From the NCBI GenBank assembly GCA_963662615.2, contig CAXXSR010000001.1:1568001-1632000 (forward strand): 64,000 bases of DNA, written 5' to 3'. The position numbers and the translations under genes are program-made. Positions 1-64,000 of the stretch are shown here, in pieces; position 1 is the stretch's first letter, and every line of letters begins with the position of its first letter. Source of the stretch: Dehalococcoidia bacterium. Its GTDB lineage: Bacteria; Chloroflexota; Dehalococcoidia; Bin125. The notes beneath the pieces are model-generated. The model had not been told where the DNA came from and ran no database searches. It saw only the letters and a program-made list of their open reading frames with translations.

Positions 1-1022
1 AGCGCAATGTAGAAGCCCCCGCTGAGTTCAGGCGGCAAGAGCGGGGAATCGACCCAGACCAGTCCGTCGGCGCTCGTATGCAAACCGAGTTCAAGCGCCG
101 GCTCCTGGACGTTTTCGAACGGGGGGACCTCCTCCTCGCAGTACGGCCAGCCGTAGTGCGTGGCGCTGGTGATGCGGTTGAGTTCGTCCGGCGTTGCGCA
201 GGGCGGGTCGGAGCCGTTGTCGGTGGCCCAGAGCGAGCCGTCGGGCGTAAAGACCAGGTCATAGGAATTGCGCAAGCCGGAGGCGTAGACCTCCAACTGG
301 AGTGAGTCGAGATTGAGCGCGAGGATCGACGCGGATACGCCGTTGTCTTCGACGCACTCATTGCAGGTGGATCCCAGGGTGAGATAGAGGCGTCCGTCGG
401 GCCCCAGCGCGATGCCGTTGTTCTGGTGGCGGCCGCTGGGCAGGGCGCGGATGAGCGGTGTGACGATGTCAGCCGTGCCGTCGCCGTCGAGATCCTCGGC
501 GAGGGAGATGCGCCCGCGATCGCTCACATAGACGCGCGCGTCGTCAAGGATGGCGAAGCCGAGCAGCTCCGTGAGCCCGTCCGCGAAGAGGACGCGTTCA
601 TCGGCCGCGCCGTTGCCGTCGAGGTCGCGAAAGCTCCACAGCTTGCCCCCCCGTTCGGCGACGAAGAGGCGGCCGTCCGGACTGAAGGCGAGCGCCGTTG
701 GCTGGCTCAGCTCTTCCTGCCATCGAAACGCGGCGAAGCCGGGCGGCAGCTCGATCTCGTTCGCTATCGGCGGCGGCTCGGCGGGGACAGCGACAGCGTC
801 CTCCGGAGCGTCCGCTGCGGGCAACGAGGACTCCGCTTCCGTTTCCGCCTGCGGATCGGTGTCGAGAGCGCCGGGCACGTCGTTTTCGGCGGGGACGGGC
901 TCCGCGACGGCCGGAGCTTCGACGGTGGCGTCCTCAGGCTCGGATTCGGAGGAGGTCATGCAGCCGGCGAGCGCGATGCTCAACAGCAGCGCCAAGGGGA
1001 TGGCGATCGCCCGCGTCAGCAT
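1..1022 (-). CDS. PQQ-dependent sugar/sorbosone dehydrogenase-like beta-propeller lipoprotein (runs off window edge)
   Basis: Not in the ORF track; translated by hand from ATG at 1022: MLTRAIAIPLALLLSIALAGC (lipobox), an acidic Pro/Ala linker, then PTALAFSPDGRLFVAE, GRHQNNGIALGPDGRLYLTLGSTCN, ASGLRNSYDL, DELN, HYGWPYC typical of GSDH/sorbosone dehydrogenase propellers. Confidence 0.8.
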   Translation of the reverse strand, partial: MLTRAIAIPLALLLSIALAGCMTSSESEPEDATVEAPAVAEPVPAENDVPGALDTDPQAETEAESSLPAADAPEDAVAVPAEPPPIANEIELPPGFAAFRWQEELSQPTALAFSPDGRLFVAERGGKLWSFRDLDGNGAADERVLFADGLTELLGFAILDDARVYVSDRGRISLAEDLDGDGTADIVTPLIRALPSGRHQNNGIALGPDGRLYLTLGSTCNECVEDNGVSASILALNLDSLQLEVYASGLRNSYDLVFTPDGSLWATDNGSDPPCATPDELNRITSATHYGWPYCEEEVPPFENVQEPALELGLHTSADGLVWVDSPLLPPELSGGFYIA

Positions 1023-1300
1023 CGCCGTCCCTCGCTCCGTTGGCGCCAATGCCGCTGCCGCGTCCGAGCACAACCCGTCAGCCGCCGCGCGCGCGGCCGT
1101 CACAGCCTTCATTGTTCGTAGGGCTCCTCCTCCACGTTCAATGATGACGGGGGTCCCTGCCCGGTGAAAGTGACGGCGCGGTACCTTTTACCGAGAGCCG
1201 GGAGCGGGTATAAACTGGTAGGGGTGGCGGTCGGTCTCCTTTTCCCGCGGGCGGCGCCGGACTGAGACCGACTCTCGTAGAGGACTAGGGCCGGATCGTC

Positions 1301-2266
1301 GTGAGCAAGATCGGGCGCTGGCTATCCGAACACCGGGGAAGCGACGGGATTAAGTCCGCGCTGACGGACTGCGGCCAGTGGCTGCGCCGGCATGCCTGGT
1401 TCGCAGGGACGGCCGGGACGGCGGCCCTCGCCTTCATCATCACATTCTTCGCCGTCGCTGCCGCCACCGGCGACGACGACGCGCCGGCACCTGCCGCGGG
1501 GGCCGTCACTCGTTCCTCACCCATCCCGCCCGGGCTCAGCGCGAGCGATGACGCGGCGCTGCCGCCCGAGCAACCCCGCACGACCGATACCCCGACCTCC
1601 ACGGACGAAGCCCGCAGTGCCGACCTCACGGTCGAGCCAGGTGACCCCGACGGCCAGACCCAGGCGCCGCGGCCACCGCGCCCGCTCCCCGAATTCGACG
1701 AGGACGCGCTCATCCACGGGGGATCGGGCGACGAGGGCGCCATATTGGGTGGACCTGGGATCGTGGCGAGCAGCGCTGCAGACTCCCGCACCGACTGGGA
1801 GCTGATCATCCCCTCCGCGCAGCTGCGAGCCGACATTGTCAAGGTAGGGCTGACGCGGGGCGGGGCCATGGGGGCGCCGGATAATCCGCACGTGATCGGC
1901 TGGTGGAGCGACGGGCCGGCGCCGGGCAAGCCCGGCAACGTTCTGCTGGACGGCCATCGCGATTTCAATGACAAGGAAAGGAACGTAGGAACCGGGGTGT
2001 GCTGGGAGCTGCCCAATACGCAGTTGGGCGACTTCATCCTCGTGCGGGACAACGCCACTCGGGTGAACCACCTCTACCTGGTGATCGAGACCACGTCCGT
2101 GGGCTGGGAGTCGGCCGACGGTGTGGAGTACCTCCAACCCAGCCGGTACCCCCTCCTTACGCTGATCACCTGCGAAGGCTCCTTTGATCGCGACGAGCTC
2201 AACTACTCCAACCGCCGTATTGTTGTGGCGCAGATGACCGATACGATCCCCTTCCCGTCTTCCTGA
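1301..2266 (+). CDS. Class F sortase
   Basis: N-terminal TM helix and linker, then LIIPS...VGL...P.NP..IGWW..GPAPG..GNVLLDGHRD and LTLITCEG...SNRRIVVA (His/Cys/Arg triad). Confidence 0.9.
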   Translation: MSKIGRWLSEHRGSDGIKSALTDCGQWLRRHAWFAGTAGTAALAFIITFFAVAAATGDDDAPAPAAGAVTRSSPIPPGLSASDDAALPPEQPRTTDTPTSTDEARSADLTVEPGDPDGQTQAPRPPRPLPEFDEDALIHGGSGDEGAILGGPGIVASSAADSRTDWELIIPSAQLRADIVKVGLTRGGAMGAPDNPHVIGWWSDGPAPGKPGNVLLDGHRDFNDKERNVGTGVCWELPNTQLGDFILVRDNATRVNHLYLVIETTSVGWESADGVEYLQPSRYPLLTLITCEGSFDRDELNYSNRRIVVAQMTDTIPFPSS

Positions 2267-2513
2267 GCCGCCGAGCTGCGCGCCGCCGGAGGACTAGCGC
2301 CAGCCGGCGCAGCTTTCATTGCGCGGGCCCGAGCCAGGCCGTCGATCGGGCGCGGGACGTACCGAGAAGCTGGGCGGGCCGTAGCGCCTGGCTAGCGTCG
2401 CCATCATGATGGCTTCACGTGCAGCGGGCCCAGGCGAATGGCGGCTTCGGGTGCGTCTTAAATTGGTCTCGCTCGTGGGCCGCCGAATCCAGCACGCAGG
2501 GATTGGACCAACC

Positions 2514-4755
2514 ATGCGGCGACTTCGGCGGCGGCGCTTCGGTTTCGTTGCGACGACCATCACTACTTTGTACGCCTCCTTGTGGGCGACGGCGCTCGCG
2601 CTGGCTATCGGCCTGATAATCGCGCTGACGATCGCCGGACCGGCGTCCGCGCCCGTGGCCGGAAGCGCCGGCGCTGCGGACGGCAGCCGCGCACTCCCAG
2701 CGAGCCAGGTCAGCGCCGCGCCGTGGGCTCCCGCCCTGGCTGCATCGCACCGAGTGCTGACAGCGGGGTCGATTGGTGACCCCACCTGGCTCCCTGCGAT
2801 CATCTTCAACGACGGGCCCGAGAACGCGTCCTTCGCCGTCCTGATTACCGGTGGCTCCTTCGACGCCGTCTATCTGACCACCGAGGGCGTCCTCACAGCC
2901 GATGCGGATCTGTCAGAAGGAGTGAGGCTCCTCTCCGAGGATCTGATCCGGCTCTACGACGACGGCACGCACGGGGACGCCGCCGCCGGCGACGGTGTCC
3001 ACAGCCGCGCCGGTATCACCGCCCCCGGCGCCCTCAGCCACGACGGCGGCACGCACCAGCGGCTCGCGAACAAGCTCCTCTTCTTTGCGGAGCATACGAA
3101 CGGAACGGTGTAGTCTTCGATGGTGTCGCTGGAGACGGGGCTGTCGATCGTTGATGTCTCGCAGCGGGGAACGGTGGCGGTGACAACGCTGGCGCCGAAC
3201 CTGACGGCAACCTCGCACGCGCTGTTCCTAGTCGATGACGGCACGGTGTTCCCAAATTACCCGCAGGTGGATGCGGGGAGCGCCCTGGCTCTGTGCCGGG
3301 GCTGCGAGATCCTCATCACCGAGTTCGGCGATGTGTTCGACTTCATCGTCCTGCAAGTGCGTGAAGTGGTGGACGAACCGTTACGAGGGGTTCGCCAGGC
3401 CGTCTTCTCCAACATCTTCAACGATGTGCTCGGGATCGGGATCGAGCAGCGCGACCTCAACGTCGGGCCCGACACGTTCGTGGACGGGACGCCGTTCAAC
3501 ACCTACTCGCAGGGGCGGCTGCAGGGCATCATTTTCGACAACCGCGTCGACGGGGCGCCGCTGAGCCACGAGGTCATGCATCGCTGGTCGGCACACGCGG
3601 CCGCTGCGTTGGGCTGGCTGGACGGCGAAGGGCACTTCGTAGCCAACTCCGATATCAACGGCATGATGGACCTGCAGCTGCAAGAGAGCGGCGGCTCCTT
3701 GGTCAAGCGAGAAGATGCGCCCTTCCTTCCGGTCGATCTCGTCGCCAACGGAGACGGAACGTACCGTCTGGAAGCGCGGCCGGGCGAGTTCCTGGGAACG
3801 TTCGCTCCCATCTCGCTCTATGTGGCCGGATTCATCCCGGCGTCCCAAGTGCCGCGCATGCGGATCCTGGGCGGCACCATTGACCTATCGAATCCGGATC
3901 GCGTCACCGCCACGAGTGTGACCGAGATCACAGTCGAGGACGTCATCGGTCTGGAGGGGCCGCGGGTGCCTGCCAGCGCGACGGCGCCGTGCGACTTCAC
4001 GGTCGGCACAATCGTCATCAGCGATCGCCCCTATGCGGAGGCGGACTACACATTCATCACCCTGGCGCTCCGCTACTGGGAATCCGACAAGCCCTACGAC
4101 GGCTTCGGCGCACCGCCCTGGAAGACGGCCACGCTGGGGCAGAGCGAGGTCCGCGTAGCGCTGCCGGCTTCGATGGTCCCGGACGCGGGCGGGCGAACCG
4201 GAACCGATGCTGCCCGGCGCCGCAGAGAGCCGGAGCGTGCGCTTGCGGTCGGGCTGGAACTTCGTCGCGTGGTCAGGGGAGAGCACGCCGGTGGAGGACG
4301 CGATCGGGGCGATCACGCCCACAGGCGCGGCGCGACTCACCTTCTTCACATGGGATGCCGGGCAGGGGCGCTTTCGACGCTTTGACCCGGATGCGCCCGC
4401 GTTCCTCAACGAGATCACCGATTTGACCCCGGGCGAAGCCATCTGGGTCAACGTGGTTGGAGGCGGGACCGCGATCTGGGAGCAGCCGCTCGTGCGTGCC
4501 GATCGCGTCGTTCCCCTGATAGCCGGCTTCAACATGGTGTCCTGGATGGGGCCCGACAACACGCCTGTGCAGACAGTGACGGACATCCAGACCGCCACTG
4601 TGCGCCTGTTCGCCTGAGACGCCGTGGCCCAGCGCTTCCTCCAGTTCGACCCGAGCCTCCCGCCCTTCTTGAACGATCTGGCGGAGCTGGACTTCGGCAT
4701 GGCGATCTGGATTGAAGTGTTCAACGCGGCGGTGTGGGATCAGCCGTCGCCGTAG
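2514..4755 (+). pseudogene. Disrupted secreted zinc-metallopeptidase-like protein (DDGTHGD motif, HEVMH motif, C-terminal tandem GWN module)
   Basis: ORFs 2406-3113, 3120-4385 and 4207-4617 join via an in-frame TAG at 3111-3113, a +1 shift near 4191 and an in-frame TGA at 4615-4617 where the paralogs have the Trp of ...WD...; reading continues DAVAQRFLQFDPSLPPFLND...WDQPSP to TAG at 4755. Confidence 0.8.
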
Positions 4756-4958
4756 CCGGCAACCAGCGCGATCCCCGCACAGGAGGCGATCTTGGCTCAA
4801 TCGCGCCTGGGTGAGGCGCGCCTTGCGCGTCTGGTCCGCGCCTTGCTCCGTCGTGGATCAGGTGCTGACGGATCGGGTACCCTCGGCGATGCGCGCCTGA
4901 GGGCGGCGAGGTTGGGCGGGGCTGGCGTTCGCGCGCGAGAACCCCGGGGGAAGGCACA

Positions 4959-7547
4959 ATGCGACGACGGATACACCTGGCGGCGCGAGGCACTGCCGCC
5001 GCGGCGGCCCTGGGTCTGATCGTCGCCATCGCCGCGCTGGCATTGCCCCCGCCTCCGGCTCAGGCGCAAGAGCGCGAGCTCCAATACGAGGATGCGTCCT
5101 TGCTGATCTTCGGCGAGTCCTCGCGGCACCTGCTGGGGCCCTCCGCCGTGGGGGATGTGAACGGCGACGGCGTTCCGGACCTGGTTATTGGGGCGCGGGG
5201 GATTCGCTGGGTCGGTTCCTCTGACATGGGCGGCGTCAGCGTTGTCCGCGGTCCGATTCAAGCGGGCCGGTTTGAGGAGCCGGAATTGGACCGCTTCCGC
5301 TATCAACGGCCTGGAACCGTGGGCTTCGGCGGGTTTGTGACGACGGCGGACATCGATGGCGACGGGTTCGACGACGTCATCACAACGGCCGCACTCCCGA
5401 ACAACATCTACGTAAGGTTCGGCGCGGAGGGCCTCTTTGAGGGAGAGGGCCGTACCGGGACGATCGAGGCGCTTCCCAGGACACTGGTGAGGCACCTAGC
5501 CGTGGGCGATCTGAACGGGGACGGGGCCGTCGACATCGCGGCCGGCTCCCCGATCATCTCGGACGAGGTGATCATCTACTTTGGGCCCTTCGCGGCTGGG
5601 GACGACGAAACGCTGCGTCCGGCCAAGGTCGCCCGGATCCGTGAACCAACCGACGCGCAGTTTTTCGGCTGGACGATCGCCGTGGGCGACGTGACGGAGG
5701 ACGGTCAGGCCGATCTCGCGATCAATTATGTCGATGACGCCGGCTTCGACTCCGTGGCGATCGTGGAGGGGCCCTTCGCAGCGCGCACCGCGACGTTCGG
5801 GGATGGCAGCCTGGAGCCGATCGTGATCTTTCGGGGTACGCGCTTCGTGGACGTTGAGTCGCTGGCGATCGGCGATGTGGACCTGGACAGCAGAAACGAT
5901 CTGGTCATTGGGCTGGGTACGAGCCAGCGGGTCGCCGTGGTGCCAGGCGGCGTGATCGGGCCGGCGCGATTCCCCCTGCTCTTCCTTTACACCAACGAGA
6001 CCATCACAGGATTCCGGTCCTTTCTCGCGCCCGTGTTGGTCTCCGTGGGTGACTACGACGGCGACCAGCTTGCCGATCTCCTGGTGGGCTCGCCGGGGGA
6101 TTCGGACGAACTGCGGCAGGACGCGTTCCGCGCGGGGTCGCTGTTGGGATTCGCGGGCGTCGACCGGCAGGCCGTCATCCATGGCGTGAGGCCGACCCAG
6201 GCGGCCGCCGGCAGCGAAGTGGAGATCCGCGGGCAAGGACTGGTGGACGCCACGATCCTCTTCCGTGGGCAGAACGGGATGGAGCTGGAGGCCGAGCCAT
6301 CTGGAGACGCGGCGGAGGCCGGGGCGCCGTCCGCATTGAATTCGATCGGGGCGGTGCGCGTGGTGGTGCCGGAATCGCTGCCGCTGGGCATGGTCGACGT
6401 CGTGGTCCGGACGGATCTCGGGGAAGCCACGTTGGAGGACGCCCTCACGGTGCGGCCCAGCACGAACACGCTGACCATCGCTGCCGGCTGGAACCTGGTG
6501 GGCTGGACCGACACGAGTTCCGTTGAAGAGGCCACCGCGTCGTTGAGTGGATCCTTCACCCAACTCTACAAGTGGGACGCGGGGCGGCAGACGTTCATCC
6601 GCTATCGCCCCGAGAGCCCGGCGTTCCTCAGTACCGTGGCCGGACTTGCCGCGGGCGACGGCATCTGGCTCCACACTCCCGATTCAGGAACCTGGAAACA
6701 ACCAGCGTTGGTGGCGGAGCGATCCGTTGAACTGCTGCCGGGATTCAACCTAGTGATGTGGACCGGCCCGGACGGCACGTCCGTTGCCGAGGCGATTGAC
6801 GGGCTTGGCGATAACTTGGTGGCGCTGTTCACGTGGGACGGCGCGCGGCAAGAGTTCCTTCGCTTCGCGCCCGGCGGGCCGCCTTCACTCAATACGGCGA
6901 CGACGCTCAACTTCGGCGATGGCGTCTGGATCAGGACGAAGCGCTCGACCGTCTGGGAACAGCCAGCGAATCTGCCGCCGGGTCCGCCCGCTGCCACGAA
7001 CGTCCAGGGGGCGCAGGCGGCGGTGGTCGTGATTGACGAGGTCGGGTCGGGGTTCATCGTGAATCGCAGTCAGGTGATCACGGCCGGGCATGTGGTCGGC
7101 GGTAGGTCGTCAGTCACCGTGCGCTTCATCGACGGCGAAGAGCGGCAGGGCTTCGTGTCCGCGGTGGATGGGGAGCTGGATATCGCGGTGATCGAGCTGG
7201 CCTCGCTGCCCGATGGCGTGCGACGCCTGAAGTTGCTGTCGGAGGAGAGTCCTGCGCCGGCCACGGCCGTCTGGGCATGGGCCTGGCGGACGGCAGAGAC
7301 GTCCGCGAGCGTGACGGTCGGCATTGTCTCGGCGATTCAGACGGACCAGAACGGCCTCTCGCTGATTGAGACCGACGCCGCGCTGAATCCGGGGCACAGC
7401 GGCGGCCCCCTCATCTTGGAGGACGGGCGGGTGGCCGGCATCAATGACTTCATTGACGTGAGTTTCGGCGAGGACCTGGAGGGTCAGAACTTCGCCATCG
7501 ACGTCGCGGCGAACGGCGACAGGATTCGGGAGTTGCTGGCGCAATAG
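4959..7547 (+). CDS. Secreted FG-GAP repeat / IPT-TIG / tandem GWN-module / trypsin-like (S1C) serine protease
   Basis: Signal peptide ending AQA; repeated GDVNGDGVPDL-type FG-GAP motifs; protease triad TAGHVV, ELDIAV, GHSGGP. Confidence 0.88.
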   Translation: MRRRIHLAARGTAAAAALGLIVAIAALALPPPPAQAQERELQYEDASLLIFGESSRHLLGPSAVGDVNGDGVPDLVIGARGIRWVGSSDMGGVSVVRGPIQAGRFEEPELDRFRYQRPGTVGFGGFVTTADIDGDGFDDVITTAALPNNIYVRFGAEGLFEGEGRTGTIEALPRTLVRHLAVGDLNGDGAVDIAAGSPIISDEVIIYFGPFAAGDDETLRPAKVARIREPTDAQFFGWTIAVGDVTEDGQADLAINYVDDAGFDSVAIVEGPFAARTATFGDGSLEPIVIFRGTRFVDVESLAIGDVDLDSRNDLVIGLGTSQRVAVVPGGVIGPARFPLLFLYTNETITGFRSFLAPVLVSVGDYDGDQLADLLVGSPGDSDELRQDAFRAGSLLGFAGVDRQAVIHGVRPTQAAAGSEVEIRGQGLVDATILFRGQNGMELEAEPSGDAAEAGAPSALNSIGAVRVVVPESLPLGMVDVVVRTDLGEATLEDALTVRPSTNTLTIAAGWNLVGWTDTSSVEEATASLSGSFTQLYKWDAGRQTFIRYRPESPAFLSTVAGLAAGDGIWLHTPDSGTWKQPALVAERSVELLPGFNLVMWTGPDGTSVAEAIDGLGDNLVALFTWDGARQEFLRFAPGGPPSLNTATTLNFGDGVWIRTKRSTVWEQPANLPPGPPAATNVQGAQAAVVVIDEVGSGFIVNRSQVITAGHVVGGRSSVTVRFIDGEERQGFVSAVDGELDIAVIELASLPDGVRRLKLLSEESPAPATAVWAWAWRTAETSASVTVGIVSAIQTDQNGLSLIETDAALNPGHSGGPLILEDGRVAGINDFIDVSFGEDLEGQNFAIDVAANGDRIRELLAQ

Positions 7548-8776
7548 AAGACGACGCGGCCGACGCCCGCAGCTGCACCGACAGTCTCCGGCATTTAGGC
7601 GGCGGGGTAACGCATCAGATCCAAGGGGACGCAATCGTCCCGCCGCATCCTTTTGCATCTGTTATTTGACATCCAAGTTATTCTTGCCCCCTCTGCGCGG
7701 GGGCTGCGGTTTCGACGTATGCGCCGAGCGCTGCGGTCCCCGCGTCGCGGTGAGGGGTCGTGAGCACCGCGCATCAATTCGCGCGACCGGCCCGCACTGA
7801 AATGGGTCATTCAACCCACGGCGGATGGTGCATTCGCACCTCCGAGTCCGCGGTCGAAGTCGCGACGGTGAGGCGAACGTCCCTCTGCTCGTGTGCCAGT
7901 GGGAGCACCGGGGGCTGAAGTTTCGCCACGACTGTCAGGGGAGGATCCAGATGACCGCATCAATTTTCGCAAGCAAGCGGCGGACGGCGTCGCTCATCGC
8001 GCTGGCGCTTATCGCGCTTGTGGGAGCGATCGCCCTGTCGGGGCGGTCCACATCGGCGCAGGCGCCCATTCAAGACTACGCGGATGCGTCGTTGCAGATC
8101 TACGGCGACAGCGCGGGCGACGGTCTAGGGGGCGTGGCGGTGGGCGACTTCAATGCTGACGGCACGCCCGACCTGCTCCTGGGCGCTCAGTTCGTCGACG
8201 AGCAACAGAATGAAGACAGCGGGCAGGTGTATTTGCTCTCCGGCCCGATTGGGCCGGGCGCAGCTCCGGTTGGTAATGTCGCCACGAAGAGCATTGTGGG
8301 TGACGCCTTCCGGCGCGCCGGGTTCGATGTCGCCGCTGGGGATATCGACGGCGACAGCATCCAGGACGCGCTCTGGCTAGAGGGCTCAGTTGGGGGCCGG
8401 CGTACGCCCATTAACTACGTTCCCGGCAGGGTGGACTTCTTCGATGCGGCAACCGATCTGGCACGGGAAGCTCGACAGGTTCACACGCGGTTGGGCACGA
8501 TTCCGAATGATATCGCCGTCGCGGATCTCGACGGTGACGGAGCCAACGACATCGTCTACGGATCCCCGGACCTCCGGCTCTTCGACGTCGAGCTCGGCTC
8601 GGATGAGGTCGTCATCTACTTTGGCCCCTTCGAGGCCCCGCGCGGGGGCATCGCCCCGGTAGACCGTAGCGCGGTGATCCGCGGGCCCGCGAATTCGTTG
8701 TTCGGTTGGTCGCTGGCGGCCGGCGATCTCACCGGCGACGGGCAGGCGGACCTGGCGATTAATTCGTAACTATCCC

Positions 8777-8805
8777 TTGACAGCACGTAGATAATCTGGC
8801 ATGCT
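8777..8805 (+). promoter_or_regulatory. Sigma70-type promoter for a probably leaderless transposase mRNA, overlapping the left IR
   Basis: TTGACA (8777-8782), 17-nt spacer, TG-n-CATGCT (8800-8805); ATG 6 nt downstream with no SD. Confidence 0.6.
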
Positions 8806-8811
8806 GTCGCC

Positions 8812-9749
8812 ATGGAACGCTACACGATTCACCAGTTCAACGAGGACTTCCCGGACGAACGGGCCTGCCTCGACTTACTGGCGGGCCTCATCTACGAGGA
8901 ATGGCCGGAGGGGCTCCCCTGCCGGGCGTGTGGCGTCGTGCGCAAGCATCACGCGCTAACGAGCCGCCCCAAGGCGTACTCCTGCGACCACTGCGGCACG
9001 CACGTCTACCCGCTGGCCGGGACGATCTTCGAGAAATCCCGTACGCCCCTCAAGTCGTGGTTCTACGCGATGTACCTCATGGCGCAGACGCGATGCGGGA
9101 TCAGCGCCAAACAACTCGAGCGCGAGCTGGGCGTCACCTACAAGACGGCGTGGCGCATGTTCCGCCAGATTCGGGCGCTGTTCGCAGAGGGAGGCATCGG
9201 GCCGCTGCGCGGCACCGTCGAGATCGATGAGACTTTAGTTGGTGGGAAGCCCCGATACCGGCAGCCTCGCAAGGGGCCACGTCTCAAGGACGACCCCAGC
9301 GCCAAGAAACCCGTGTTCGGCATGGTGGAGCGCGGGGGCCGGGTGCGGGCGTTAGTGACTGGGGACGTCAAAACACGAACACTCCTCCCGCTGATCGACG
9401 GCAACATCGATCGGCGGAGCCGCGTCGTGTCCGATGACGCTCGGCAATACCGGCCGCTCTCGCGCCACGGTTATCGGCACCACGACGTGATCAACCACTC
9501 CGCCCGTATTTACGTGGACGGCGACGTGCACACGAACACGATCGAAGGGTTCTGGAGCTTGCTCAAGAACGGCATCCGGGGCGTCCACCACATGGTCGGC
9601 ACGCCCTACCTCCAGAGCTACGTCGATGAGTACGTGTTCCGCTACAACCACCGGGAGACGATACGCGGCCCATGTTCCGGACGCTGGTGGAGCGAGCACG
9701 TGAGACGAGGACAGGGAGGTACGGGGCGTACTCCCCAGTTGGGGGGTAG
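8812..9749 (+). CDS. IS1595-family DDE transposase (as sequenced it reads on into the antitoxin to 10545; the native stop is probably 9749 after a 1-nt shift near 9655)
   Basis: Zn finger CRAC...CDHC, GTIFEKSRTPL, ISAKQLERELGVTYKTAWRM HTH, VEIDET, VSDD, HTNTIEGFW, EYVFRYN. Confidence 0.9.
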
Positions 9750-9855
9750 CAAAGGAGCCGCCCGCGACGTGTGGGGCGTTGCAGGCCACCCATGGCTGGA
9801 CCTAGTGTATCAGCCCTGGTGCCTACGTGCGCCGGGAGAGATGCGGTGTGCAACT

Positions 9856-10545
9856 ATGGTCACTACCCCAATCGATCCTAGCTCTCGTTTGTTTGCGCCC
9901 CGGTACTCGCATGCAGAGGCTGACCGGATTGCCGGTGTCACTCGCGGCACCACGAAGCGCTGGCTCAAGGGATATCTCTACCACGACGCAGGCGGAGCCC
10001 AGCAGTTCAGCGGGCCGGTCACCGAACAGGAGCGCTCCGAGGACGACGTTTCGTTCGCGGACCTGGTCGAGACCGCGGCGATCAACCGCTGGAAAGAACT
10101 CGGACATTCGCTCCACAACATCCGCGAGATCGTCCGTGAGTGCCAGAAGATTTTCGGTGTTCCGCATCCCCTGATCACCATGCGCTTCAAGGGGGACGGC
10201 AAGCATGCGTTTGTGGAGGAGGAAGGGAACTTAGTCGGCCTCCTGGGCGCACAGCGCCAACACGCATGGGAGGAAATGTTTAACTTTCTCGAGACAATCG
10301 AGTATGCGGGGGACCTCGCCGTAAGGTGGTGGCCGCTCGGAAAACGTACGCCGGTACTCGTCGATCCCGACTACGGATTCGGACTACCAGTTATCGCTGG
10401 CCTCGGCCTTCGCACCGAGATCGTCCTAGAGCGAATGAAGGCTGGGGAGACCGAGACAGACATCGCCGCTGACTTCGACGTGTCAGTCGAGTTGATCGCC
10501 GGCGCCATACAGTTCGAGGTGTCTCGAGTCCCTGAGCCGCGATGA
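9856..10545 (+). CDS. VapB45/Rv2018-like antitoxin (MerR-like HTH + DUF433)
   Basis: YS.AEA.RIAGV...T.KRWL N-terminus, SFADLVE, and C-terminal VLVDPDYGFGLPVIAG.GLRTE.VLERM.AGET..DIAADFDV (DUF433). Confidence 0.85.
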   Translation: MVTTPIDPSSRLFAPRYSHAEADRIAGVTRGTTKRWLKGYLYHDAGGAQQFSGPVTEQERSEDDVSFADLVETAAINRWKELGHSLHNIREIVRECQKIFGVPHPLITMRFKGDGKHAFVEEEGNLVGLLGAQRQHAWEEMFNFLETIEYAGDLAVRWWPLGKRTPVLVDPDYGFGLPVIAGLGLRTEIVLERMKAGETETDIAADFDVSVELIAGAIQFEVSRVPEPR

Positions 10546-10916
10546 TCTTGATCGACAAGTCGATCTCGCCAGCCGTGGCGCGAGCGATCTGTCGTATCCG
10601 CGATGATGTTCGATCGGGCGCTGACATCTATCCGATCTTCACAGAGGACACCACCTGGCTCTTGGAAGCTGGTGAGAGTGAGTGGCTTGTGATCCTGCGC
10701 GACAAGAAAGTTACGACGCGCCCTGCGGAACGACAGGTCATCATGGATCACCGTGTCGGAGCGTTCCTCGTCGGACAGAAGAGTAACCCGACGAAGTGGG
10801 ACTATCTCAATATCATCGTGAGCAAGCTGGAGGAGATGGAAGAACTCTTCCGGAACACGCGGCGGCCGTTCGTATTCAAGATCGACGGGCATCTCGCTTT
10901 CAAGCGGATCGTCTAG
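10542..10916 (+). CDS. VapC45/Rv2019-like PIN-domain toxin
   Basis: ATGA overlap with the antitoxin stop; ILIDKSIS, EDTTWLLEAG..EWLVILRDKKV..RPAE motifs of the VapC45 PIN family. Confidence 0.85.
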   Translation: MILIDKSISPAVARAICRIRDDVRSGADIYPIFTEDTTWLLEAGESEWLVILRDKKVTTRPAERQVIMDHRVGAFLVGQKSNPTKWDYLNIIVSKLEEMEELFRNTRRPFVFKIDGHLAFKRIV

Positions 10917-11061
10917 CCGAACGCCGAATCAGGTCGCGGAGCGCTACCCACCCCTGCTTCCTCTCCGGCGCCTGTTCTTTGATCATCCGCGCTAAGTCCG
11001 GGTTTCGGACCTTGCCATCCTCGTAGGACGGCCGGGGCTGCCGTGACGGTGTCCCACCCAT
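10900..11061 (-). CDS. Small 53-aa hypothetical passenger protein of the IS
   Basis: MGGTPSRQPRPSYEDGKVRNPDLARMIKEQAPERKQGWVALRDLIRRSARRSA; extended -10 TGnTATTCT 6 nt upstream of the ATG. Confidence 0.45.
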   Translation of the reverse strand: MGGTPSRQPRPSYEDGKVRNPDLARMIKEQAPERKQGWVALRDLIRRSARRSA

Positions 11062-13340
11062 GCTCGAAGAATATCACGCCCCCACCGTCGCCAGGACTCT
11101 AGTAAGGTACGTGCTATGCGGGGATAGTCACGGATTAATTATTTCGATGAAAGATCCGGCGAAGATTTCGTGACCGTGCTGCCCGGCCCGTTCACGGCCG
11201 GCAAAGTCGACTTCGAGGATCTCGCGTCGCAAGTCACCATCAGCAGCCCTCTTGAGATATCCGATCTCGCTATCGGCGACGCGAATCTAGACGGCGTCAA
11301 CGACCTCCTGGCGGGGTTGCCAGGCTTTGGCCTGGTCTCTTTGATCCCGGGTCAGGTCATCGGCCCCACCTGTTGTGCGGACATCTTTCTCCTCAATGAG
11401 CGGTGGTTCGCAGGCTTCGCCGACATCTCCTTCGGCGTCTCCGTGGCGGTCGCCGACTACGATGGGGACGGACTCTCCGATGTCCTGATTGGCTCATTCG
11501 GAGACTCCGACAGCCAGCGAGCGGACACGGACGGGGCCGGATCCGCCATCGGGTTCGCGGCGGCGGACCAGGGTCCCCAGGTCAACGGCGTGCGGCCGTC
11601 GATCGGGGAGGCGGGCGCCGGCACGGAGGTCGAGATCTGGGGATACGGCTTCGCCAATCCGACCGTTTCCTTCCGCGCTGGCGGTACTGAAGTGGAGGTA
11701 GAGACCACACCGGTCTCGCTGGGAAGGATACGCGCCACCGTTCCCGATTCCTTTGAGCCGGGGCTGGTGGACGTGATCGTGCGCACCGACATCGGCGACG
11801 CGATCCTGGAGGACGCCTTCACCGTCCAGCCGGCGCCGCCGCAGCCGCCGGCGACCCGCACGGTTGCGTTGGCGCGCGGCTGGAACCTGGTGGGCTGGAC
11901 CGGCGCCACCGCCGCGCAAGACGCCACAGCGACGATCTCGGGGAGCTTCACAACCCTCTATACATGGGACGCCGCGCAGCAATCGTTCCAGAGCTTGAGC
12001 AGCACCGGCCCCGAGTTCCTCAACACATTGACGGACCTGCAAACCGGTGACGGCGTCTGGATCAACACGCCCAACGGCGGGAGCTGGGAGCAGCCGGCCT
12101 ATCGCGAGCCGCGATCGGCGCCGCTGGCGCCGGGCTTCAACCTGGCGATGTGGACCGGTCCTGACGGCACGGCGGTGGTGGACGCGGTGGCGGGCATCAG
12201 CGGCCAGCTCGAGGTCCTCTTTACCTGGGACGGCGGGCAGCAACGGTTCCTGCGCTACAGCACCACGGGGCCTGACTTCCTCAACGATGCCCTTGTGCTG
12301 AACTTCGGCGACGGCGTCTGGCTGCAGGTGAGCCGCTCCGTGAGCTGGGCGCAGCCGCCGTCTGAAGTGCTTGAGCTTGCACCGGTCGATACCGGGCCTG
12401 AGCCGGCGACGAGCTTCCAGGAGGCGGAGAGTGCCATCGTCCTGGTGGACCAGGGCCTGGGCATCGGCTCAGGGTTCGTCATCAGCGAGACGCAGATCCT
12501 GACGAACACCCACGTGGTAGCGGGAGCGTCATCCGTGACGGTCCGTTTCTTCAACGGCGAGGAACGTCGGGGGCTAGTGACCGCGCGTGATCAAATGCTG
12601 GACGTGGCCGTGATTGAGGTCTCAAACCTGCCCGACGGCGTCCGCCGCCTGGACTGGGAGTCGGCGGAGACGCCGGCGCCCGGCGACGGGGTCTGGGTGT
12701 GGGGCTTCCCGCTCGCATTCGATGTTGGGGCGATTCTCGACATCGACATCTCGTCGCTGAATGCAACCCTCACCACCGGCATCGTCTCGGCCATCCAGAC
12801 GAGCGGGGAGGGGCTCTCGTTCGTCCAGACCGACGCGGCCCTTGAGCGGGGGAACAGCGGCGGTCCAATGATCACCGAGGACGGCCGCGTGATAGGAATC
12901 TCGGCGTTCGAAGTTCGCTTTGCGGAAGGGCAGAACTTCGGCATCAATGTGACCGCCCACCGGGACCGCATCGGAGCCCTTCTCGCCCCCGTCGTTCTGG
13001 AGCCGATTACGCCGGCGCCGATGGTGGACGAGGAGCCAGCGCCGGTGCACCAGTTCTTTGGCAGCACTCAGACAAACTCGGGCGCCTTGCTGGACGGGGT
13101 CCTGGCCCCGGACGGCTCTGTGGTCACCGCCTGGAACGAACAAGGTGAGGCGGTGGGCAGCGCGACCATTGCAGACGGCACCTGGCTGATCGTGGTCGAT
13201 TCCGCGGACGCAGCGACGGTGACCTTCTCGATTGACGGGTCCAGCATGAGCGATCCCATCGAGGTGGCGAGCGGCGCGCTGACGGAGGTCACGCTCGATC
13301 TGGCGAGCGCCGCATTGGTTGGGGCATCGGCGCCGCCGGG

Positions 13341-13583
13341 TTAGCCCTCGACGACGTCGCCGGTGACGGGATCGACGCGGACGCCCTGCTCCGCCGCCCA
13401 GTGCAGGCCGCGCTCGATCTCGTCGGCGGCGCCCTCCAACTCCAAGACCACCCAGCCGAAGCCCGGCTCCACATCCGCCATGCGGATGTTCGTGACCAGG
13501 TTAAACTCTTGGCCCAAGCGGTAGATGATCGGCTCCTCCACGCTCTGCCCCTCAAAGGTGAAGCGAACGCGCTTGGTCGCCAT
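13341..13583 (-). CDS. NIL domain-containing protein
   Basis: MATKRVRFTF....EEPIIYRLGQEFNLVTNIRMADV...GWVVLELEG. Confidence 0.85.
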   Translation of the reverse strand: MATKRVRFTFEGQSVEEPIIYRLGQEFNLVTNIRMADVEPGFGWVVLELEGAADEIERGLHWAAEQGVRVDPVTGDVVEG

Positions 13584-13672
13584 CAGTTGCGCCCTCCCAT
13601 CTCCATCGCGCGGACGGCGCCGGCGGTGCGGGGGAGATTCGGCACGGCGTTTCGTCGCACATGAGTCTCCAC

Positions 13673-14908
13673 CTAGATGCGCTCCGCGCCGGCGAACGCC
13701 TGCTCGAACGACGCCATTGTTCCTTCCACCGGAATCGGCTCCGGCAACCGCCCCGCCAGGGCGTCGGTGGTCTTCAGTCCCCCCCCGGTGAGGAAGACCA
13801 CCGTGGTTCGCTCGCGGTCGATGAGGCCGCTCTCCAGGCCGTTCTGGAGGCCGGCGATCGTCACGCCCCCGGCGGTCTCGGCGAATAAGCCTTCCGTCTC
13901 GCCCAGGAGCTTCATGCCCGCAACAATCTCGTCGTCCGAGGCGACGGTCGCCCCGCCCTGCGTCTCCTGCATGAGTTTGAGCGCGTAGTAGCCGTCGGCG
14001 GGGTTGCCGATGGCGAGGCTTTTGGCGATCGTCTGTGGCTTCACCGGCCGGATATTCATGCTGTCATTGGCCCACGCCTGAGCGATGGGCGAGCAGCCGG
14101 CGGCCTGCGCCCCGAACATGCGCACCGGCGTGTCCTCCACCAGGCCCAGATCCGCCAGCTCCTGCATGCCTTTGTGAATCTTGGTGAAGAGCGAGCCGCT
14201 GGCCATGGGCGCGATGCACTGCTCCGGCTTGCGCCATCCCAGCTGCTCAACGATTTCGAAGCCGAGCGTGCGGCTGCCCTCCGCGTAGTAGGGGCGGACG
14301 TTGATGTTGACGAAGGCCCACTGCCGGCTGTCGGCGAGTTCGGAGCAGAGCCGGTTGACGTCGTCGTAGGAGCCGTTCACGGTGACGATGGTGGGGTCGT
14401 AGATCGCCGACCCCACGACCTTGCTGTGTTCAAGGTCGTGGGGGATGAAGACGACGGCGCGCATGCCGGCCCGGGCGGCGTGCGCGGACACGGCGTTGGC
14501 CAAGTTGCCGGTGGAGGCGCAGGCAAGGGTGCGGAAGCCGAACTGGCGGGCGCGGCTGCTGGCGACGGCGACCACGCGGTCCTTGAACGACCAAGTGGGG
14601 TTCATGGTGTCGTTTTTGATCCAGAGTTCGCGCATCTCCAGCCGCTGGGCCAGGTTGTGCGCGCGGATCAGCGGCGTGAAGCCCACGCCCAGGTCCACAA
14701 TGGAGTCGGCCTCCACCGGGAGTAGGTCAATGTAGCGCCAGATTGAGTGGGGCCCGGCAGCGATCGATTCGCGTGTCAGCCGTCCGCGCATGCGGCTGTA
14801 GTCATAGCGCACCTGTAACGGCCCAAAGCAGCGGTCACAGATGTTGAGGGGGTCGAGCGGGACCTCGTTGCCGCATTCGCGGCAGGCGAGGGAAGTGGCG
14901 TAGGGCAT
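13673..14908 (-). CDS. thrC: Threonine synthase (PLP-dependent)
   Basis: N-terminal CRECG..CDRC, NPTWSFKDR PLP-lysine motif, CASTGN, PMASG; start MPYATSL at 14908. Confidence 0.9.
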   Translation of the reverse strand: MPYATSLACRECGNEVPLDPLNICDRCFGPLQVRYDYSRMRGRLTRESIAAGPHSIWRYIDLLPVEADSIVDLGVGFTPLIRAHNLAQRLEMRELWIKNDTMNPTWSFKDRVVAVASSRARQFGFRTLACASTGNLANAVSAHAARAGMRAVVFIPHDLEHSKVVGSAIYDPTIVTVNGSYDDVNRLCSELADSRQWAFVNINVRPYYAEGSRTLGFEIVEQLGWRKPEQCIAPMASGSLFTKIHKGMQELADLGLVEDTPVRMFGAQAAGCSPIAQAWANDSMNIRPVKPQTIAKSLAIGNPADGYYALKLMQETQGGATVASDDEIVAGMKLLGETEGLFAETAGGVTIAGLQNGLESGLIDRERTTVVFLTGGGLKTTDALAGRLPEPIPVEGTMASFEQAFAGAERI

Positions 14909-15264
14909 GGCAGGATGGCCTTCAGGGACTACCTGGCCAGAGCCAGGGAGGGACGGTCCGCAGCGGGTCCTTCCAGGCTGGAAGGACCCTGGGGCATCGC
15001 CATGGTCAGCGCCATAGTCAGCGCGCTGCAAGTGCTGTGCGGACAGCGGACCAGTCGCATCGTGCGTTGAAGAATCCCACGCAGCCCACGGTCGTGTCAA
15101 TTGAACCGTGCGACGAGCGGGCGCACGAGAGAGGGGGCCTGCGGCGCCCGCGACCGTCGCCACGGCGAGAGGGATCATCCGCGGGAACGGCGGCAGGGGA
15201 TGGGTGCGGTCGGAGCCGCGTCCGGTCAAGGGGGGGACGAAGCGGGCCCGCTCGTGCGAGGCGC

Positions 15265-15558
15265 CTAGATGATGATCGTTTCCTGGGCCAGGCCGTCCAT
15301 GGCCATGACGGCGCCCACGCCCATGCATTGAAAGCCGAAGTCCAGCGCTGCGCGCAGCACCATGTCTGACGTGTCCCCATCCGCGTCAAAGCTCTGCACG
15401 GACTGCAGGAACATCTGCTGGAGGAGAACTTCCCAGACGTCGGCATCCACTTCGGCGTACTGGCGCAGGGTGTCGATCTGAAAGCGGTATTTGCTGGCCA
15501 GGTCGTTGTGCTGGCGCACCCGCTCCTGCAAGGCCGCATAGTCCAGATGCTTGTCCAT
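15265..15558 (-). CDS. Hypothetical 97-aa helical protein
   Basis: RBS GGAGG before ATG at 15558; protein-like composition MDKHLDYAALQERVRQHNDLASKY... Confidence 0.65.
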   Translation of the reverse strand: MDKHLDYAALQERVRQHNDLASKYRFQIDTLRQYAEVDADVWEVLLQQMFLQSVQSFDADGDTSDMVLRAALDFGFQCMGVGAVMAMDGLAQETIII

Positions 15559-15853
15559 GGGGCGCCTCCCGTCTTGCCATCGCGGTCCGGCCGGCGCTGG
15601 GATCGTGCCGCCAACCAGAGCGGGGAATCGTCGTATTAGCAGGATCGAAAGCCAGGAGGGCTGGACGCATAGGGAAAGCCCTCGGCGCCGGCTCAATTGA
15701 CGACGATCTACTCGCGGCAGCCGCCCGCGGACGTGGATCGAGGGGCGTGGGGACTTGTTGAGGCTGCGACGTCGAGCGGGGTGTGACTGGGCCCGGTGAC
15801 GAAGCGGGCCGGCCAAGCGAGGGCAGTCCAGCCCCGACTACCATGCAGACACA

Positions 15854-18800
15854 ATGACGTTCGTCGTAGAGACCGTCGCCAGGCTCGAAGCCGCCGAGGA
15901 GCGGTTGACGGCGCTGCTGGGCGCGCTGCAGCGAGACCCGCTCCAACGCGTCAACGTGCTGACGGGCTCGAACCTGCAGCGAATTGCGTTCCGCCGCCGG
16001 CTGGCGGAAGCGCTGGGGGCGACGGCCAACGTGCGCTTTTTCACGCCCATTGACTTGGCCGTTGCGATCCGACGCTTCAGCGCGAGCCCGTCACGCCAGC
16101 CCCTGCCGGACGGGGCGGAGGCGATCCTGCTGGACGGCATCCTGGCCGACCTCCATCGCGAGGGCCGTCTGCGCCGGCTCGATCCGGGCGTGCACGGCGT
16201 AGATGAAGCGGTGGCGGGGTCGCTGACCGACCTGCGCGAAGGCGCCGTCGGGGCCAGGGAGTATGCGCGTGCCCTGCGAAGGGAAGACGACCCCAAGCTG
16301 CACGATCTGGCGGCCATCTACGGCGAGTTCGACACCGCCATGGCCACGCTCAGCGATCGGTCGAGCCTGTACGAAGACGCGCTGGACCCTCGTGTGCCGG
16401 ACGCCGCCGTGCGGGAGGCGCTGGGCGACGCCCCCCTGGTCGTGATCGGGCTTTACGATGCGCCGGCGGTTCAGGTGAGGCTGCTGGCGCGGTGCGCGGA
16501 CGTCGCCGATGTCCGGGTAGTGCTGGTCGCGCCACCGGATCCCGAATTCGATTTCGCACGCGGGTTCGGCCGCGCCCTGGCGAGGGCCGGCGCGACGGTC
16601 ACTGAAGCCACAGTCGAAGCGAATGCATTCACGGAGAATCCTGCCTACAGCTATTTCAGTGCACCCTCCCGCCAGGCCGAAGCGGAGGAGATCGTGCGGC
16701 GGATCCTGGCGCTGGCGCGAGAGCACAGCCTGCCCTTCAACCAGGTCGCGATTCTGCACCGGCTTGATCGCAGCGAGGACGACTTGCTCTGCGCGGCGCT
16801 GCGGCGCGCGGGCGTGCCCGCCTTCCGCGCGGCCGGGCTGCCGGTCCGACACAGTGCCGCGGGCCAGGCGGCATGGGTCCTGCTGGAGCTGCTGCTGCGC
16901 CCGCCGCAGCGGCACCGGCTGCTGGAGTTCTTCGCCAACCCGGCCCTGGCAGAGACGATTCCGCCCGACGTACGGGCCAAGCCGGTGCTGTGGGAACGGC
17001 ACTCGAAGCAGGCCGGCATGGTGCAGGGGTGGGACCGCTTCCGCGTCCAACTCGATGGCTACGTGAACCGTCTCCGCGACGAAGACCGATCGGCCGTCGC
17101 CATTGAGACGGCGACGGAGTTGCACGACGTTGTGGCGCGCCTGCAGGAGGCGGCGGCACGAGTGGGCGGCTTGACGAGCTGGCGCGAATATTGCGACTGG
17201 TTCCTGGGCATCCTGGACGCCTATCTCGCTCCCGGCTCCGCCGACCGGGACCCGCTCGCGGTGGTGCGCGATCGCGTGGCGGCGCTGGCGCAGCTTGACC
17301 ACGCTGGCATGCAAGTCAACCGGGACCGGTTTCAGCGCGCCGCCACGGGCGCGATCCGGCGAGCGGTGCTGAACGACCCACGACCGCTGGCGGACGGGGT
17401 GTTCGTGGGTAACGTCTCGGCGGCGCGATCGCTGCGCTTCACCGCGGTCTTCCTGGCCGACTGCGGGGAGCGGATCTTCCCCCCGCTGATCCGGCAAGAC
17501 CCGCTGCTGCTGGACGGCGAGCGCGAGCGCCTCAATGCGCGCCTGCGGCGGACGGCGCTGCCGCCCAAGCGCGAACGGCTCCAAGAAGAGCGGATGTTGT
17601 TCCGGCTGGTGGAGCAATCCGCGGGGCGGTTCCTCACGATCTCCTGGGCGCGGCGCTCGAATACGACGGGTGCGCCGAAGTTGCCGTCGCCGCTGCTGCT
17701 GCGGTCGATCCCCCATGAGATCGACGAATTGGCGCGGGTGCAGGAGCTGGAAGCGCAGGGAGTGATCACCAAGTTGCCGGCGCGTCTCGCCGGCGCGGCG
17801 CCGAGCCCCACAGCGGTCGCGGCGGGGGACTGGTCGTCCAGCGCCACGGCGCTGGACGGGTCGGACTTCCGCCTAGCCGTGCTGGAGGCGGCGGGGGGCG
17901 TCCAGGCCGGCCGCTTGCTGCCGCGACTGTGGGACGGCTCCCAGCGCTATGAGCGGGCCCGGAAAGCGCGCAATGACGATCGTTTCAGCGCGTGGGACGG
18001 CGTCCTGCCGCCCGACACTATGGTGGTCGACCCTCTGTCGCAATCGCTCTCGGCGACGGCGCTGGAGACGTACGCAACCTGTCCCTATCGCTACTACCTG
18101 CGACATGTCCTGCGCGTTGGAGCGGTGCCGGAGCCGGGGGAAGCGTTGGAGATGACCCCTCTGGATCGCGGCGCCATGGTGCACCGCATCCTTGAGCGCT
18201 GGGTCCAGGAGGCGCTGGACCGCAAGCAAGAGTGGAAGGCGTTTCTGGCTGATGAGGCGCGTCTGACGCAGATTGCGGAAGAGGAGTTCGAGCGGGAAGG
18301 GCAGGGCGGGCTGGCCGGGCTGCCCACAACGTGGGCCATTGTGCAGGCGGAGGTGCTGGCCGACATGCGCGAGCTGCTGCGTGACGAACGCGAGCGAGCG
18401 GCGCAGGGATACCGTCCACTGGCCACGGAGTTGGAGTTCCAGGGCCTGCCGCTGGCGCTGCCCGATGGCACGAGGCTGACATTCAACGGGCGGATCGATC
18501 GCGTGGATCATCGTGTGGATCAGGGGCGGGACGGGTTCGTCGCCATTGACTACAAGACAGGCCGCGCGCGCAAGGAGGCGACTCAGTACCGCAGCGGCAC
18601 GGCGCTACAGCTGCCCATCTACCTTCAGGCGGTGGCGCGCCACTACGACGCGGATCCGGCATCGGTGGAAGCCGAGTACTGGTACGCGACACGACGCGGG
18701 GAGTTCGCTCGTTCCGCCCTTCGCGGCGCGGACGTCCTGGGCGACGAGCAGTTCTGGGACGCGCTGCGGATCATCACGGAGGGGATCCGGGGGGGGCGGT

Positions 18801-18967
18801 TCTTCCCCTACCCCGGCGAAGGCCGCGGTGCGCGGCGGCGGCCCAACTGCACCTTCTGCGACTACGTCAGCGTCTGCTCCACCGACGTGGACGCGCGCTT
18901 CGACCACAAAAAACGCTTGGACCAGGCGGTCGTGCGCGACTTTCTCAGCATGCAGGCCCGCCAATGA
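15854..18967 (+). CDS. addB: AddB-like helicase-nuclease subunit with RecB-type nuclease and 4Fe-4S cysteines
   Basis: Degenerate helicase N-terminus; LSATALETYATCPYRYY, GRIDRVD, IDYKTG, CTFCDYVSVC. Confidence 0.85.
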   Translation: MTFVVETVARLEAAEERLTALLGALQRDPLQRVNVLTGSNLQRIAFRRRLAEALGATANVRFFTPIDLAVAIRRFSASPSRQPLPDGAEAILLDGILADLHREGRLRRLDPGVHGVDEAVAGSLTDLREGAVGAREYARALRREDDPKLHDLAAIYGEFDTAMATLSDRSSLYEDALDPRVPDAAVREALGDAPLVVIGLYDAPAVQVRLLARCADVADVRVVLVAPPDPEFDFARGFGRALARAGATVTEATVEANAFTENPAYSYFSAPSRQAEAEEIVRRILALAREHSLPFNQVAILHRLDRSEDDLLCAALRRAGVPAFRAAGLPVRHSAAGQAAWVLLELLLRPPQRHRLLEFFANPALAETIPPDVRAKPVLWERHSKQAGMVQGWDRFRVQLDGYVNRLRDEDRSAVAIETATELHDVVARLQEAAARVGGLTSWREYCDWFLGILDAYLAPGSADRDPLAVVRDRVAALAQLDHAGMQVNRDRFQRAATGAIRRAVLNDPRPLADGVFVGNVSAARSLRFTAVFLADCGERIFPPLIRQDPLLLDGERERLNARLRRTALPPKRERLQEERMLFRLVEQSAGRFLTISWARRSNTTGAPKLPSPLLLRSIPHEIDELARVQELEAQGVITKLPARLAGAAPSPTAVAAGDWSSSATALDGSDFRLAVLEAAGGVQAGRLLPRLWDGSQRYERARKARNDDRFSAWDGVLPPDTMVVDPLSQSLSATALETYATCPYRYYLRHVLRVGAVPEPGEALEMTPLDRGAMVHRILERWVQEALDRKQEWKAFLADEARLTQIAEEEFEREGQGGLAGLPTTWAIVQAEVLADMRELLRDERERAAQGYRPLATELEFQGLPLALPDGTRLTFNGRIDRVDHRVDQGRDGFVAIDYKTGRARKEATQYRSGTALQLPIYLQAVARHYDADPASVEAEYWYATRRGEFARSALRGADVLGDEQFWDALRIITEGIRGGRFFPYPGEGRGARRRPNCTFCDYVSVCSTDVDARFDHKKRLDQAVVRDFLSMQARQ

Positions 18968-21900
18968 CAGCGACGCCCATTGACCAGCGCGTGCGCGACG
19001 CCGCCATCCGCGACCTGGACACGTCGATCTTTCTGCGGGCCGGGGCGGGCACGGGCAAGACGTCCGTGCTCGTGTGGCGGCTGGTGGAGGCGGTGCGGAC
19101 CGGTCGGGCGGAGCTGCGCGAGATCGTGGGGATCACGTTCACGGAGAAGGCGGCGGGCGAGCTGCGCGACCGCGTCCGGCGGGCGCTGTACGGCGCGCTG
19201 CAGGGCGCGGACGCCGCGGAAGCGGCGCGGCTGCGGGGGGCGATCGACCAAGTGGATGGGGCGCACGTCGAGACCATTCACGCGTTCGCGTCGGCGCTGC
19301 TGCGGGAGCGACCGCTGGAAGCGGGGCTGGATCCGAATTTCGCAGTGCTCGACGCGGTCAGCGAGCAGCTCGCCTTTGAGCAGGAATGGCAGGACTGGCT
19401 CTGGTTGGAGGAGGAGGGCAGCGCGCGCCCGCGCATTGAACGGTGCCTGCGGCTGGGGTTGCGACTCGATCAGCTGCGCGACCTGGCGCACAGCATCTCC
19501 GAGTTTCGCGACCTGGACCCGCGCCAACGCGCTGATCCCGTGCCGACGCCGCCGAGCGAGCATGCGCGCGCGTTGAGCGATGTCCGCGCCCTCGTGGAGG
19601 TGGCGGCGTCGGTCTCGCCGGCGGTACGGGGGCAGATGGAGCGCCTGCTGGACCGGCTGGAGAGGATGCGGGGGCTGTCGCCGCCGGGTCTGGAAGCCGA
19701 CATCGTGAACCTGGAGATCCCGCCGGCGCGGCTCGGGCGCGGCCAGGGTGAAGCTCGGATCCGGCTGGCCGAGGGTCTCCGCCAGTTCGGGGAGCGGCAC
19801 CAGGCGTACGCCGAGCGTGCCCGCGCGCAGGCGCTGGCGGACTTTATTGAGGTGGCATACGAGTTCGTCCAAGGGGCCGCTGCGCAACGGCGCCGCAGCG
19901 GGACGCTCAACTTCCAAGATCTCCTCATTGAAGCCCGCGACCTGCTGGTGCGCGACCCGCGCGTGCGCCACTACTTCCGCGATCGCTTCAAGTTCCTCTT
20001 CATTGACGAATTTCAGGACACCGACCCGCTGCAGGCCGAGATGGTGCTGTTGCTGGCGGCGCGCAACGATCCGGCCCACTGGCGGCAGGTGGAGCTGGCG
20101 CCGGGCCGACTGTTCATCGTGGGCGACCCGAAGCAGTCGATCTACCGTTTTCGCCGCGCGGACATCGACATCTACGCGGAGGTAGAGGAGCTGTTCCAGG
20201 CCGCCAATGAGCGCGACCCGGGCAGCGCGCGCGTTGACGTCTTGGAAGTGAACTTTCGCTCGCGGCCCGAGCTCCTGGCATGGCACAATCACGTCTTCGC
20301 GACGCTCATTCAGCGCCCGCCGGAGTTCCCCCGCGCCCAACCGAACTATCAGCGCCTCAGCGCCTTCCGCGAAGACGGCGGCGCGGCGGTGATCAATCTG
20401 CTCCCCAACACGGGCGTGGCCTGGCGGCGCGTGGAGGAGGCGCGAACGGCCGAGGCCGCGGCGATCGCCCGATTCATTGAGACCGTTGTCCACACGGACG
20501 AACTCCCGGTGGCAGTGCGCGACAAGGAGGCAGGGGACAAGACTCGCCGGGCGCGCTATCGCGACGTCTGCCTGTTGATTCGCAATCGCACCAACCTGGA
20601 CATCTACACCGCCGCGCTCGACACCGCGGCGATCCCCTACCACCTGGACAGCGGCCGCGGCTTCTTCCTCCAACAGGAGATTCGTGATGCGGCGGCCATC
20701 CTGACCGCCCTGGACGACCCGTCCGATGAGGTGGCGGTGGTAGCGGCGCTCAAGAGCGCGCCGTTCGCGGCATCCGACGCGGAGTTGCTGGAGTACGCGC
20801 AGGGGCGGGATGGCTCGCACGGCCGCTTCCTGCTGGCCGCCGAGGCCATGCCCGCAAGCTACGACGGGCCCCTGCGCGGGCCCATTGAGCTGCTGCGGCA
20901 ACTCGCCGGGGAGAAGGCGTCATTCTCGCTGCCGGCGTATGTGGACCACGTCCTGCGGACGACGCACCTGGTCGAGATTCAACTGGCGCGCGGCAGCCGC
21001 CAGCGCGCCGCCAACCTCCAGATCATCGTGCAGCGCGCCGCGGACTTCGCCGCCAACGACGTGGATTCCCTGCGCCCGTTCGTGCGCTGGCTGAGCACAC
21101 AGGCGCGAACGGATCTGGCGGAGGCGGAATCGCCGGTGACGGAGATCGATGAGGACGTGGTGCGCATCCTGACCATCCATCAGGCCAAGGGCCTGGAGTT
21201 TCCCATCGTGGTGCTGACCAAGATGGCGGCGGCGGTGGCGCCCGACCGCTCGATCGCCGTCGTCGATCGTGAAGAGGGCCGGCTCGATTTCCAAGTGGGG
21301 CCGCGCGCGCGCCGCTTCGCGACGCCCGGCTATGCCGCCGCCAGGCAGCGCCAATCCGTGTATGAGCAGTGTGAGGAGCGGCGGCTGCTCTACGTGGCGG
21401 CGACGCGGGCGCGGGACTGGCTGGTGCTCCCCGTCTACTTCACGGATCGGGCGCGCGGCTACCACGCCGACCTGGAGGAGGCGCTGCCGGGCTGGATGAG
21501 GCCGGACTACGAGGTGGAGGCGCCGGGCTCGCTGAACTACCGCGTTGAGCAGCTTCCGCCCGCTCCCAAGGTCGTGAAGGAGGAACGAGTGCCGGACGTC
21601 GCGGCGCTGCAAAAGAGCTGGGAGGCCAGCCACCGCGCCGCGCTGGCGGCCGGCAGGCCGACCCGGGAGTTCGTGGCGCCGTCGCGGCTGGGGAATGACG
21701 CGGCGAAGCAAGCGCGGGAGGTCGAGCCGAGCGACCGATCGAGCGGGCCGACGGACCGGACCATCGCGGCGGAGGACGGTCGCGCGCTCTCCACCACCGC
21801 GGCGGCCGATAGCCTCCTGCTGGGCCCGCTGCGCGGCGCCGACGAGTTGGACGGTCGCGCGCTCGGCACCGCGCTGCACGACGCGCTCTTCTTGGCGGAC

Positions 21901-22311
21901 TTTGACGATTGGGACGTAAGCGAGTGGCGTGCCCGCAAGCTGTGCACCGAGCGCGGCCTGAGCGGCCTCGTGGCGGACGTGATCTCGGACCTGCGCACGA
22001 CGTTCGGAAGCCCGCTGCTTGACCGAGTCCGCAGCGCCGAGCGTGTGGAGCGCGAGCTGCCGCTCGTTTCGGCGGACCCAGACCGCGTCGTGGAGGGGTA
22101 CGTTGACCTGGCATTCCTCCCGGGGCGGGAGGAGGGCTGGATCCTGGTGGATTACAAGAGCGCCCGCTCCCCCGGCCCCGAGGCCGTGGAGGGATACGAG
22201 CGGCAGGTTCGAGAGTACGTGCGCATGTTTCGGCAGACAGGGGCGCCGGTGGCGGCCGCGTACGTGCTCTTCACCGCCAGCGGCGACGCCCGCCCGGTCC
22301 CCATCGACTAG
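18964..22311 (+). CDS. addA: AddA-like UvrD helicase / RecB-type nuclease
   Basis: AGAGTGKT, TFTEKAA, DEFQD, VGDPKQSIYRFR, TIHQAKGLEF, YVAATRAR, GYVDL..VDYKS; ATGA-coupled to the upstream subunit. Confidence 0.9.
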   Translation: MTATPIDQRVRDAAIRDLDTSIFLRAGAGTGKTSVLVWRLVEAVRTGRAELREIVGITFTEKAAGELRDRVRRALYGALQGADAAEAARLRGAIDQVDGAHVETIHAFASALLRERPLEAGLDPNFAVLDAVSEQLAFEQEWQDWLWLEEEGSARPRIERCLRLGLRLDQLRDLAHSISEFRDLDPRQRADPVPTPPSEHARALSDVRALVEVAASVSPAVRGQMERLLDRLERMRGLSPPGLEADIVNLEIPPARLGRGQGEARIRLAEGLRQFGERHQAYAERARAQALADFIEVAYEFVQGAAAQRRRSGTLNFQDLLIEARDLLVRDPRVRHYFRDRFKFLFIDEFQDTDPLQAEMVLLLAARNDPAHWRQVELAPGRLFIVGDPKQSIYRFRRADIDIYAEVEELFQAANERDPGSARVDVLEVNFRSRPELLAWHNHVFATLIQRPPEFPRAQPNYQRLSAFREDGGAAVINLLPNTGVAWRRVEEARTAEAAAIARFIETVVHTDELPVAVRDKEAGDKTRRARYRDVCLLIRNRTNLDIYTAALDTAAIPYHLDSGRGFFLQQEIRDAAAILTALDDPSDEVAVVAALKSAPFAASDAELLEYAQGRDGSHGRFLLAAEAMPASYDGPLRGPIELLRQLAGEKASFSLPAYVDHVLRTTHLVEIQLARGSRQRAANLQIIVQRAADFAANDVDSLRPFVRWLSTQARTDLAEAESPVTEIDEDVVRILTIHQAKGLEFPIVVLTKMAAAVAPDRSIAVVDREEGRLDFQVGPRARRFATPGYAAARQRQSVYEQCEERRLLYVAATRARDWLVLPVYFTDRARGYHADLEEALPGWMRPDYEVEAPGSLNYRVEQLPPAPKVVKEERVPDVAALQKSWEASHRAALAAGRPTREFVAPSRLGNDAAKQAREVEPSDRSSGPTDRTIAAEDGRALSTTAAADSLLLGPLRGADELDGRALGTALHDALFLADFDDWDVSEWRARKLCTERGLSGLVADVISDLRTTFGSPLLDRVRSAERVERELPLVSADPDRVVEGYVDLAFLPGREEGWILVDYKSARSPGPEAVEGYERQVREYVRMFRQTGAPVAAAYVLFTASGDARPVPID

Positions 22312-22434
22312 GGCGGCGCTGGTCGCAGCGCTGGTCTCAGTCGCAGCCGCGTAGAATGGCGCGCGAGACGCACACTGTCGCGTGGGAGCGCAGGGCAGCG
22401 CAGGCGCGTTGGAGCGCAGGGAAGCGGAGGCGGC

Positions 22435-23992
22435 ATGACGGACCGCAGCGAGCAGGATCCTCGCGAGGACTTTCTCGGACGCCGCCGTCGCATTCGCGAG
22501 GAGATGGGAGGCCGCGAGCGGATTGAGCGACAGCACCGTCGCGGTCGGTTGACCGTGCGGGAGCGGATTGAGCGGCTGGCCGACGCGGGCTCCTTCTTGG
22601 AGATCGGCACGTTCGCGCGCTCCGAACGGCCCGAGGCCCGCGAGCGCACGCCCGGCGATGGCAAGGTAGGCGGCTGGGCCCGCGTTGAGGGGCGACCGCT
22701 GGCGGTGTGTGGCGACGACGTCACGGTGCTGCATGGGTCGTCATCCGTGGTGGGGCAGCGGCGGATGCGCCGCATCTACGAGCAGGCGCTGGAACAGGGC
22801 GTGCCGTACGTCTATTTCGGTGAAACCGGGGGCGCCCGCCTGCCCGACGCGCTGGGCTCCGAGGGGTTCAGCAAGATCCCCGCGGCGGTGACGGTTGGGC
22901 GCCGGGCCCGCCGTATCCCGCTGGCCACCGCGATCGTGGGGGAGTCGTTTGGCGCCTCCTCGTTTCACGCCGCCTTCTCCGACTTCGTAGTGCAGGTTCG
23001 GGGCAGCAGTATGGCGGTCTCGAGCCCCCGCGTGATCGAGATCGCGACCGGCGAGCAGGTGAGCTTCGAAGAGCTGGGCGGAGTGGACGTTCACCTGGAT
23101 GTGACGGGGCAGATCGACGCGGCCGCGGAGACGGAGGAGGAGGCGATCGCGCTGATCAAGCGGTTCCTGTCCTACCTGCCGGCGAACGCGTGGTCGTTGC
23201 CGCCGGCGCGGCCGTTCGAGACGACGGTGGCAGCGGACTCCGCGCTGGCGGAGTTGGTGCCCAGGCAGCGGAATCGCGCCTACGACATGCACAAGGTACT
23301 GGCGCGCCTGGTGGACGATGGCGAGCTGCTGGAGCTGAAGCCGCGCTTCGGGCGCAGCCTGATCACGGCGCTGGCTCGGATCGGCGGGAGGAGCGCCGGC
23401 ATCGTCGCCAGCAACCCCATGTACTACGCGGGCGCCCTCACGCCGGAAACGTGCGACAAGGCCACGGCGTTCCTCTGTCTCTGCGACGCGTTCAACATCC
23501 CCATCGTCTTTCTGCAGGACGTGCCCGGCTTCATTGTGGGAAAGGAGCCGGAGCACGCGCGTCTGCTGCACAAGGCGATCATGTTCATGGAAGCGCTGGC
23601 GCAGACAACGGTGCCCCGCATCACCGTGGTGCTGCGCAAGGCCTTCGGGCTAGCGTACTTCAGTCTCTCCGGCAATGGCACGGGAGGCGCCCTGATGACC
23701 GCTTGGCCTGGCGCCGAGATCTCATTCATGGATCCGGCGGTGGGATTGAACGTGGTGCACGCGGAGGAGATCGCACGGGCGGCCGATCCGGCGGGCGAAC
23801 GGGAGCGCCTGGCCGGCGAATGGGCAGCGGATGTGGAGCCCTACGGCGCCGCCGGCATCATGAACCTGGACGAGATCATTGACCCGGCGGACACGCGCGC
23901 GGTGCTGGTGGAGGCGATCCGGCGCTTCGAGGTCCAACCGCCCCCCAAAGGGGCAACTGAAGCCGCTGGCTTCCTGGCCGACCTGCTACTAG
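22435..23992 (+). CDS. Acyl-CoA carboxylase carboxyltransferase (beta) subunit; probable 1-nt frameshift near 23950
   Basis: GRLTVRERIERL, GGARLPD, LQDVPGF.VG motifs; removing one G from AAAGGGGCAA gives ...KGQLKPLASWPTCY* ending at 23992, abutting the tcuA stop. Confidence 0.85.
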
Positions 23993-25464
23993 GGCCTCGC
24001 CGCCGCTTCCCCCGCGATTCGGCCAAAGACGGCGCCGGACGTGAGGCCGGAGCCGCCGGCGTAGTTTTGATAGAAGAGCCCGCCCACCAGTTCGCCCGCG
24101 GCGTAGAGGCCGGGGATGGGGCGCTCCTCCGTGTCCAGGACCTGCGCGGTATGCTCGTCGATCTTGAGGCCGCCGAAGGTGAAGGTGATGCCGCAGGTGA
24201 CGGCGAAGCCGACGTAGGGCGGCTTGTCGAGCGGGAGCGCCCAGTTCGACTTCGGCGGCGCGATGCCCTCCGTGTGGACGCCGTCAAGAATTGAAGGATT
24301 GAACGGTCCCGGTCGGCAGGCCGCGTTGAAGTCGCTGATCGTGTGCGTGAGGCCCTCCACGTCGACGCCCAACTGGGCGGCCAGCTGCGGGATCGTCGCG
24401 GCCTCCACTTTCGTCACCTGGCGGATGCGATATTCGTCGCGCAGGAGCGGCACGGTCTTTTGGTCGAAGAGCTGAAACGCCACCCGATGCGGCTGCTCCA
24501 TGATGGCCCGCCCGTAGGGGACGTAGGTGTAGTTGCGGTAATCGGCGCCCTCGTCCAGGAAGCGCTCGCCCTCCAGGTTCACGATCAGGCCGTAGGGATA
24601 GGAGTGCTTTTGGTAGAGGTCGGCGATGGTGCGATTGCCGGTGGGAGGCGCGTTGAGGTCCCAGGCGACCGCGTGCGCCCCCGACCAATGCCCGTACGGC
24701 TGCGCACCGGCATCGACCGCGGCGCGAATGGCGTCGCCGGTGTTGAAGCGGCTGCCTCGCACTTTGGCCAGGTCCCAGCCGGGGCCCAAGTAGCGAGCAC
24801 GCATCTCGGCGTTGGCTTCGAAGCCGCCCGCGGCGACGATCACGGCATCGGCCGGCAGCGGCTTGTCGGCGTCGCCGTTGCGGACCATGACGCCAATGAC
24901 GCGGCGTCCGTCTCGCAGCAGGTCGGTCATCTTGCTCTCGTAGCGGATGTCGAGCCCGGCGGCCTCCGTCGCTTCGAAGAGGGCGTCGGCGAGCCCTTTG
25001 CCGGCACCCACCGCCTCCACGATGAGGGCGCCGTAGAAGACCAGCTTGCCATCTACGCTGTGCGCTTGACGCCCGGACATGAGCGCCCAGCGCACGCCCT
25101 GCTCGCGCAGCCAGGCCATCGTGGGGAACGCCTCCCGGACCAGGGTGGTGGCGAGGCCCTCGTCGATCAGGCCGTCGCTGACGCGGGCCAGGTCGTCGTG
25201 CATCGCCGCGGAGGAATACGCGCCCACATCAATGCCGGCCACCTCGGCGTCGCTGAGGTCCGGGATCAGCGCGCGGATCGTTTCAATGTCGTCATAGGGG
25301 AAACGGAAGCCGCCGCCGGTGAAGAACGTGTTGCCGCCACGCTCGTCGCGCGGCGCCTTCTCCAACACAGTGACGTGGGCGCCCCGTTCGCGTGCGGCGA
25401 GAGCGGCGCAGAGTGCTGCGTTGCCCGCCCCCACTACCACGACATGCCGCTGCTCGTCGCCCAC
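23989..25464 (-). CDS. tcuA: FAD-dependent tricarballylate dehydrogenase TcuA family protein
   Basis: VVVVGAGNAALCAAL, RGGNTFFTGG, YLGPGWDLAKVRG, GITFTFGGL, GLTSGAVFGR. Confidence 0.88.
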   Translation of the reverse strand: MGDEQRHVVVVGAGNAALCAALAARERGAHVTVLEKAPRDERGGNTFFTGGGFRFPYDDIETIRALIPDLSDAEVAGIDVGAYSSAAMHDDLARVSDGLIDEGLATTLVREAFPTMAWLREQGVRWALMSGRQAHSVDGKLVFYGALIVEAVGAGKGLADALFEATEAAGLDIRYESKMTDLLRDGRRVIGVMVRNGDADKPLPADAVIVAAGGFEANAEMRARYLGPGWDLAKVRGSRFNTGDAIRAAVDAGAQPYGHWSGAHAVAWDLNAPPTGNRTIADLYQKHSYPYGLIVNLEGERFLDEGADYRNYTYVPYGRAIMEQPHRVAFQLFDQKTVPLLRDEYRIRQVTKVEAATIPQLAAQLGVDVEGLTHTISDFNAACRPGPFNPSILDGVHTEGIAPPKSNWALPLDKPPYVGFAVTCGITFTFGGLKIDEHTAQVLDTEERPIPGLYAAGELVGGLFYQNYAGGSGLTSGAVFGRIAGEAAARP

Positions 25465-25485
25465 GATGTTTGCCTGCGCGGGGGG

Positions 25486-26487
25486 CTATTGGAGGGCGAA
25501 CGCTGGGTCCTTCGCTCGCGGCAGATGGTACCAGGCGTCATCGCACACGGCCAAGTCTTCCGCCGTCAGCGTGACCTCGACAGCCTTGAGTGAATCCTCG
25601 ATCTGTTCGCGACTGCTCGCGCCGACGATCGCGGAGATGATGCCGTCCTGGGCGAGCACCCAAGCGATGGCCGCCTGCGCGAGCGATACCCCACCGTGGT
25701 CGAAGTGCGACTTGAGTCGCTGCATCTGCTGAAACTGGGCCTCGTGCCAGTAGCGCCCCTGGTAGCGCGACGCCACCGTGCCCAGCGTAAAGCGGGTGCC
25801 TTGGCCGAGGTCATCCAGCGATTCGTACTTCCCGGTGAGAAAGCCGCCCGCCAGCGGGTTGAAGGCGATGACGCCCACGCCCTCCTTGCGGCATAGGGGA
25901 AGCAGTTCATCCTCAATCTGGCGGAAGAGGATGTTGTAGCGGGGCTGGTCGCACTGATACCGCACGAGGTCCAGCCGGTCACTGGCGCCCAGAGCGAGGG
26001 CGAGTTCCCAGGCCGCGTAATTTGAAGCGCCGATGTAGCGCACCTTGCCCCAGCGGACGAGGTCGTCGAACGCGCGCAACGTCTCCTCAATGGGCGTGGC
26101 CGGGTCGGGGAAATGCGTCTGATAAAGGTCCAAGTGGTCAGTGCGCAAGCGACGCAGGCTGCCGTCAACGGCGTTGAGAATGTGCGCCCGCGAGAGGCCG
26201 CGATCGTTGGGCGCGGGCCCCATGGCGCCGAAGCACTTTGTGGCCACGACAACCGAATCCCGCGGCCGCCCTTGGAGCCACTCTCCCACGATCTCTTCCG
26301 TGATGCCCACGTCGTGCGAGCCGCCGGGGTAGACGTCGGCGGTGTCCAGGAAGTTGACGCCGGCGTCCGCCGCCGCGTCGAGAATGGCGAACGCCTCGGT
26401 CTTATCGGCCTACAGGCCGAAGGTGATGGTCCCCAAGCAGATCTCGGAGACGCGCAGGCCCGAGCGGCCCATGTGGCGGTACTGCAT
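25486..26487 (-). pseudogene. Aldo/keto reductase with in-frame TAG at codon 26
   Basis: MQYRHMGRSGLRVSEICLGTITFGL*ADKTEAFAILDAAADAGVNFLDTADVY continues in frame into ORF 25486-26310; TAG at 26410-26412. Confidence 0.8.
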
Positions 26488-26662
26488 GCGGCGGCTCCTC
26501 CCCGTCGGCATGGTAGCGCCGGCGCTCCCACGGTCCACCCGCGCGACGCGGGCAGGGGGCGGAGCCCTTCGGCTCAGCGACTCCCAGCGCGGCCGTCTCA
26601 GCGGATTCAGGGCGGCGGTCGCGAGGTCGCGGCCGGAGTCGTCTGCCTGTATTCTCCACGTC

Positions 26663-27631
26663 ATGCATGTCCTCATAGCGACGGGGATGACGCTGCCGTC
26701 GGTTGGGGAGGCGGAACTGCAGCGCATCCGGAGCGCCGCCGGCGACGACGCCGAGGTCAGTGTCGCCGCGAGCCGTGGCGAGGCGCTGGAAGCGATATCC
26801 ACCGCCGAGGTGCTCTTCGGCGCGCTGGACCCGACGCTGTTCGCCGCGGCGAATTCCTTGCGCTGGGTCCAGGCCACGGCGTCCGGCGTGGACAAGTACC
26901 TGTTCCCCGAATTCAAGGCGAGTGACGCCGTCCTCACCGGCGAGAAAGGGCTGGTGGGAGGGCACTTGGCCGATCACGCCTTCGCGCTGCTGTTGGCGTT
27001 GACACGGAAGTTGGCGGAGGCGGTGCGGCTGGGCCCCCAATCCTGGGAGCAACGCTTGGAACTGCGACCGCAGGAGATTGAGCTGGAAGGCCTGACGATG
27101 GGCATCGTGGGGTTCGGCGGGACCGGCCGGGAGGTGGCGCGTCGGGCGACCGCTTTCGGGATGCACGGCCGGGCCGTGGACCGCGATGCGGTGCCGGGGA
27201 CGGCGGAGCTCCCGCTCGTGCAGTCGCTCAACAATCTGCCGCGCCTGCTAGCGCAGTCCGACGTCGTCACGATCTGCTGCCCGCTGACGCCGGCGACGCG
27301 CGGCCTGTTCAATGACGAGACGCTGGCCTTGATGAAGCCCACGGCGATCCTGATCAACGTCACGCGTGGCGAGATCGTGGATGGCGACGCGCTGGTGCGG
27401 GCGCTTCGAGAGGGCCGTCTGGCCGGCGCGGGCCTGGACGTGACGCCGGAGGAGCCGCTTCCGGCGGACCACCCCCTCTGGCAGTTCGACAACGTGGTCA
27501 TCACCCCGCACATCGCGGGAGCGAGCCAGCTGCGGGCGGGGCGGAACATTGAGAGGTTCTGCGAGAACCTGCGCCGCTATCGCCGCGGGCTGCCCCTCAT
27601 CGGCCTGGTGGACAAGGATCTGGGCTACTAA
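26663..27631 (+). CDS. D-isomer-specific 2-hydroxyacid dehydrogenase
   Basis: GIVGFGGTG, LINVTRG, GLDVTPEEPLP, TPHIAG; start MHVLIATG. Confidence 0.9.
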   Translation: MHVLIATGMTLPSVGEAELQRIRSAAGDDAEVSVAASRGEALEAISTAEVLFGALDPTLFAAANSLRWVQATASGVDKYLFPEFKASDAVLTGEKGLVGGHLADHAFALLLALTRKLAEAVRLGPQSWEQRLELRPQEIELEGLTMGIVGFGGTGREVARRATAFGMHGRAVDRDAVPGTAELPLVQSLNNLPRLLAQSDVVTICCPLTPATRGLFNDETLALMKPTAILINVTRGEIVDGDALVRALREGRLAGAGLDVTPEEPLPADHPLWQFDNVVITPHIAGASQLRAGRNIERFCENLRRYRRGLPLIGLVDKDLGY

Positions 27632-27982
27632 GGCGGCGTCGGCGCCACGAGCCCCGACCGCTCGTCCTGAGCTTGCTGATCCTCGGCTTGCCGACAGGTC
27701 AAAGGGCCCGGGCCACAACCTTCTTGCCCCGTACCCCGTGACCGTTCCTACAGGCAGCGGCTGCCCCCTTGCCCCGACCGCGCGGCCCTAGCGCTGCTCC
27801 GACGGACGAAGCGATCGCGTGGAGCCGGGCCCGCCCGCGGGGCCCAGGGATGGCGCTCGTGCTCGGCCTCACAACAGGTCCAGGACGAAGGCCCGCTCGT
27901 ATTCCTGGTGAGCGGGGCTGGTGAGGGAGGCCGGCGGCGGCGGCGCTGTCGGCGGTCGAAGAGCGCATCAGGAGGCAGAGGG

Positions 27983-28174
27983 ATGGGCTTGTTTACGGGT
28001 CTACGAAGAGCGATGCGGCGCGGGCCCTGCGACCACGCCAACATTGACCCGCATTGGAACCGGATTGAAGACGAGGGTCAGCAGGACCGGATTGACCACT
28101 ACATCTGCCCGCGCTGCGGAGCCCGGTTCCCAGAGAGGGCAGGAGCGTACCTCCTGGAGGGTCGGAAGCACTGA
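27983..28174 (+). CDS. Small putative zinc-binding protein (63 aa)
   Basis: SD-like GGAGG/GAGGG upstream; C-D-H ... CPRC ligand pattern. Confidence 0.6.
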   Translation: MGLFTGLRRAMRRGPCDHANIDPHWNRIEDEGQQDRIDHYICPRCGARFPERAGAYLLEGRKH

Positions 28175-28417
28175 CTCCACTGCGGCGCCGTGCGGCGCAT
28201 CCACTGCCTGCTAGGCCGGCGCGCCCATAGGAGGCGGGCAGTTGAGCGAGCCCCGCAAGGGGCGAGAAGAGCGGGCCGCGGCCCGCTCTTCGGTTGTAGC
28301 GGTCCCTCCTCCTCCCGCGTCAGTTCGATACGCTACCTTCTCCCAGGACTCATTCTCCAGGACTGGGCCCTGCCGGCTTAGCGCCGGCCGGCCTCTTTTC
28401 ACACGCGGGAGCAATGG

Positions 28418-30073
28418 ATGGCGGAGCTGAGCGGGGCACAGATCGTTGCCAAGTCCCTAAAGACGCAAGGCGTTGCGGAGGTGTTCGGGATCGTGGGGCT
28501 GCCGGTGGGGCCGGTCGCCAAGGCCCTGATCGACGAGGACATTCGCTTTGTGGGGACACGGCACGAGCAGGCAGCCGGCTACGCCGCTCAGGCGGCCTCC
28601 TACCTGCGCGGGCGCATCAGTGCGGCGCTGGTGGTCTCCGGTCCGGGCATGATGAACGCCGTGACGACCCTGGGGAATGCGGCGGCGAACTGCTGGCCCA
28701 TGCTGCTGATCGGCGGCTCCTCCAACTTGCGGCTGCTGGGCCGCGGCGACTTCCAGGCGGCGCCCCAGATGGACGCGGCGCGACTGTTCGTGAAGTGGGC
28801 CGAGCAGGCGCAGGACCCGCGTCAGATCCCCTTCCTTGTGTCCAGCGCCGTGCGGCAGGCGATCAGCGGCCGGCCGGGACCGGTCTACCTTGATCTCCCG
28901 GGCGACGTGATCGAGGCGACGGTGGACGAGGCGGACGTGAAGTGGGAGGCGCGGGTCCCGGACCCAACCCGGATTGAGGTGAGCGACGCCGCGGTCGCGG
29001 CAGCGATTGAGGCGCTGCGCAGCGCGGCGAACCCGCTCGTGATCATCGGCAAGGGCGCCGCCTGGGCGCGGGCCGAGGGCGAAATCCGCGAGTTCATTGA
29101 AAGGACGCAGCTGCCCTTCCTGGCGACGCCCATGGGCAAAGGGGTGGCGCCGGATGAGCATCCGCTCAACGCCGCCGCCGCGCGGACCTTCGCGCTGAAG
29201 AATACCGACTTGATCTTTCTCATTGGAGCCCGCCTCAACTGGATCCTGCACTTCGGGCTGCCGCCGCGGTTCCGGGAAGGGCTGCGCGTGATCCAGCTCG
29301 AAATTGAGGCCGAAGAGATCGGCGCCAACGTGCCCACCGAAGTGCCGCTGGTGGGCGACGCCAAGGCGGTCATGGCCCAGCTCAACGCGTATCTGGACGA
29401 GCGGCCCTGGCAGTTCGACGACGCGAGCGAGTGGGGGGCTTCGATCCGCGCCGAGACGGAGCGGAAGCATGACGAGAATGTGCCGCGCTTCGCTTCGGAC
29501 GAGTCGCCCATGAACTACTACCGCCCTCTCAAAGAGATCGAAGAGGCGCTGCCGCGCGATGCCATCGTCATCTCCGAGGGCGAGAACACGATGGCCATAG
29601 CGCGACAGGTGATCATGAGCTCCCACCCGCGGGCGCGCCTGGACGCCGGGACCTGGGGGACCATGGGCGTGGGTCCCGGATTTGCCCTCGCGGCGCAGCT
29701 GGTGCATCCCGATCGGCGGGTCGTGGCGCTGGAGGGCGACTCCGCGTTCGGCTTCGACGCGACCGACGTGGAAACCGCGGTGCGGCACCGGCTGCCGATC
29801 ACGTGGATCGTCTTCAACAACAACGGCATTGGGCGCGGCACGGCGACGCTGGACCCCGGCAGGCCCGTGCCGCCCAACGCGCTCTCGCCGGGCAGCCACT
29901 ACGAGCGAATCATCGAGTCGTTCGGCGGCAAGGGCTACTACTGCGCTTCGCCCGACGCGTTGAAGGCGGCCCTGGCGGACGCCTTCAAGCAGGAGGTTCC
30001 CACGCTGATCCATGTGGAACTGGACCCGAAGGCGGAGCGGCGCCAGCAGGAGTTCGTCTGGTGGAAGCGCTAG
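28418..30073 (+). CDS. TPP-dependent enzyme, oxalyl-CoA decarboxylase / 2-hydroxyacyl-CoA lyase family
   Basis: RHEQAAGYAA, GRPGPVYLDLP, RLDAGTWGTMGVG, EGDSAFGF...NNNG. Confidence 0.9.
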   Translation: MAELSGAQIVAKSLKTQGVAEVFGIVGLPVGPVAKALIDEDIRFVGTRHEQAAGYAAQAASYLRGRISAALVVSGPGMMNAVTTLGNAAANCWPMLLIGGSSNLRLLGRGDFQAAPQMDAARLFVKWAEQAQDPRQIPFLVSSAVRQAISGRPGPVYLDLPGDVIEATVDEADVKWEARVPDPTRIEVSDAAVAAAIEALRSAANPLVIIGKGAAWARAEGEIREFIERTQLPFLATPMGKGVAPDEHPLNAAAARTFALKNTDLIFLIGARLNWILHFGLPPRFREGLRVIQLEIEAEEIGANVPTEVPLVGDAKAVMAQLNAYLDERPWQFDDASEWGASIRAETERKHDENVPRFASDESPMNYYRPLKEIEEALPRDAIVISEGENTMAIARQVIMSSHPRARLDAGTWGTMGVGPGFALAAQLVHPDRRVVALEGDSAFGFDATDVETAVRHRLPITWIVFNNNGIGRGTATLDPGRPVPPNALSPGSHYERIIESFGGKGYYCASPDALKAALADAFKQEVPTLIHVELDPKAERRQQEFVWWKR

Positions 30074-30400
30074 CCCGCCGCTGGGGCCCACGGGAGGCTT
30101 CGCCTGCCTCGCGGGCGATGCTCCGGAGCCGCGGCGCCGGGAGCGCGCGGTAGCGCGCTGCCGGCGCCGCGGCGGGCCACAGCGATGCGGTAGTGGGGCC
30201 CCGCGGCGGTCCAGACGGGCGGCGTCCTTCGCCCGGAGGGCCGAGGACGCTCCAGACCTTTGGCGGTGAAGAGACCGTCCGGTTGCCCCAGGGCAGGATG
30301 GGCGTCACGTCCGTTGTGACGGCTGGCCAGCTAAGCCGACAATAGCCCCGGCCGTCGGCAGGGCAGACGGTTGCGACCGGTTGAACGGAGACGCCAAGCA

Positions 30401-30748
30401 ATGCTTCGCTTCCGCGACCGCGACTGGTGGTGGACGAAGGAGCCGCTCGGCCTCGAGGATCCGGAGCCGGCGTTACTGGTGGCGATGCTCCGTCGACGCG
30501 GGGAGCGCGAGCGAGCGCACGTTTGGCTCGCCCGGCATCTGCACCGCCCCTACTCGCCGGCAACGGGACACGCATTCCTGTTCACCCTGCGCCAGAAGCT
30601 CGAAAGGGCCGGCGCTCCCCCGGACCTCGTCGCGGTGGACGCTGCTCAGAGGGCCATGGTGGCCGTTGACGCCGCCGCCGCGAATGACCCCGAGACGCGG
30701 GCCGAGATGGGGCTGGAGCCCGTCGATGCCCTCCCCGCGAGCGCCTGA
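30401..30748 (+). CDS. Hypothetical protein
   Basis: GGAG upstream of ATG at 30401; MLRFRDRDWWWTKEPLGLEDPEP...; no recognised motif. Confidence 0.55.
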   Translation: MLRFRDRDWWWTKEPLGLEDPEPALLVAMLRRRGERERAHVWLARHLHRPYSPATGHAFLFTLRQKLERAGAPPDLVAVDAAQRAMVAVDAAAANDPETRAEMGLEPVDALPASA

Positions 30749-30860
30749 GGCATCCGACAGCATCCCCGGGCGCATATTCAAATGCCGCGGCGGACCGATC
30801 CGGCGCGGGCCGCTACCATGGCGTTTCGCGAGAGGGTGGACAGTGACCGCAGGCCGGGCG

Positions 30861-31751
30861 ATGGTCAAATTCTGCCTGGGCGCGGGCTGCGCGGGCGCGG
30901 CCCTGGCGGCGTATGCCTGGCGCGAGTCGAAACGTGTGGAGCTCACCCACACGGTGATCCGCCTCCCTGAGCTCCCCGCCGGTCTGGAGGGGCTGCGCAT
31001 CCTCCATGTGGCGGATACGCATTTCCCCCGTAACCGCGAATCGCTGCCGCGCTTTCTGGACGCCGCCGCGAGTCTCGACTACGACATCGTTTTCGCCACG
31101 GGCGACTACGCGGACACGACGCGGGGCTGGCCGGTGGTCGCGGAGGCGTTCCGCCGGCTGGAGCCCAAGCTCGGCATCTACGCCGTGATCGGTGGCCACG
31201 AGAGGTACGCGCCGGCGCCACCGATCACGGAGGCGCTGCGGCTGCTCCGGCTCTTCCGCCGGGGCCGCAAACGGCGGCTTGTGGACCCAACGCCGCTCGT
31301 GCAGCAGCTGGAAGCCGCGGGCGTGCGGGTCCTCATCAATGCCAGCACGACGCTGGAGATCGGTGGCGAGGCGGTCCGGCTGATCGGGATCGATGACGCC
31401 TACCTCGGCCTCGACGACTTGGAGGCCGCAACAAAACCACGCGGCACGCCGGAGCCTGCGGCCTTCACGATCCTCCTGAGCCACTCACCGGATGGGGTCC
31501 CGCTCGCCACGACGGCAGCGATCCCTCTGGCGCTGAGCGGCCACACGCACGGGGGGCAGATTCGCGTGCCGTTCTACGGGGCGCCCGTTCGGCACGCCCG
31601 GGCCGTGGATCGGCGGCAGGCGGCCGGGCTGATGCGAATCGGCGGGACGCAGGTCTACGTGAGCCGCGGCTTCGGCACGACGGGTCTCCCGTTGCGCTTT
31701 GCCTGCAGACCCGAGCTGGGAGTGGTGGAGCTACGGCGGGAGACTGAATAA
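30861..31751 (+). CDS. Metallophosphoesterase (YkuE/MPP superfamily)
   Basis: HVADTH, TGDY, GGHE (usually GNH), LLSHSPD, LSGHTHGGQ, VSRGFG. Confidence 0.88.
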   Translation: MVKFCLGAGCAGAALAAYAWRESKRVELTHTVIRLPELPAGLEGLRILHVADTHFPRNRESLPRFLDAAASLDYDIVFATGDYADTTRGWPVVAEAFRRLEPKLGIYAVIGGHERYAPAPPITEALRLLRLFRRGRKRRLVDPTPLVQQLEAAGVRVLINASTTLEIGGEAVRLIGIDDAYLGLDDLEAATKPRGTPEPAAFTILLSHSPDGVPLATTAAIPLALSGHTHGGQIRVPFYGAPVRHARAVDRRQAAGLMRIGGTQVYVSRGFGTTGLPLRFACRPELGVVELRRETE

Positions 31752-31932
31752 CTTGCGGACCGGCCGGCATCATTGAAAGTTCGAATACAAGAGATTCACA
31801 TCGATTACGGCCGAGTGTGTGCAATCCAGAGAGGTAATGAGGGAGATTGGTCTCTGTGCGGCCGTCTAGCCTCATGCTTACGCTTGGGCGACGATCCGTT
31901 GCCGGATTTACTGTGGAATTCATTCCGCGCCT

Positions 31933-31941
31933 GATACGATC
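31933..31941 (+). promoter_or_regulatory. Extended -10 promoter element upstream of the riboswitch
   Basis: TG-A-TACGAT a few nt before the aptamer 5' end, within an AT-richer intergenic stretch. Confidence 0.45.
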
Positions 31942-31948
31942 GTGGCAC

Positions 31949-32072
31949 GCAGCCGAGCCTCGTCCCAATGGATGAGGGCGGGGGACCCAATCCTCTGGGG
32001 TGAATCCGGGGAGGCAGCAGCCACCCGGTAGGCGACCCGAGCGCCGAACCCGTCAGCTAACCCCGTAGGCGC
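31949..32072 (+). ncRNA. c-di-AMP riboswitch (ydaO/yuaA class)
   Basis: Ordered consensus blocks GCCGAGCC...GGGGGACCCA...TGGGGTGAATCC...GGTAGG...CCGAACCCGTCAGCTAACCCCGTAGGCG. Confidence 0.92.
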
Positions 32073-32191
32073 ACTCTGGGGCGGCCCATCCTGGCCGGAC
32101 ACAGTTCCCCCTGATGGTCTGTACCCATCTTGTTCTCTGGACCGCGGCGGCGCGTCTCGTCGTCTCGCGCGTCCGGAGGGAGGAGGAAGAC

Positions 32192-33784
32192 GTGCTGAGA
32201 ATCGAACCACGGGCAGCAGAACCTAGGACCAACGTGCCGTCATTCCCCTTGCGACGGGGTACTCCGGCCGGTGCAGAGCCTGCCCCGGACCAGTATTTCG
32301 CGATCACACTGCACAACTTTGAGTCCGTACCGCAGGTGCAGGCGTTGCCGCCAGCGCTGCGCCGGGACATCCGCGTCGTGGGGCAGGTGCTGCCATTCAA
32401 ATCCAACCGCTATGTGGTGGACCAGCTGATCGACTGGCGCCGGGTGCCGGATGACCCGATCTTCCGCCTCACGTTCCCGCATCGGGAGATGCTGGAGCCA
32501 TCGGCGTATGACCGCATGGACGCGCTGCTGCGATCGGGGGCTCCCACGGCGGAGCGCAAGCAAGCCGCGGACGAGATCCGTCGCTCGCTCAACCCCCATC
32601 CCGCCGGGCAGATGGACCACAACGTGCCGAGCTTGCACGGACGTCCCCTCCCGGGCATGCAGCACAAGTACCGAGAGACGGTGCTGTTCTTTCCCAGTCA
32701 GGGGCAGACCTGTCATGCCTACTGCACGTTCTGCTTTCGCTGGCCCCAATTCGTGGGGCTGGCGGGCCAGAAATTTTCAATGAGCGAAGCGGAGCTTCTG
32801 CGCGACTACGTGGAAGCGCATCCGGAGGTCAGCGACGTCATTTTTACCGGCGGGGACCCCCTGGTGATGAAGACGAGGATCCTGCAAGAGTATCTGGAGC
32901 CCCTCTTAGAGCCGGGCGCGGCGCCGAACCTCCGCACGATCCGAATTGGTTCCAAAGCACCGGCCTACTGGCCCCAACGCTTCATTGCGGACGATGACGC
33001 CAGCCAACTGCTGCAGCTCTTCCAACGCGTCACGGCATCGGGCCGACAGCTCGCCCTGATGGTGCATTACAACCATCCGGTGGAGCTGGAGACGGCGATG
33101 GCGAGGGAGGCGATTGCGCGGTTGCGCCGTGCGGGCGTGCAGATCCGGACGCAAACACCGCTGTTGCGCCACATCAACGACGACCCCGACACCCTGGCCC
33201 AGATGTGGCGCGCGCAGGCGCAATTGGGCTGCATCCCGTACTACCTCTTCGTGGAACGTGACACCGGCGCCCGCCGCTACTTCGAGCTGCCTCTGGCGGA
33301 GTGCTGGCGGATCTTCCGGGAGGCGTACAGCCGGGTGAGCGGCGTCGCCCGGACGGTCCATGGCCCCAGCATGTCGGCGACTCCCGGCAAGGTTCAGGTG
33401 ATGGGCGTGGCTCGCGTCCACGGCCAGAAGGTGTTCGTCCTGCGCTTCTTGCAGGCGCGGAACCCGGACTGGGTGGCGCGACCGTTCTTCGCCAAGTACA
33501 ACGCTACCGCCTGCTGGCTGGACGAGCTGGAGCCCGCCTTCGGGGAGCCGGAGTTCTTCTACGAGGCAGAGCTGAAGAGGCTGCTGGCGAAGCCCGGAAG
33601 CTCCTGGGCCCGCGCGGGCGACGAGGTGTCCGGCGCTGGCGACTCCGGCGCTGGCAGACTCCGGCACTACAGACTCCGGCACTACAGACTCCGGCGCTAT
33701 AGACTCCGGCGCGATCCCCGTCCTAGGCGAGCCGGGAGCATCTCGGAAAGTAAGGGGCGTTTCGAGCCTTCGACTCGCGGCTGA
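32192..33784 (+). CDS. KamA-family radical SAM/PLP 2,3-aminomutase (lysine or glutamate)
   Basis: GGAGGAGG RBS and GTG at 32192; GMQHKYRETVL, CHAYCTFC (CxxxCxxC), FTGGDPL, HYNHPVE, QTPLLRHINDD, PYYLF, TPGK. Confidence 0.88.
   Translation: MLRIEPRAAEPRTNVPSFPLRRGTPAGAEPAPDQYFAITLHNFESVPQVQALPPALRRDIRVVGQVLPFKSNRYVVDQLIDWRRVPDDPIFRLTFPHREMLEPSAYDRMDALLRSGAPTAERKQAADEIRRSLNPHPAGQMDHNVPSLHGRPLPGMQHKYRETVLFFPSQGQTCHAYCTFCFRWPQFVGLAGQKFSMSEAELLRDYVEAHPEVSDVIFTGGDPLVMKTRILQEYLEPLLEPGAAPNLRTIRIGSKAPAYWPQRFIADDDASQLLQLFQRVTASGRQLALMVHYNHPVELETAMAREAIARLRRAGVQIRTQTPLLRHINDDPDTLAQMWRAQAQLGCIPYYLFVERDTGARRYFELPLAECWRIFREAYSRVSGVARTVHGPSMSATPGKVQVMGVARVHGQKVFVLRFLQARNPDWVARPFFAKYNATACWLDELEPAFGEPEFFYEAELKRLLAKPGSSWARAGDEVSGAGDSGAGRLRHYRLRHYRLRRYRLRRDPRPRRAGSISESKGRFEPSTRG
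33626..33716 (+). repeat. 15-bp tandem repeat (GACTCCGGC[A/G]CT...), ~6 copies, at the 3' end of the aminomutase gene
   Basis: Units at 33626, 33641 (16 nt), 33657, 33672, 33687, 33702. Confidence 0.85.
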
Positions 33785-33960
33785 GCCCTCTCCCCGCAGA
33801 ACCTGGGATGATCGGGCCAGGCGGAGAGCATAGGGAACCCGCTCCTGGCGCACTCGGCCGAATTGGTCGAGGACGCCGCACCGTGCCGACCCAGAGCGGT
33901 CGCGGCGGCGGCCGCTCCTGTGAGCAGCGGCCCGGTCTCGCCGGTTCGAGGAGGGCTAGG

Positions 33961-34734
33961 GTGGGCGAGCGCTGGTTCATAGGCCTGGACTTGGCCTGGA
34001 GTGACCGGCATGAGAGCGGGCTGGCCCTGCTGCGATGCCGACACGGCGCACTGGAGTTCGTCGACACGGATGTGGCGCGCGACCTGGAGGAGATCGCGGC
34101 GCGCATCCGGGCGCTGAGCGGCGCCTGGTGGATCGGCATCGACGCGCCCTTGGTGGTGGCGAACAGGACGGGACGGCGCCCCGTCGACGGGCTGCTCTCG
34201 GCCATCTACGGCCGTTTCCATGCGGGCGCCCATCCAGCCAACCAGCGGCTGCTGCAGGGGAAGGTGCGAGGTGGCGACCTCGTGCGGCTGCTGGCGGACG
34301 ATGGCGTTGAGATGGCCAGCGGCGCGGATGGTGCCGGACCAGGTGCAGGTCGGTGGGCGTTCGAGACGTATCCGCACGCGGCCATGGTGGAACTCTTCTC
34401 GCTGTGGCGGATTTTCAAATACAAGCGCGGGCGCGTGGCGGCGCGGCGCCTGCAGATGCAGGAGTTGGCGGCCTGCTTGCACCGACGTCTGCCGACGCTC
34501 GATCCGCCATTGCTCATCTCCTCCGGTCTGGCGACGCTGCTGGGAGTGAGCACGCAGAGCCTGCGCGGCCGCTCGCTCAAGCGGCACGAGGACATGCTGG
34601 ACGCGCTGGTGTGCGCGTACGTCGCGGCTCATCTGTCGTGGTGGGGCGAGCGCCGGAACTGGTCGTTGGGCGACGACGCTTCCGGCGCCGTGATCCTGCC
34701 CGCGCTGCGGGCCGACCTGATCCTGGGCCGATGA
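33961..34734 (+). CDS. DUF429 family (RNase H-like fold) protein
   Basis: FIGLDLAW, IGIDAPLVV.N.TGRR, FETYPHAA, FKYK, EDMLDALVCAY. Confidence 0.85.
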   Translation: MGERWFIGLDLAWSDRHESGLALLRCRHGALEFVDTDVARDLEEIAARIRALSGAWWIGIDAPLVVANRTGRRPVDGLLSAIYGRFHAGAHPANQRLLQGKVRGGDLVRLLADDGVEMASGADGAGPGAGRWAFETYPHAAMVELFSLWRIFKYKRGRVAARRLQMQELAACLHRRLPTLDPPLLISSGLATLLGVSTQSLRGRSLKRHEDMLDALVCAYVAAHLSWWGERRNWSLGDDASGAVILPALRADLILGR

Positions 34735-35146
34735 TCTGTGATTGTGAGCACAATCGCATGGGCGAGCGAATGGCACCGCTGGGGAAGTTTCGCCGAGCAC
34801 TTTGCAGGGCTGGCCCGTGGGCCCGGCAGCGACTTTCGCTTGGGACTCTCCATGGCCGGGAACGCGCCACGGTGAGATCGCCAAGCTGGCCCGAAAGCGG
34901 CATGATCGATCGAGAGCGTGGTGAATAGGACACCGGGCGCTCGAGCAAGCGAGGTGCGTATGCGATCCAAGCTCCACGCGCTGTACGGAGTATTCATCGT
35001 GCAGGACCTAGCGTTGCCCAACGCGTCCTCCGTGAGCCACGGATCGTGAGCTAGACGACCTAAAAACAGGTAGCGTGGCTCGTTGCGGATACCCGCAGAG
35101 ACCGTGAGGCGGAGGGACGCGGTAGTCCCAACAGTGTGCTGGAATT

Positions 35147-35174
35147 CGAGAGGCCGACGTGGGTCGGCCTCTCG
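35147..35174. terminator. Perfect 12-bp GC hairpin, terminator-like but without a U-tract
   Basis: CGAGAGGCCGAC-GTGG-GTCGGCCTCTCG. Confidence 0.55.
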
Positions 35175-35309
35175 TGCTGTCCGGCGCCTGCGCTGATCGT
35201 CGCCGCACGCTGACGGGAGCGGCGCCGGGAGAGCAAAGCCGTCGAGCGGCCGCGTCCACGAGCAGCCCTATACTGGAATTAAATTCCCCTGCTGCCCAGG
35301 AGACCGGCC

Positions 35310-36986
35310 ATGTTCGACGCGGAAAAGATCGCGGCCTTGAAGGCACGACGCTCCGCCTGGGAGGCCGCTGCGGAGGCGGCCGGGCAGGAGCGCGCGGGCC
35401 CGTTCATGACCGTGTCGTCGCGGCCCATCCGGCGGCTGTACGACCCGACCGATCTGGCCGCGGACGGCTTCGACTACGAGGGCGATCTCGGCAACCCCGG
35501 CGAATATCCCTACACGAGGGGCATCCACGCGACCGGCTATCGGGGGAGGCCCTGGACCATTCGCATGTTCGCCGGTTTCGGCAGCGTGGAGGAGAGCAAC
35601 GCGCGCTACAAAGAGCTGCTGCGCCAGGGGCAAACGGGGCTCAGCATCGCCTTCGACATGCCGACGCTGATGGGCTACGACCACGACGACTCGTGGAGCG
35701 AGGGGGAATTCGGGAAATGTGGGGTGGCCGTCTCCTCACTGGCCGATATGGAGATCCTGCTGGCGGGCCTGCCCCTGGACCAGATCACGACGTCCATGAC
35801 GATCAACTCGCCCGCCGCGGTGATCTGGGCCATGTACATCGCCGCGGCCGAGAAGCGCGGGATCGATCGGGCAGCGCTGGGGGGGACGCTCCAGAACGAC
35901 ATCCTGAAGGAGTTCATTGCCCAGAACGAGTTCGTGTTTCCACCGCGTCCTTCAATGCGGCTGGTGACGGACACGATTGAGTTCGCAACGCAGGAATTGC
36001 CCAAGTGGAACAGTGTCAGTGTCAGCGGGTACCACATCCGCGAGGCCGGAGCCACGGCGGCGCAGGAGCTGGCCTTCACCCTGGCTGACGGATTCGAGTA
36101 CGTGCGCTGGGGGCGTGATCGCGGACTCGACGTGGACGCCTTCGCGCCGCGCTTGTCTTTCTTCTTCAACAGTCACAATGACTTTTTTGAGGAGATCGCG
36201 AAGTTCCGGGCGGCGCGTCGAATCTGGGCGCGCGAGATGCGGGAGACGTTCGGGGCCAAGGAGCCAGGCTCATGGCGGCTGCGCTTCCACACGCAGACGG
36301 CAGGAGTTGCCCTCACGGACGTGCAACCGGAGGTCAACATGATCCGGGTGACGATTCAAGCGCTGGCGGGTGCGCTGGGCGGAACCCAGTCGATGCACAC
36401 CGACGCAATGGACGAGGCGCTGGCGCTGCCGAGCGAGAAGGCGGCCCGCCTGGCCGTGCGAACGCAGCAGGTGATCATGCACGAGTCCGGCGTGATCAAC
36501 ACGGCCGACCCTCTGGCCGGCTCCTACTTCATGGAGGCCCTCACCAATGAGCTGGAACGGGACGCCCGCGTCTACTTCGCCAAGATCGACGCGCTGGGTG
36601 GCGTCATCCCGGCCCTGGAGGCGGGCTTCTTTCAGCGCGAGATCGCCGACGCGTCCTACCGCTTTCAGCGGGAAGTGACGGAGGGGCAGCGAACGATCGT
36701 CGGCGTGAACGCCTTCCAGCACGACGAGCCGCTCGTGATTCCCATCCTGGCTATGGACGCTGAGGGCGAAGGGCGGCATCTGCAACGCCTGCGGCACACC
36801 CGGGCAGAGCGCGACGCTGACGGGGCCCAAGCGGCGCTGCAGCGGCTGGAGAACGTCTGCCGCGACCCCAAGGCGAACACCATGCCCTTCATCCTGGATG
36901 CCGTGAACGCCTACTGCACCTTGGGCGAAACGATGGGGGCCATGCGGCGCGCATTTGGCGAACACAAGGAGAACGTGATCATCTAG
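35310..36986 (+). CDS. B12-dependent acyl-CoA mutase large (substrate-binding) subunit, isobutyryl-CoA mutase-like
   Basis: [49 protein letters not shown]; no DxHxxG cobalamin domain. Confidence 0.9.
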
Positions 36987-37022
36987 GGGAGCGCGGCACG
37001 ATTCGGGTGAGCGGGGGGCCGC

Positions 37023-37325
37023 TCAGGCGGGGTCGTCCGATCGCGGGTGGAGCTTCTCAATGATCCGGGTCGCTTGCAGGACTTGCTCGCGAATCGTTGC
37101 GGCCGCGTCGGCTGGTTCCACGGCCTGGCGTTCCAAGAGGTCGGCGCAGAGCTGCACCACGCTGATCACGTTATTGAGGTCGTGCAGGGCGCGAGCAACG
37201 CTCTCGCGGAACGCGGAGTCAAGCGGGGACTGCGCCCCGGGGGGGCCGTCGGGTTGCCCGGGCGGGCCTTCGTCTGGGTGCACCCCGGTGGCCTTCCATG
37301 TGGCCGGTTCGGCGTCTGCCCGCAT
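37023..37325 (-). CDS. Small protein resembling an isolated histidine-kinase dimerization/phosphoacceptor (H-box) domain
   Basis: VARALHDLNNVISVVQLCADLL...IREQVLQATRIIEKL; no HATPase domain. Confidence 0.55.
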   Translation of the reverse strand: MRADAEPATWKATGVHPDEGPPGQPDGPPGAQSPLDSAFRESVARALHDLNNVISVVQLCADLLERQAVEPADAAATIREQVLQATRIIEKLHPRSDDPA

Positions 37326-37375
37326 CGTAGCGTCGGCGGCGGTCCCGGCCCAGCCGGAGCAGCGCAGGCGCGCGC

Positions 37376-38284
37376 CTACAAGATGCGACGCCCCAAGGCG
37401 GAGAGCGCCAGCTGCGTGCCCAACTCCGCCGTCGCGTTGAGTCGGTCCAGGCTCGGATTGATCTCCACCACGTCCATGCCAATGAGGCGGCCGGCTTCCG
37501 CGACCAGTTCCATGAGCAGGTGCGATTCGCGATAGCTGAGGCCGCCGCGAACCGGGGTCCCAACCCCGGGGGCTGCCTCCGGGTCCACCGCGTCCATGTC
37601 GAAGCTGACATAGATGCCGGCGCCGCCGGCGCCCGCCACGGCGACGGCCTGCTCAGCCATGGGCCCGATGCCGGCGCGATCGACGTCGGTCATGGTGATG
37701 GCCGTGACGCCGGACTCTCGAACGATTGCCTTCTCGCGCTCGTCGAGGTCGCGAATGCCGATGAGCACGGTCTGCTCTGGGCGTACGGCGGGGTTGATCC
37801 CGCCGATGCCGCTGAGCAGATCCGGGCCTTTCCCGAGCAGCGAGGCCAAGGGCATACCGTGGACGTTGCCCGATGGCGAGCTTTGCGGGGTGTTCATATC
37901 GGCGTGCGCATCCACCCAGATGACGCCCGCTGCCTGGCCTTCGCGCCGGCGCGCCTGGGCGACGCCGCTGATCGACCCCATGGCGAGGCTGTGGTCACCA
38001 CCCAGCACCAGCGGGATCGCCCCCGCCGCCGCGCTCCGCTGCGTCCGCTCGGCCAGCCGTTCGCAGACATCCGCGATGGGGCCGGCGAAGCGCTGGCTGG
38101 GATCCCCCTCGTCGCTCATTTCGGGAATGGCGGCGTCAACGTTGCCCAAGTCCGAGACGGCGTGGCCCAGCGCCTCGACGCGCTTACGGAGGCCGGTCAA
38201 GCGCATTGCGCTGGGCCCCATGTCCGTGCCACGGCGTCCTGCGCCAAGGTCGATGGGGACGCCAATGATGTGGACGGTGGCCAT
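37376..38284 (-). CDS. rocF: Arginase
   Basis: GAGRRGTDMGPSAMR, LGGDHS, DAHAD.N, SPSGNVHGMP, SFDMDAVDP, VVEINP. Confidence 0.93.
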   Translation of the reverse strand: MATVHIIGVPIDLGAGRRGTDMGPSAMRLTGLRKRVEALGHAVSDLGNVDAAIPEMSDEGDPSQRFAGPIADVCERLAERTQRSAAAGAIPLVLGGDHSLAMGSISGVAQARRREGQAAGVIWVDAHADMNTPQSSPSGNVHGMPLASLLGKGPDLLSGIGGINPAVRPEQTVLIGIRDLDEREKAIVRESGVTAITMTDVDRAGIGPMAEQAVAVAGAGGAGIYVSFDMDAVDPEAAPGVGTPVRGGLSYRESHLLMELVAEAGRLIGMDVVEINPSLDRLNATAELGTQLALSALGRRIL

Positions 38285-38354
38285 GGCGTCAGGCTATCGC
38301 ATTACGGGCGCATCGCTGGCGCATCACCGGCGGGGGGCGGCCGACAAGATCGCG

Positions 38355-38771
38355 TCAGGCGAGCCCCCAGCTCGCGACATGTTGGGCCGCTAGGCGGATC
38401 ACGGGACGGCCGTCCAAGTGCATCTCGCGATACTGCGGGTACTTCTCGCGCAACGCGGCGATCGCGCGCCCTGCTTCCTCGTCGCCGGCCAGGACCGTGG
38501 CGCTGCCACGCAGCATCACCCAGGCCAAGCGCGACCAGTCCCGGTCATACGAATCCACCACCAGCGCCGCCCGCGGATTCTCCTGGATGTTGCGGATCCG
38601 CTTGAGGCGAGTGGTGCTCTTGGGCTTGCGGTCAATGACGATGTAGACGGCGTCATCCACGAGGGCGAAGCAGACCGGCACGACATGCGGCGCACCGTCG
38701 GCGTCAGCGGTGGCCAGCCGGCCAACTTGCTGCTGCTCCAAGAAGGCGCGGGCGTTGTGTGGCAACGGCAT
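38355..38771 (-). CDS. PPOX-class F420-dependent oxidoreductase (Rv0121-like)
   Basis: GRLATAD..G.PHVVPVCF, IDRKPK, RIRNIQENPR, YDRDWSRLAWV, LREKYPQY. Confidence 0.88.
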   Translation of the reverse strand: MPLPHNARAFLEQQQVGRLATADADGAPHVVPVCFALVDDAVYIVIDRKPKSTTRLKRIRNIQENPRAALVVDSYDRDWSRLAWVMLRGSATVLAGDEEAGRAIAALREKYPQYREMHLDGRPVIRLAAQHVASWGLA

Positions 38772-38988
38772 ACGGCGCGGTCCCGGGTGTCTCATGCGCG
38801 GGCGCAGGCGGGCGCCGACGTATGATACCGCCGGCGCGGGACGGGGCGCGCAACCCTGCGCCTGATGCGCCGCCACTGCGCCGCCACAGCGCCGAGAGCA
38901 CCAGGTGGGGCGGAAAGCGGGGGGACGCTCCGCCTCGCTATACTGCGCTCGCTGGGAGCGGAGAGATGTTCCCATAGTGGAGGTCAGC

Positions 38989-39279
38989 ATGGCGGAACGC
39001 CGTCGCCTGAACGATGCCGAGATTACGGACCGGCTTGCCGGGCTCAGCGGCTGGGAGCTGCGGGACGGCAAGCTGCACAAAGAGGTGAAATTCAACGACT
39101 TCACGGAGGCGTTCAGCTTCATGACCGCGGTGGCGCTGGTCGCCGAGAAGATGGATCACCATCCGAACTGGTCCAACGTCTACAACCGCGTCGTGGTGGA
39201 TCTCAGTACGCACGACCTGGGCGGGATCAGCACGTACGACTTCGAACTGGCGACGGCGATCGACCGGTTCACGGTCTAA
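38989..39279 (+). CDS. phhB: 4a-hydroxytetrahydrobiopterin (pterin-4a-carbinolamine) dehydratase
   Basis: [26 protein letters not shown]...LSTHD.GG. Confidence 0.92.
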
Positions 39280-39421
39280 GCGTCCAACAGCGGCGACCTA
39301 TCAATACAGCGGTCCGGGCGTCCGCGGGAGATCGGACGTTTCCGGTCGCGGGCGGCGCATCCCGCATTGCCTGTGCAGACGTGCGAAATCGCGCGATAGC
39401 GGGACCGTGGGCGGAGCCGGG

Positions 39422-40396
39422 CTACAGGAGGGCGCGAAGCTGTTCCCGTGTCACGTTGGCGCCGGACACAACGAGAACCACGTTTTTGTCCTGGAGCCGG
39501 TCCCCTTCTTTGAGGGCCGCCGCCAGCGCGCTGGCGGCGGACGGCTCCGCGAGGACGTGCGCCAGGTCGATTAGCGTGCGCACGGCGTCCGCGATCTGCG
39601 CGTCGTCCACGAGGATGAAGTCGTTGAGGCCGCGCTGCAGGACCGCAAACGGCAGCTCATAGGCGACGCCGGTGGCCAGCCCTTCGGCAAAGGTGGCGTT
39701 GGGCCGCTCCAGCAACTGCCCGCTGCGCCAGGCATCGTGTGCGGCAGGCGCCTGCGCCGACTGCGCGGCCCAGATAGCCGCGGAGCTGTCCAAACCGTCG
39801 CGGGCCGTGATCCAGCCGCAAGCGCCCGAGCCACCGCCCAGCGGCACGATGACGACATCCGTCTCCGGCTGCTGCGTCTCCAGCACTTCCAGGGCGGCCG
39901 TCCCCACGCCGGCAATGAGCGCCGGCTCGTTGGCGGCGTGGACGAAACGGGCGCCGGCGGCGCCGGCGTCCTTCTCGGCCTGGAGGCGAGCATCGTCAAA
40001 GCGGTCACCGATCAGGACCACCTCCGCGCCGAGCCGTTTGATGGCGGTCAGTTTGTCTCGATTGGCGTTGACGGGCATGTAGATCTGCGCCCGCACGTCG
40101 AAGAGGGCGGCCGCGTAGGCGATCGATTGTCCGTGGTTGCCCGTAGAGGCCGTGATCACGCCGGCGCGACGCTCGGCGGGGGTCAGGCCGGCGAGCAGGT
40201 GGATGCCGCCCCGCACCTTAAAGGCGCCAATGGGCGTGGCCGTCTCCATCTTCAGAGAGACGTTGGCGTGCAGCTTCTCGGAGAGGCCGGGGCTGCCGAC
40301 CAGCGGCGTGGGCAGCGAAATGCGGCCGGCAAGGTTGCGCGCGGCGCGACGAATGTCGTCAAGCGTGGGCGCCTCTGTCGGGGCAGGACGCGTCAT
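39422..40396 (-). CDS. Threonine/serine dehydratase (PLP-dependent)
   Basis: GAFKVRG, ASTGNHG, PLGGGSG, EPSA, SGAN. Confidence 0.9.
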   Translation of the reverse strand: MTRPAPTEAPTLDDIRRAARNLAGRISLPTPLVGSPGLSEKLHANVSLKMETATPIGAFKVRGGIHLLAGLTPAERRAGVITASTGNHGQSIAYAAALFDVRAQIYMPVNANRDKLTAIKRLGAEVVLIGDRFDDARLQAEKDAGAAGARFVHAANEPALIAGVGTAALEVLETQQPETDVVIVPLGGGSGACGWITARDGLDSSAAIWAAQSAQAPAAHDAWRSGQLLERPNATFAEGLATGVAYELPFAVLQRGLNDFILVDDAQIADAVRTLIDLAHVLAEPSAASALAAALKEGDRLQDKNVVLVVSGANVTREQLRALL

Positions 40397-40444
40397 GGCT
40401 CGGCTGAGTGTATTGGATGGGCCGGGCGGAGCGAGGCGGTGCGA

Positions 40445-41383
40445 TCACTGCTGGGGCGCCGACCGCGGCCCAACGAGCCGGCGCTGCAAGAGGGCATCGA
40501 CCTCGGCGCGGCTGGGCATCGCCTCCTGCGCGCCCTCCTTGGTGACACAGAGCGCCCCGGCCGCCGCCGCGCAGGGGACGGCGTCCGCCAGGCCCAAGCC
40601 ATTGGCGATGCATGCGGCGAGGGCGCCGTTGAAGGCGTCGCCGGCGGCCAGGCTGGAAACGGCGTCGACGCTGTAGGCGGGATAATGCCCGCCGCCATCA
40701 TCGGCATCGACGTAGACGCCATCGGCTCCCATGGTGACGAGCACGGCTTTGGGGCCAAGTTGGCGGATGCGAGCGGCGGCCGCTGCCGCGGAGTCCGCGT
40801 CATGCACCGTGATCCCACTCCAGCGCCCTGCTTCGCCCTGATTCGGCGTGAGGATATCCACCCCGGCGAAGGCGCCGTCGGGCAGGTCAATGACCGGCGC
40901 CGGGTCCAGGATGACGGTCACGCCGCGTTCGTTGGCGGCGCGGATGCAAGCCGAGGTCACCTCCCAGGGGATCTCAAGTTGCGCCAAGAGGACCCGCGTC
41001 CCGTCTAGCAGGGCAGTGACGTCATGGAGCCGGCCGGGATCGACGAGGCGGTTGGCGCCGTAGATGGCGGCGACACCGGTGCCGGCCCCACCCTCGCAGC
41101 GGACTGCGCGGCGGTCGATGCCAGCCTCGTCGAGCCCGGCGATCATCTCGCGACCCATCCAGTCGTCGCCCACGCAGCCCACCATCGCCACGCGGTCCCT
41201 CGCTGCCAGCAGGCGCGCGGCGGCGACGGCCTGATTGCCCGCCTTGCCTCCTCGGGTGGTCCAGAAGCGCCGACCGACGACCGTCTCGCCAGCCTGCGGC
41301 AGCCGTGGGGCCTCGAAGACGAAGTTGTAGTTGAGCCCTCCGACCACCACGACCCGATTGGACGCACGGCCTGGGTTCGGCAT
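40445..41383 (-). CDS. rbsK: Ribokinase / PfkB family kinase with an apparent short internal deletion
   Basis: GGKAGNQAVAAARL, QLEIP, LTPNQGE, AAGDAFNGAL. Confidence 0.82.
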   Translation of the reverse strand: MPNPGRASNRVVVVGGLNYNFVFEAPRLPQAGETVVGRRFWTTRGGKAGNQAVAAARLLAARDRVAMVGCVGDDWMGREMIAGLDEAGIDRRAVRCEGGAGTGVAAIYGANRLVDPGRLHDVTALLDGTRVLLAQLEIPWEVTSACIRAANERGVTVILDPAPVIDLPDGAFAGVDILTPNQGEAGRWSGITVHDADSAAAAAARIRQLGPKAVLVTMGADGVYVDADDGGGHYPAYSVDAVSSLAAGDAFNGALAACIANGLGLADAVPCAAAAGALCVTKEGAQEAMPSRAEVDALLQRRLVGPRSAPQQ

Positions 41384-41387
41384 GGTG

Positions 41388-42434
41388 CTAGACCGTCACG
41401 CCCACTCCGTCCGCGACGTCCTGAATCTGCCGCCAGGTCTCGTCGTCCAAGGAGATGCCGTCCATGCGCTGGAGCGCGGAGCGGTATTCGGGCTCGCCGG
41501 GGACAAGGATTTCGTCGAAGCCGGGTGCGTAGGGGGGACTCTTCACGTAGTCGGTGAGGCCGCCGACTTTTTGCTGAAATTCATCCATGGGAGTGAACGC
41601 CTCAATGTTCACCGCCATCATCCAGAGGCCATTCCCGCTGGTGAGGGGAGCTTCCGGATTCGAGCATTGGGCGCGGGACAGCGCTCCGCCCAACACCTCC
41701 ACCATGAGCGCAAGCGCGAAGCCCTTGTGTGCCACCGAGCCGCCGGTGGGCAGAATGGCGCCGCGTGGCGGACCGTAGAATTCGTCGGCGGTATGCGCGG
41801 GCTTGCCGGTAGCGGTGGTGGCCCAGCCGTCGGGGACGGGCTCGCCGCGATTGCGCTTGAGCAGCAACTTGCCCTCGGCCACGACGCTCGCCGTCATGTC
41901 AACCAGGAAAGGCCGGTCGGGGCGGCCCGTAGGCACCGCCATGCTGATCGGGTTCGGCGAGGTGCGCGGCTCCACACCGCCGAACGCAGACATGAGCCGG
42001 CCGCCGCCGTTGTTGTTGACCACCGCCATCCCCAAATAGCCCGCCGCGGCGATGATCTCTGGATATGCGCCCAGCCGGCCTACGTGGTTGCACTCGTAGG
42101 CGGTGATCATGCCGATCTTGGCTTGCCTCGCCTTGGCGAGGGCCAATTCCGCGACTTTGCGCGCCGTGACCTGCCCAAAGTCGTGGTGGCCGTTCACGAC
42201 CGCGGTGTTGACCGTCTCGCGCTCCACCGTGATCTCACGACCCGGCAGAATCATCCCGTCTCTGATCTGCTGGGCGTATCGGGGGATGCGGATCACGCCG
42301 TGCGAGTCGTGGCCGGCGAGATTCGATGCCACCAGGTGCTTGGCCACCTCTTCAGCGTCTGCCTCCGGCGCGTCCATGGCCGTGAAGATCCGGGTCGTCA
42401 ACTGCTGGAGCTCCGCCGGGGTGATGGTCGGCAT
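41388..42434 (-). CDS. Ldh_2 (malate/L-lactate dehydrogenase family) oxidoreductase
   Basis: LAGHDSHGV, HVGRLG, NPIS, DMTAS..AEGK, HKGFAL, VPGEPE. Confidence 0.9.
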   Translation of the reverse strand: MPTITPAELQQLTTRIFTAMDAPEADAEEVAKHLVASNLAGHDSHGVIRIPRYAQQIRDGMILPGREITVERETVNTAVVNGHHDFGQVTARKVAELALAKARQAKIGMITAYECNHVGRLGAYPEIIAAAGYLGMAVVNNNGGGRLMSAFGGVEPRTSPNPISMAVPTGRPDRPFLVDMTASVVAEGKLLLKRNRGEPVPDGWATTATGKPAHTADEFYGPPRGAILPTGGSVAHKGFALALMVEVLGGALSRAQCSNPEAPLTSGNGLWMMAVNIEAFTPMDEFQQKVGGLTDYVKSPPYAPGFDEILVPGEPEYRSALQRMDGISLDDETWRQIQDVADGVGVTV

Positions 42435-42637
42435 GGGGCACCTCCGAGCCGCAGGATATCAGCCGTGGGCCTGGGAGCACGGCGGACCCGCCGAGGGGTG
42501 GGGGCGACGGGCCGCGCCGGCCCTGGCACGCGGGCGGGCGAGCGCGATGTCGCACCCGGCGCATTCCCCGGCCGCCCGCAGCGGTACACTTTGCAGCACC
42601 GTCTGAACGGTGACGGGCGTGAGGAGAGCCCTTCTGG

Positions 42638-43936
42638 ATGAGTAGCGATGTAGAACCGCTCCTTGTGGACCTGCAGGAGGCCGCGGCGCGCGCGTCCGAG
42701 CGCTGGCGCGATCAGGATCCCAAGGCGTACACGAGCGAGCGCCTTCGCGGTCTCGGCAGCGGCACGCCCACGGACTGGGGGCTCTCCAAAACGAGCGCGG
42801 AACCCAAGGCGGCGCCGATCTCGCTGGCGGGGGGCATTCCGGACGCGGCGACACAGCCGCGCAAAGAGCTTCTGGGGGCGATGCGGCGCGCCCTGGAGAC
42901 CGAGGACGACAGCCCGCTGGTCTACGGCGGCGCGCTGGGCTACGAACCACTGCGCCACGAGATCGGTCGCTATTTCGGGAGGGACCACCGTGAGCCGCCG
43001 TCGGCGGAGCACTACCTCCTCACGAACGGCGCCGCGGGCGCCATTGACCTGGTCTGCTCGGCACTCCTGGATCCGGGCGACGTGGTGATCAGCGAGGCGC
43101 CGACGTTCCCGGGGTCGTTGCGGACGATTCGGGGGCGCGAGGCCGAGGTGGTGGGCGTGCGCATGGACGACGAGGGCATCCGCCTGGATGAGCTGGAGGC
43201 GGCGATCGGCCGGGTGGAGCGCGAAGGACGCCGCGTGAAGCTGATCTACACCATCGCGACGTTCCAGAATCCCACCGGCCAGGCGATGTCCCTGCGGCGC
43301 CGGGCGGACCTGGTCCGGCTGGCGGCGGAGCACGGCGTCTTCATCCTGGAGGACACGGCCTACGCCGATCTCTATTTCGGTGAGGAGCAGCGGCCATCGC
43401 TTTCGGCCGTGGCCGGCGGACACGGTGTGATCGCCGTGGGAACGTTCTCCAAGGTCATCGCCACGGGTCTCCGGGTCGGCTGGGTGCAGGCCCAGCCCGC
43501 GCTGATCGAAGCGATGGTCCCGGCGCGCTTCGACATGGGGAACAGCCCCCTGCTGCACCGCATGCTGTACGAATACGTGGCGCACGGCGACTTCAAGGCG
43601 CACGTCGAGCGGATGCGCGCGCTCTACAGGCGGAAAGTGCGGACGCTCACGGGCGCGCTGCGCGAGGGCGGCGAGCCTTACTTCGACTTCATCGTGCCGG
43701 AGGGCGGCTTCTTTCTCTGGCTGCACCTGCGGCCCGGGCTGTCAGCGCAAGCGGTGCAGGCGGCTGCCCTGCACGAGGGCGTGATCTTTCCCGTGGGGCA
43801 GGTGTTCTATCCCGACCGCGATCCTGGCGAGGACGGTGAATGCATCCGGCTGGCTCACTCCTGGACGTCCGCTGACGATCTGGAGGAGGCGACAGCCCGC
43901 GTCATCCGGGCCTGTGCGGCGGTGGGCGGGGGCTAG
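42638..43936 (+). CDS. PLP-dependent aminotransferase class I (LysN/ARO8-like)
   Basis: ISLAGGIPD, FQNPTG, EDTAY, GTFSKVIATGLRVGW, PEGGFFLW. Confidence 0.9.
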   Translation: MSSDVEPLLVDLQEAAARASERWRDQDPKAYTSERLRGLGSGTPTDWGLSKTSAEPKAAPISLAGGIPDAATQPRKELLGAMRRALETEDDSPLVYGGALGYEPLRHEIGRYFGRDHREPPSAEHYLLTNGAAGAIDLVCSALLDPGDVVISEAPTFPGSLRTIRGREAEVVGVRMDDEGIRLDELEAAIGRVEREGRRVKLIYTIATFQNPTGQAMSLRRRADLVRLAAEHGVFILEDTAYADLYFGEEQRPSLSAVAGGHGVIAVGTFSKVIATGLRVGWVQAQPALIEAMVPARFDMGNSPLLHRMLYEYVAHGDFKAHVERMRALYRRKVRTLTGALREGGEPYFDFIVPEGGFFLWLHLRPGLSAQAVQAAALHEGVIFPVGQVFYPDRDPGEDGECIRLAHSWTSADDLEEATARVIRACAAVGGG

Positions 43937-43948
43937 ACCTCACCAAGC

Positions 43949-43979
43949 GAGGGGCCGCTCGCGGCGGGAGCGGCCCCTC
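43949..43979. terminator. Hairpin terminator between convergent genes
   Basis: GAGGGGCCGCTC-7 nt-GAGCGGCCCCTC perfect 12-bp stem. Confidence 0.65.
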
Positions 43980-43985
43980 TGAATT

Positions 43986-44021
43986 ACCAGTGTCGAACTG
44001 ACTCACCAGTGTCGAACTGAC
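43986..44021. repeat. 17-bp direct repeat ACCAGTGTCGAACTGAC, 2 copies
   Basis: Copies at 43986-44002 and 44005-44021. Confidence 0.85.
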
Positions 44022-44065
44022 ATGCCGGCCGGCTCATCGCCCCCGGCGGATTCGGTCGCAGCGTC

Positions 44066-45232
44066 CTAGGCGGGCTGCTGCTTGAAGGCGTCTGGCACGG
44101 GCTGGCCGGCGGCCTCATAGGCCTTGCGCATGACGTCCGGCGCGGTTCCGAAGACGTCGGTGGCCCGGTCTTGAGACCACTGGTTCGCTTCTTGGATGGC
44201 GTCCTCCTGGCCCTGGAAATGTGGCAGGACGTAGCGCGCAAAGAGTTCATGACTGTGGAGAATCTTTTCGCGCGGGGCCCATTCGTGATGGCCGTGGAGG
44301 AAGCCGCCGAAGCCTCCTGACCTCTCCTGGAGCTTCTCAATGTGGGCGATGGCGTCGTCAGGCGTTCCGACAATCGCACTCCCGCGTTCGATCGCCTGGT
44401 CCAGCAGGTCCCCCTCGGTGCGGGGCACGGCCAGGGTGTCGTGGAAGTACTCCTGATAGAAGATGTTTGCGCCCTCGCGGACGTCCTCGAAGGCCTTTTC
44501 GCGAGTTTCAGCGATGTAGAGGGGACCGCCGAGCCACCAGTTGTTGCGGTCCATGGCATTACCGTGCTCGGCCGCTACTCCCTCTGCCACGGCCCACCAT
44601 TCGCGGAGCTCCTGGGGGGGGCTGGGGACGAACTGCGGCAGGCTGACAACTCCGGTGCCGTGCCTTCCGGCCAGCGCCATGCCGGACGGGGACATCAGCG
44701 CCGCTACGACCACGGGCACATGGGGGTCGCTATAGGGCGCGAGCTGGAGCCGCGCCTCGTGCATCACGAACCAGTCCGATACGTGCGTCACGGTCTCGCC
44801 GCGGAAGAGGCGCAGGATGACGTCGAGGGATTCATACATGCGGTCGCGCTGGACGATGGGGTCAATGCCCATCATGTAAGCGTCGGTGGTGAGGGCGCCG
44901 GGGCCCACGCCAAAGATGACGCGGCCGCGGGTCATGTGGTCGAGCTGATTGATGCGGTCGGCGACCATGAGCGGGTGATGGTAGGGCAGGCTGATGACGC
45001 CGGTGCCCAGCTTGATATTGCGGGTGCGCTGGGCGGCGGCGGCGATGAATATCTCCGGGGAGGCAATGATCTCCCAGCCAGAGCTGTGATGCTCCCCCAC
45101 GAAGACGGCGTCATAGCCCAATTCGTCCATCCACTCAATGAGCTCCATGTCGCGCTCCATCGCCAGGGTTGGGTTCTGCCCCACCCGATGGAACGGCGCC
45201 ATGAACATGCCGGCCTTCATTCGTCCTACCAT
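44066..45232 (-). CDS. LLM-class flavin-dependent monooxygenase (limonene monooxygenase-like)
   Basis: GMFMAPFH..GQNPTLA, GEHHSSGWEIIASPE, GTGVISLPYHHP, GVGPGAL..DA. Confidence 0.9.
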   Translation of the reverse strand: MVGRMKAGMFMAPFHRVGQNPTLAMERDMELIEWMDELGYDAVFVGEHHSSGWEIIASPEIFIAAAAQRTRNIKLGTGVISLPYHHPLMVADRINQLDHMTRGRVIFGVGPGALTTDAYMMGIDPIVQRDRMYESLDVILRLFRGETVTHVSDWFVMHEARLQLAPYSDPHVPVVVAALMSPSGMALAGRHGTGVVSLPQFVPSPPQELREWWAVAEGVAAEHGNAMDRNNWWLGGPLYIAETREKAFEDVREGANIFYQEYFHDTLAVPRTEGDLLDQAIERGSAIVGTPDDAIAHIEKLQERSGGFGGFLHGHHEWAPREKILHSHELFARYVLPHFQGQEDAIQEANQWSQDRATDVFGTAPDVMRKAYEAAGQPVPDAFKQQPA

Positions 45233-45377
45233 CGCCGCCCTCTTTTCTGTTAGGGTTTCGCCGTTCTAAGCGCCTGTCGGGCGCGAATGCGGGTGTTATG
45301 TTACCCCCCCGATCCGGCGCGAGGCAAGTGAGGCGGCGTCGCGGTTCTGCCGGGCGCGCAAGGAGGTGTCTAGGCCA

Positions 45378-46798
45378 ATGTCCTCTCCACCAGTCAGCTC
45401 CGAAACCAAGCCCCGACCGTCCAAAGCGTTGAGTACGAAGAGCGTGGTCTTCTCCGCCGACTCGCACGTCCTTGAGCCCGGCGATCTCTGGACCAGCCAT
45501 ATCGATCCCGCCTTTCGTGAGCGCGCTCCCCACATTGAGCACTCCCATACGGATGCCGACGGACGGGTGAGCAAGGGCGAATTCATGGTCTGTGAGGGCA
45601 TTGACCCGACGCCGGTTGCGCTCTTTGCGGCTGCGGACGTGGAAGAGCCCAAATTACGGGCGGAGATGGGGAAGCGGGGATACGATCAGCTGCTGTCGGG
45701 CGGCTGGGACCCGGAGGTGCGGCTGAAGGATCAGGAACTGGACGGCGTCGGCGCCGAGATCATCTATCCCAGTATCGGGATGCCCATGTACGGATGCCGA
45801 CGGACGGGTGAGCAAGGGCGAATTCATGGTCTGTGAGGGCATTGACCCGACGCCGGTTGCGCTCTTTGCGGCTGCGGACGTGGAAGAGCCCAAATTACGG
45901 GCGGAGATGGGGAAGCGGGGATACGATCAGCTGCTGTCGGGCGGCTGGGACCCGGAGGTGCGGCTGAAGGATCAGGAACGACGGCGTCGGCGCCGAGATC
46001 ATCTATCCCAGTATCGGGATGCCCATGTTCGGGATCCCCGAGACCGAGTTCCAGCAGGCTGTATTCCGCGCCTACAACAACTGGCTGGCGGAATATTGCG
46101 CCTACGCCCCGGAGCGGTTGCTGGGCCTCGCCATGATCACGCTAGACGACGTGGACTGGGGCGTCGCCGAGCTCCAGCGCGCCCGCAAACTTGGCCTGCG
46201 TGGCGCCCTGATCTGGAATGACCCAGGGCCCGAAAGCTACGCCGACCGCAAATTCGATCCGTTTTGGGTCGCCGCGACGGACCTCGAGATGCCGCTGAGC
46301 CTCCATATCCTGACCGGTAAATCCGGGAGCGGTCTCGACCTCTCGGGGAAGTCGAACCTTTTCGTGGATGCACTACCGCTACACCTTCCTGTCCAGAAAA
46401 CACTGACATCTATGCTCACCTCCGGTGTGTTCGAACGCCACCCCGCGCTGAAATTGCTGTCAGTGGAAAACGACATTGGCTGGCTGGCCCACTTCCTCTT
46501 TCGCCTGGACCATTTCTTCGACGCGCTGCGCTACGCGGCGAATTACACGGATCCGCTCACGCCAACGGAATACTTCCGGCGCAACGTCTGGGCGACCTTC
46601 CAGGACGATCCTGTCGGCGTCGCTACGCGCGAGTTCATCGGCTCGGACCGGCTGCTGTGGGGGTCGGACTACCCACATGGCGACTCGACCTGGCCGCATT
46701 CGCGGGAGGCGATCGAGCGCAACTTCCAGAACGTAGACGCGGCGGAAGTGCAGGCGATCACGCACGACAACGTGCAGGCGCTTTACGGTATCGCCTGA
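45378..46798 (+). pseudogene. Amidohydrolase_2 family protein broken by a tandem duplication (real or assembly artefact)
   Basis: SADSHVLEP, LSLHI, WGSDYPH; deleting 45790-46028 restores a 393-aa ORF. Confidence 0.85.
45549..46028 (+). repeat. 241-bp tandem duplication (second copy lacks 2 nt)
   Basis: 45549-45789 and 45790-46028 match except GGAACTGGAC vs GGAACGAC. Confidence 0.92.
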
Positions 46799-46852
46799 CC
46801 GGGACCGGATGCGGCTTCCGGGTCGCGGCGCCCTGCCAGGCGGCGCGGGACG

Positions 46853-47761
46853 CTAGCCCGCCGCCGGCACACGCTCGCGGAGAAACGCGCCGATGCGCTC
46901 CAACCCCTCCCGCCCCTCCGGCAGGATCGGGAAATAGAGCGGCCAGATGTGAAACATCTCGGGCCAGACTTCGGCGGTCACGTCAACGCCGGCCGCCCGC
47001 GCCTTCTCGGCAAAGCTGGTGGTGTCGCTCAACAAGACCTCGGCATCGCCCACCAGCATGAACAGCGGTGGCAGCCCGCTTGGGTCCGCGTAGAGGGGTG
47101 AAGCGAGCGGAGTCTTGGCATCGGCGCCGTGGAGGTACATCGCCGCCAGCTTGCGGACAAAGTTCACGTCCGTCGTCATGGGGTCCGCGTCGGCACGGGT
47201 CGTCATCGACTCGCCGCTGCAGGTGAGGTCCGTCCAGGCGGAGAGCGTGACGGCGGCATCGGGCAGCAGGTCACCGGCATCGCGCAAAGCGACCAGAGCC
47301 GCCAGAGCGAGGCCGCCTCCGGCGGAGTCGCCGGCGATGAAGGTCGTCGCCGCGGCGCCGGGACCGCTGGGGCCATTGTCACGCATCCAGCGGTAAGCCG
47401 CGCAGGTATCTTCGACGGCGGCTGGGAACGGTGCTTCGGGCGCGAGGCGGTAATCGAGCAGGAGCACGGCGCAGCGCGTGGCCTGCGAGAGCCCCGCGGC
47501 GAAGTGGCGGTGGGTGTTGAGGGAGCCGTAGACGTAGCCGCCGGCGTGGAGGTAGAGGATCCGGGACCCTGGATCGGCGCCGGTGGCGACGACCCATTCG
47601 GCGGGAACGCCGGCCGCGTCCGTGGCGGTGACGGCCGTGGCTTCCGGCAGCGGTAAGGCGAATCCCTCGAACGCGGCCCGCCACGCCTCGACGCTTGCGT
47701 CGATGTCAAAGGGATTGGCACGGAATTGCTCGGCTAGCTCCTGCAGCTGCGTTGATGCCAT
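46853..47761 (-). CDS. Alpha/beta hydrolase, HSL-family esterase
   Basis: HAGG oxyanion motif, DYRLAPE.PFPAA, GDSAGG, MFHIW. Confidence 0.9.
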   Translation of the reverse strand: MASTQLQELAEQFRANPFDIDASVEAWRAAFEGFALPLPEATAVTATDAAGVPAEWVVATGADPGSRILYLHAGGYVYGSLNTHRHFAAGLSQATRCAVLLLDYRLAPEAPFPAAVEDTCAAYRWMRDNGPSGPGAAATTFIAGDSAGGGLALAALVALRDAGDLLPDAAVTLSAWTDLTCSGESMTTRADADPMTTDVNFVRKLAAMYLHGADAKTPLASPLYADPSGLPPLFMLVGDAEVLLSDTTSFAEKARAAGVDVTAEVWPEMFHIWPLYFPILPEGREGLERIGAFLRERVPAAG

Positions 47762-47856
47762 GGCGATAACCCCTGTTCACTGAACTCGTTATCCCAGCTT
47801 TGGAAGGTCCGGCGGTCCCGGCAGCCGGCATCCGCGAGCTACCGGCAGGGGGCCGG

Positions 47857-49170
47857 TCATGTGCACATTCGCCGCACGATCTCGTACATAAGTTCACAGC
47901 CCATGTTGAAGTTGTCGATGGTCAGGTATTCGTCGTGGCCGTGGAACCCCGCCACTTCCTCGGGGCTGAGCAGGTAGGGGATGAAGCCGTAGGCGGGGAT
48001 GCCGCGCTGCCTCAAGAAGCGGTTGTCGGTCGCGCCAACGGTGGTGGTGGGCACGACCACGGCATCCTCCACGGCCTCGACAATGACGGCGTTGATGGTG
48101 CGAAAGAGTTCCGTATCCCAAGGTGCGGCGGCGGGCGGTTCCTGCTGCCAGTCGCTGAAGAAATCGACGTCGACGCGCGGGTCGTCGATCACGGCCATCA
48201 CTTCCTGACGCCAGTCCTCCCGCTCTTGCCCGGGGAGGAGGCGGCAATCAATGACGGCCTCGGCGGTGGCGGGAATAACGTTGGCTTTGACGCCGGCCTG
48301 GAGCATGGTGACGTTGAGGGTGTTGACGAACATGGCGTGCATCAGGGGGTCGCTCGTCAGGATTCCATCCAGTTCAGCCCCTTCGGCTGTCGGGGGGAGC
48401 AGCCCTTCTCGCTTGAGGCGATCCAGATACAGGCGTGATTCCGGGGTGAAGCTGAGAGGCCGCTCCCAGTCGGCGAGCTTTGCCAGCGCTCGGACGAGGT
48501 GCACGGCCGCGTTGTCCTTGTGCGGGCGGCTGCCGTGGCCGGCGGCGCCGGTGGCGGTCAACCGCAGCCAGCAGATGTCCTTCTCGTTGGTAGCGACGGC
48601 GAAGAGCTTTACGTCCCGGCCCGCGAGCCGCGAAAGTCCGGACCCACCCTCGCTAAGTTCAAACTCGACATCGACCACGTCAGGCCGGTGCTTGCAGAGC
48701 CAGTCCATTCCCCAGACGCTGCCCGCCTCTTCGTCTGGCACGGCGCAGAAGATGATATCGCGCTTGAGGGGCAGGGCCCGTCGCTGGAAAAGGAGAAGGG
48801 TCATGAGCTGCATCACGCCGGCGCCCTTCATATCGACGGCGCCGCGGCCATACACCTTGCCGTCTTCGATCAGCCCTGCAAAGGCCGGCTTGGTCCAGTA
48901 TTTGCCTTCCACCGGCACAACGTCCGTGTGGTTGCAAAGCATGAGCGGGCGCCGGCTGCCGTCGCCTCGGAGACGGGCGACCAGCACCTCGCGGTTGGGC
49001 TGCGTTTCGATCAGCTCGCAAGGGATCCCTTCCTGGGTGATGATCTCGGCGAGGAAGCGAGCGGCCGGCTTCTCGTTTCCCGGTGGGTTGCTGGTGTCGA
49101 TTCGCAAGTAGCGGACGAAGAGGTCGAGCGCCTCCTGGAACACGGGGGCCCAATCGATGCCGGAGGCCAT
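47857..49170 (-). CDS. M20/M25/M40 family metallo-peptidase
   Basis: DTSNPPGNE, HTDVVP, GRGAVDMK, DEE, GATD, HGHDE. Confidence 0.9.
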   Translation of the reverse strand: MASGIDWAPVFQEALDLFVRYLRIDTSNPPGNEKPAARFLAEIITQEGIPCELIETQPNREVLVARLRGDGSRRPLMLCNHTDVVPVEGKYWTKPAFAGLIEDGKVYGRGAVDMKGAGVMQLMTLLLFQRRALPLKRDIIFCAVPDEEAGSVWGMDWLCKHRPDVVDVEFELSEGGSGLSRLAGRDVKLFAVATNEKDICWLRLTATGAAGHGSRPHKDNAAVHLVRALAKLADWERPLSFTPESRLYLDRLKREGLLPPTAEGAELDGILTSDPLMHAMFVNTLNVTMLQAGVKANVIPATAEAVIDCRLLPGQEREDWRQEVMAVIDDPRVDVDFFSDWQQEPPAAAPWDTELFRTINAVIVEAVEDAVVVPTTTVGATDNRFLRQRGIPAYGFIPYLLSPEEVAGFHGHDEYLTIDNFNMGCELMYEIVRRMCT

Positions 49171-49428
49171 ACGGCGCTTCTTTCGTCCCTGGGCCCCGCC
49201 CAACTCCCGCGTGGCGGCCGGGGGCGGAGTCGGCGTAGACGCTAGCACGCGGGGCACGGGAAGCAGCGCTGCCAGCGCCAACCACGGACGTGCGCTCCTG
49301 GGACAGCCCTGCGGACGGGTGGGCGGCTAGGATCAGATCCGCGGCGCCGCGACCGGGCTCGATCGGTGCACGGACCCGGGCGCCGCAGTTCGCCCATGCT
49401 AGACTGAGGCTCGGCGGAAATCGAACAT

Positions 49429-53841
<4,413 letters not shown>

Positions 53842-53921
53842 GCGACCGGCTTTCATGCGATCTGACGAGAGCCGCAGCGCCAAAGCAGCCAACGCCGGCG
53901 ACCGTCTCTAGAACCGGCCCT

Positions 53922-54743
53922 CTAGAACCGGCCGCTGTACGTCCTCTCCAGGATCTCCGCCGGGCTCGCCTGAATCCCCAGTGAGGGAATGGGATAGCGC
54001 AGGCCGTGGTCGCTCAGTTTGCCCATCCCCTCAATGGCGCCCGGCAGGTAGCGGGGCGGGATGGCCATGAGCAGCTCGTCATCCTGGACGCCGCCGAAGC
54101 GGCGCTCGGCGAAGCAAGGAATCGTGAGTGATGGCTCCCCGGTTCGGAGGGCTCGACCCCAAGAATCGGCGCAGGCTGACTCGCCCACGCAGCTGAACTC
54201 GAACTTCCGATAGCCGCGGAACTGCAAGCCGTTGATGAAGATGATCATCTGTCCAGGAGTGCCGTAGATCAGCACGATGTCGGGCGGATCGAGGCGCCCT
54301 GTCGCCAGTGGAGAGACGGCGAGCGCCGTGTAGCGGCCATAAGGGAGGCAATCCAGCGCTTGTTGATGGGCGATCGCATCCTCCTCGGTGGCGAACCAGA
54401 CGCCGGACATGGCGGTGCTGTTGCGCCACTTTCGATCCTGCGGGCTAAGGCCGACCGGCGCGCCGCACTGCTTGCCCACCAGATCGTCCATCGTGATCCC
54501 AACGGTCCAGTTGAGCCATCGCGCCTGCGCCACGATCTGGTCGAGGGCATACTTGCTGGCCGGGCGACGGACGCGCTCGATCGCTTCCATCTCCTCCACG
54601 CGCTCGAACATCTTCATGCCGACGGGCGTTGCGCGAAGGCGCAAGTAGCGGTTGAGGCCGTCGACGATCACCGGCCAATCGTACGAGTCGGGCTCAGGGG
54701 GTGCCGCCGGCGCGACTCCCACCTTGGCCGATTCGGTTACCAT
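53922..54743 (-). CDS. DUF169 domain protein
   Basis: LRATPVGMK, PDIVLIYGTPGQM, GESACADSW, IPCFAERRFGGV.DDELL. Confidence 0.8.
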   Translation of the reverse strand: MVTESAKVGVAPAAPPEPDSYDWPVIVDGLNRYLRLRATPVGMKMFERVEEMEAIERVRRPASKYALDQIVAQARWLNWTVGITMDDLVGKQCGAPVGLSPQDRKWRNSTAMSGVWFATEEDAIAHQQALDCLPYGRYTALAVSPLATGRLDPPDIVLIYGTPGQMIIFINGLQFRGYRKFEFSCVGESACADSWGRALRTGEPSLTIPCFAERRFGGVQDDELLMAIPPRYLPGAIEGMGKLSDHGLRYPIPSLGIQASPAEILERTYSGRF

Positions 54744-54930
54744 GACGCTCCCTTCGCTCACTTCTCCGGCGCAGCGACGGTCGCGCCGCTGGGCCTCTTC
54801 AATCTTCACCCTGGTCATCCCCGTGGCGCGCGTCGGCGGGACGGCGGCCGGTTCGCGGACCAACTTGGGACTACGGCGCACGCTAGCATGAGGCCGAGGC
54901 GCCAGCGGAGCAGGGCAGGTGGGTGGGACG

Positions 54931-56121
54931 ATGCCGGCTTTGGATGGGATGCGGGTGCTGGATCTGACGCAGTGGGAAGCGGGCCCCGCCGGCACGCAGA
55001 TGCTGGCCTGGTTGGGCGCCGATGTGGTCAAGGTGGAACGGCCCCACGGCGGCGACCCCGCCCGCACGGTGGCCGGCGCGGCCGACAACTCGCCCTATTT
55101 CCTGAACTGGAACGCGAACAAGCGCGGGATCTGCATTGACGTCGGGGCCACGGCCGGGCGCGCGCTGCTGCTGCGGCTGGCGGCGCACTACGACGTGCTG
55201 GCGGAGAACTACGGGCCCGGCGTGATCGAGAAGCTCGACATTGGCTACGACGTGGTGCGCGCGATCAACCCGGGCATCATCTACGCCCGGATCAAGGGCT
55301 TCGGGCTGTCGGGGCCCTACAGCGGCTACAAGTCCTTCGATATGGTGGCGCAGGCCGCCGGGGGGGCGTTCTCCGTGACCGGGGAGGCTGGGGGTCCGCC
55401 CGTCCGTCCCGGTCCCAGTATCGGAGACTCCGGCGCCGGGCTCCAGCTGGCGCTGGCGATCACCGCCGCCTACGTGCAGCAGCAGCGCACGGGCCAGGGG
55501 CAGTGCATTGAGCTGTCCATGCAGGAAGCGGTGACGTACTTCATGCGCACCTGGGTGGCGTTGAACTCGGACTGGGGCGCGAAGGCGGCCCCGCGGACGA
55601 ACAGCTGGTCGGGCGCCCCCAGCGACCTCTACCCGACGAAGCCGCTGGGCCCGAACGACTACGTCTACATCATGGCGGTGACGACGGCGATGTGGGACAC
55701 GCTCTGCGCCATCATCGATCGGCCGGATCTGGTCACCGACCCCCGCTTCGCCACGGACGCAGGCCGCCTGGAGAATCGGGAGGCGTTGCATGCCGAGATC
55801 TCCCAATGGACGCGCCGGCGCACGAAATACGAGGCCATGCGGCACCTCGCCGAGGTCGGCGTTCCCTGCAGCGCCGTGCTCGACACCCATGACCTCTGGA
55901 CCGATCCGCACCTGCAAGCCCGCGACTTCATCCAGCCGGTGCAGCACCCCACCCTGGGCGAGTTGGAGTTCATGCGGAATCCGATCCGGATGCCGGGCGC
56001 CGAGGGGCCGCTGCAGGCCGCCCCGCTGCTGGGACAGCACACGGATGCGGTGTTGCAGGCAGACCTGAACCTCACCGAGGCCGAGCTGGCCTCACTGCGG
56101 GAGTCGGGGGCCATTGCCTAA
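54931..56121 (+). CDS. CoA-transferase family III (CaiB/BaiF; formyl-CoA transferase-like)
   Basis: LDGMRVLDLTQ.EAGP, LGADVVKVE, NANKR, ENYGPG, IGDSGAG, APLLGQHT. Confidence 0.92.
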   Translation: MPALDGMRVLDLTQWEAGPAGTQMLAWLGADVVKVERPHGGDPARTVAGAADNSPYFLNWNANKRGICIDVGATAGRALLLRLAAHYDVLAENYGPGVIEKLDIGYDVVRAINPGIIYARIKGFGLSGPYSGYKSFDMVAQAAGGAFSVTGEAGGPPVRPGPSIGDSGAGLQLALAITAAYVQQQRTGQGQCIELSMQEAVTYFMRTWVALNSDWGAKAAPRTNSWSGAPSDLYPTKPLGPNDYVYIMAVTTAMWDTLCAIIDRPDLVTDPRFATDAGRLENREALHAEISQWTRRRTKYEAMRHLAEVGVPCSAVLDTHDLWTDPHLQARDFIQPVQHPTLGELEFMRNPIRMPGAEGPLQAAPLLGQHTDAVLQADLNLTEAELASLRESGAIA

Positions 56122-56632
56122 GCGCGGCCTTGATCCCATGCTGCCGGCCGCGTTGCGCGTCCTCATCGTCGGATCGTTCCCCAGCGAGGCGTCGCTGGCG
56201 CAGGGCGCCTACTACGCCCACCCTCGCAACCACTTCTGGCCGCTGCTGGCCGCCTGCGGTGTCATTGCCGACGTACATTCTCCGTACGCGGAGCGCATTG
56301 TCGCAGTGGCGGAGCGCGGCATCGGCTTGTGGGACCTGTATCGGAGCGTCGAGCGGCGGGGGAGCGGCGATGCCGCCATCCGCGAGGCGATCCCCAACGA
56401 TCTTCCGAGCCTCTGGCGGCGACGGCAACCGTTCACAGTGCTCCTCAACGGCAAGCGCCGCCGCGAATGGCGCCGGCATTTTGGGGCGCTGCCGGTGGAG
56501 CCCGTCGCATTGCCGAGCACGAGTCCCCGCGCGTTCCATTGGAATACCCCAGCGGCGGCAGCGGCGACGATGGCAGAGTGGCGGCAGGCGCTGGCGGCCG
56601 GCGGCGTCGCGGTGTCAGCCGCAAGACTTTGA
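56114..56632 (+). CDS. Hypoxanthine (deoxyinosine) DNA glycosylase, UDG family 6
   Basis: VGSFPS..SL....YYAHPRNHFW, IGLWD, GSGDAAI, LPSTSP. Confidence 0.85.
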   Translation: MPKRGLDPMLPAALRVLIVGSFPSEASLAQGAYYAHPRNHFWPLLAACGVIADVHSPYAERIVAVAERGIGLWDLYRSVERRGSGDAAIREAIPNDLPSLWRRRQPFTVLLNGKRRREWRRHFGALPVEPVALPSTSPRAFHWNTPAAAAATMAEWRQALAAGGVAVSAARL

Positions 56633-56682
56633 TCGGCGGTCGCGGCGAGCGGCACCGTCGCCACCGAGCAGGCGGCCACTCC

Positions 56683-57543
56683 TCAACTCGGCGTCTGCTC
56701 CAGGAGGAACGTTCGAATCGCCTCGATCGTGCCAGCGAGCTTTGTGTCGCTCCGGCAATCCACGTCCAAGCAGTGGGCCCGGGGCGCATCCGCACAGATC
56801 TTCTCTGCAATGCCGGTAGGGTGGAATTCATCGCTGCCGGGCAGGATCAGGAGCGGGCTGGGACAGGTCCGGACCCAGTCTTCGCTCACGGTCATGTAGG
56901 GAGGGCTGTCCGGCCAGATGCTGTTGGAAAAGGATTGAACGAGGGCGACGTACTCGTCGGCGCTCATGGCTTCAATCATCGTGCGAAACTCATCGTCCAC
57001 AGTGATCCGCCGTGCGAATGGCCCGCCCGGGTTGTTCACGACGAAGAGCGGGTCGTCATGCGCGGAGAGGACGACGGCAATCGTCCCCTTCTCGCGGGCC
57101 AAGTTGATCGTTGGCTCGAACATGGCCGTGAAGACGTCAACGGAGTTGGTCTCGTCAAGGCCCACCGGATCCTGACCCACCGCCGCGCTGATCCGGTCCG
57201 GCGCTTCCCGGATGAGGCGCAGGAAGTAGCAGACCCCGATACACCCTCCCCAGACGTGCGCGGACTCCAGGCCGAGGTCGTCGAGGACGGCCAGTTGATC
57301 AGCAACGGTGAGGTCATAGGAGAAGGTCGTTGGAGCGCTCCAGCTCCCGCCGGCGTGCCGTTGGTCCATGCCAATGACCATGAAATCACGGGCGAATTCA
57401 GCAATGGGGTTGATGACGCTGAATTGCTCCCACGAGGCGATCTCGCTGTTCACGCCCCCGGGCGCGAAGAGCAGCAGCGGATAGCCCCGGCCGAAGGTCT
57501 CGTAGTGGATGAGGGCGCCGTCCGGACGTGTCACATCGGGCAT
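56683..57543 (-). CDS. Alpha/beta hydrolase with Cys nucleophile elbow
   Basis: LLFAPGG, MDQRHAGGS, WGGCIG, PGSDEFHP. Confidence 0.8.
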   Translation of the reverse strand: MPDVTRPDGALIHYETFGRGYPLLLFAPGGVNSEIASWEQFSVINPIAEFARDFMVIGMDQRHAGGSWSAPTTFSYDLTVADQLAVLDDLGLESAHVWGGCIGVCYFLRLIREAPDRISAAVGQDPVGLDETNSVDVFTAMFEPTINLAREKGTIAVVLSAHDDPLFVVNNPGGPFARRITVDDEFRTMIEAMSADEYVALVQSFSNSIWPDSPPYMTVSEDWVRTCPSPLLILPGSDEFHPTGIAEKICADAPRAHCLDVDCRSDTKLAGTIEAIRTFLLEQTPS

Positions 57544-57585
57544 GGTCCTCCTCTTTCCTCGACTTGAACTCTCACCGCGGCGCGA

Positions 57586-59175
57586 CTAGTGCACGCGCCG
57601 CTCGCGGCCCTCCCAGAACTTCTCGCGCAGTTCGAACTTCTTTAGCTTCCCCGTCGCGGTGCGTGGCAGCGACTGCACAAAGCTCACTTGGGTAGGGCAC
57701 TTAAAGTGCGCGAGGTTCGCGCGGCAGTGAGCGATGATCTCTGCCTCACCGACCGTGGCACCGTCTCGCAGAACAACGAGCGCCAATGGAGTCTCGCCCC
57801 ACTGCTCGGAGGGCACGCCGATCACGGCCGCCTCTCGCACCGCCGGGTGCGTGTACAGGGCATCTTCGACCTCGATAGAGGAGACGTTCTCCCCGCCGGA
57901 GATGATCACGTCCTTGGCGCGATCCACGATGTGGATGTAACCGTCGGCGTTGACGGCAGCCAGGTCACCGGTATGGAACCAGCCGTCCCGTATGGCCTTG
58001 GCGGTCTCCTCAGGCTGGTCCCAGTAACCGCGAAAGACGACGTTGGAGCGCGTGACGATCTCGCCGACGCTGGCGGCGTCCCAGGGCACATCGGCGCCGG
58101 TGGAATCGACGACGCGGACCTCCGTGCCCACTACCTCATGGCCGGCGGCCGCCTTGGTCTGGAAGTAGCGCTCGCCCTCCAAACCCAGGTGCGGTTTGAC
58201 CTCGGCCACCGTGAGGAAGGGGGCGGTCTCGGTGAGCCCGTAGGCCTGCATGAACTCCCAGCCGAGTTCGGTTTCCAGCCGCTCAATGAACTGCTGCGGG
58301 GGCGGCGCGCCCGCGATCACGAAGCGGGGCCGGGTGGTGATGGTGTGCCTGTCCTTGTCCGGGTACTCCAGGATCGCGGCCAGGACCGCCGGGGCCATGC
58401 AGGCGAAGGTGATCTTTTCCTGCTCGATCAAGCGGTAGATCTCGGCCGCGTCCACCTTGCGCAGGACGACGTGCGTGGCGCCCATCGCGGTGAGCGCGTA
58501 GACGCCGCCCCAGCCGTTGGCGTGGAACATGGGGAGCGTCCAGAGTTCGCGGTCGTCCTGGGTCACTCGGAGATGGGCGATGAAGTTGTAGGCGTTGATG
58601 TAGGCGTTGCGGTGCGTGATCATCACGCCCTTGGGGCGCGCCGTAGTGCCGGAGGTGTAGTTGATGCTGAGGAGGTCGCTCTCCGCGAGCCCCGGATCGG
58701 CCGGGACCGTATTGGGCTGCCCCGCCAAGAGGTCCTCAAAATCCCGCCACTGAGATGGAATCGGGGTGTCGCCAGCGCGCGAGACGACGAAGTGTTCCAC
58801 CCGGGGGAGCCGAGCGCGGATGCCGTCGATGACTTCCGTATATTCACCGTCGACGATGAAGAGCCGGGAACCGGAATGGTTCACGATGTAATCGAAGTCG
58901 CCCGCGACCAGGCGGTAGTTGATGGGGACGATCACGGAGCCGAGCAGGGCCGTGCCGTAGAACGTCTCTAAGAAGTGGTGGCTGTTGGGACTGAGAATGG
59001 CGACGCGATCGCCCTTGCCCACCCCGAGGCTCTGGAGCCCGTGAGCGAGCCGGTTGACCCGCCGGCCGAATTCGGCGTAGGTGATGCGCTTGTCCCCGTC
59101 AACCACGGCCTCTTGGCCCGGATACAACTTGACGGCGCGCCGGAGAAAGTCGGAGACGAGTAGAGGGACCTCCAT
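57586..59175 (-). CDS. Acyl-CoA synthetase / long-chain fatty acid-CoA ligase
   Basis: YTSGTTARPKG, YGLTET, WFHTGD, DRAKDVIISGGEN, TATGK; start MEVPLL at 59175. Confidence 0.92.
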   Translation of the reverse strand: MEVPLLVSDFLRRAVKLYPGQEAVVDGDKRITYAEFGRRVNRLAHGLQSLGVGKGDRVAILSPNSHHFLETFYGTALLGSVIVPINYRLVAGDFDYIVNHSGSRLFIVDGEYTEVIDGIRARLPRVEHFVVSRAGDTPIPSQWRDFEDLLAGQPNTVPADPGLAESDLLSINYTSGTTARPKGVMITHRNAYINAYNFIAHLRVTQDDRELWTLPMFHANGWGGVYALTAMGATHVVLRKVDAAEIYRLIEQEKITFACMAPAVLAAILEYPDKDRHTITTRPRFVIAGAPPPQQFIERLETELGWEFMQAYGLTETAPFLTVAEVKPHLGLEGERYFQTKAAAGHEVVGTEVRVVDSTGADVPWDAASVGEIVTRSNVVFRGYWDQPEETAKAIRDGWFHTGDLAAVNADGYIHIVDRAKDVIISGGENVSSIEVEDALYTHPAVREAAVIGVPSEQWGETPLALVVLRDGATVGEAEIIAHCRANLAHFKCPTQVSFVQSLPRTATGKLKKFELREKFWEGRERRVH

Positions 59176-59230
59176 CAGAGCCGCTCCTTCACAGCGGGAA
59201 TGGTTGGCGCATGATAGCGGAGCGGTTGAA

Positions 59231-59340
59231 GGGGTGGGGGCTCCGTTGCCGGGGGAGGGGCTCCGTTGCCGGGGGAGGGGCTCCGTTGCCGGGGGAGGGG
59301 CTCCGTTGCCGGGGGAGGGGCTACGTTGTCGGGGGAGGGG
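59231..59340. repeat. 20-bp G-rich tandem repeat CTCCGTTGCCGGGGGAGGGG, 5 copies
   Basis: Four perfect units 59241-59320 and a variant 59321-59340 containing the upstream gene's stop codon. Confidence 0.95.
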
Positions 59341-59809
59341 ACGGGCCAACACCGCCCAAGCGCTCGGCCAGCTCCACTGCCTCCTGCGCGATGTCAACAC
59401 GGACAACGGGCTCCGCGCCCGTGAGGTCGCGGAGCGGCCACGTCCCGAGGCCGATCACGGGCTTGCCGAATTGCAGCGCGAAGGCGATCTCGCTGAGGGT
59501 GCCGTATGAGCCCGCGATGGCGATCATCGCCGAGCCGGCCAGTGCCACGATCACGTTGCGGGCGACGCCGAGGCCGGTGGGGATAGCGAACTCCACATAT
59601 GGATTGGCGTGGGAGGGATCGGTACCGGGGAGGACGCCGATGGTGTGGCCGCCTTCGGTGCGGGCGCCGCGGCAGGCCGCCTCCATGACGCCCGTGAGAC
59701 CGCCACAGACGACGGTGTGCCCGCGGCGGGCGATCTCGCCGCCGACGGCCTCGGCGCTGGCGAGCGTCTGCGGCGACGCTTCGCGCGTGCCCACTACGCT
59801 GATAAGCAT
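59321..59809 (-). CDS. TIGR00725 family (LOG-like Rossmann-fold) protein
   Basis: VVCGGLTGVMEAACRGA, IGVLPG, AIPTGLG.ARN, GTLSEIAFA. Confidence 0.88.
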   Translation of the reverse strand: MLISVVGTREASPQTLASAEAVGGEIARRGHTVVCGGLTGVMEAACRGARTEGGHTIGVLPGTDPSHANPYVEFAIPTGLGVARNVIVALAGSAMIAIAGSYGTLSEIAFALQFGKPVIGLGTWPLRDLTGAEPVVRVDIAQEAVELAERLGGVGPSPPPTT

Positions 59810-59967
59810 CGCTCCATGCTAGCGCGCCACCTTGTCCGGTGACGCTGGGGGGTAGTGGGTCAGTTTGCGGCGCGGGCAGTCAGCAGCCGCCGTCACGATG
59901 GGGGATGCGCGTTTCAGAGGCGGAAGCGACGGCAGCTTGAGAGCGGCAAGCCGGCGCGACGTCGCTC

Positions 59968-60729
59968 CTACAGTCGCTGCTCTTCAATGCCGGGCATGAT
60001 CCAGAAAGAGAGGGGCGGATCTGTGAACTCCAGCCCCTGCTGATCCGGCGTCAAGTGCACGAGAGTGAGCTGGAACGGCGTCAAGTAGTTGACCTCGCCG
60101 TCTGCAAGGCGGAAGGGGCGATCATGGCCCGGATAGAAGAGATCGGCGGCCGCGACCACCTTGCGGAGGCTGTCACGGGCTTCCTGCTCGTTCCAGAAGA
60201 TGAGGCGGGGGCGCCCCTGGAGCACCGCCGCGCCCGAGTGCAAGGCGTCACCCCCAACCGCCGCCGTCCCCTCAGCGGTCTCCACCAGCAGTCCCATGCT
60301 TCCCGGCGAGTGGCCGGGCAGATCGATGACGCGGACGCCTTTGGCAATCTCGTCACCTTCGACCACCTCCTGGATGCGCGCCGTCTCAATGGCGGCGCCG
60401 GTCCACTGCGGCGTGCCGAAGTCGTTGCGGTGCGGCCGCTGCGCATACTTGCGCTCCTTGGGATGGAGCAGCATGGGCGCGTTGGGGAAGAGATCGAAGT
60501 TCTGGACGTGGTCGTAATGGGCGTGCGTCATGAAGACTAGATCGACGTCCTGAGGGGTCAGGTCGCGCTTCTGGAGCGCCTCCGCCAGCGCCACCCGTCG
60601 CCCGCCGTGCCCGGTGTCCACGAGAATGCGGCGGCCCTCCGACTCGACCAAGACGACGGAGCAGAAGGCGACCAGGCCGCTGTCGGTAGCGAACGAGTAT
60701 CCGGGCAGCAAGATATCGACGTTCGGCAC
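59968..60729 (-). CDS. Metallo-beta-lactamase fold hydrolase (AHL-lactonase-like)
   Basis: VDTG, THAHYDH, PGHSPG, GD, YPGHD. Confidence 0.88.
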   Translation of the reverse strand: MPNVDILLPGYSFATDSGLVAFCSVVLVESEGRRILVDTGHGGRRVALAEALQKRDLTPQDVDLVFMTHAHYDHVQNFDLFPNAPMLLHPKERKYAQRPHRNDFGTPQWTGAAIETARIQEVVEGDEIAKGVRVIDLPGHSPGSMGLLVETAEGTAAVGGDALHSGAAVLQGRPRLIFWNEQEARDSLRKVVAAADLFYPGHDRPFRLADGEVNYLTPFQLTLVHLTPDQQGLEFTDPPLSFWIMPGIEEQRL

Positions 60730-60796
60730 GTTCCTCTCTCCTCAGACTGCTCTCCTCAGACTGCCGCCGCCCGCCCCGAATTGGAAAGGGCAGCGC

Positions 60797-61588
60797 TCAC
60801 GACTCCGCCATGAAGGCGGTGACGGCGGCGGCCAGCGCCTCGGCCTGTTCCATCTCTACGTAGTGGCCCGCCGCCTCGATGATCTGGAGCCGGGCATTCG
60901 GGAGCGCTTCCAGGTATTGCTGTGCGCAGCTGCCGGGGACCACGGCGTCGTCGCCTCCCCAGACCACGAGGGTTGGCACGCGGACCTCAGCCAACAAGGT
61001 GGGCAGAGAGCGGTTGTACATGTACGGCTTCCAGGCGATGCGCGCGGTCATCTCGCGGTTCACATCCCACTGCACCAGCTGATCGACTGACGCCTGCTCC
61101 CCATAGTGGGTGGCGAAATTCTGCTGGTCACGGAAGCCGGCGCGCACAAAGTCTTCATGGGCAAGCAGGAATTGATCCAGGATCTCGCCCTGAGCGGGCG
61201 GCAGCCCCGCGGCGCCAACGAGCACCATGTGGGAGAAGCGGCGCTGGTTCATCGTCGCCATCTCCGCGGCCAACCAGCCGCCGAAACCGAGTCCGACCAA
61301 TCCGATGCGCTGCTGGTCCAGCCGGTCCAGGAGGAAGTGCATCACGACGGCCATATCGCGCACGTTCATCATCCAGTCTGGCCGCGCCACGCCGTCGTAG
61401 CCTGGGAGCGTCGGGACGATCACGTGATGGCGCTGCGCGAGCGTCTCATGGAAAGGAAGCCAGCCGGGATTACCGATGTCATGTGGCAGCACAAGTAGAG
61501 GCGCGCCGTTCCCGCCTTGGAGGACGGGGACCGGGACGCCCGTGACGTGTACCTCCAACTCGCTCCATGTGCGCGGCGTCGTCGTCAC
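60797..61588 (-). CDS. Alpha/beta hydrolase fold protein lacking the canonical Ser nucleophile
   Basis: LPGY, GLGFGGW elbow, WG.DD.VVP, AGHYVEMEQ. Confidence 0.82.
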   Translation of the reverse strand: MTTTPRTWSELEVHVTGVPVPVLQGGNGAPLLVLPHDIGNPGWLPFHETLAQRHHVIVPTLPGYDGVARPDWMMNVRDMAVVMHFLLDRLDQQRIGLVGLGFGGWLAAEMATMNQRRFSHMVLVGAAGLPPAQGEILDQFLLAHEDFVRAGFRDQQNFATHYGEQASVDQLVQWDVNREMTARIAWKPYMYNRSLPTLLAEVRVPTLVVWGGDDAVVPGSCAQQYLEALPNARLQIIEAAGHYVEMEQAEALAAAVTAFMAES

Positions 61589-61824
61589 GGCCGTGCCACT
61601 CCTTTTCCATTCTCACTGGGGCCGGGCCCGGCGCATGGTAGCACGGCGATCTCGCCGCGCGCCCTGATCGTGTCGCACGCTAGGGACGGTGACCGTTGCG
61701 CCGCCCGTGGTGCGTGGAAGAATCGCCTGGCGACACGGTTGCCGCTGCTCTATCATCGTCCCCCGGCAGCGACACGACGGGGGAACCATCGCCTGGAAGC
61801 GGGTGAGCGGGAGGGAAAAATCAC

Positions 61825-62295
61825 ATGGCCACGCCGGACGAATTACGCGCCGCGATCGCGGATGCGCGGCAAGAGCTGAAGCAAGCCTTTGTGGCTGCGT
61901 CGGACGGCTGGGAGCGGCAGTCGGCGCAGAGTGAGGATGAGGAGCCCTGGACGGTCCGTCAGACCGCCGAACATGCCGTGGAATCCGAACTCGTCTTCGC
62001 CAACGAGGTCTGCACGTCGTGCGGCTATCCCGGCCCTGAGAACCCCTTCACCCAGTCTCCGCTGACGTTTATCCGCGGCCATCTCCCGGAAGAGATCCAA
62101 CTCGCCAACGCCAGGGGGGCAGAGGACGCGCTTGAGAAGGCCGTCGCCGCCGCCGACGCCAAGATGAAGTACGTCACAGAGACCGATCTTGCAATGAAGA
62201 ATGAGCACTTTGGCACGGTGGGGGAGTTGATGGAGCGGTGGACGCGGCATTTGCAGCGCCACGCAGCGCAGATCCGGTCCGCTGCCCAGGGTTAG
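61825..62295 (+). CDS. DinB-superfamily protein
   Basis: WTVRQTAEH...E and C-terminal HLQRHAAQI metal-binding His pattern. Confidence 0.72.
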   Translation: MATPDELRAAIADARQELKQAFVAASDGWERQSAQSEDEEPWTVRQTAEHAVESELVFANEVCTSCGYPGPENPFTQSPLTFIRGHLPEEIQLANARGAEDALEKAVAAADAKMKYVTETDLAMKNEHFGTVGELMERWTRHLQRHAAQIRSAAQG

Positions 62296-62306
62296 CGGAC
62301 GCGCCG

Positions 62307-62681
62307 ATGATGACCGCCAAGAGTGTGCCGACAATCGGTGGGAACTCGATCGTGGACGTTGACTTCTCGTCGCGCGCCCTCAGGGGCGCCCTGACGGCGC
62401 TGCTTCTGGCTGGCCTTTTGCTGATGGGGCTCGTGAGCACCGCCGAGGCAGCGGACAGTGCCCCGCCGGCGCACACGGACAAGGTGGTCTTGGAGGAGGG
62501 ACAGTCGATTGCCTCCAACTTCCCCGTCCATCAGGAGGGGCCTGACGACACGGCGCGGGGAGAAGAGGGCGCCAGCCTTCCTGCCGGCGCCTGGGTGGGC
62601 CTTGTCATCGCCTTCGCCATCGCGGGCCTGCTGCTGGTCGTTTCGATGAGCTACGTGTTGCCCGGGCGGCTCAAGCGATAG
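62307..62681 (+). CDS. Small secreted or membrane-anchored hypothetical protein
   Basis: Signal-like helix ending AEA, acidic linker, C-terminal TM helix and basic tail (GRLKR). Confidence 0.6.
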   Translation: MMTAKSVPTIGGNSIVDVDFSSRALRGALTALLLAGLLLMGLVSTAEAADSAPPAHTDKVVLEEGQSIASNFPVHQEGPDDTARGEEGASLPAGAWVGLVIAFAIAGLLLVVSMSYVLPGRLKR

Positions 62682-62739
62682 CCGAGCTGCCCGGCCCGCA
62701 GTCGCCGAAGTTCAGGCGGCAGCGGCTACACTTCGTGGC

Positions 62740-63249
62740 ATGCCTGCGCGGGGTCAGTCCGTCCGTTACGCCTCACTCGACACTCCGGTTGGGCGCGTTC
62801 TCATCGCCTATCGGGGCGCGACGGTGGTGCGAGTCAGCCGCGCCGATTCGGAGCGAGCGTTCGTGGACGGGCTGGCGACGCGCTACGGCGAGCCTCCCGA
62901 GGCCGATAGGGAAGTGCCCGCGCGCCTGCGCGAGTCGGTGCTGGCCCACATTGAGGGGAAACGCACCTACACCAACATTGACCTCTCCGAGCTGACGCCA
63001 TTTCAGCGCCGGGTGCTGCGCGCCACCGCCGCGGTTCCCTACGGCCAGGTGCGGACGTATGGGGAGATCGCGGAGGCCGTGGGCGCGCCCGCGGCGGCGC
63101 GCGCCGTGGGGTCGGCCCTGGCGCGAAATCCTGCGCCGCTGCTGATCCCCTGCCACCGCGTGGTGCGGGCGGGCGGCGAGCTGGGCAACTACGGGGGCGG
63201 CGGCCCGGAAGAGAAGCGGCGTCTGCTCCGACGCGAAGGCGCTTTGTAG
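62740..63249 (+). CDS. ogt: Methylated-DNA--protein-cysteine methyltransferase
   Basis: TPFQ..VL, VPYG..RTYGEIA, AARAVG.A...NP..L.IPCHRV. Confidence 0.93.
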   Translation: MPARGQSVRYASLDTPVGRVLIAYRGATVVRVSRADSERAFVDGLATRYGEPPEADREVPARLRESVLAHIEGKRTYTNIDLSELTPFQRRVLRATAAVPYGQVRTYGEIAEAVGAPAAARAVGSALARNPAPLLIPCHRVVRAGGELGNYGGGGPEEKRRLLRREGAL

Positions 63250-63335
63250 AGGGTGACTGCGCCGGTCACCCCGCGCGCCGTTCCTGATGCGCGATCCCCG
63301 CTGAGGACGGCGCCTGCAGGCCGAGTTGCTCCGCG

Positions 63336-64000
63336 CTAACGAAAGTGCGGCATCACGGTTTCCGCGAAAAGCCGTGCCGGCTCGACGGTGTCGCGCCCGA
63401 AGAACTCGATCATCAGCATCGTGCAGCCCAGGTCGAGGTGGCGGCGAATTCGGTCGCGCACCTGCTCCGGGGTCCCGGTAATCGCGAGCGGCCCGGCGGG
63501 ATCGCCCAGATGGCCGGCGAAGAGGCGTTGGGCTTTATCGACCATGGGGCCCAGCGAGTCGGCGTCGGGCGCGATCGTCACGAGGCACTGCTGAGAGATC
63601 GTGATGGCGGCGGGATCGCGACCGAGGGCGTCGCAATGCTGACGGAGGACGTGAATCTTGTGCTCCAGCGCGGTCTGGTGAACAGCAGGATTGTTCCAGA
63701 TGTCGGCGTATTCCGCGGCGATCCGGAGCGTGCGCCGCTCGCCGGCGCCGCCGATGAGCAGGGGCAGACGGCGTTGGGGCTTGGGCTGGCAGACCAACTC
63801 ATCCACCTGGAAGTAGGTGCCCTGGAACGTGACTGCTTCCAGCTCCGGGTCCCACATCTGCGTGAGCAGTTGGACGCCTTCCCGCAGCTGCCCCAGGCGC
63901 TCAACGGCGCTGAGAAACGGCACCCCAAAATCGGAGAACTCGCGCGCCATCCAGCCCGCGCCGAGGCCGGGAATGATGCGACGGCCGCTGATGTTGTCGA
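63336..64000 (-). CDS. LLM-class (probably F420-dependent) oxidoreductase, 5'-partial
   Basis: D.ISGRRIIPGLGAGW, LLIGGAGERRTLRIAAEYADIWN, GTPEQV. Confidence 0.85.
   Translation of the reverse strand, partial: DNISGRRIIPGLGAGWMAREFSDFGVPFLSAVERLGQLREGVQLLTQMWDPELEAVTFQGTYFQVDELVCQPKPQRRLPLLIGGAGERRTLRIAAEYADIWNNPAVHQTALEHKIHVLRQHCDALGRDPAAITISQQCLVTIAPDADSLGPMVDKAQRLFAGHLGDPAGPLAITGTPEQVRDRIRRHLDLGCTMLMIEFFGRDTVEPARLFAETVMPHFR

Follow-up and report, generated by a model that had tools for sequence, protein, structure and literature searches.

The window, i.e., the whole 64-kb stretch of Dehalococcoidia DNA that was analysed, carries a genuine, high-scoring c-di-AMP aptamer ahead of a gene whose sequence and structural model identify it as one for a divergent KamA-fold radical-SAM enzyme. 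We consider it rather likely that this riboswitch turns the gene off when the ligand is abundant and that the enzyme makes the osmolyte β-glutamate.

The aptamer and the leader

The aptamer is of the ydaO/kimA type (RF00379) and was located by cmscan at 31952..32070 on the + strand, closely matching the original prediction of a ydaO/yuaA element at 31949-32072. The covariance-model search that had been proposed along with it yielded 74.8 bits, above the gathering score of 38 (E 1.6e-15), and the element is the sole Rfam match in the whole 64-kb window. A genome-wide search re-found it at the identical site and gave a total of four c-di-AMP aptamers, including the one in the window; downstream of the other three are short or unassigned ORFs, a YjeF_N gene and a response regulator. 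The genome also contains a gene for a DAC-domain cyclase (140 bits vs. a cut-off of 27), the presence of which had been suggested as a further check. In its aptamer family, its location in a 5' leader and the presence of a diadenylate cyclase in the genome, the system resembles the ydaO/kimA leader of Bacillus subtilis, from which it differs in the class of the downstream gene and in its outermost helix. This helix is unmatched in the window, where the alignment covers positions 12-118 of the 134 positions of the RF00379 model, vs. 1-134 for the aptamers of relatives.

The Shine-Dalgarno run GGAGGGAGGAGG (32175..32186, + strand), read directly from the sequence, is located about 5-6 nt before the GTG start codon at 32192 and lies wholly within a stem-loop at 32125..32187 (+ strand). 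The core of this stem, in which CTCTGGAC (32135-32142) pairs with GTCCGGAG (32171-32178) in both the minimum-free-energy and the centroid folds, had been predicted with exactly these coordinates as a hairpin abutting the ribosome-binding site. The pairing holds, but the stem is longer than was thought and runs outward to 32125-32187, where CCAUCUUGUUCUCU pairs with GGAGGGAGGAGG. There is no U tract 3' of the stem, and, unlike the studied RF00379 examples with their intrinsic terminators, the expression platform looks translational, with a stem that buries the Shine-Dalgarno.

The 73-nt segment with this stem has a folding energy of -34.1 kcal/mol (z -1.85), and 9 of 200 shuffled sequences were equally stable, which, taken alone, is modest support. 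Folds of the whole leader were no better than those of shuffles (z 0.20 and 0.92), a statistic that is uninformative at 70% GC. The Shine-Dalgarno is buried in all eight close leaders folded, with mean unpaired probabilities of 0.13-0.34, the window having the lowest value (0.13). Since the stem forms in silico both with and without the aptamer, the folds alone do not demonstrate a switch.

Two other leaders (G281 and L006) have the same layout as the window, i.e., a hairpin, a YUGUUCY tract, an inner GC stem and the Shine-Dalgarno. The YUGUUCY tract is kept in both, and the inner GC stems of the three differ in sequence and are not alignable. Across 32046-32683, publicly available contigs from the same population show no sequence differences, and, with the inner stems unalignable, there are no base pairs in which covariation could be counted. 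Directly 3' of the aptamer, an irregular GC-rich hairpin (32079..32125, + strand), which appears in folds of the aptamer-free leader and corresponds to the hairpin that comes first in the two nearest relatives, is a candidate anti-sequestor. In L006, the 5' arm of the equivalent hairpin falls within the Rfam match; hence, it would be expected to compete with the outer helix of the aptamer. A consensus scan also picked up a weak terminator-like element at 32113..32138 (+ strand), consisting of a 5-bp stem followed by TTGTTCTCT, a pyrimidine tract that doubles as the anti-Shine-Dalgarno strand; three terminator-like sites were observed in the region vs. 1.3 expected from shuffles. In more distant Chloroflexota relatives, a strong GC hairpin is followed by a U-rich stretch, an arrangement that resembles a terminator. 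A scan of the region for sigma-70 promoters returned 0 sites.

Recurrence of the riboswitch-gene pair

The original prediction had suggested a survey of how often this KamA clade is found behind the riboswitch. An aptamer immediately precedes the gene, in the same orientation, in 10 of the 17 Chloroflexota homologue loci vs. none of the 63 loci from other phyla, and the seven aptamer-negative Chloroflexota loci stay negative even at E<=1. A phylum-wide protein search matched only 3 of 151 genomes, which was too sparse, and a class-wide search, in which the gene was found in 65 of 401 genomes, was used instead. The 64 carriers other than the window's genome were scanned for aptamers with stricter Infernal filters, by which weak matches are lost. 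In 18 of the 64, the match was preceded by an aptamer at a distance of up to 300 nt, and in 3 more at a distance of 615-750 nt. Thus, 18-21 of the 112 aptamers in these genomes precede this gene, where simple arithmetic gives a chance expectation of ~0.01. The pairing of riboswitch and gene is not due to chance. The link is facultative, being absent from 43-46 of the 64 gene-carrying genomes of the class, among them 21 of the 25 in the family to which the window's genome belongs.

A c-di-AMP riboswitch before an aminomutase gene was already known. According to White et al. 2022 (PMC9337991), a tandem Na+/c-di-AMP riboswitch precedes ablA, the gene for lysine-2,3-aminomutase, in Dehalobacter sp. 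CF; c-di-AMP triggered termination in this leader in vitro, and the same osmolyte rationale was given. The novelty implied in the original prediction is, therefore, overstated. What is new is the riboswitch link to this KamA clade, a pairing that literature searches did not find for Chloroflexota. As in Dehalobacter sp. CF, a c-di-AMP aptamer is combined with a KamA-family gene and a presumed β-amino-acid osmolyte, with expression proposed only at low c-di-AMP. Unlike the Dehalobacter tandem, the system in the window has a single aptamer, is found in another phylum and belongs to an enzyme clade that lacks the lysine-binding residues and may be distinct from that of the Dehalobacter protein. 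Na+ riboswitches scoring at or above the gathering threshold were absent from the window and from all 80 loci.

The aminomutase family and its predicted substrate

The KamA-family aminomutase-like gene is located at 32192..33784 (+ strand). Its 530-codon frame, from the GTG to 33784, includes QTCHAYCTFCFRWPQF and is read in the window as a protein of 530 aa with a conserved core at approximately residues 31-475. The enzyme scores under the cut-off of every curated KamA model, with 136.6 bits vs. 199.2 for TIGR00238 (KamA family radical SAM; NCBIfam), and just below that of Pfam Radical_SAM (28.8 vs. 29.5). For its AlphaFold model (pLDDT 87.5, pTM 0.88), the best PDB match in Foldseek is the lysine 2,3-aminomutase 2A5H (E 3.5e-18; next fold 6e-6), in line with the KamA-type radical-SAM aminomutase that had been predicted. 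This protein, KamA of Clostridium subterminale, is the sole strong match in structure and sequence and shares the CxxxCxxC motif, the following Arg, the GGD motif and the PLP lysine. It differs in having 22% sequence identity, a shorter N-terminal region and a different C-terminal part (TM 0.59-0.67). Across 71 sequences, there is no variation in the CxxxCxxC motif, the Arg located two positions after it, the GGD motif or the PGK lysine (C144, C148, C151, G190-G191-D192 and K370 in A1 numbering), and K370 is aligned with the PLP lysine of two EpmB proteins.

The family comprises 344 clusters at 50% identity (E<=1e-30), its tree being a quick IQ-TREE result, and the clusters in the protein atlas are named 'KamA / lysine 2,3-aminomutase' only. 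The C-terminal tail is not conserved and contains a 15-nt tandem repeat of 5.5 copies (33629..33712, + strand; Tandem Repeats Finder). The reading frame of this tail is shifted in the window by one 16-nt unit; 16 nt at 33641 are missing from the contigs of four out of four runs, and the tails of P0002 and P0003 use the other frame.

As the window's genome contains no other KamA-family gene, the protein might be an EpmB-type enzyme involved in the modification of EF-P. This is highly improbable, because the EpmB model TIGR03821 gives 115.7 bits vs. a cut-off of 369.3, the protein is longer than EpmB by ~130 residues and includes a C-terminal domain not found there, the lysine-binding residues are lost, and Halomonas and Ectothiorhodospira have a true EpmB (492 and 460 bits, respectively) besides a member of this family.

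In 2A5H, Asp293 and Asp330 are the acidic residues that bind the ε-ammonium group of lysine. Asp293 is aligned with an invariant Arg of the family, and the second acidic position, placed by gapless register from the PLP lysine, is occupied by Ser. In contrast, two bona fide EpmB lysine aminomutases have Asp in the Asp293 column and, seven positions N-terminal to the PLP lysine, Glu or Asp. The replacement of both lysine-binding acidic residues by Arg and Ser argues for glutamate rather than lysine as the substrate, and the enzyme probably makes β-glutamate, a salt-protective solute. The original prediction had left the choice between β-glutamate and free β-lysine; the former is favored by the Arg/Ser swap, the latter is not. 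The clostridial glutamate 2,3-aminomutase has Lys and Asn in place of the two aspartates. The Arg and Ser of this family differ from that pair, and they may follow the same charge logic.

Free β-lysine would be the osmolyte, as in Dehalobacter, if the enzyme were an AblA-type lysine 2,3-aminomutase. Databases label its relatives 'lysine 2,3-aminomutase', its fold matches that of 2A5H, and the riboswitch published for Dehalobacter precedes ablA (PMC9337991). Nevertheless, we regard this as unlikely. The AblA model TIGR03820 gives only 112.2 bits vs. a cut-off of 525.4, and both residues that hold the ε-amine, which are retained in true EpmB, are replaced. In addition, an acetyltransferase is absent from the annotated ORFs of the window and from the three tallied neighbor clusters of the homologue loci (class I/II aminotransferase, MscS and Na+/H+ exchanger). 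The annotated ORFs also include no EF-P or lysine-fermentation gene, consistent with the earlier statement that no AblB acetyltransferase, efp/epmA or lysine-fermentation gene is adjacent. A salt-induced KamA-family enzyme is known to make a β-amino-acid osmolyte (PMC1224877), and, unlike that system, the protein discussed here has no adjacent AblB-type acetyltransferase, scores far below the AblA cut-off and lacks the lysine-binding residues.

The aminomutase may also act on another acidic or neutral substrate. The reaction on glutamate is itself a prediction, and an aspartate-aminotransferase-like gene overlaps the aminomutase stop codon in 8 of the 80 loci. The enzyme could then serve a non-osmotic pathway, such as the cell envelope, the supply of a 3-aminobutyrate-type precursor or catabolism, with c-di-AMP control as part of a cell-wall regulon. 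The related IdnL4 of the incednine cluster, supported by knock-out only, supplies a macrolactam starter unit (PMC11284099), and cell-wall genes are among the targets of c-di-AMP riboswitches (PMC9337991). We judge this alternative to be rather unlikely. No match to a PKS/NRPS domain was found among the annotated neighbor ORFs or conserved neighbor clusters of the 80 loci, and the gene mostly stands alone. Furthermore, the 55-60% identity within the family between bacteria and archaea fits a single primary-metabolic product, and genes related to osmotic physiology are found among the neighbors (see below).

Formation of β-glutamate would group the enzyme with the glutamate 2,3-aminomutases, i.e., clostridial Eam, the methanogen enzyme and IdnL4, with which it would have in common the reaction proposed here and the absence of the two aspartates that bind lysine. 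It is unlike clostridial Eam in that TIGR04368, the model for glutamate 2,3-aminomutase, gives 88.3 bits vs. a cut-off of 650, the lowest score among six KamA models. The methanogen enzyme described by Tunckanat and colleagues in 2022 is said to have a role in salt tolerance, which is proposed here too. A cluster look-up for a link to this enzyme returned only generic names among 10 representatives, and a scan of loci that started from the long relative P0242 gave a single, unrelated locus from Phycisphaerae.

Osmotic context and proposed regulation

The gene had been described as stand-alone. This is not strictly so, as a DUF429-family gene (33808..34734, + strand; Pfam PF04250, 72.4 bits) starts 24 nt after the aminomutase stop codon on the same strand and may be co-transcribed with it; a homologue is located downstream in 2 of the 80 loci (L006 and L011). 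Among the annotated ORFs, the upstream neighbor encodes a metallophosphoesterase, and the DUF429 gene is followed by genes for methylmalonyl-CoA mutase and arginase. In other phyla, an MscS gene is found in the neighborhood in 6 of the 80 loci and a Na+/H+ exchanger gene in 5, which lends indirect support to the osmolyte function.

To our knowledge, the gene for β-glutamate synthesis is unclear in Nitrosopumilus and in most bacteria. The β-glutamate content of N. maritimus is reported to be 730 mM (PMC8269262). In two Nitrosopumilales genomes, which are metagenome bins and not the strain measured, a member of this family ranks first among the KamA-like genes.

High c-di-AMP levels would most likely switch the gene off, by analogy with the published c-di-AMP riboswitches, in which ligand binding leads to termination (PMC9337991). 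In the window, the aptamer would act on the long stem-loop, which would stay closed with its pyrimidine tract paired to the Shine-Dalgarno, thus blocking the start of translation; in the distant Chloroflexota relatives, the terminator-like GC hairpin would take the place of this stem. When c-di-AMP falls, the enzyme would be made. Low c-di-AMP is a state tied to osmotic or potassium stress in the bacteria studied. The enzyme would then most likely convert L-glutamate, the substrate suggested by the Arg/Ser replacement, to β-glutamate, an anionic compatible solute able to accompany K+.

In studied bacteria, c-di-AMP mainly acts as a brake on the import of potassium and compatible solutes. We know of one published example of riboswitch control of a solute-synthesis enzyme, i.e., ablA in a Firmicute. 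The present results make a second, uncharacterised aminomutase clade a recurrent target of c-di-AMP riboswitches in another phylum. The regulatory link is independent evidence that places this clade in osmotic physiology, and it supports, without proving, β-glutamate as the product. More tentatively, this widespread orphan clade could be the glutamate 2,3-aminomutase that has so far been missing in both bacteria and ammonia-oxidising archaea, gated by a c-di-AMP riboswitch in Chloroflexota, where recruitment of the riboswitch to the gene would have occurred repeatedly within the class. The stress signal c-di-AMP would thereby be tied to the making of protective solutes besides their import. 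If so, the nucleotide that restrains the uptake of K+ and osmolytes would also restrain the de novo synthesis of β-glutamate, and β-glutamate would serve as a non-metabolised anion that balances K+.

The c-di-AMP aptamer and its expression platform

The only Rfam match found by covariance models across the window is the c-di-AMP aptamer RF00379 at 31952-32070 (+), which scores 74.8 bits (gathering score 38; E 1.6e-15). The ydaO/yuaA aptamer originally predicted before the aminomutase gene was thus borne out by the covariance model. The match covers model positions 12-118 of 134, leaving the outer helix unmatched, and the window aptamer is an ordinary member of the family. The assembly (2.66 Mb, two contigs, 93.6% complete) contains four such aptamers, scoring 96.8, 92.6, 74.8, and 68.3 bits, and a search for the DAC-domain cyclase, suggested with the original prediction, found one gene (140 bits vs. 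a cut-off of 27). Downstream of the other three aptamers of this genome (C1:1560185-1560319, C1:64650-64783, and C2:213633-213767; loci L001, L002, and L004) lie just short or unassigned open reading frames, plus a YjeF_N gene in one case and, further on, a response regulator in another.

The hairpin proposed to abut the ribosome-binding site was also recovered. Its two 8-mers lie exactly at 32135-32142 and 32171-32178 and are paired in both the minimum-free-energy and the centroid structure. The helix extends outward beyond them to 32125-32187; the CCAUCUUGUUCUCU tract is paired with GGAGGGAGGAGG, and the whole Shine-Dalgarno sequence lies inside the stem. The 73-nt stem segment folds at -34.1 kcal/mol (z -1.85; 9 of 200 shuffles were equally stable), and folds of the whole leader are no better than those of shuffles. 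The stem appears in thermodynamic folds both with and without the aptamer. It is not followed by a U run, and the platform in the window is apparently translational. A weak terminator-like element, at 32113-32138, shares the pyrimidine tract with it. The gene opens about five bases after the purine run with a GTG at 32192, the start of a 530-codon frame to 33784 that contains the cluster motif quoted in the original prediction. This start is preferred over an ATG in the same frame at 32114, which lacks a Shine-Dalgarno sequence, because a relative with 90% identity begins near it, three codons earlier.

Expression platforms vary among the relatives. At five loci of the second clade described below (L027, L018, L020, L031, and L036), the aptamer is directly followed by a 12-14-bp GC hairpin with a U-rich tail and then by a small pyrimidine/Shine-Dalgarno hairpin, an arrangement resembling a terminator combined with a sequestor. 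In the window and its two nearest relatives, locus L006 and genome G281 (the latter of the window's taxonomic family), the order is aptamer, first hairpin, YUGUUCY tract, GC-rich inner stem, and Shine-Dalgarno sequence. The tract is conserved in all three leaders and pairs with the Shine-Dalgarno sequence in their folds, while the inner stems are unrelated in sequence. When eight close leaders were folded without the aptamer, the Shine-Dalgarno sequence was mostly paired in all eight, with a mean unpaired probability of 0.13-0.34, the window having the lowest value (0.13). The first hairpin of L006 has its 5' arm within the full-length Rfam match, so that this arm should compete with the outer helix of the aptamer.

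These features suggest a three-way scheme of aptamer, first hairpin, and Shine-Dalgarno stem. The bound aptamer would hold the 5' arm and so block the first hairpin, whereupon the pyrimidine tract would close on the Shine-Dalgarno sequence and turn the gene off. When the aptamer is free, the first hairpin would form and capture part of the pyrimidine tract, thereby releasing the Shine-Dalgarno sequence. By analogy with the published behavior of the family (White et al., 2022; PMC9337991), the window riboswitch would follow an OFF logic.

A KamA clade probably distinct from lysine aminomutases

In Pfam, the window protein matches only Radical_SAM, below threshold. It scores 136.6 bits with the NCBIfam KamA subfamily model (cut-off 199.2) and remains far under the cut-offs of all equivalog models, i.e., AblA-like 2 (135.9 bits vs. 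396), EpmB (115.7 vs. 369), AblA (112.2 vs. 525), arginine 2,3-aminomutase (111.1 vs. 600), and glutamate 2,3-aminomutase (88.3 vs. 650). An AlphaFold model built on 71 sequences (pLDDT 87.5, pTM 0.88) has a single strong match in the PDB, lysine 2,3-aminomutase (LAM; 2A5H), with E 3.5e-18 and a TM-score of 0.59-0.67 over ~420 columns; the second-best fold follows at E 6e-6. The family is large and tightly conserved, with 55-76% identity across bacterial phyla and archaea; at E<=1e-3 it is matched by 4310 clusters of 50% identity, and at E<=1e-30 by 344. It is also the top KamA-like match in two Nitrosopumilales genomes. Nitrosopumilus maritimus is reported to contain 730 mM β-glutamate (Heal et al.; PMC8269262); the Nitrosopumilus genomes searched here are metagenome bins and not that strain. 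The nearest named relatives are metagenome bins labeled Chloroflexota or Dehalococcoidia, and the window's genome contains no KamA-family match besides the gene studied.

The three cluster cysteines, an arginine two residues past the third of them, a GGD motif, and the lysine of the PGK motif are invariant in the 71 sequences. Both single-sequence and profile alignments to 2A5H place Asp293 of LAM opposite an invariant arginine (Arg356 in the window protein). As controls, true EpmB genes were taken from Halomonas salifodinae and Ectothiorhodospira shaposhnikovii (492 and 460 bits, respectively, vs. a cut-off of 369), both of which also carry the studied family. At the Asp293 column of the joint alignment, the controls have Asp and the family has Arg; seven residues ahead of the PLP lysine, the controls have Glu or Asp and the family has Ser (Ser393 in the window protein, conserved in at least 90% of the family). 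The two acidic residues of LAM at these positions hold the ε-ammonium group of lysine. A cationic residue in this pocket speaks against lysine or arginine as substrate and favors an acidic side chain. Glutamate is the simplest candidate, given that aspartate would yield aspartate again after a 2,3-shift. The regulated enzyme belongs to an uncharacterized KamA clade that, judging from these residues, is not a lysine aminomutase. Tunckanat et al. reportedly described, in 2022, a glutamate 2,3-aminomutase with a role in the salt tolerance of a methanogen. IdnL4 of a macrolactam cluster is a genetically supported glutamate aminomutase (PMC11284099).

Three shorter but full-length relatives (P0173, P0177, and P0191; 409-418 aa, 30-34% identity) have lost both the arginine at the Asp293 position and the PGK lysine motif and probably represent further, functionally different KamA-like clades.

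The C-terminal tail of the window gene contains a 15-nt tandem repeat (33629-33712). Sixteen nucleotides at 33641 are missing from contigs in all four public runs (four studies), and the deposited proteins P0002 (100% identity) and P0003 (90%) have the tail in the other frame; the RLRHY-repeat tail thus reflects either strain variation or a slip in the assembly. In the common form, the frame continues to a TAG at about 33839-33841, overlapping the start of the DUF429 gene at 33808. The catalytic core is untouched by this difference.

Distribution of the riboswitch-gene link and gene neighborhoods

A scan of one genome per species yielded 586 relatives in 593 candidate stretches, and the best 80 loci were kept and all scanned with Rfam. 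Among these best 80, an aptamer immediately precedes the gene, in the same orientation, at 10 of the 17 Chloroflexota loci (L006, L007, L008, L011, L018, L020, L027, L031, L036, and L071). None of the 63 loci outside this phylum has one there; they include Bacteroidota, Balneolota, Ignavibacteriota, Chlorobiota, Pseudomonadota, Myxococcota, Acidobacteriota, Verrucomicrobiota, WOR-3, Thermoplasmatota, Nitrososphaerota, and one unclassified bacterium. Relaxing the threshold to E<=1 added no aptamer at the remaining seven Chloroflexota loci.

Within the window's class, in a sample overlapping the first because species representatives feed both, the gene was found at E<=1e-80 in 65 of 401 genomes, the window's own included, and in all 25 sampled genomes of its family. 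With stricter filters, which may lose weak matches, 52 of the 64 other carrier genomes have at least one aptamer (112 in all), and two gene-carrying families showed none anywhere in the genome. In 18 of the 64 genomes, a same-strand aptamer precedes the protein match by at most 300 nt; in three more, the distance is 615-750 nt. Such pairs occur in six of the nine families carrying the gene, and in only 4 of 25 genomes of the window's own family. By simple arithmetic, chance alone would put a given aptamer into the 300-nt slot about 5 times in 100,000, so that the link is real, yet facultative. In a quick maximum-likelihood tree of 81 proteins, Chloroflexota form two separately supported, non-sister clades, with the aptamer in 5 of 10 and 6 of 7 rows, respectively, and one additional sequence stands alone; on this tree, the aptamer must have been gained or lost at least four times.

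Extra aptamers were seen in three genomes of one family (G176:C5:28414-28546, G374:C24:17986-18118, and G535:C1:2005001-2005133), on the same strand as the aminomutase gene and either 150 nt past it or 1.6-3.6 kb ahead of it, which suggests a local cluster of c-di-AMP-controlled units. In one Dehalococcoidia bin (L018), a second aptamer in the opposite orientation (2256-2388 (-), 56.9 bits) precedes a class-III aminotransferase gene (913-2205 (-); glutamate-1-semialdehyde aminomutase-like, 329.8 bits vs. a cut-off of 398), and both divergent units are thus under c-di-AMP control.

Clustering of open reading frames at the 80 loci showed that the aminomutase gene is mostly solitary, with few recurrent neighbors. 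A class I/II aminotransferase resembling aspartate aminotransferase is present at 10 loci, and in eight of them (L015, L017, L028, L040, L046, L050, L056, and L063) its same-strand gene overlaps the stop codon of the aminomutase gene by 7-40 nt. These overlapping pairs, found in Chitinophagales and Ignavibacteria and absent from Chloroflexota, look like a conserved two-gene operon. An MscS mechanosensitive channel gene occurs at six loci (in four of them on the same strand and no more than 80 nt away) and a Na+/H+ exchanger gene at five. In the window, a DUF429 gene (33808-34734 (+)) follows 24 nt downstream on the same strand; since a homolog is downstream at just 2 of the 80 loci, its product is probably not a functional partner. 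The surroundings (26342-31751 and 35310-39122) have the appearance of organic-acid and amino-acid metabolism, with genes for a D-2-hydroxyacid dehydrogenase, an oxalyl-CoA decarboxylase-like ThDP enzyme (538 bits vs. a cut-off of 557), a YaeI-like metallophosphoesterase, methylmalonyl-CoA mutase, an arginase-family protein, and a PNPOx-like protein. The metallophosphoesterase and methylmalonyl-CoA mutase genes flank the aminomutase gene in about five related loci. In a Thermoplasmata bin (L053), a cobalamin riboswitch (3474-3668 (+), 101.5 bits) lies 76 nt past the aminomutase homolog and presumably controls the next gene.

Relation to a known c-di-AMP-controlled aminomutase gene

The original prediction regarded the pairing of riboswitch and aminomutase gene as undescribed. 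[quoted passage not shown] CF, c-di-AMP reduced read-through in vitro to <5%, and the gene was interpreted as making an osmolyte precursor; eam (β-glutamate) is also listed among the targets of Na+ riboswitches (White et al., 2022; PMC9337991). A c-di-AMP riboswitch before an osmolyte gene of the KamA family was thus, as a general pairing, already in print. In the searchable open-access full-text literature, no c-di-AMP riboswitch tied to this KamA clade or to Chloroflexota was found, and c-di-AMP appears together with β-glutamate only in White et al. (2022; PMC9337991). Aptamer, hairpin, and KamA-type gene were confirmed and their interpretation as an osmolyte-synthesis switch was partly supported, whilst the novelty of the general pairing was not. 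What is new is the recurrent link of the riboswitch to this KamA clade, its confinement to one class among the sampled genomes, and the apparently translational platform in the window. The idea proposed for the window, restraint by c-di-AMP of the synthesis of a β-amino-acid osmolyte, has its precedent in Dehalobacter sp. CF.
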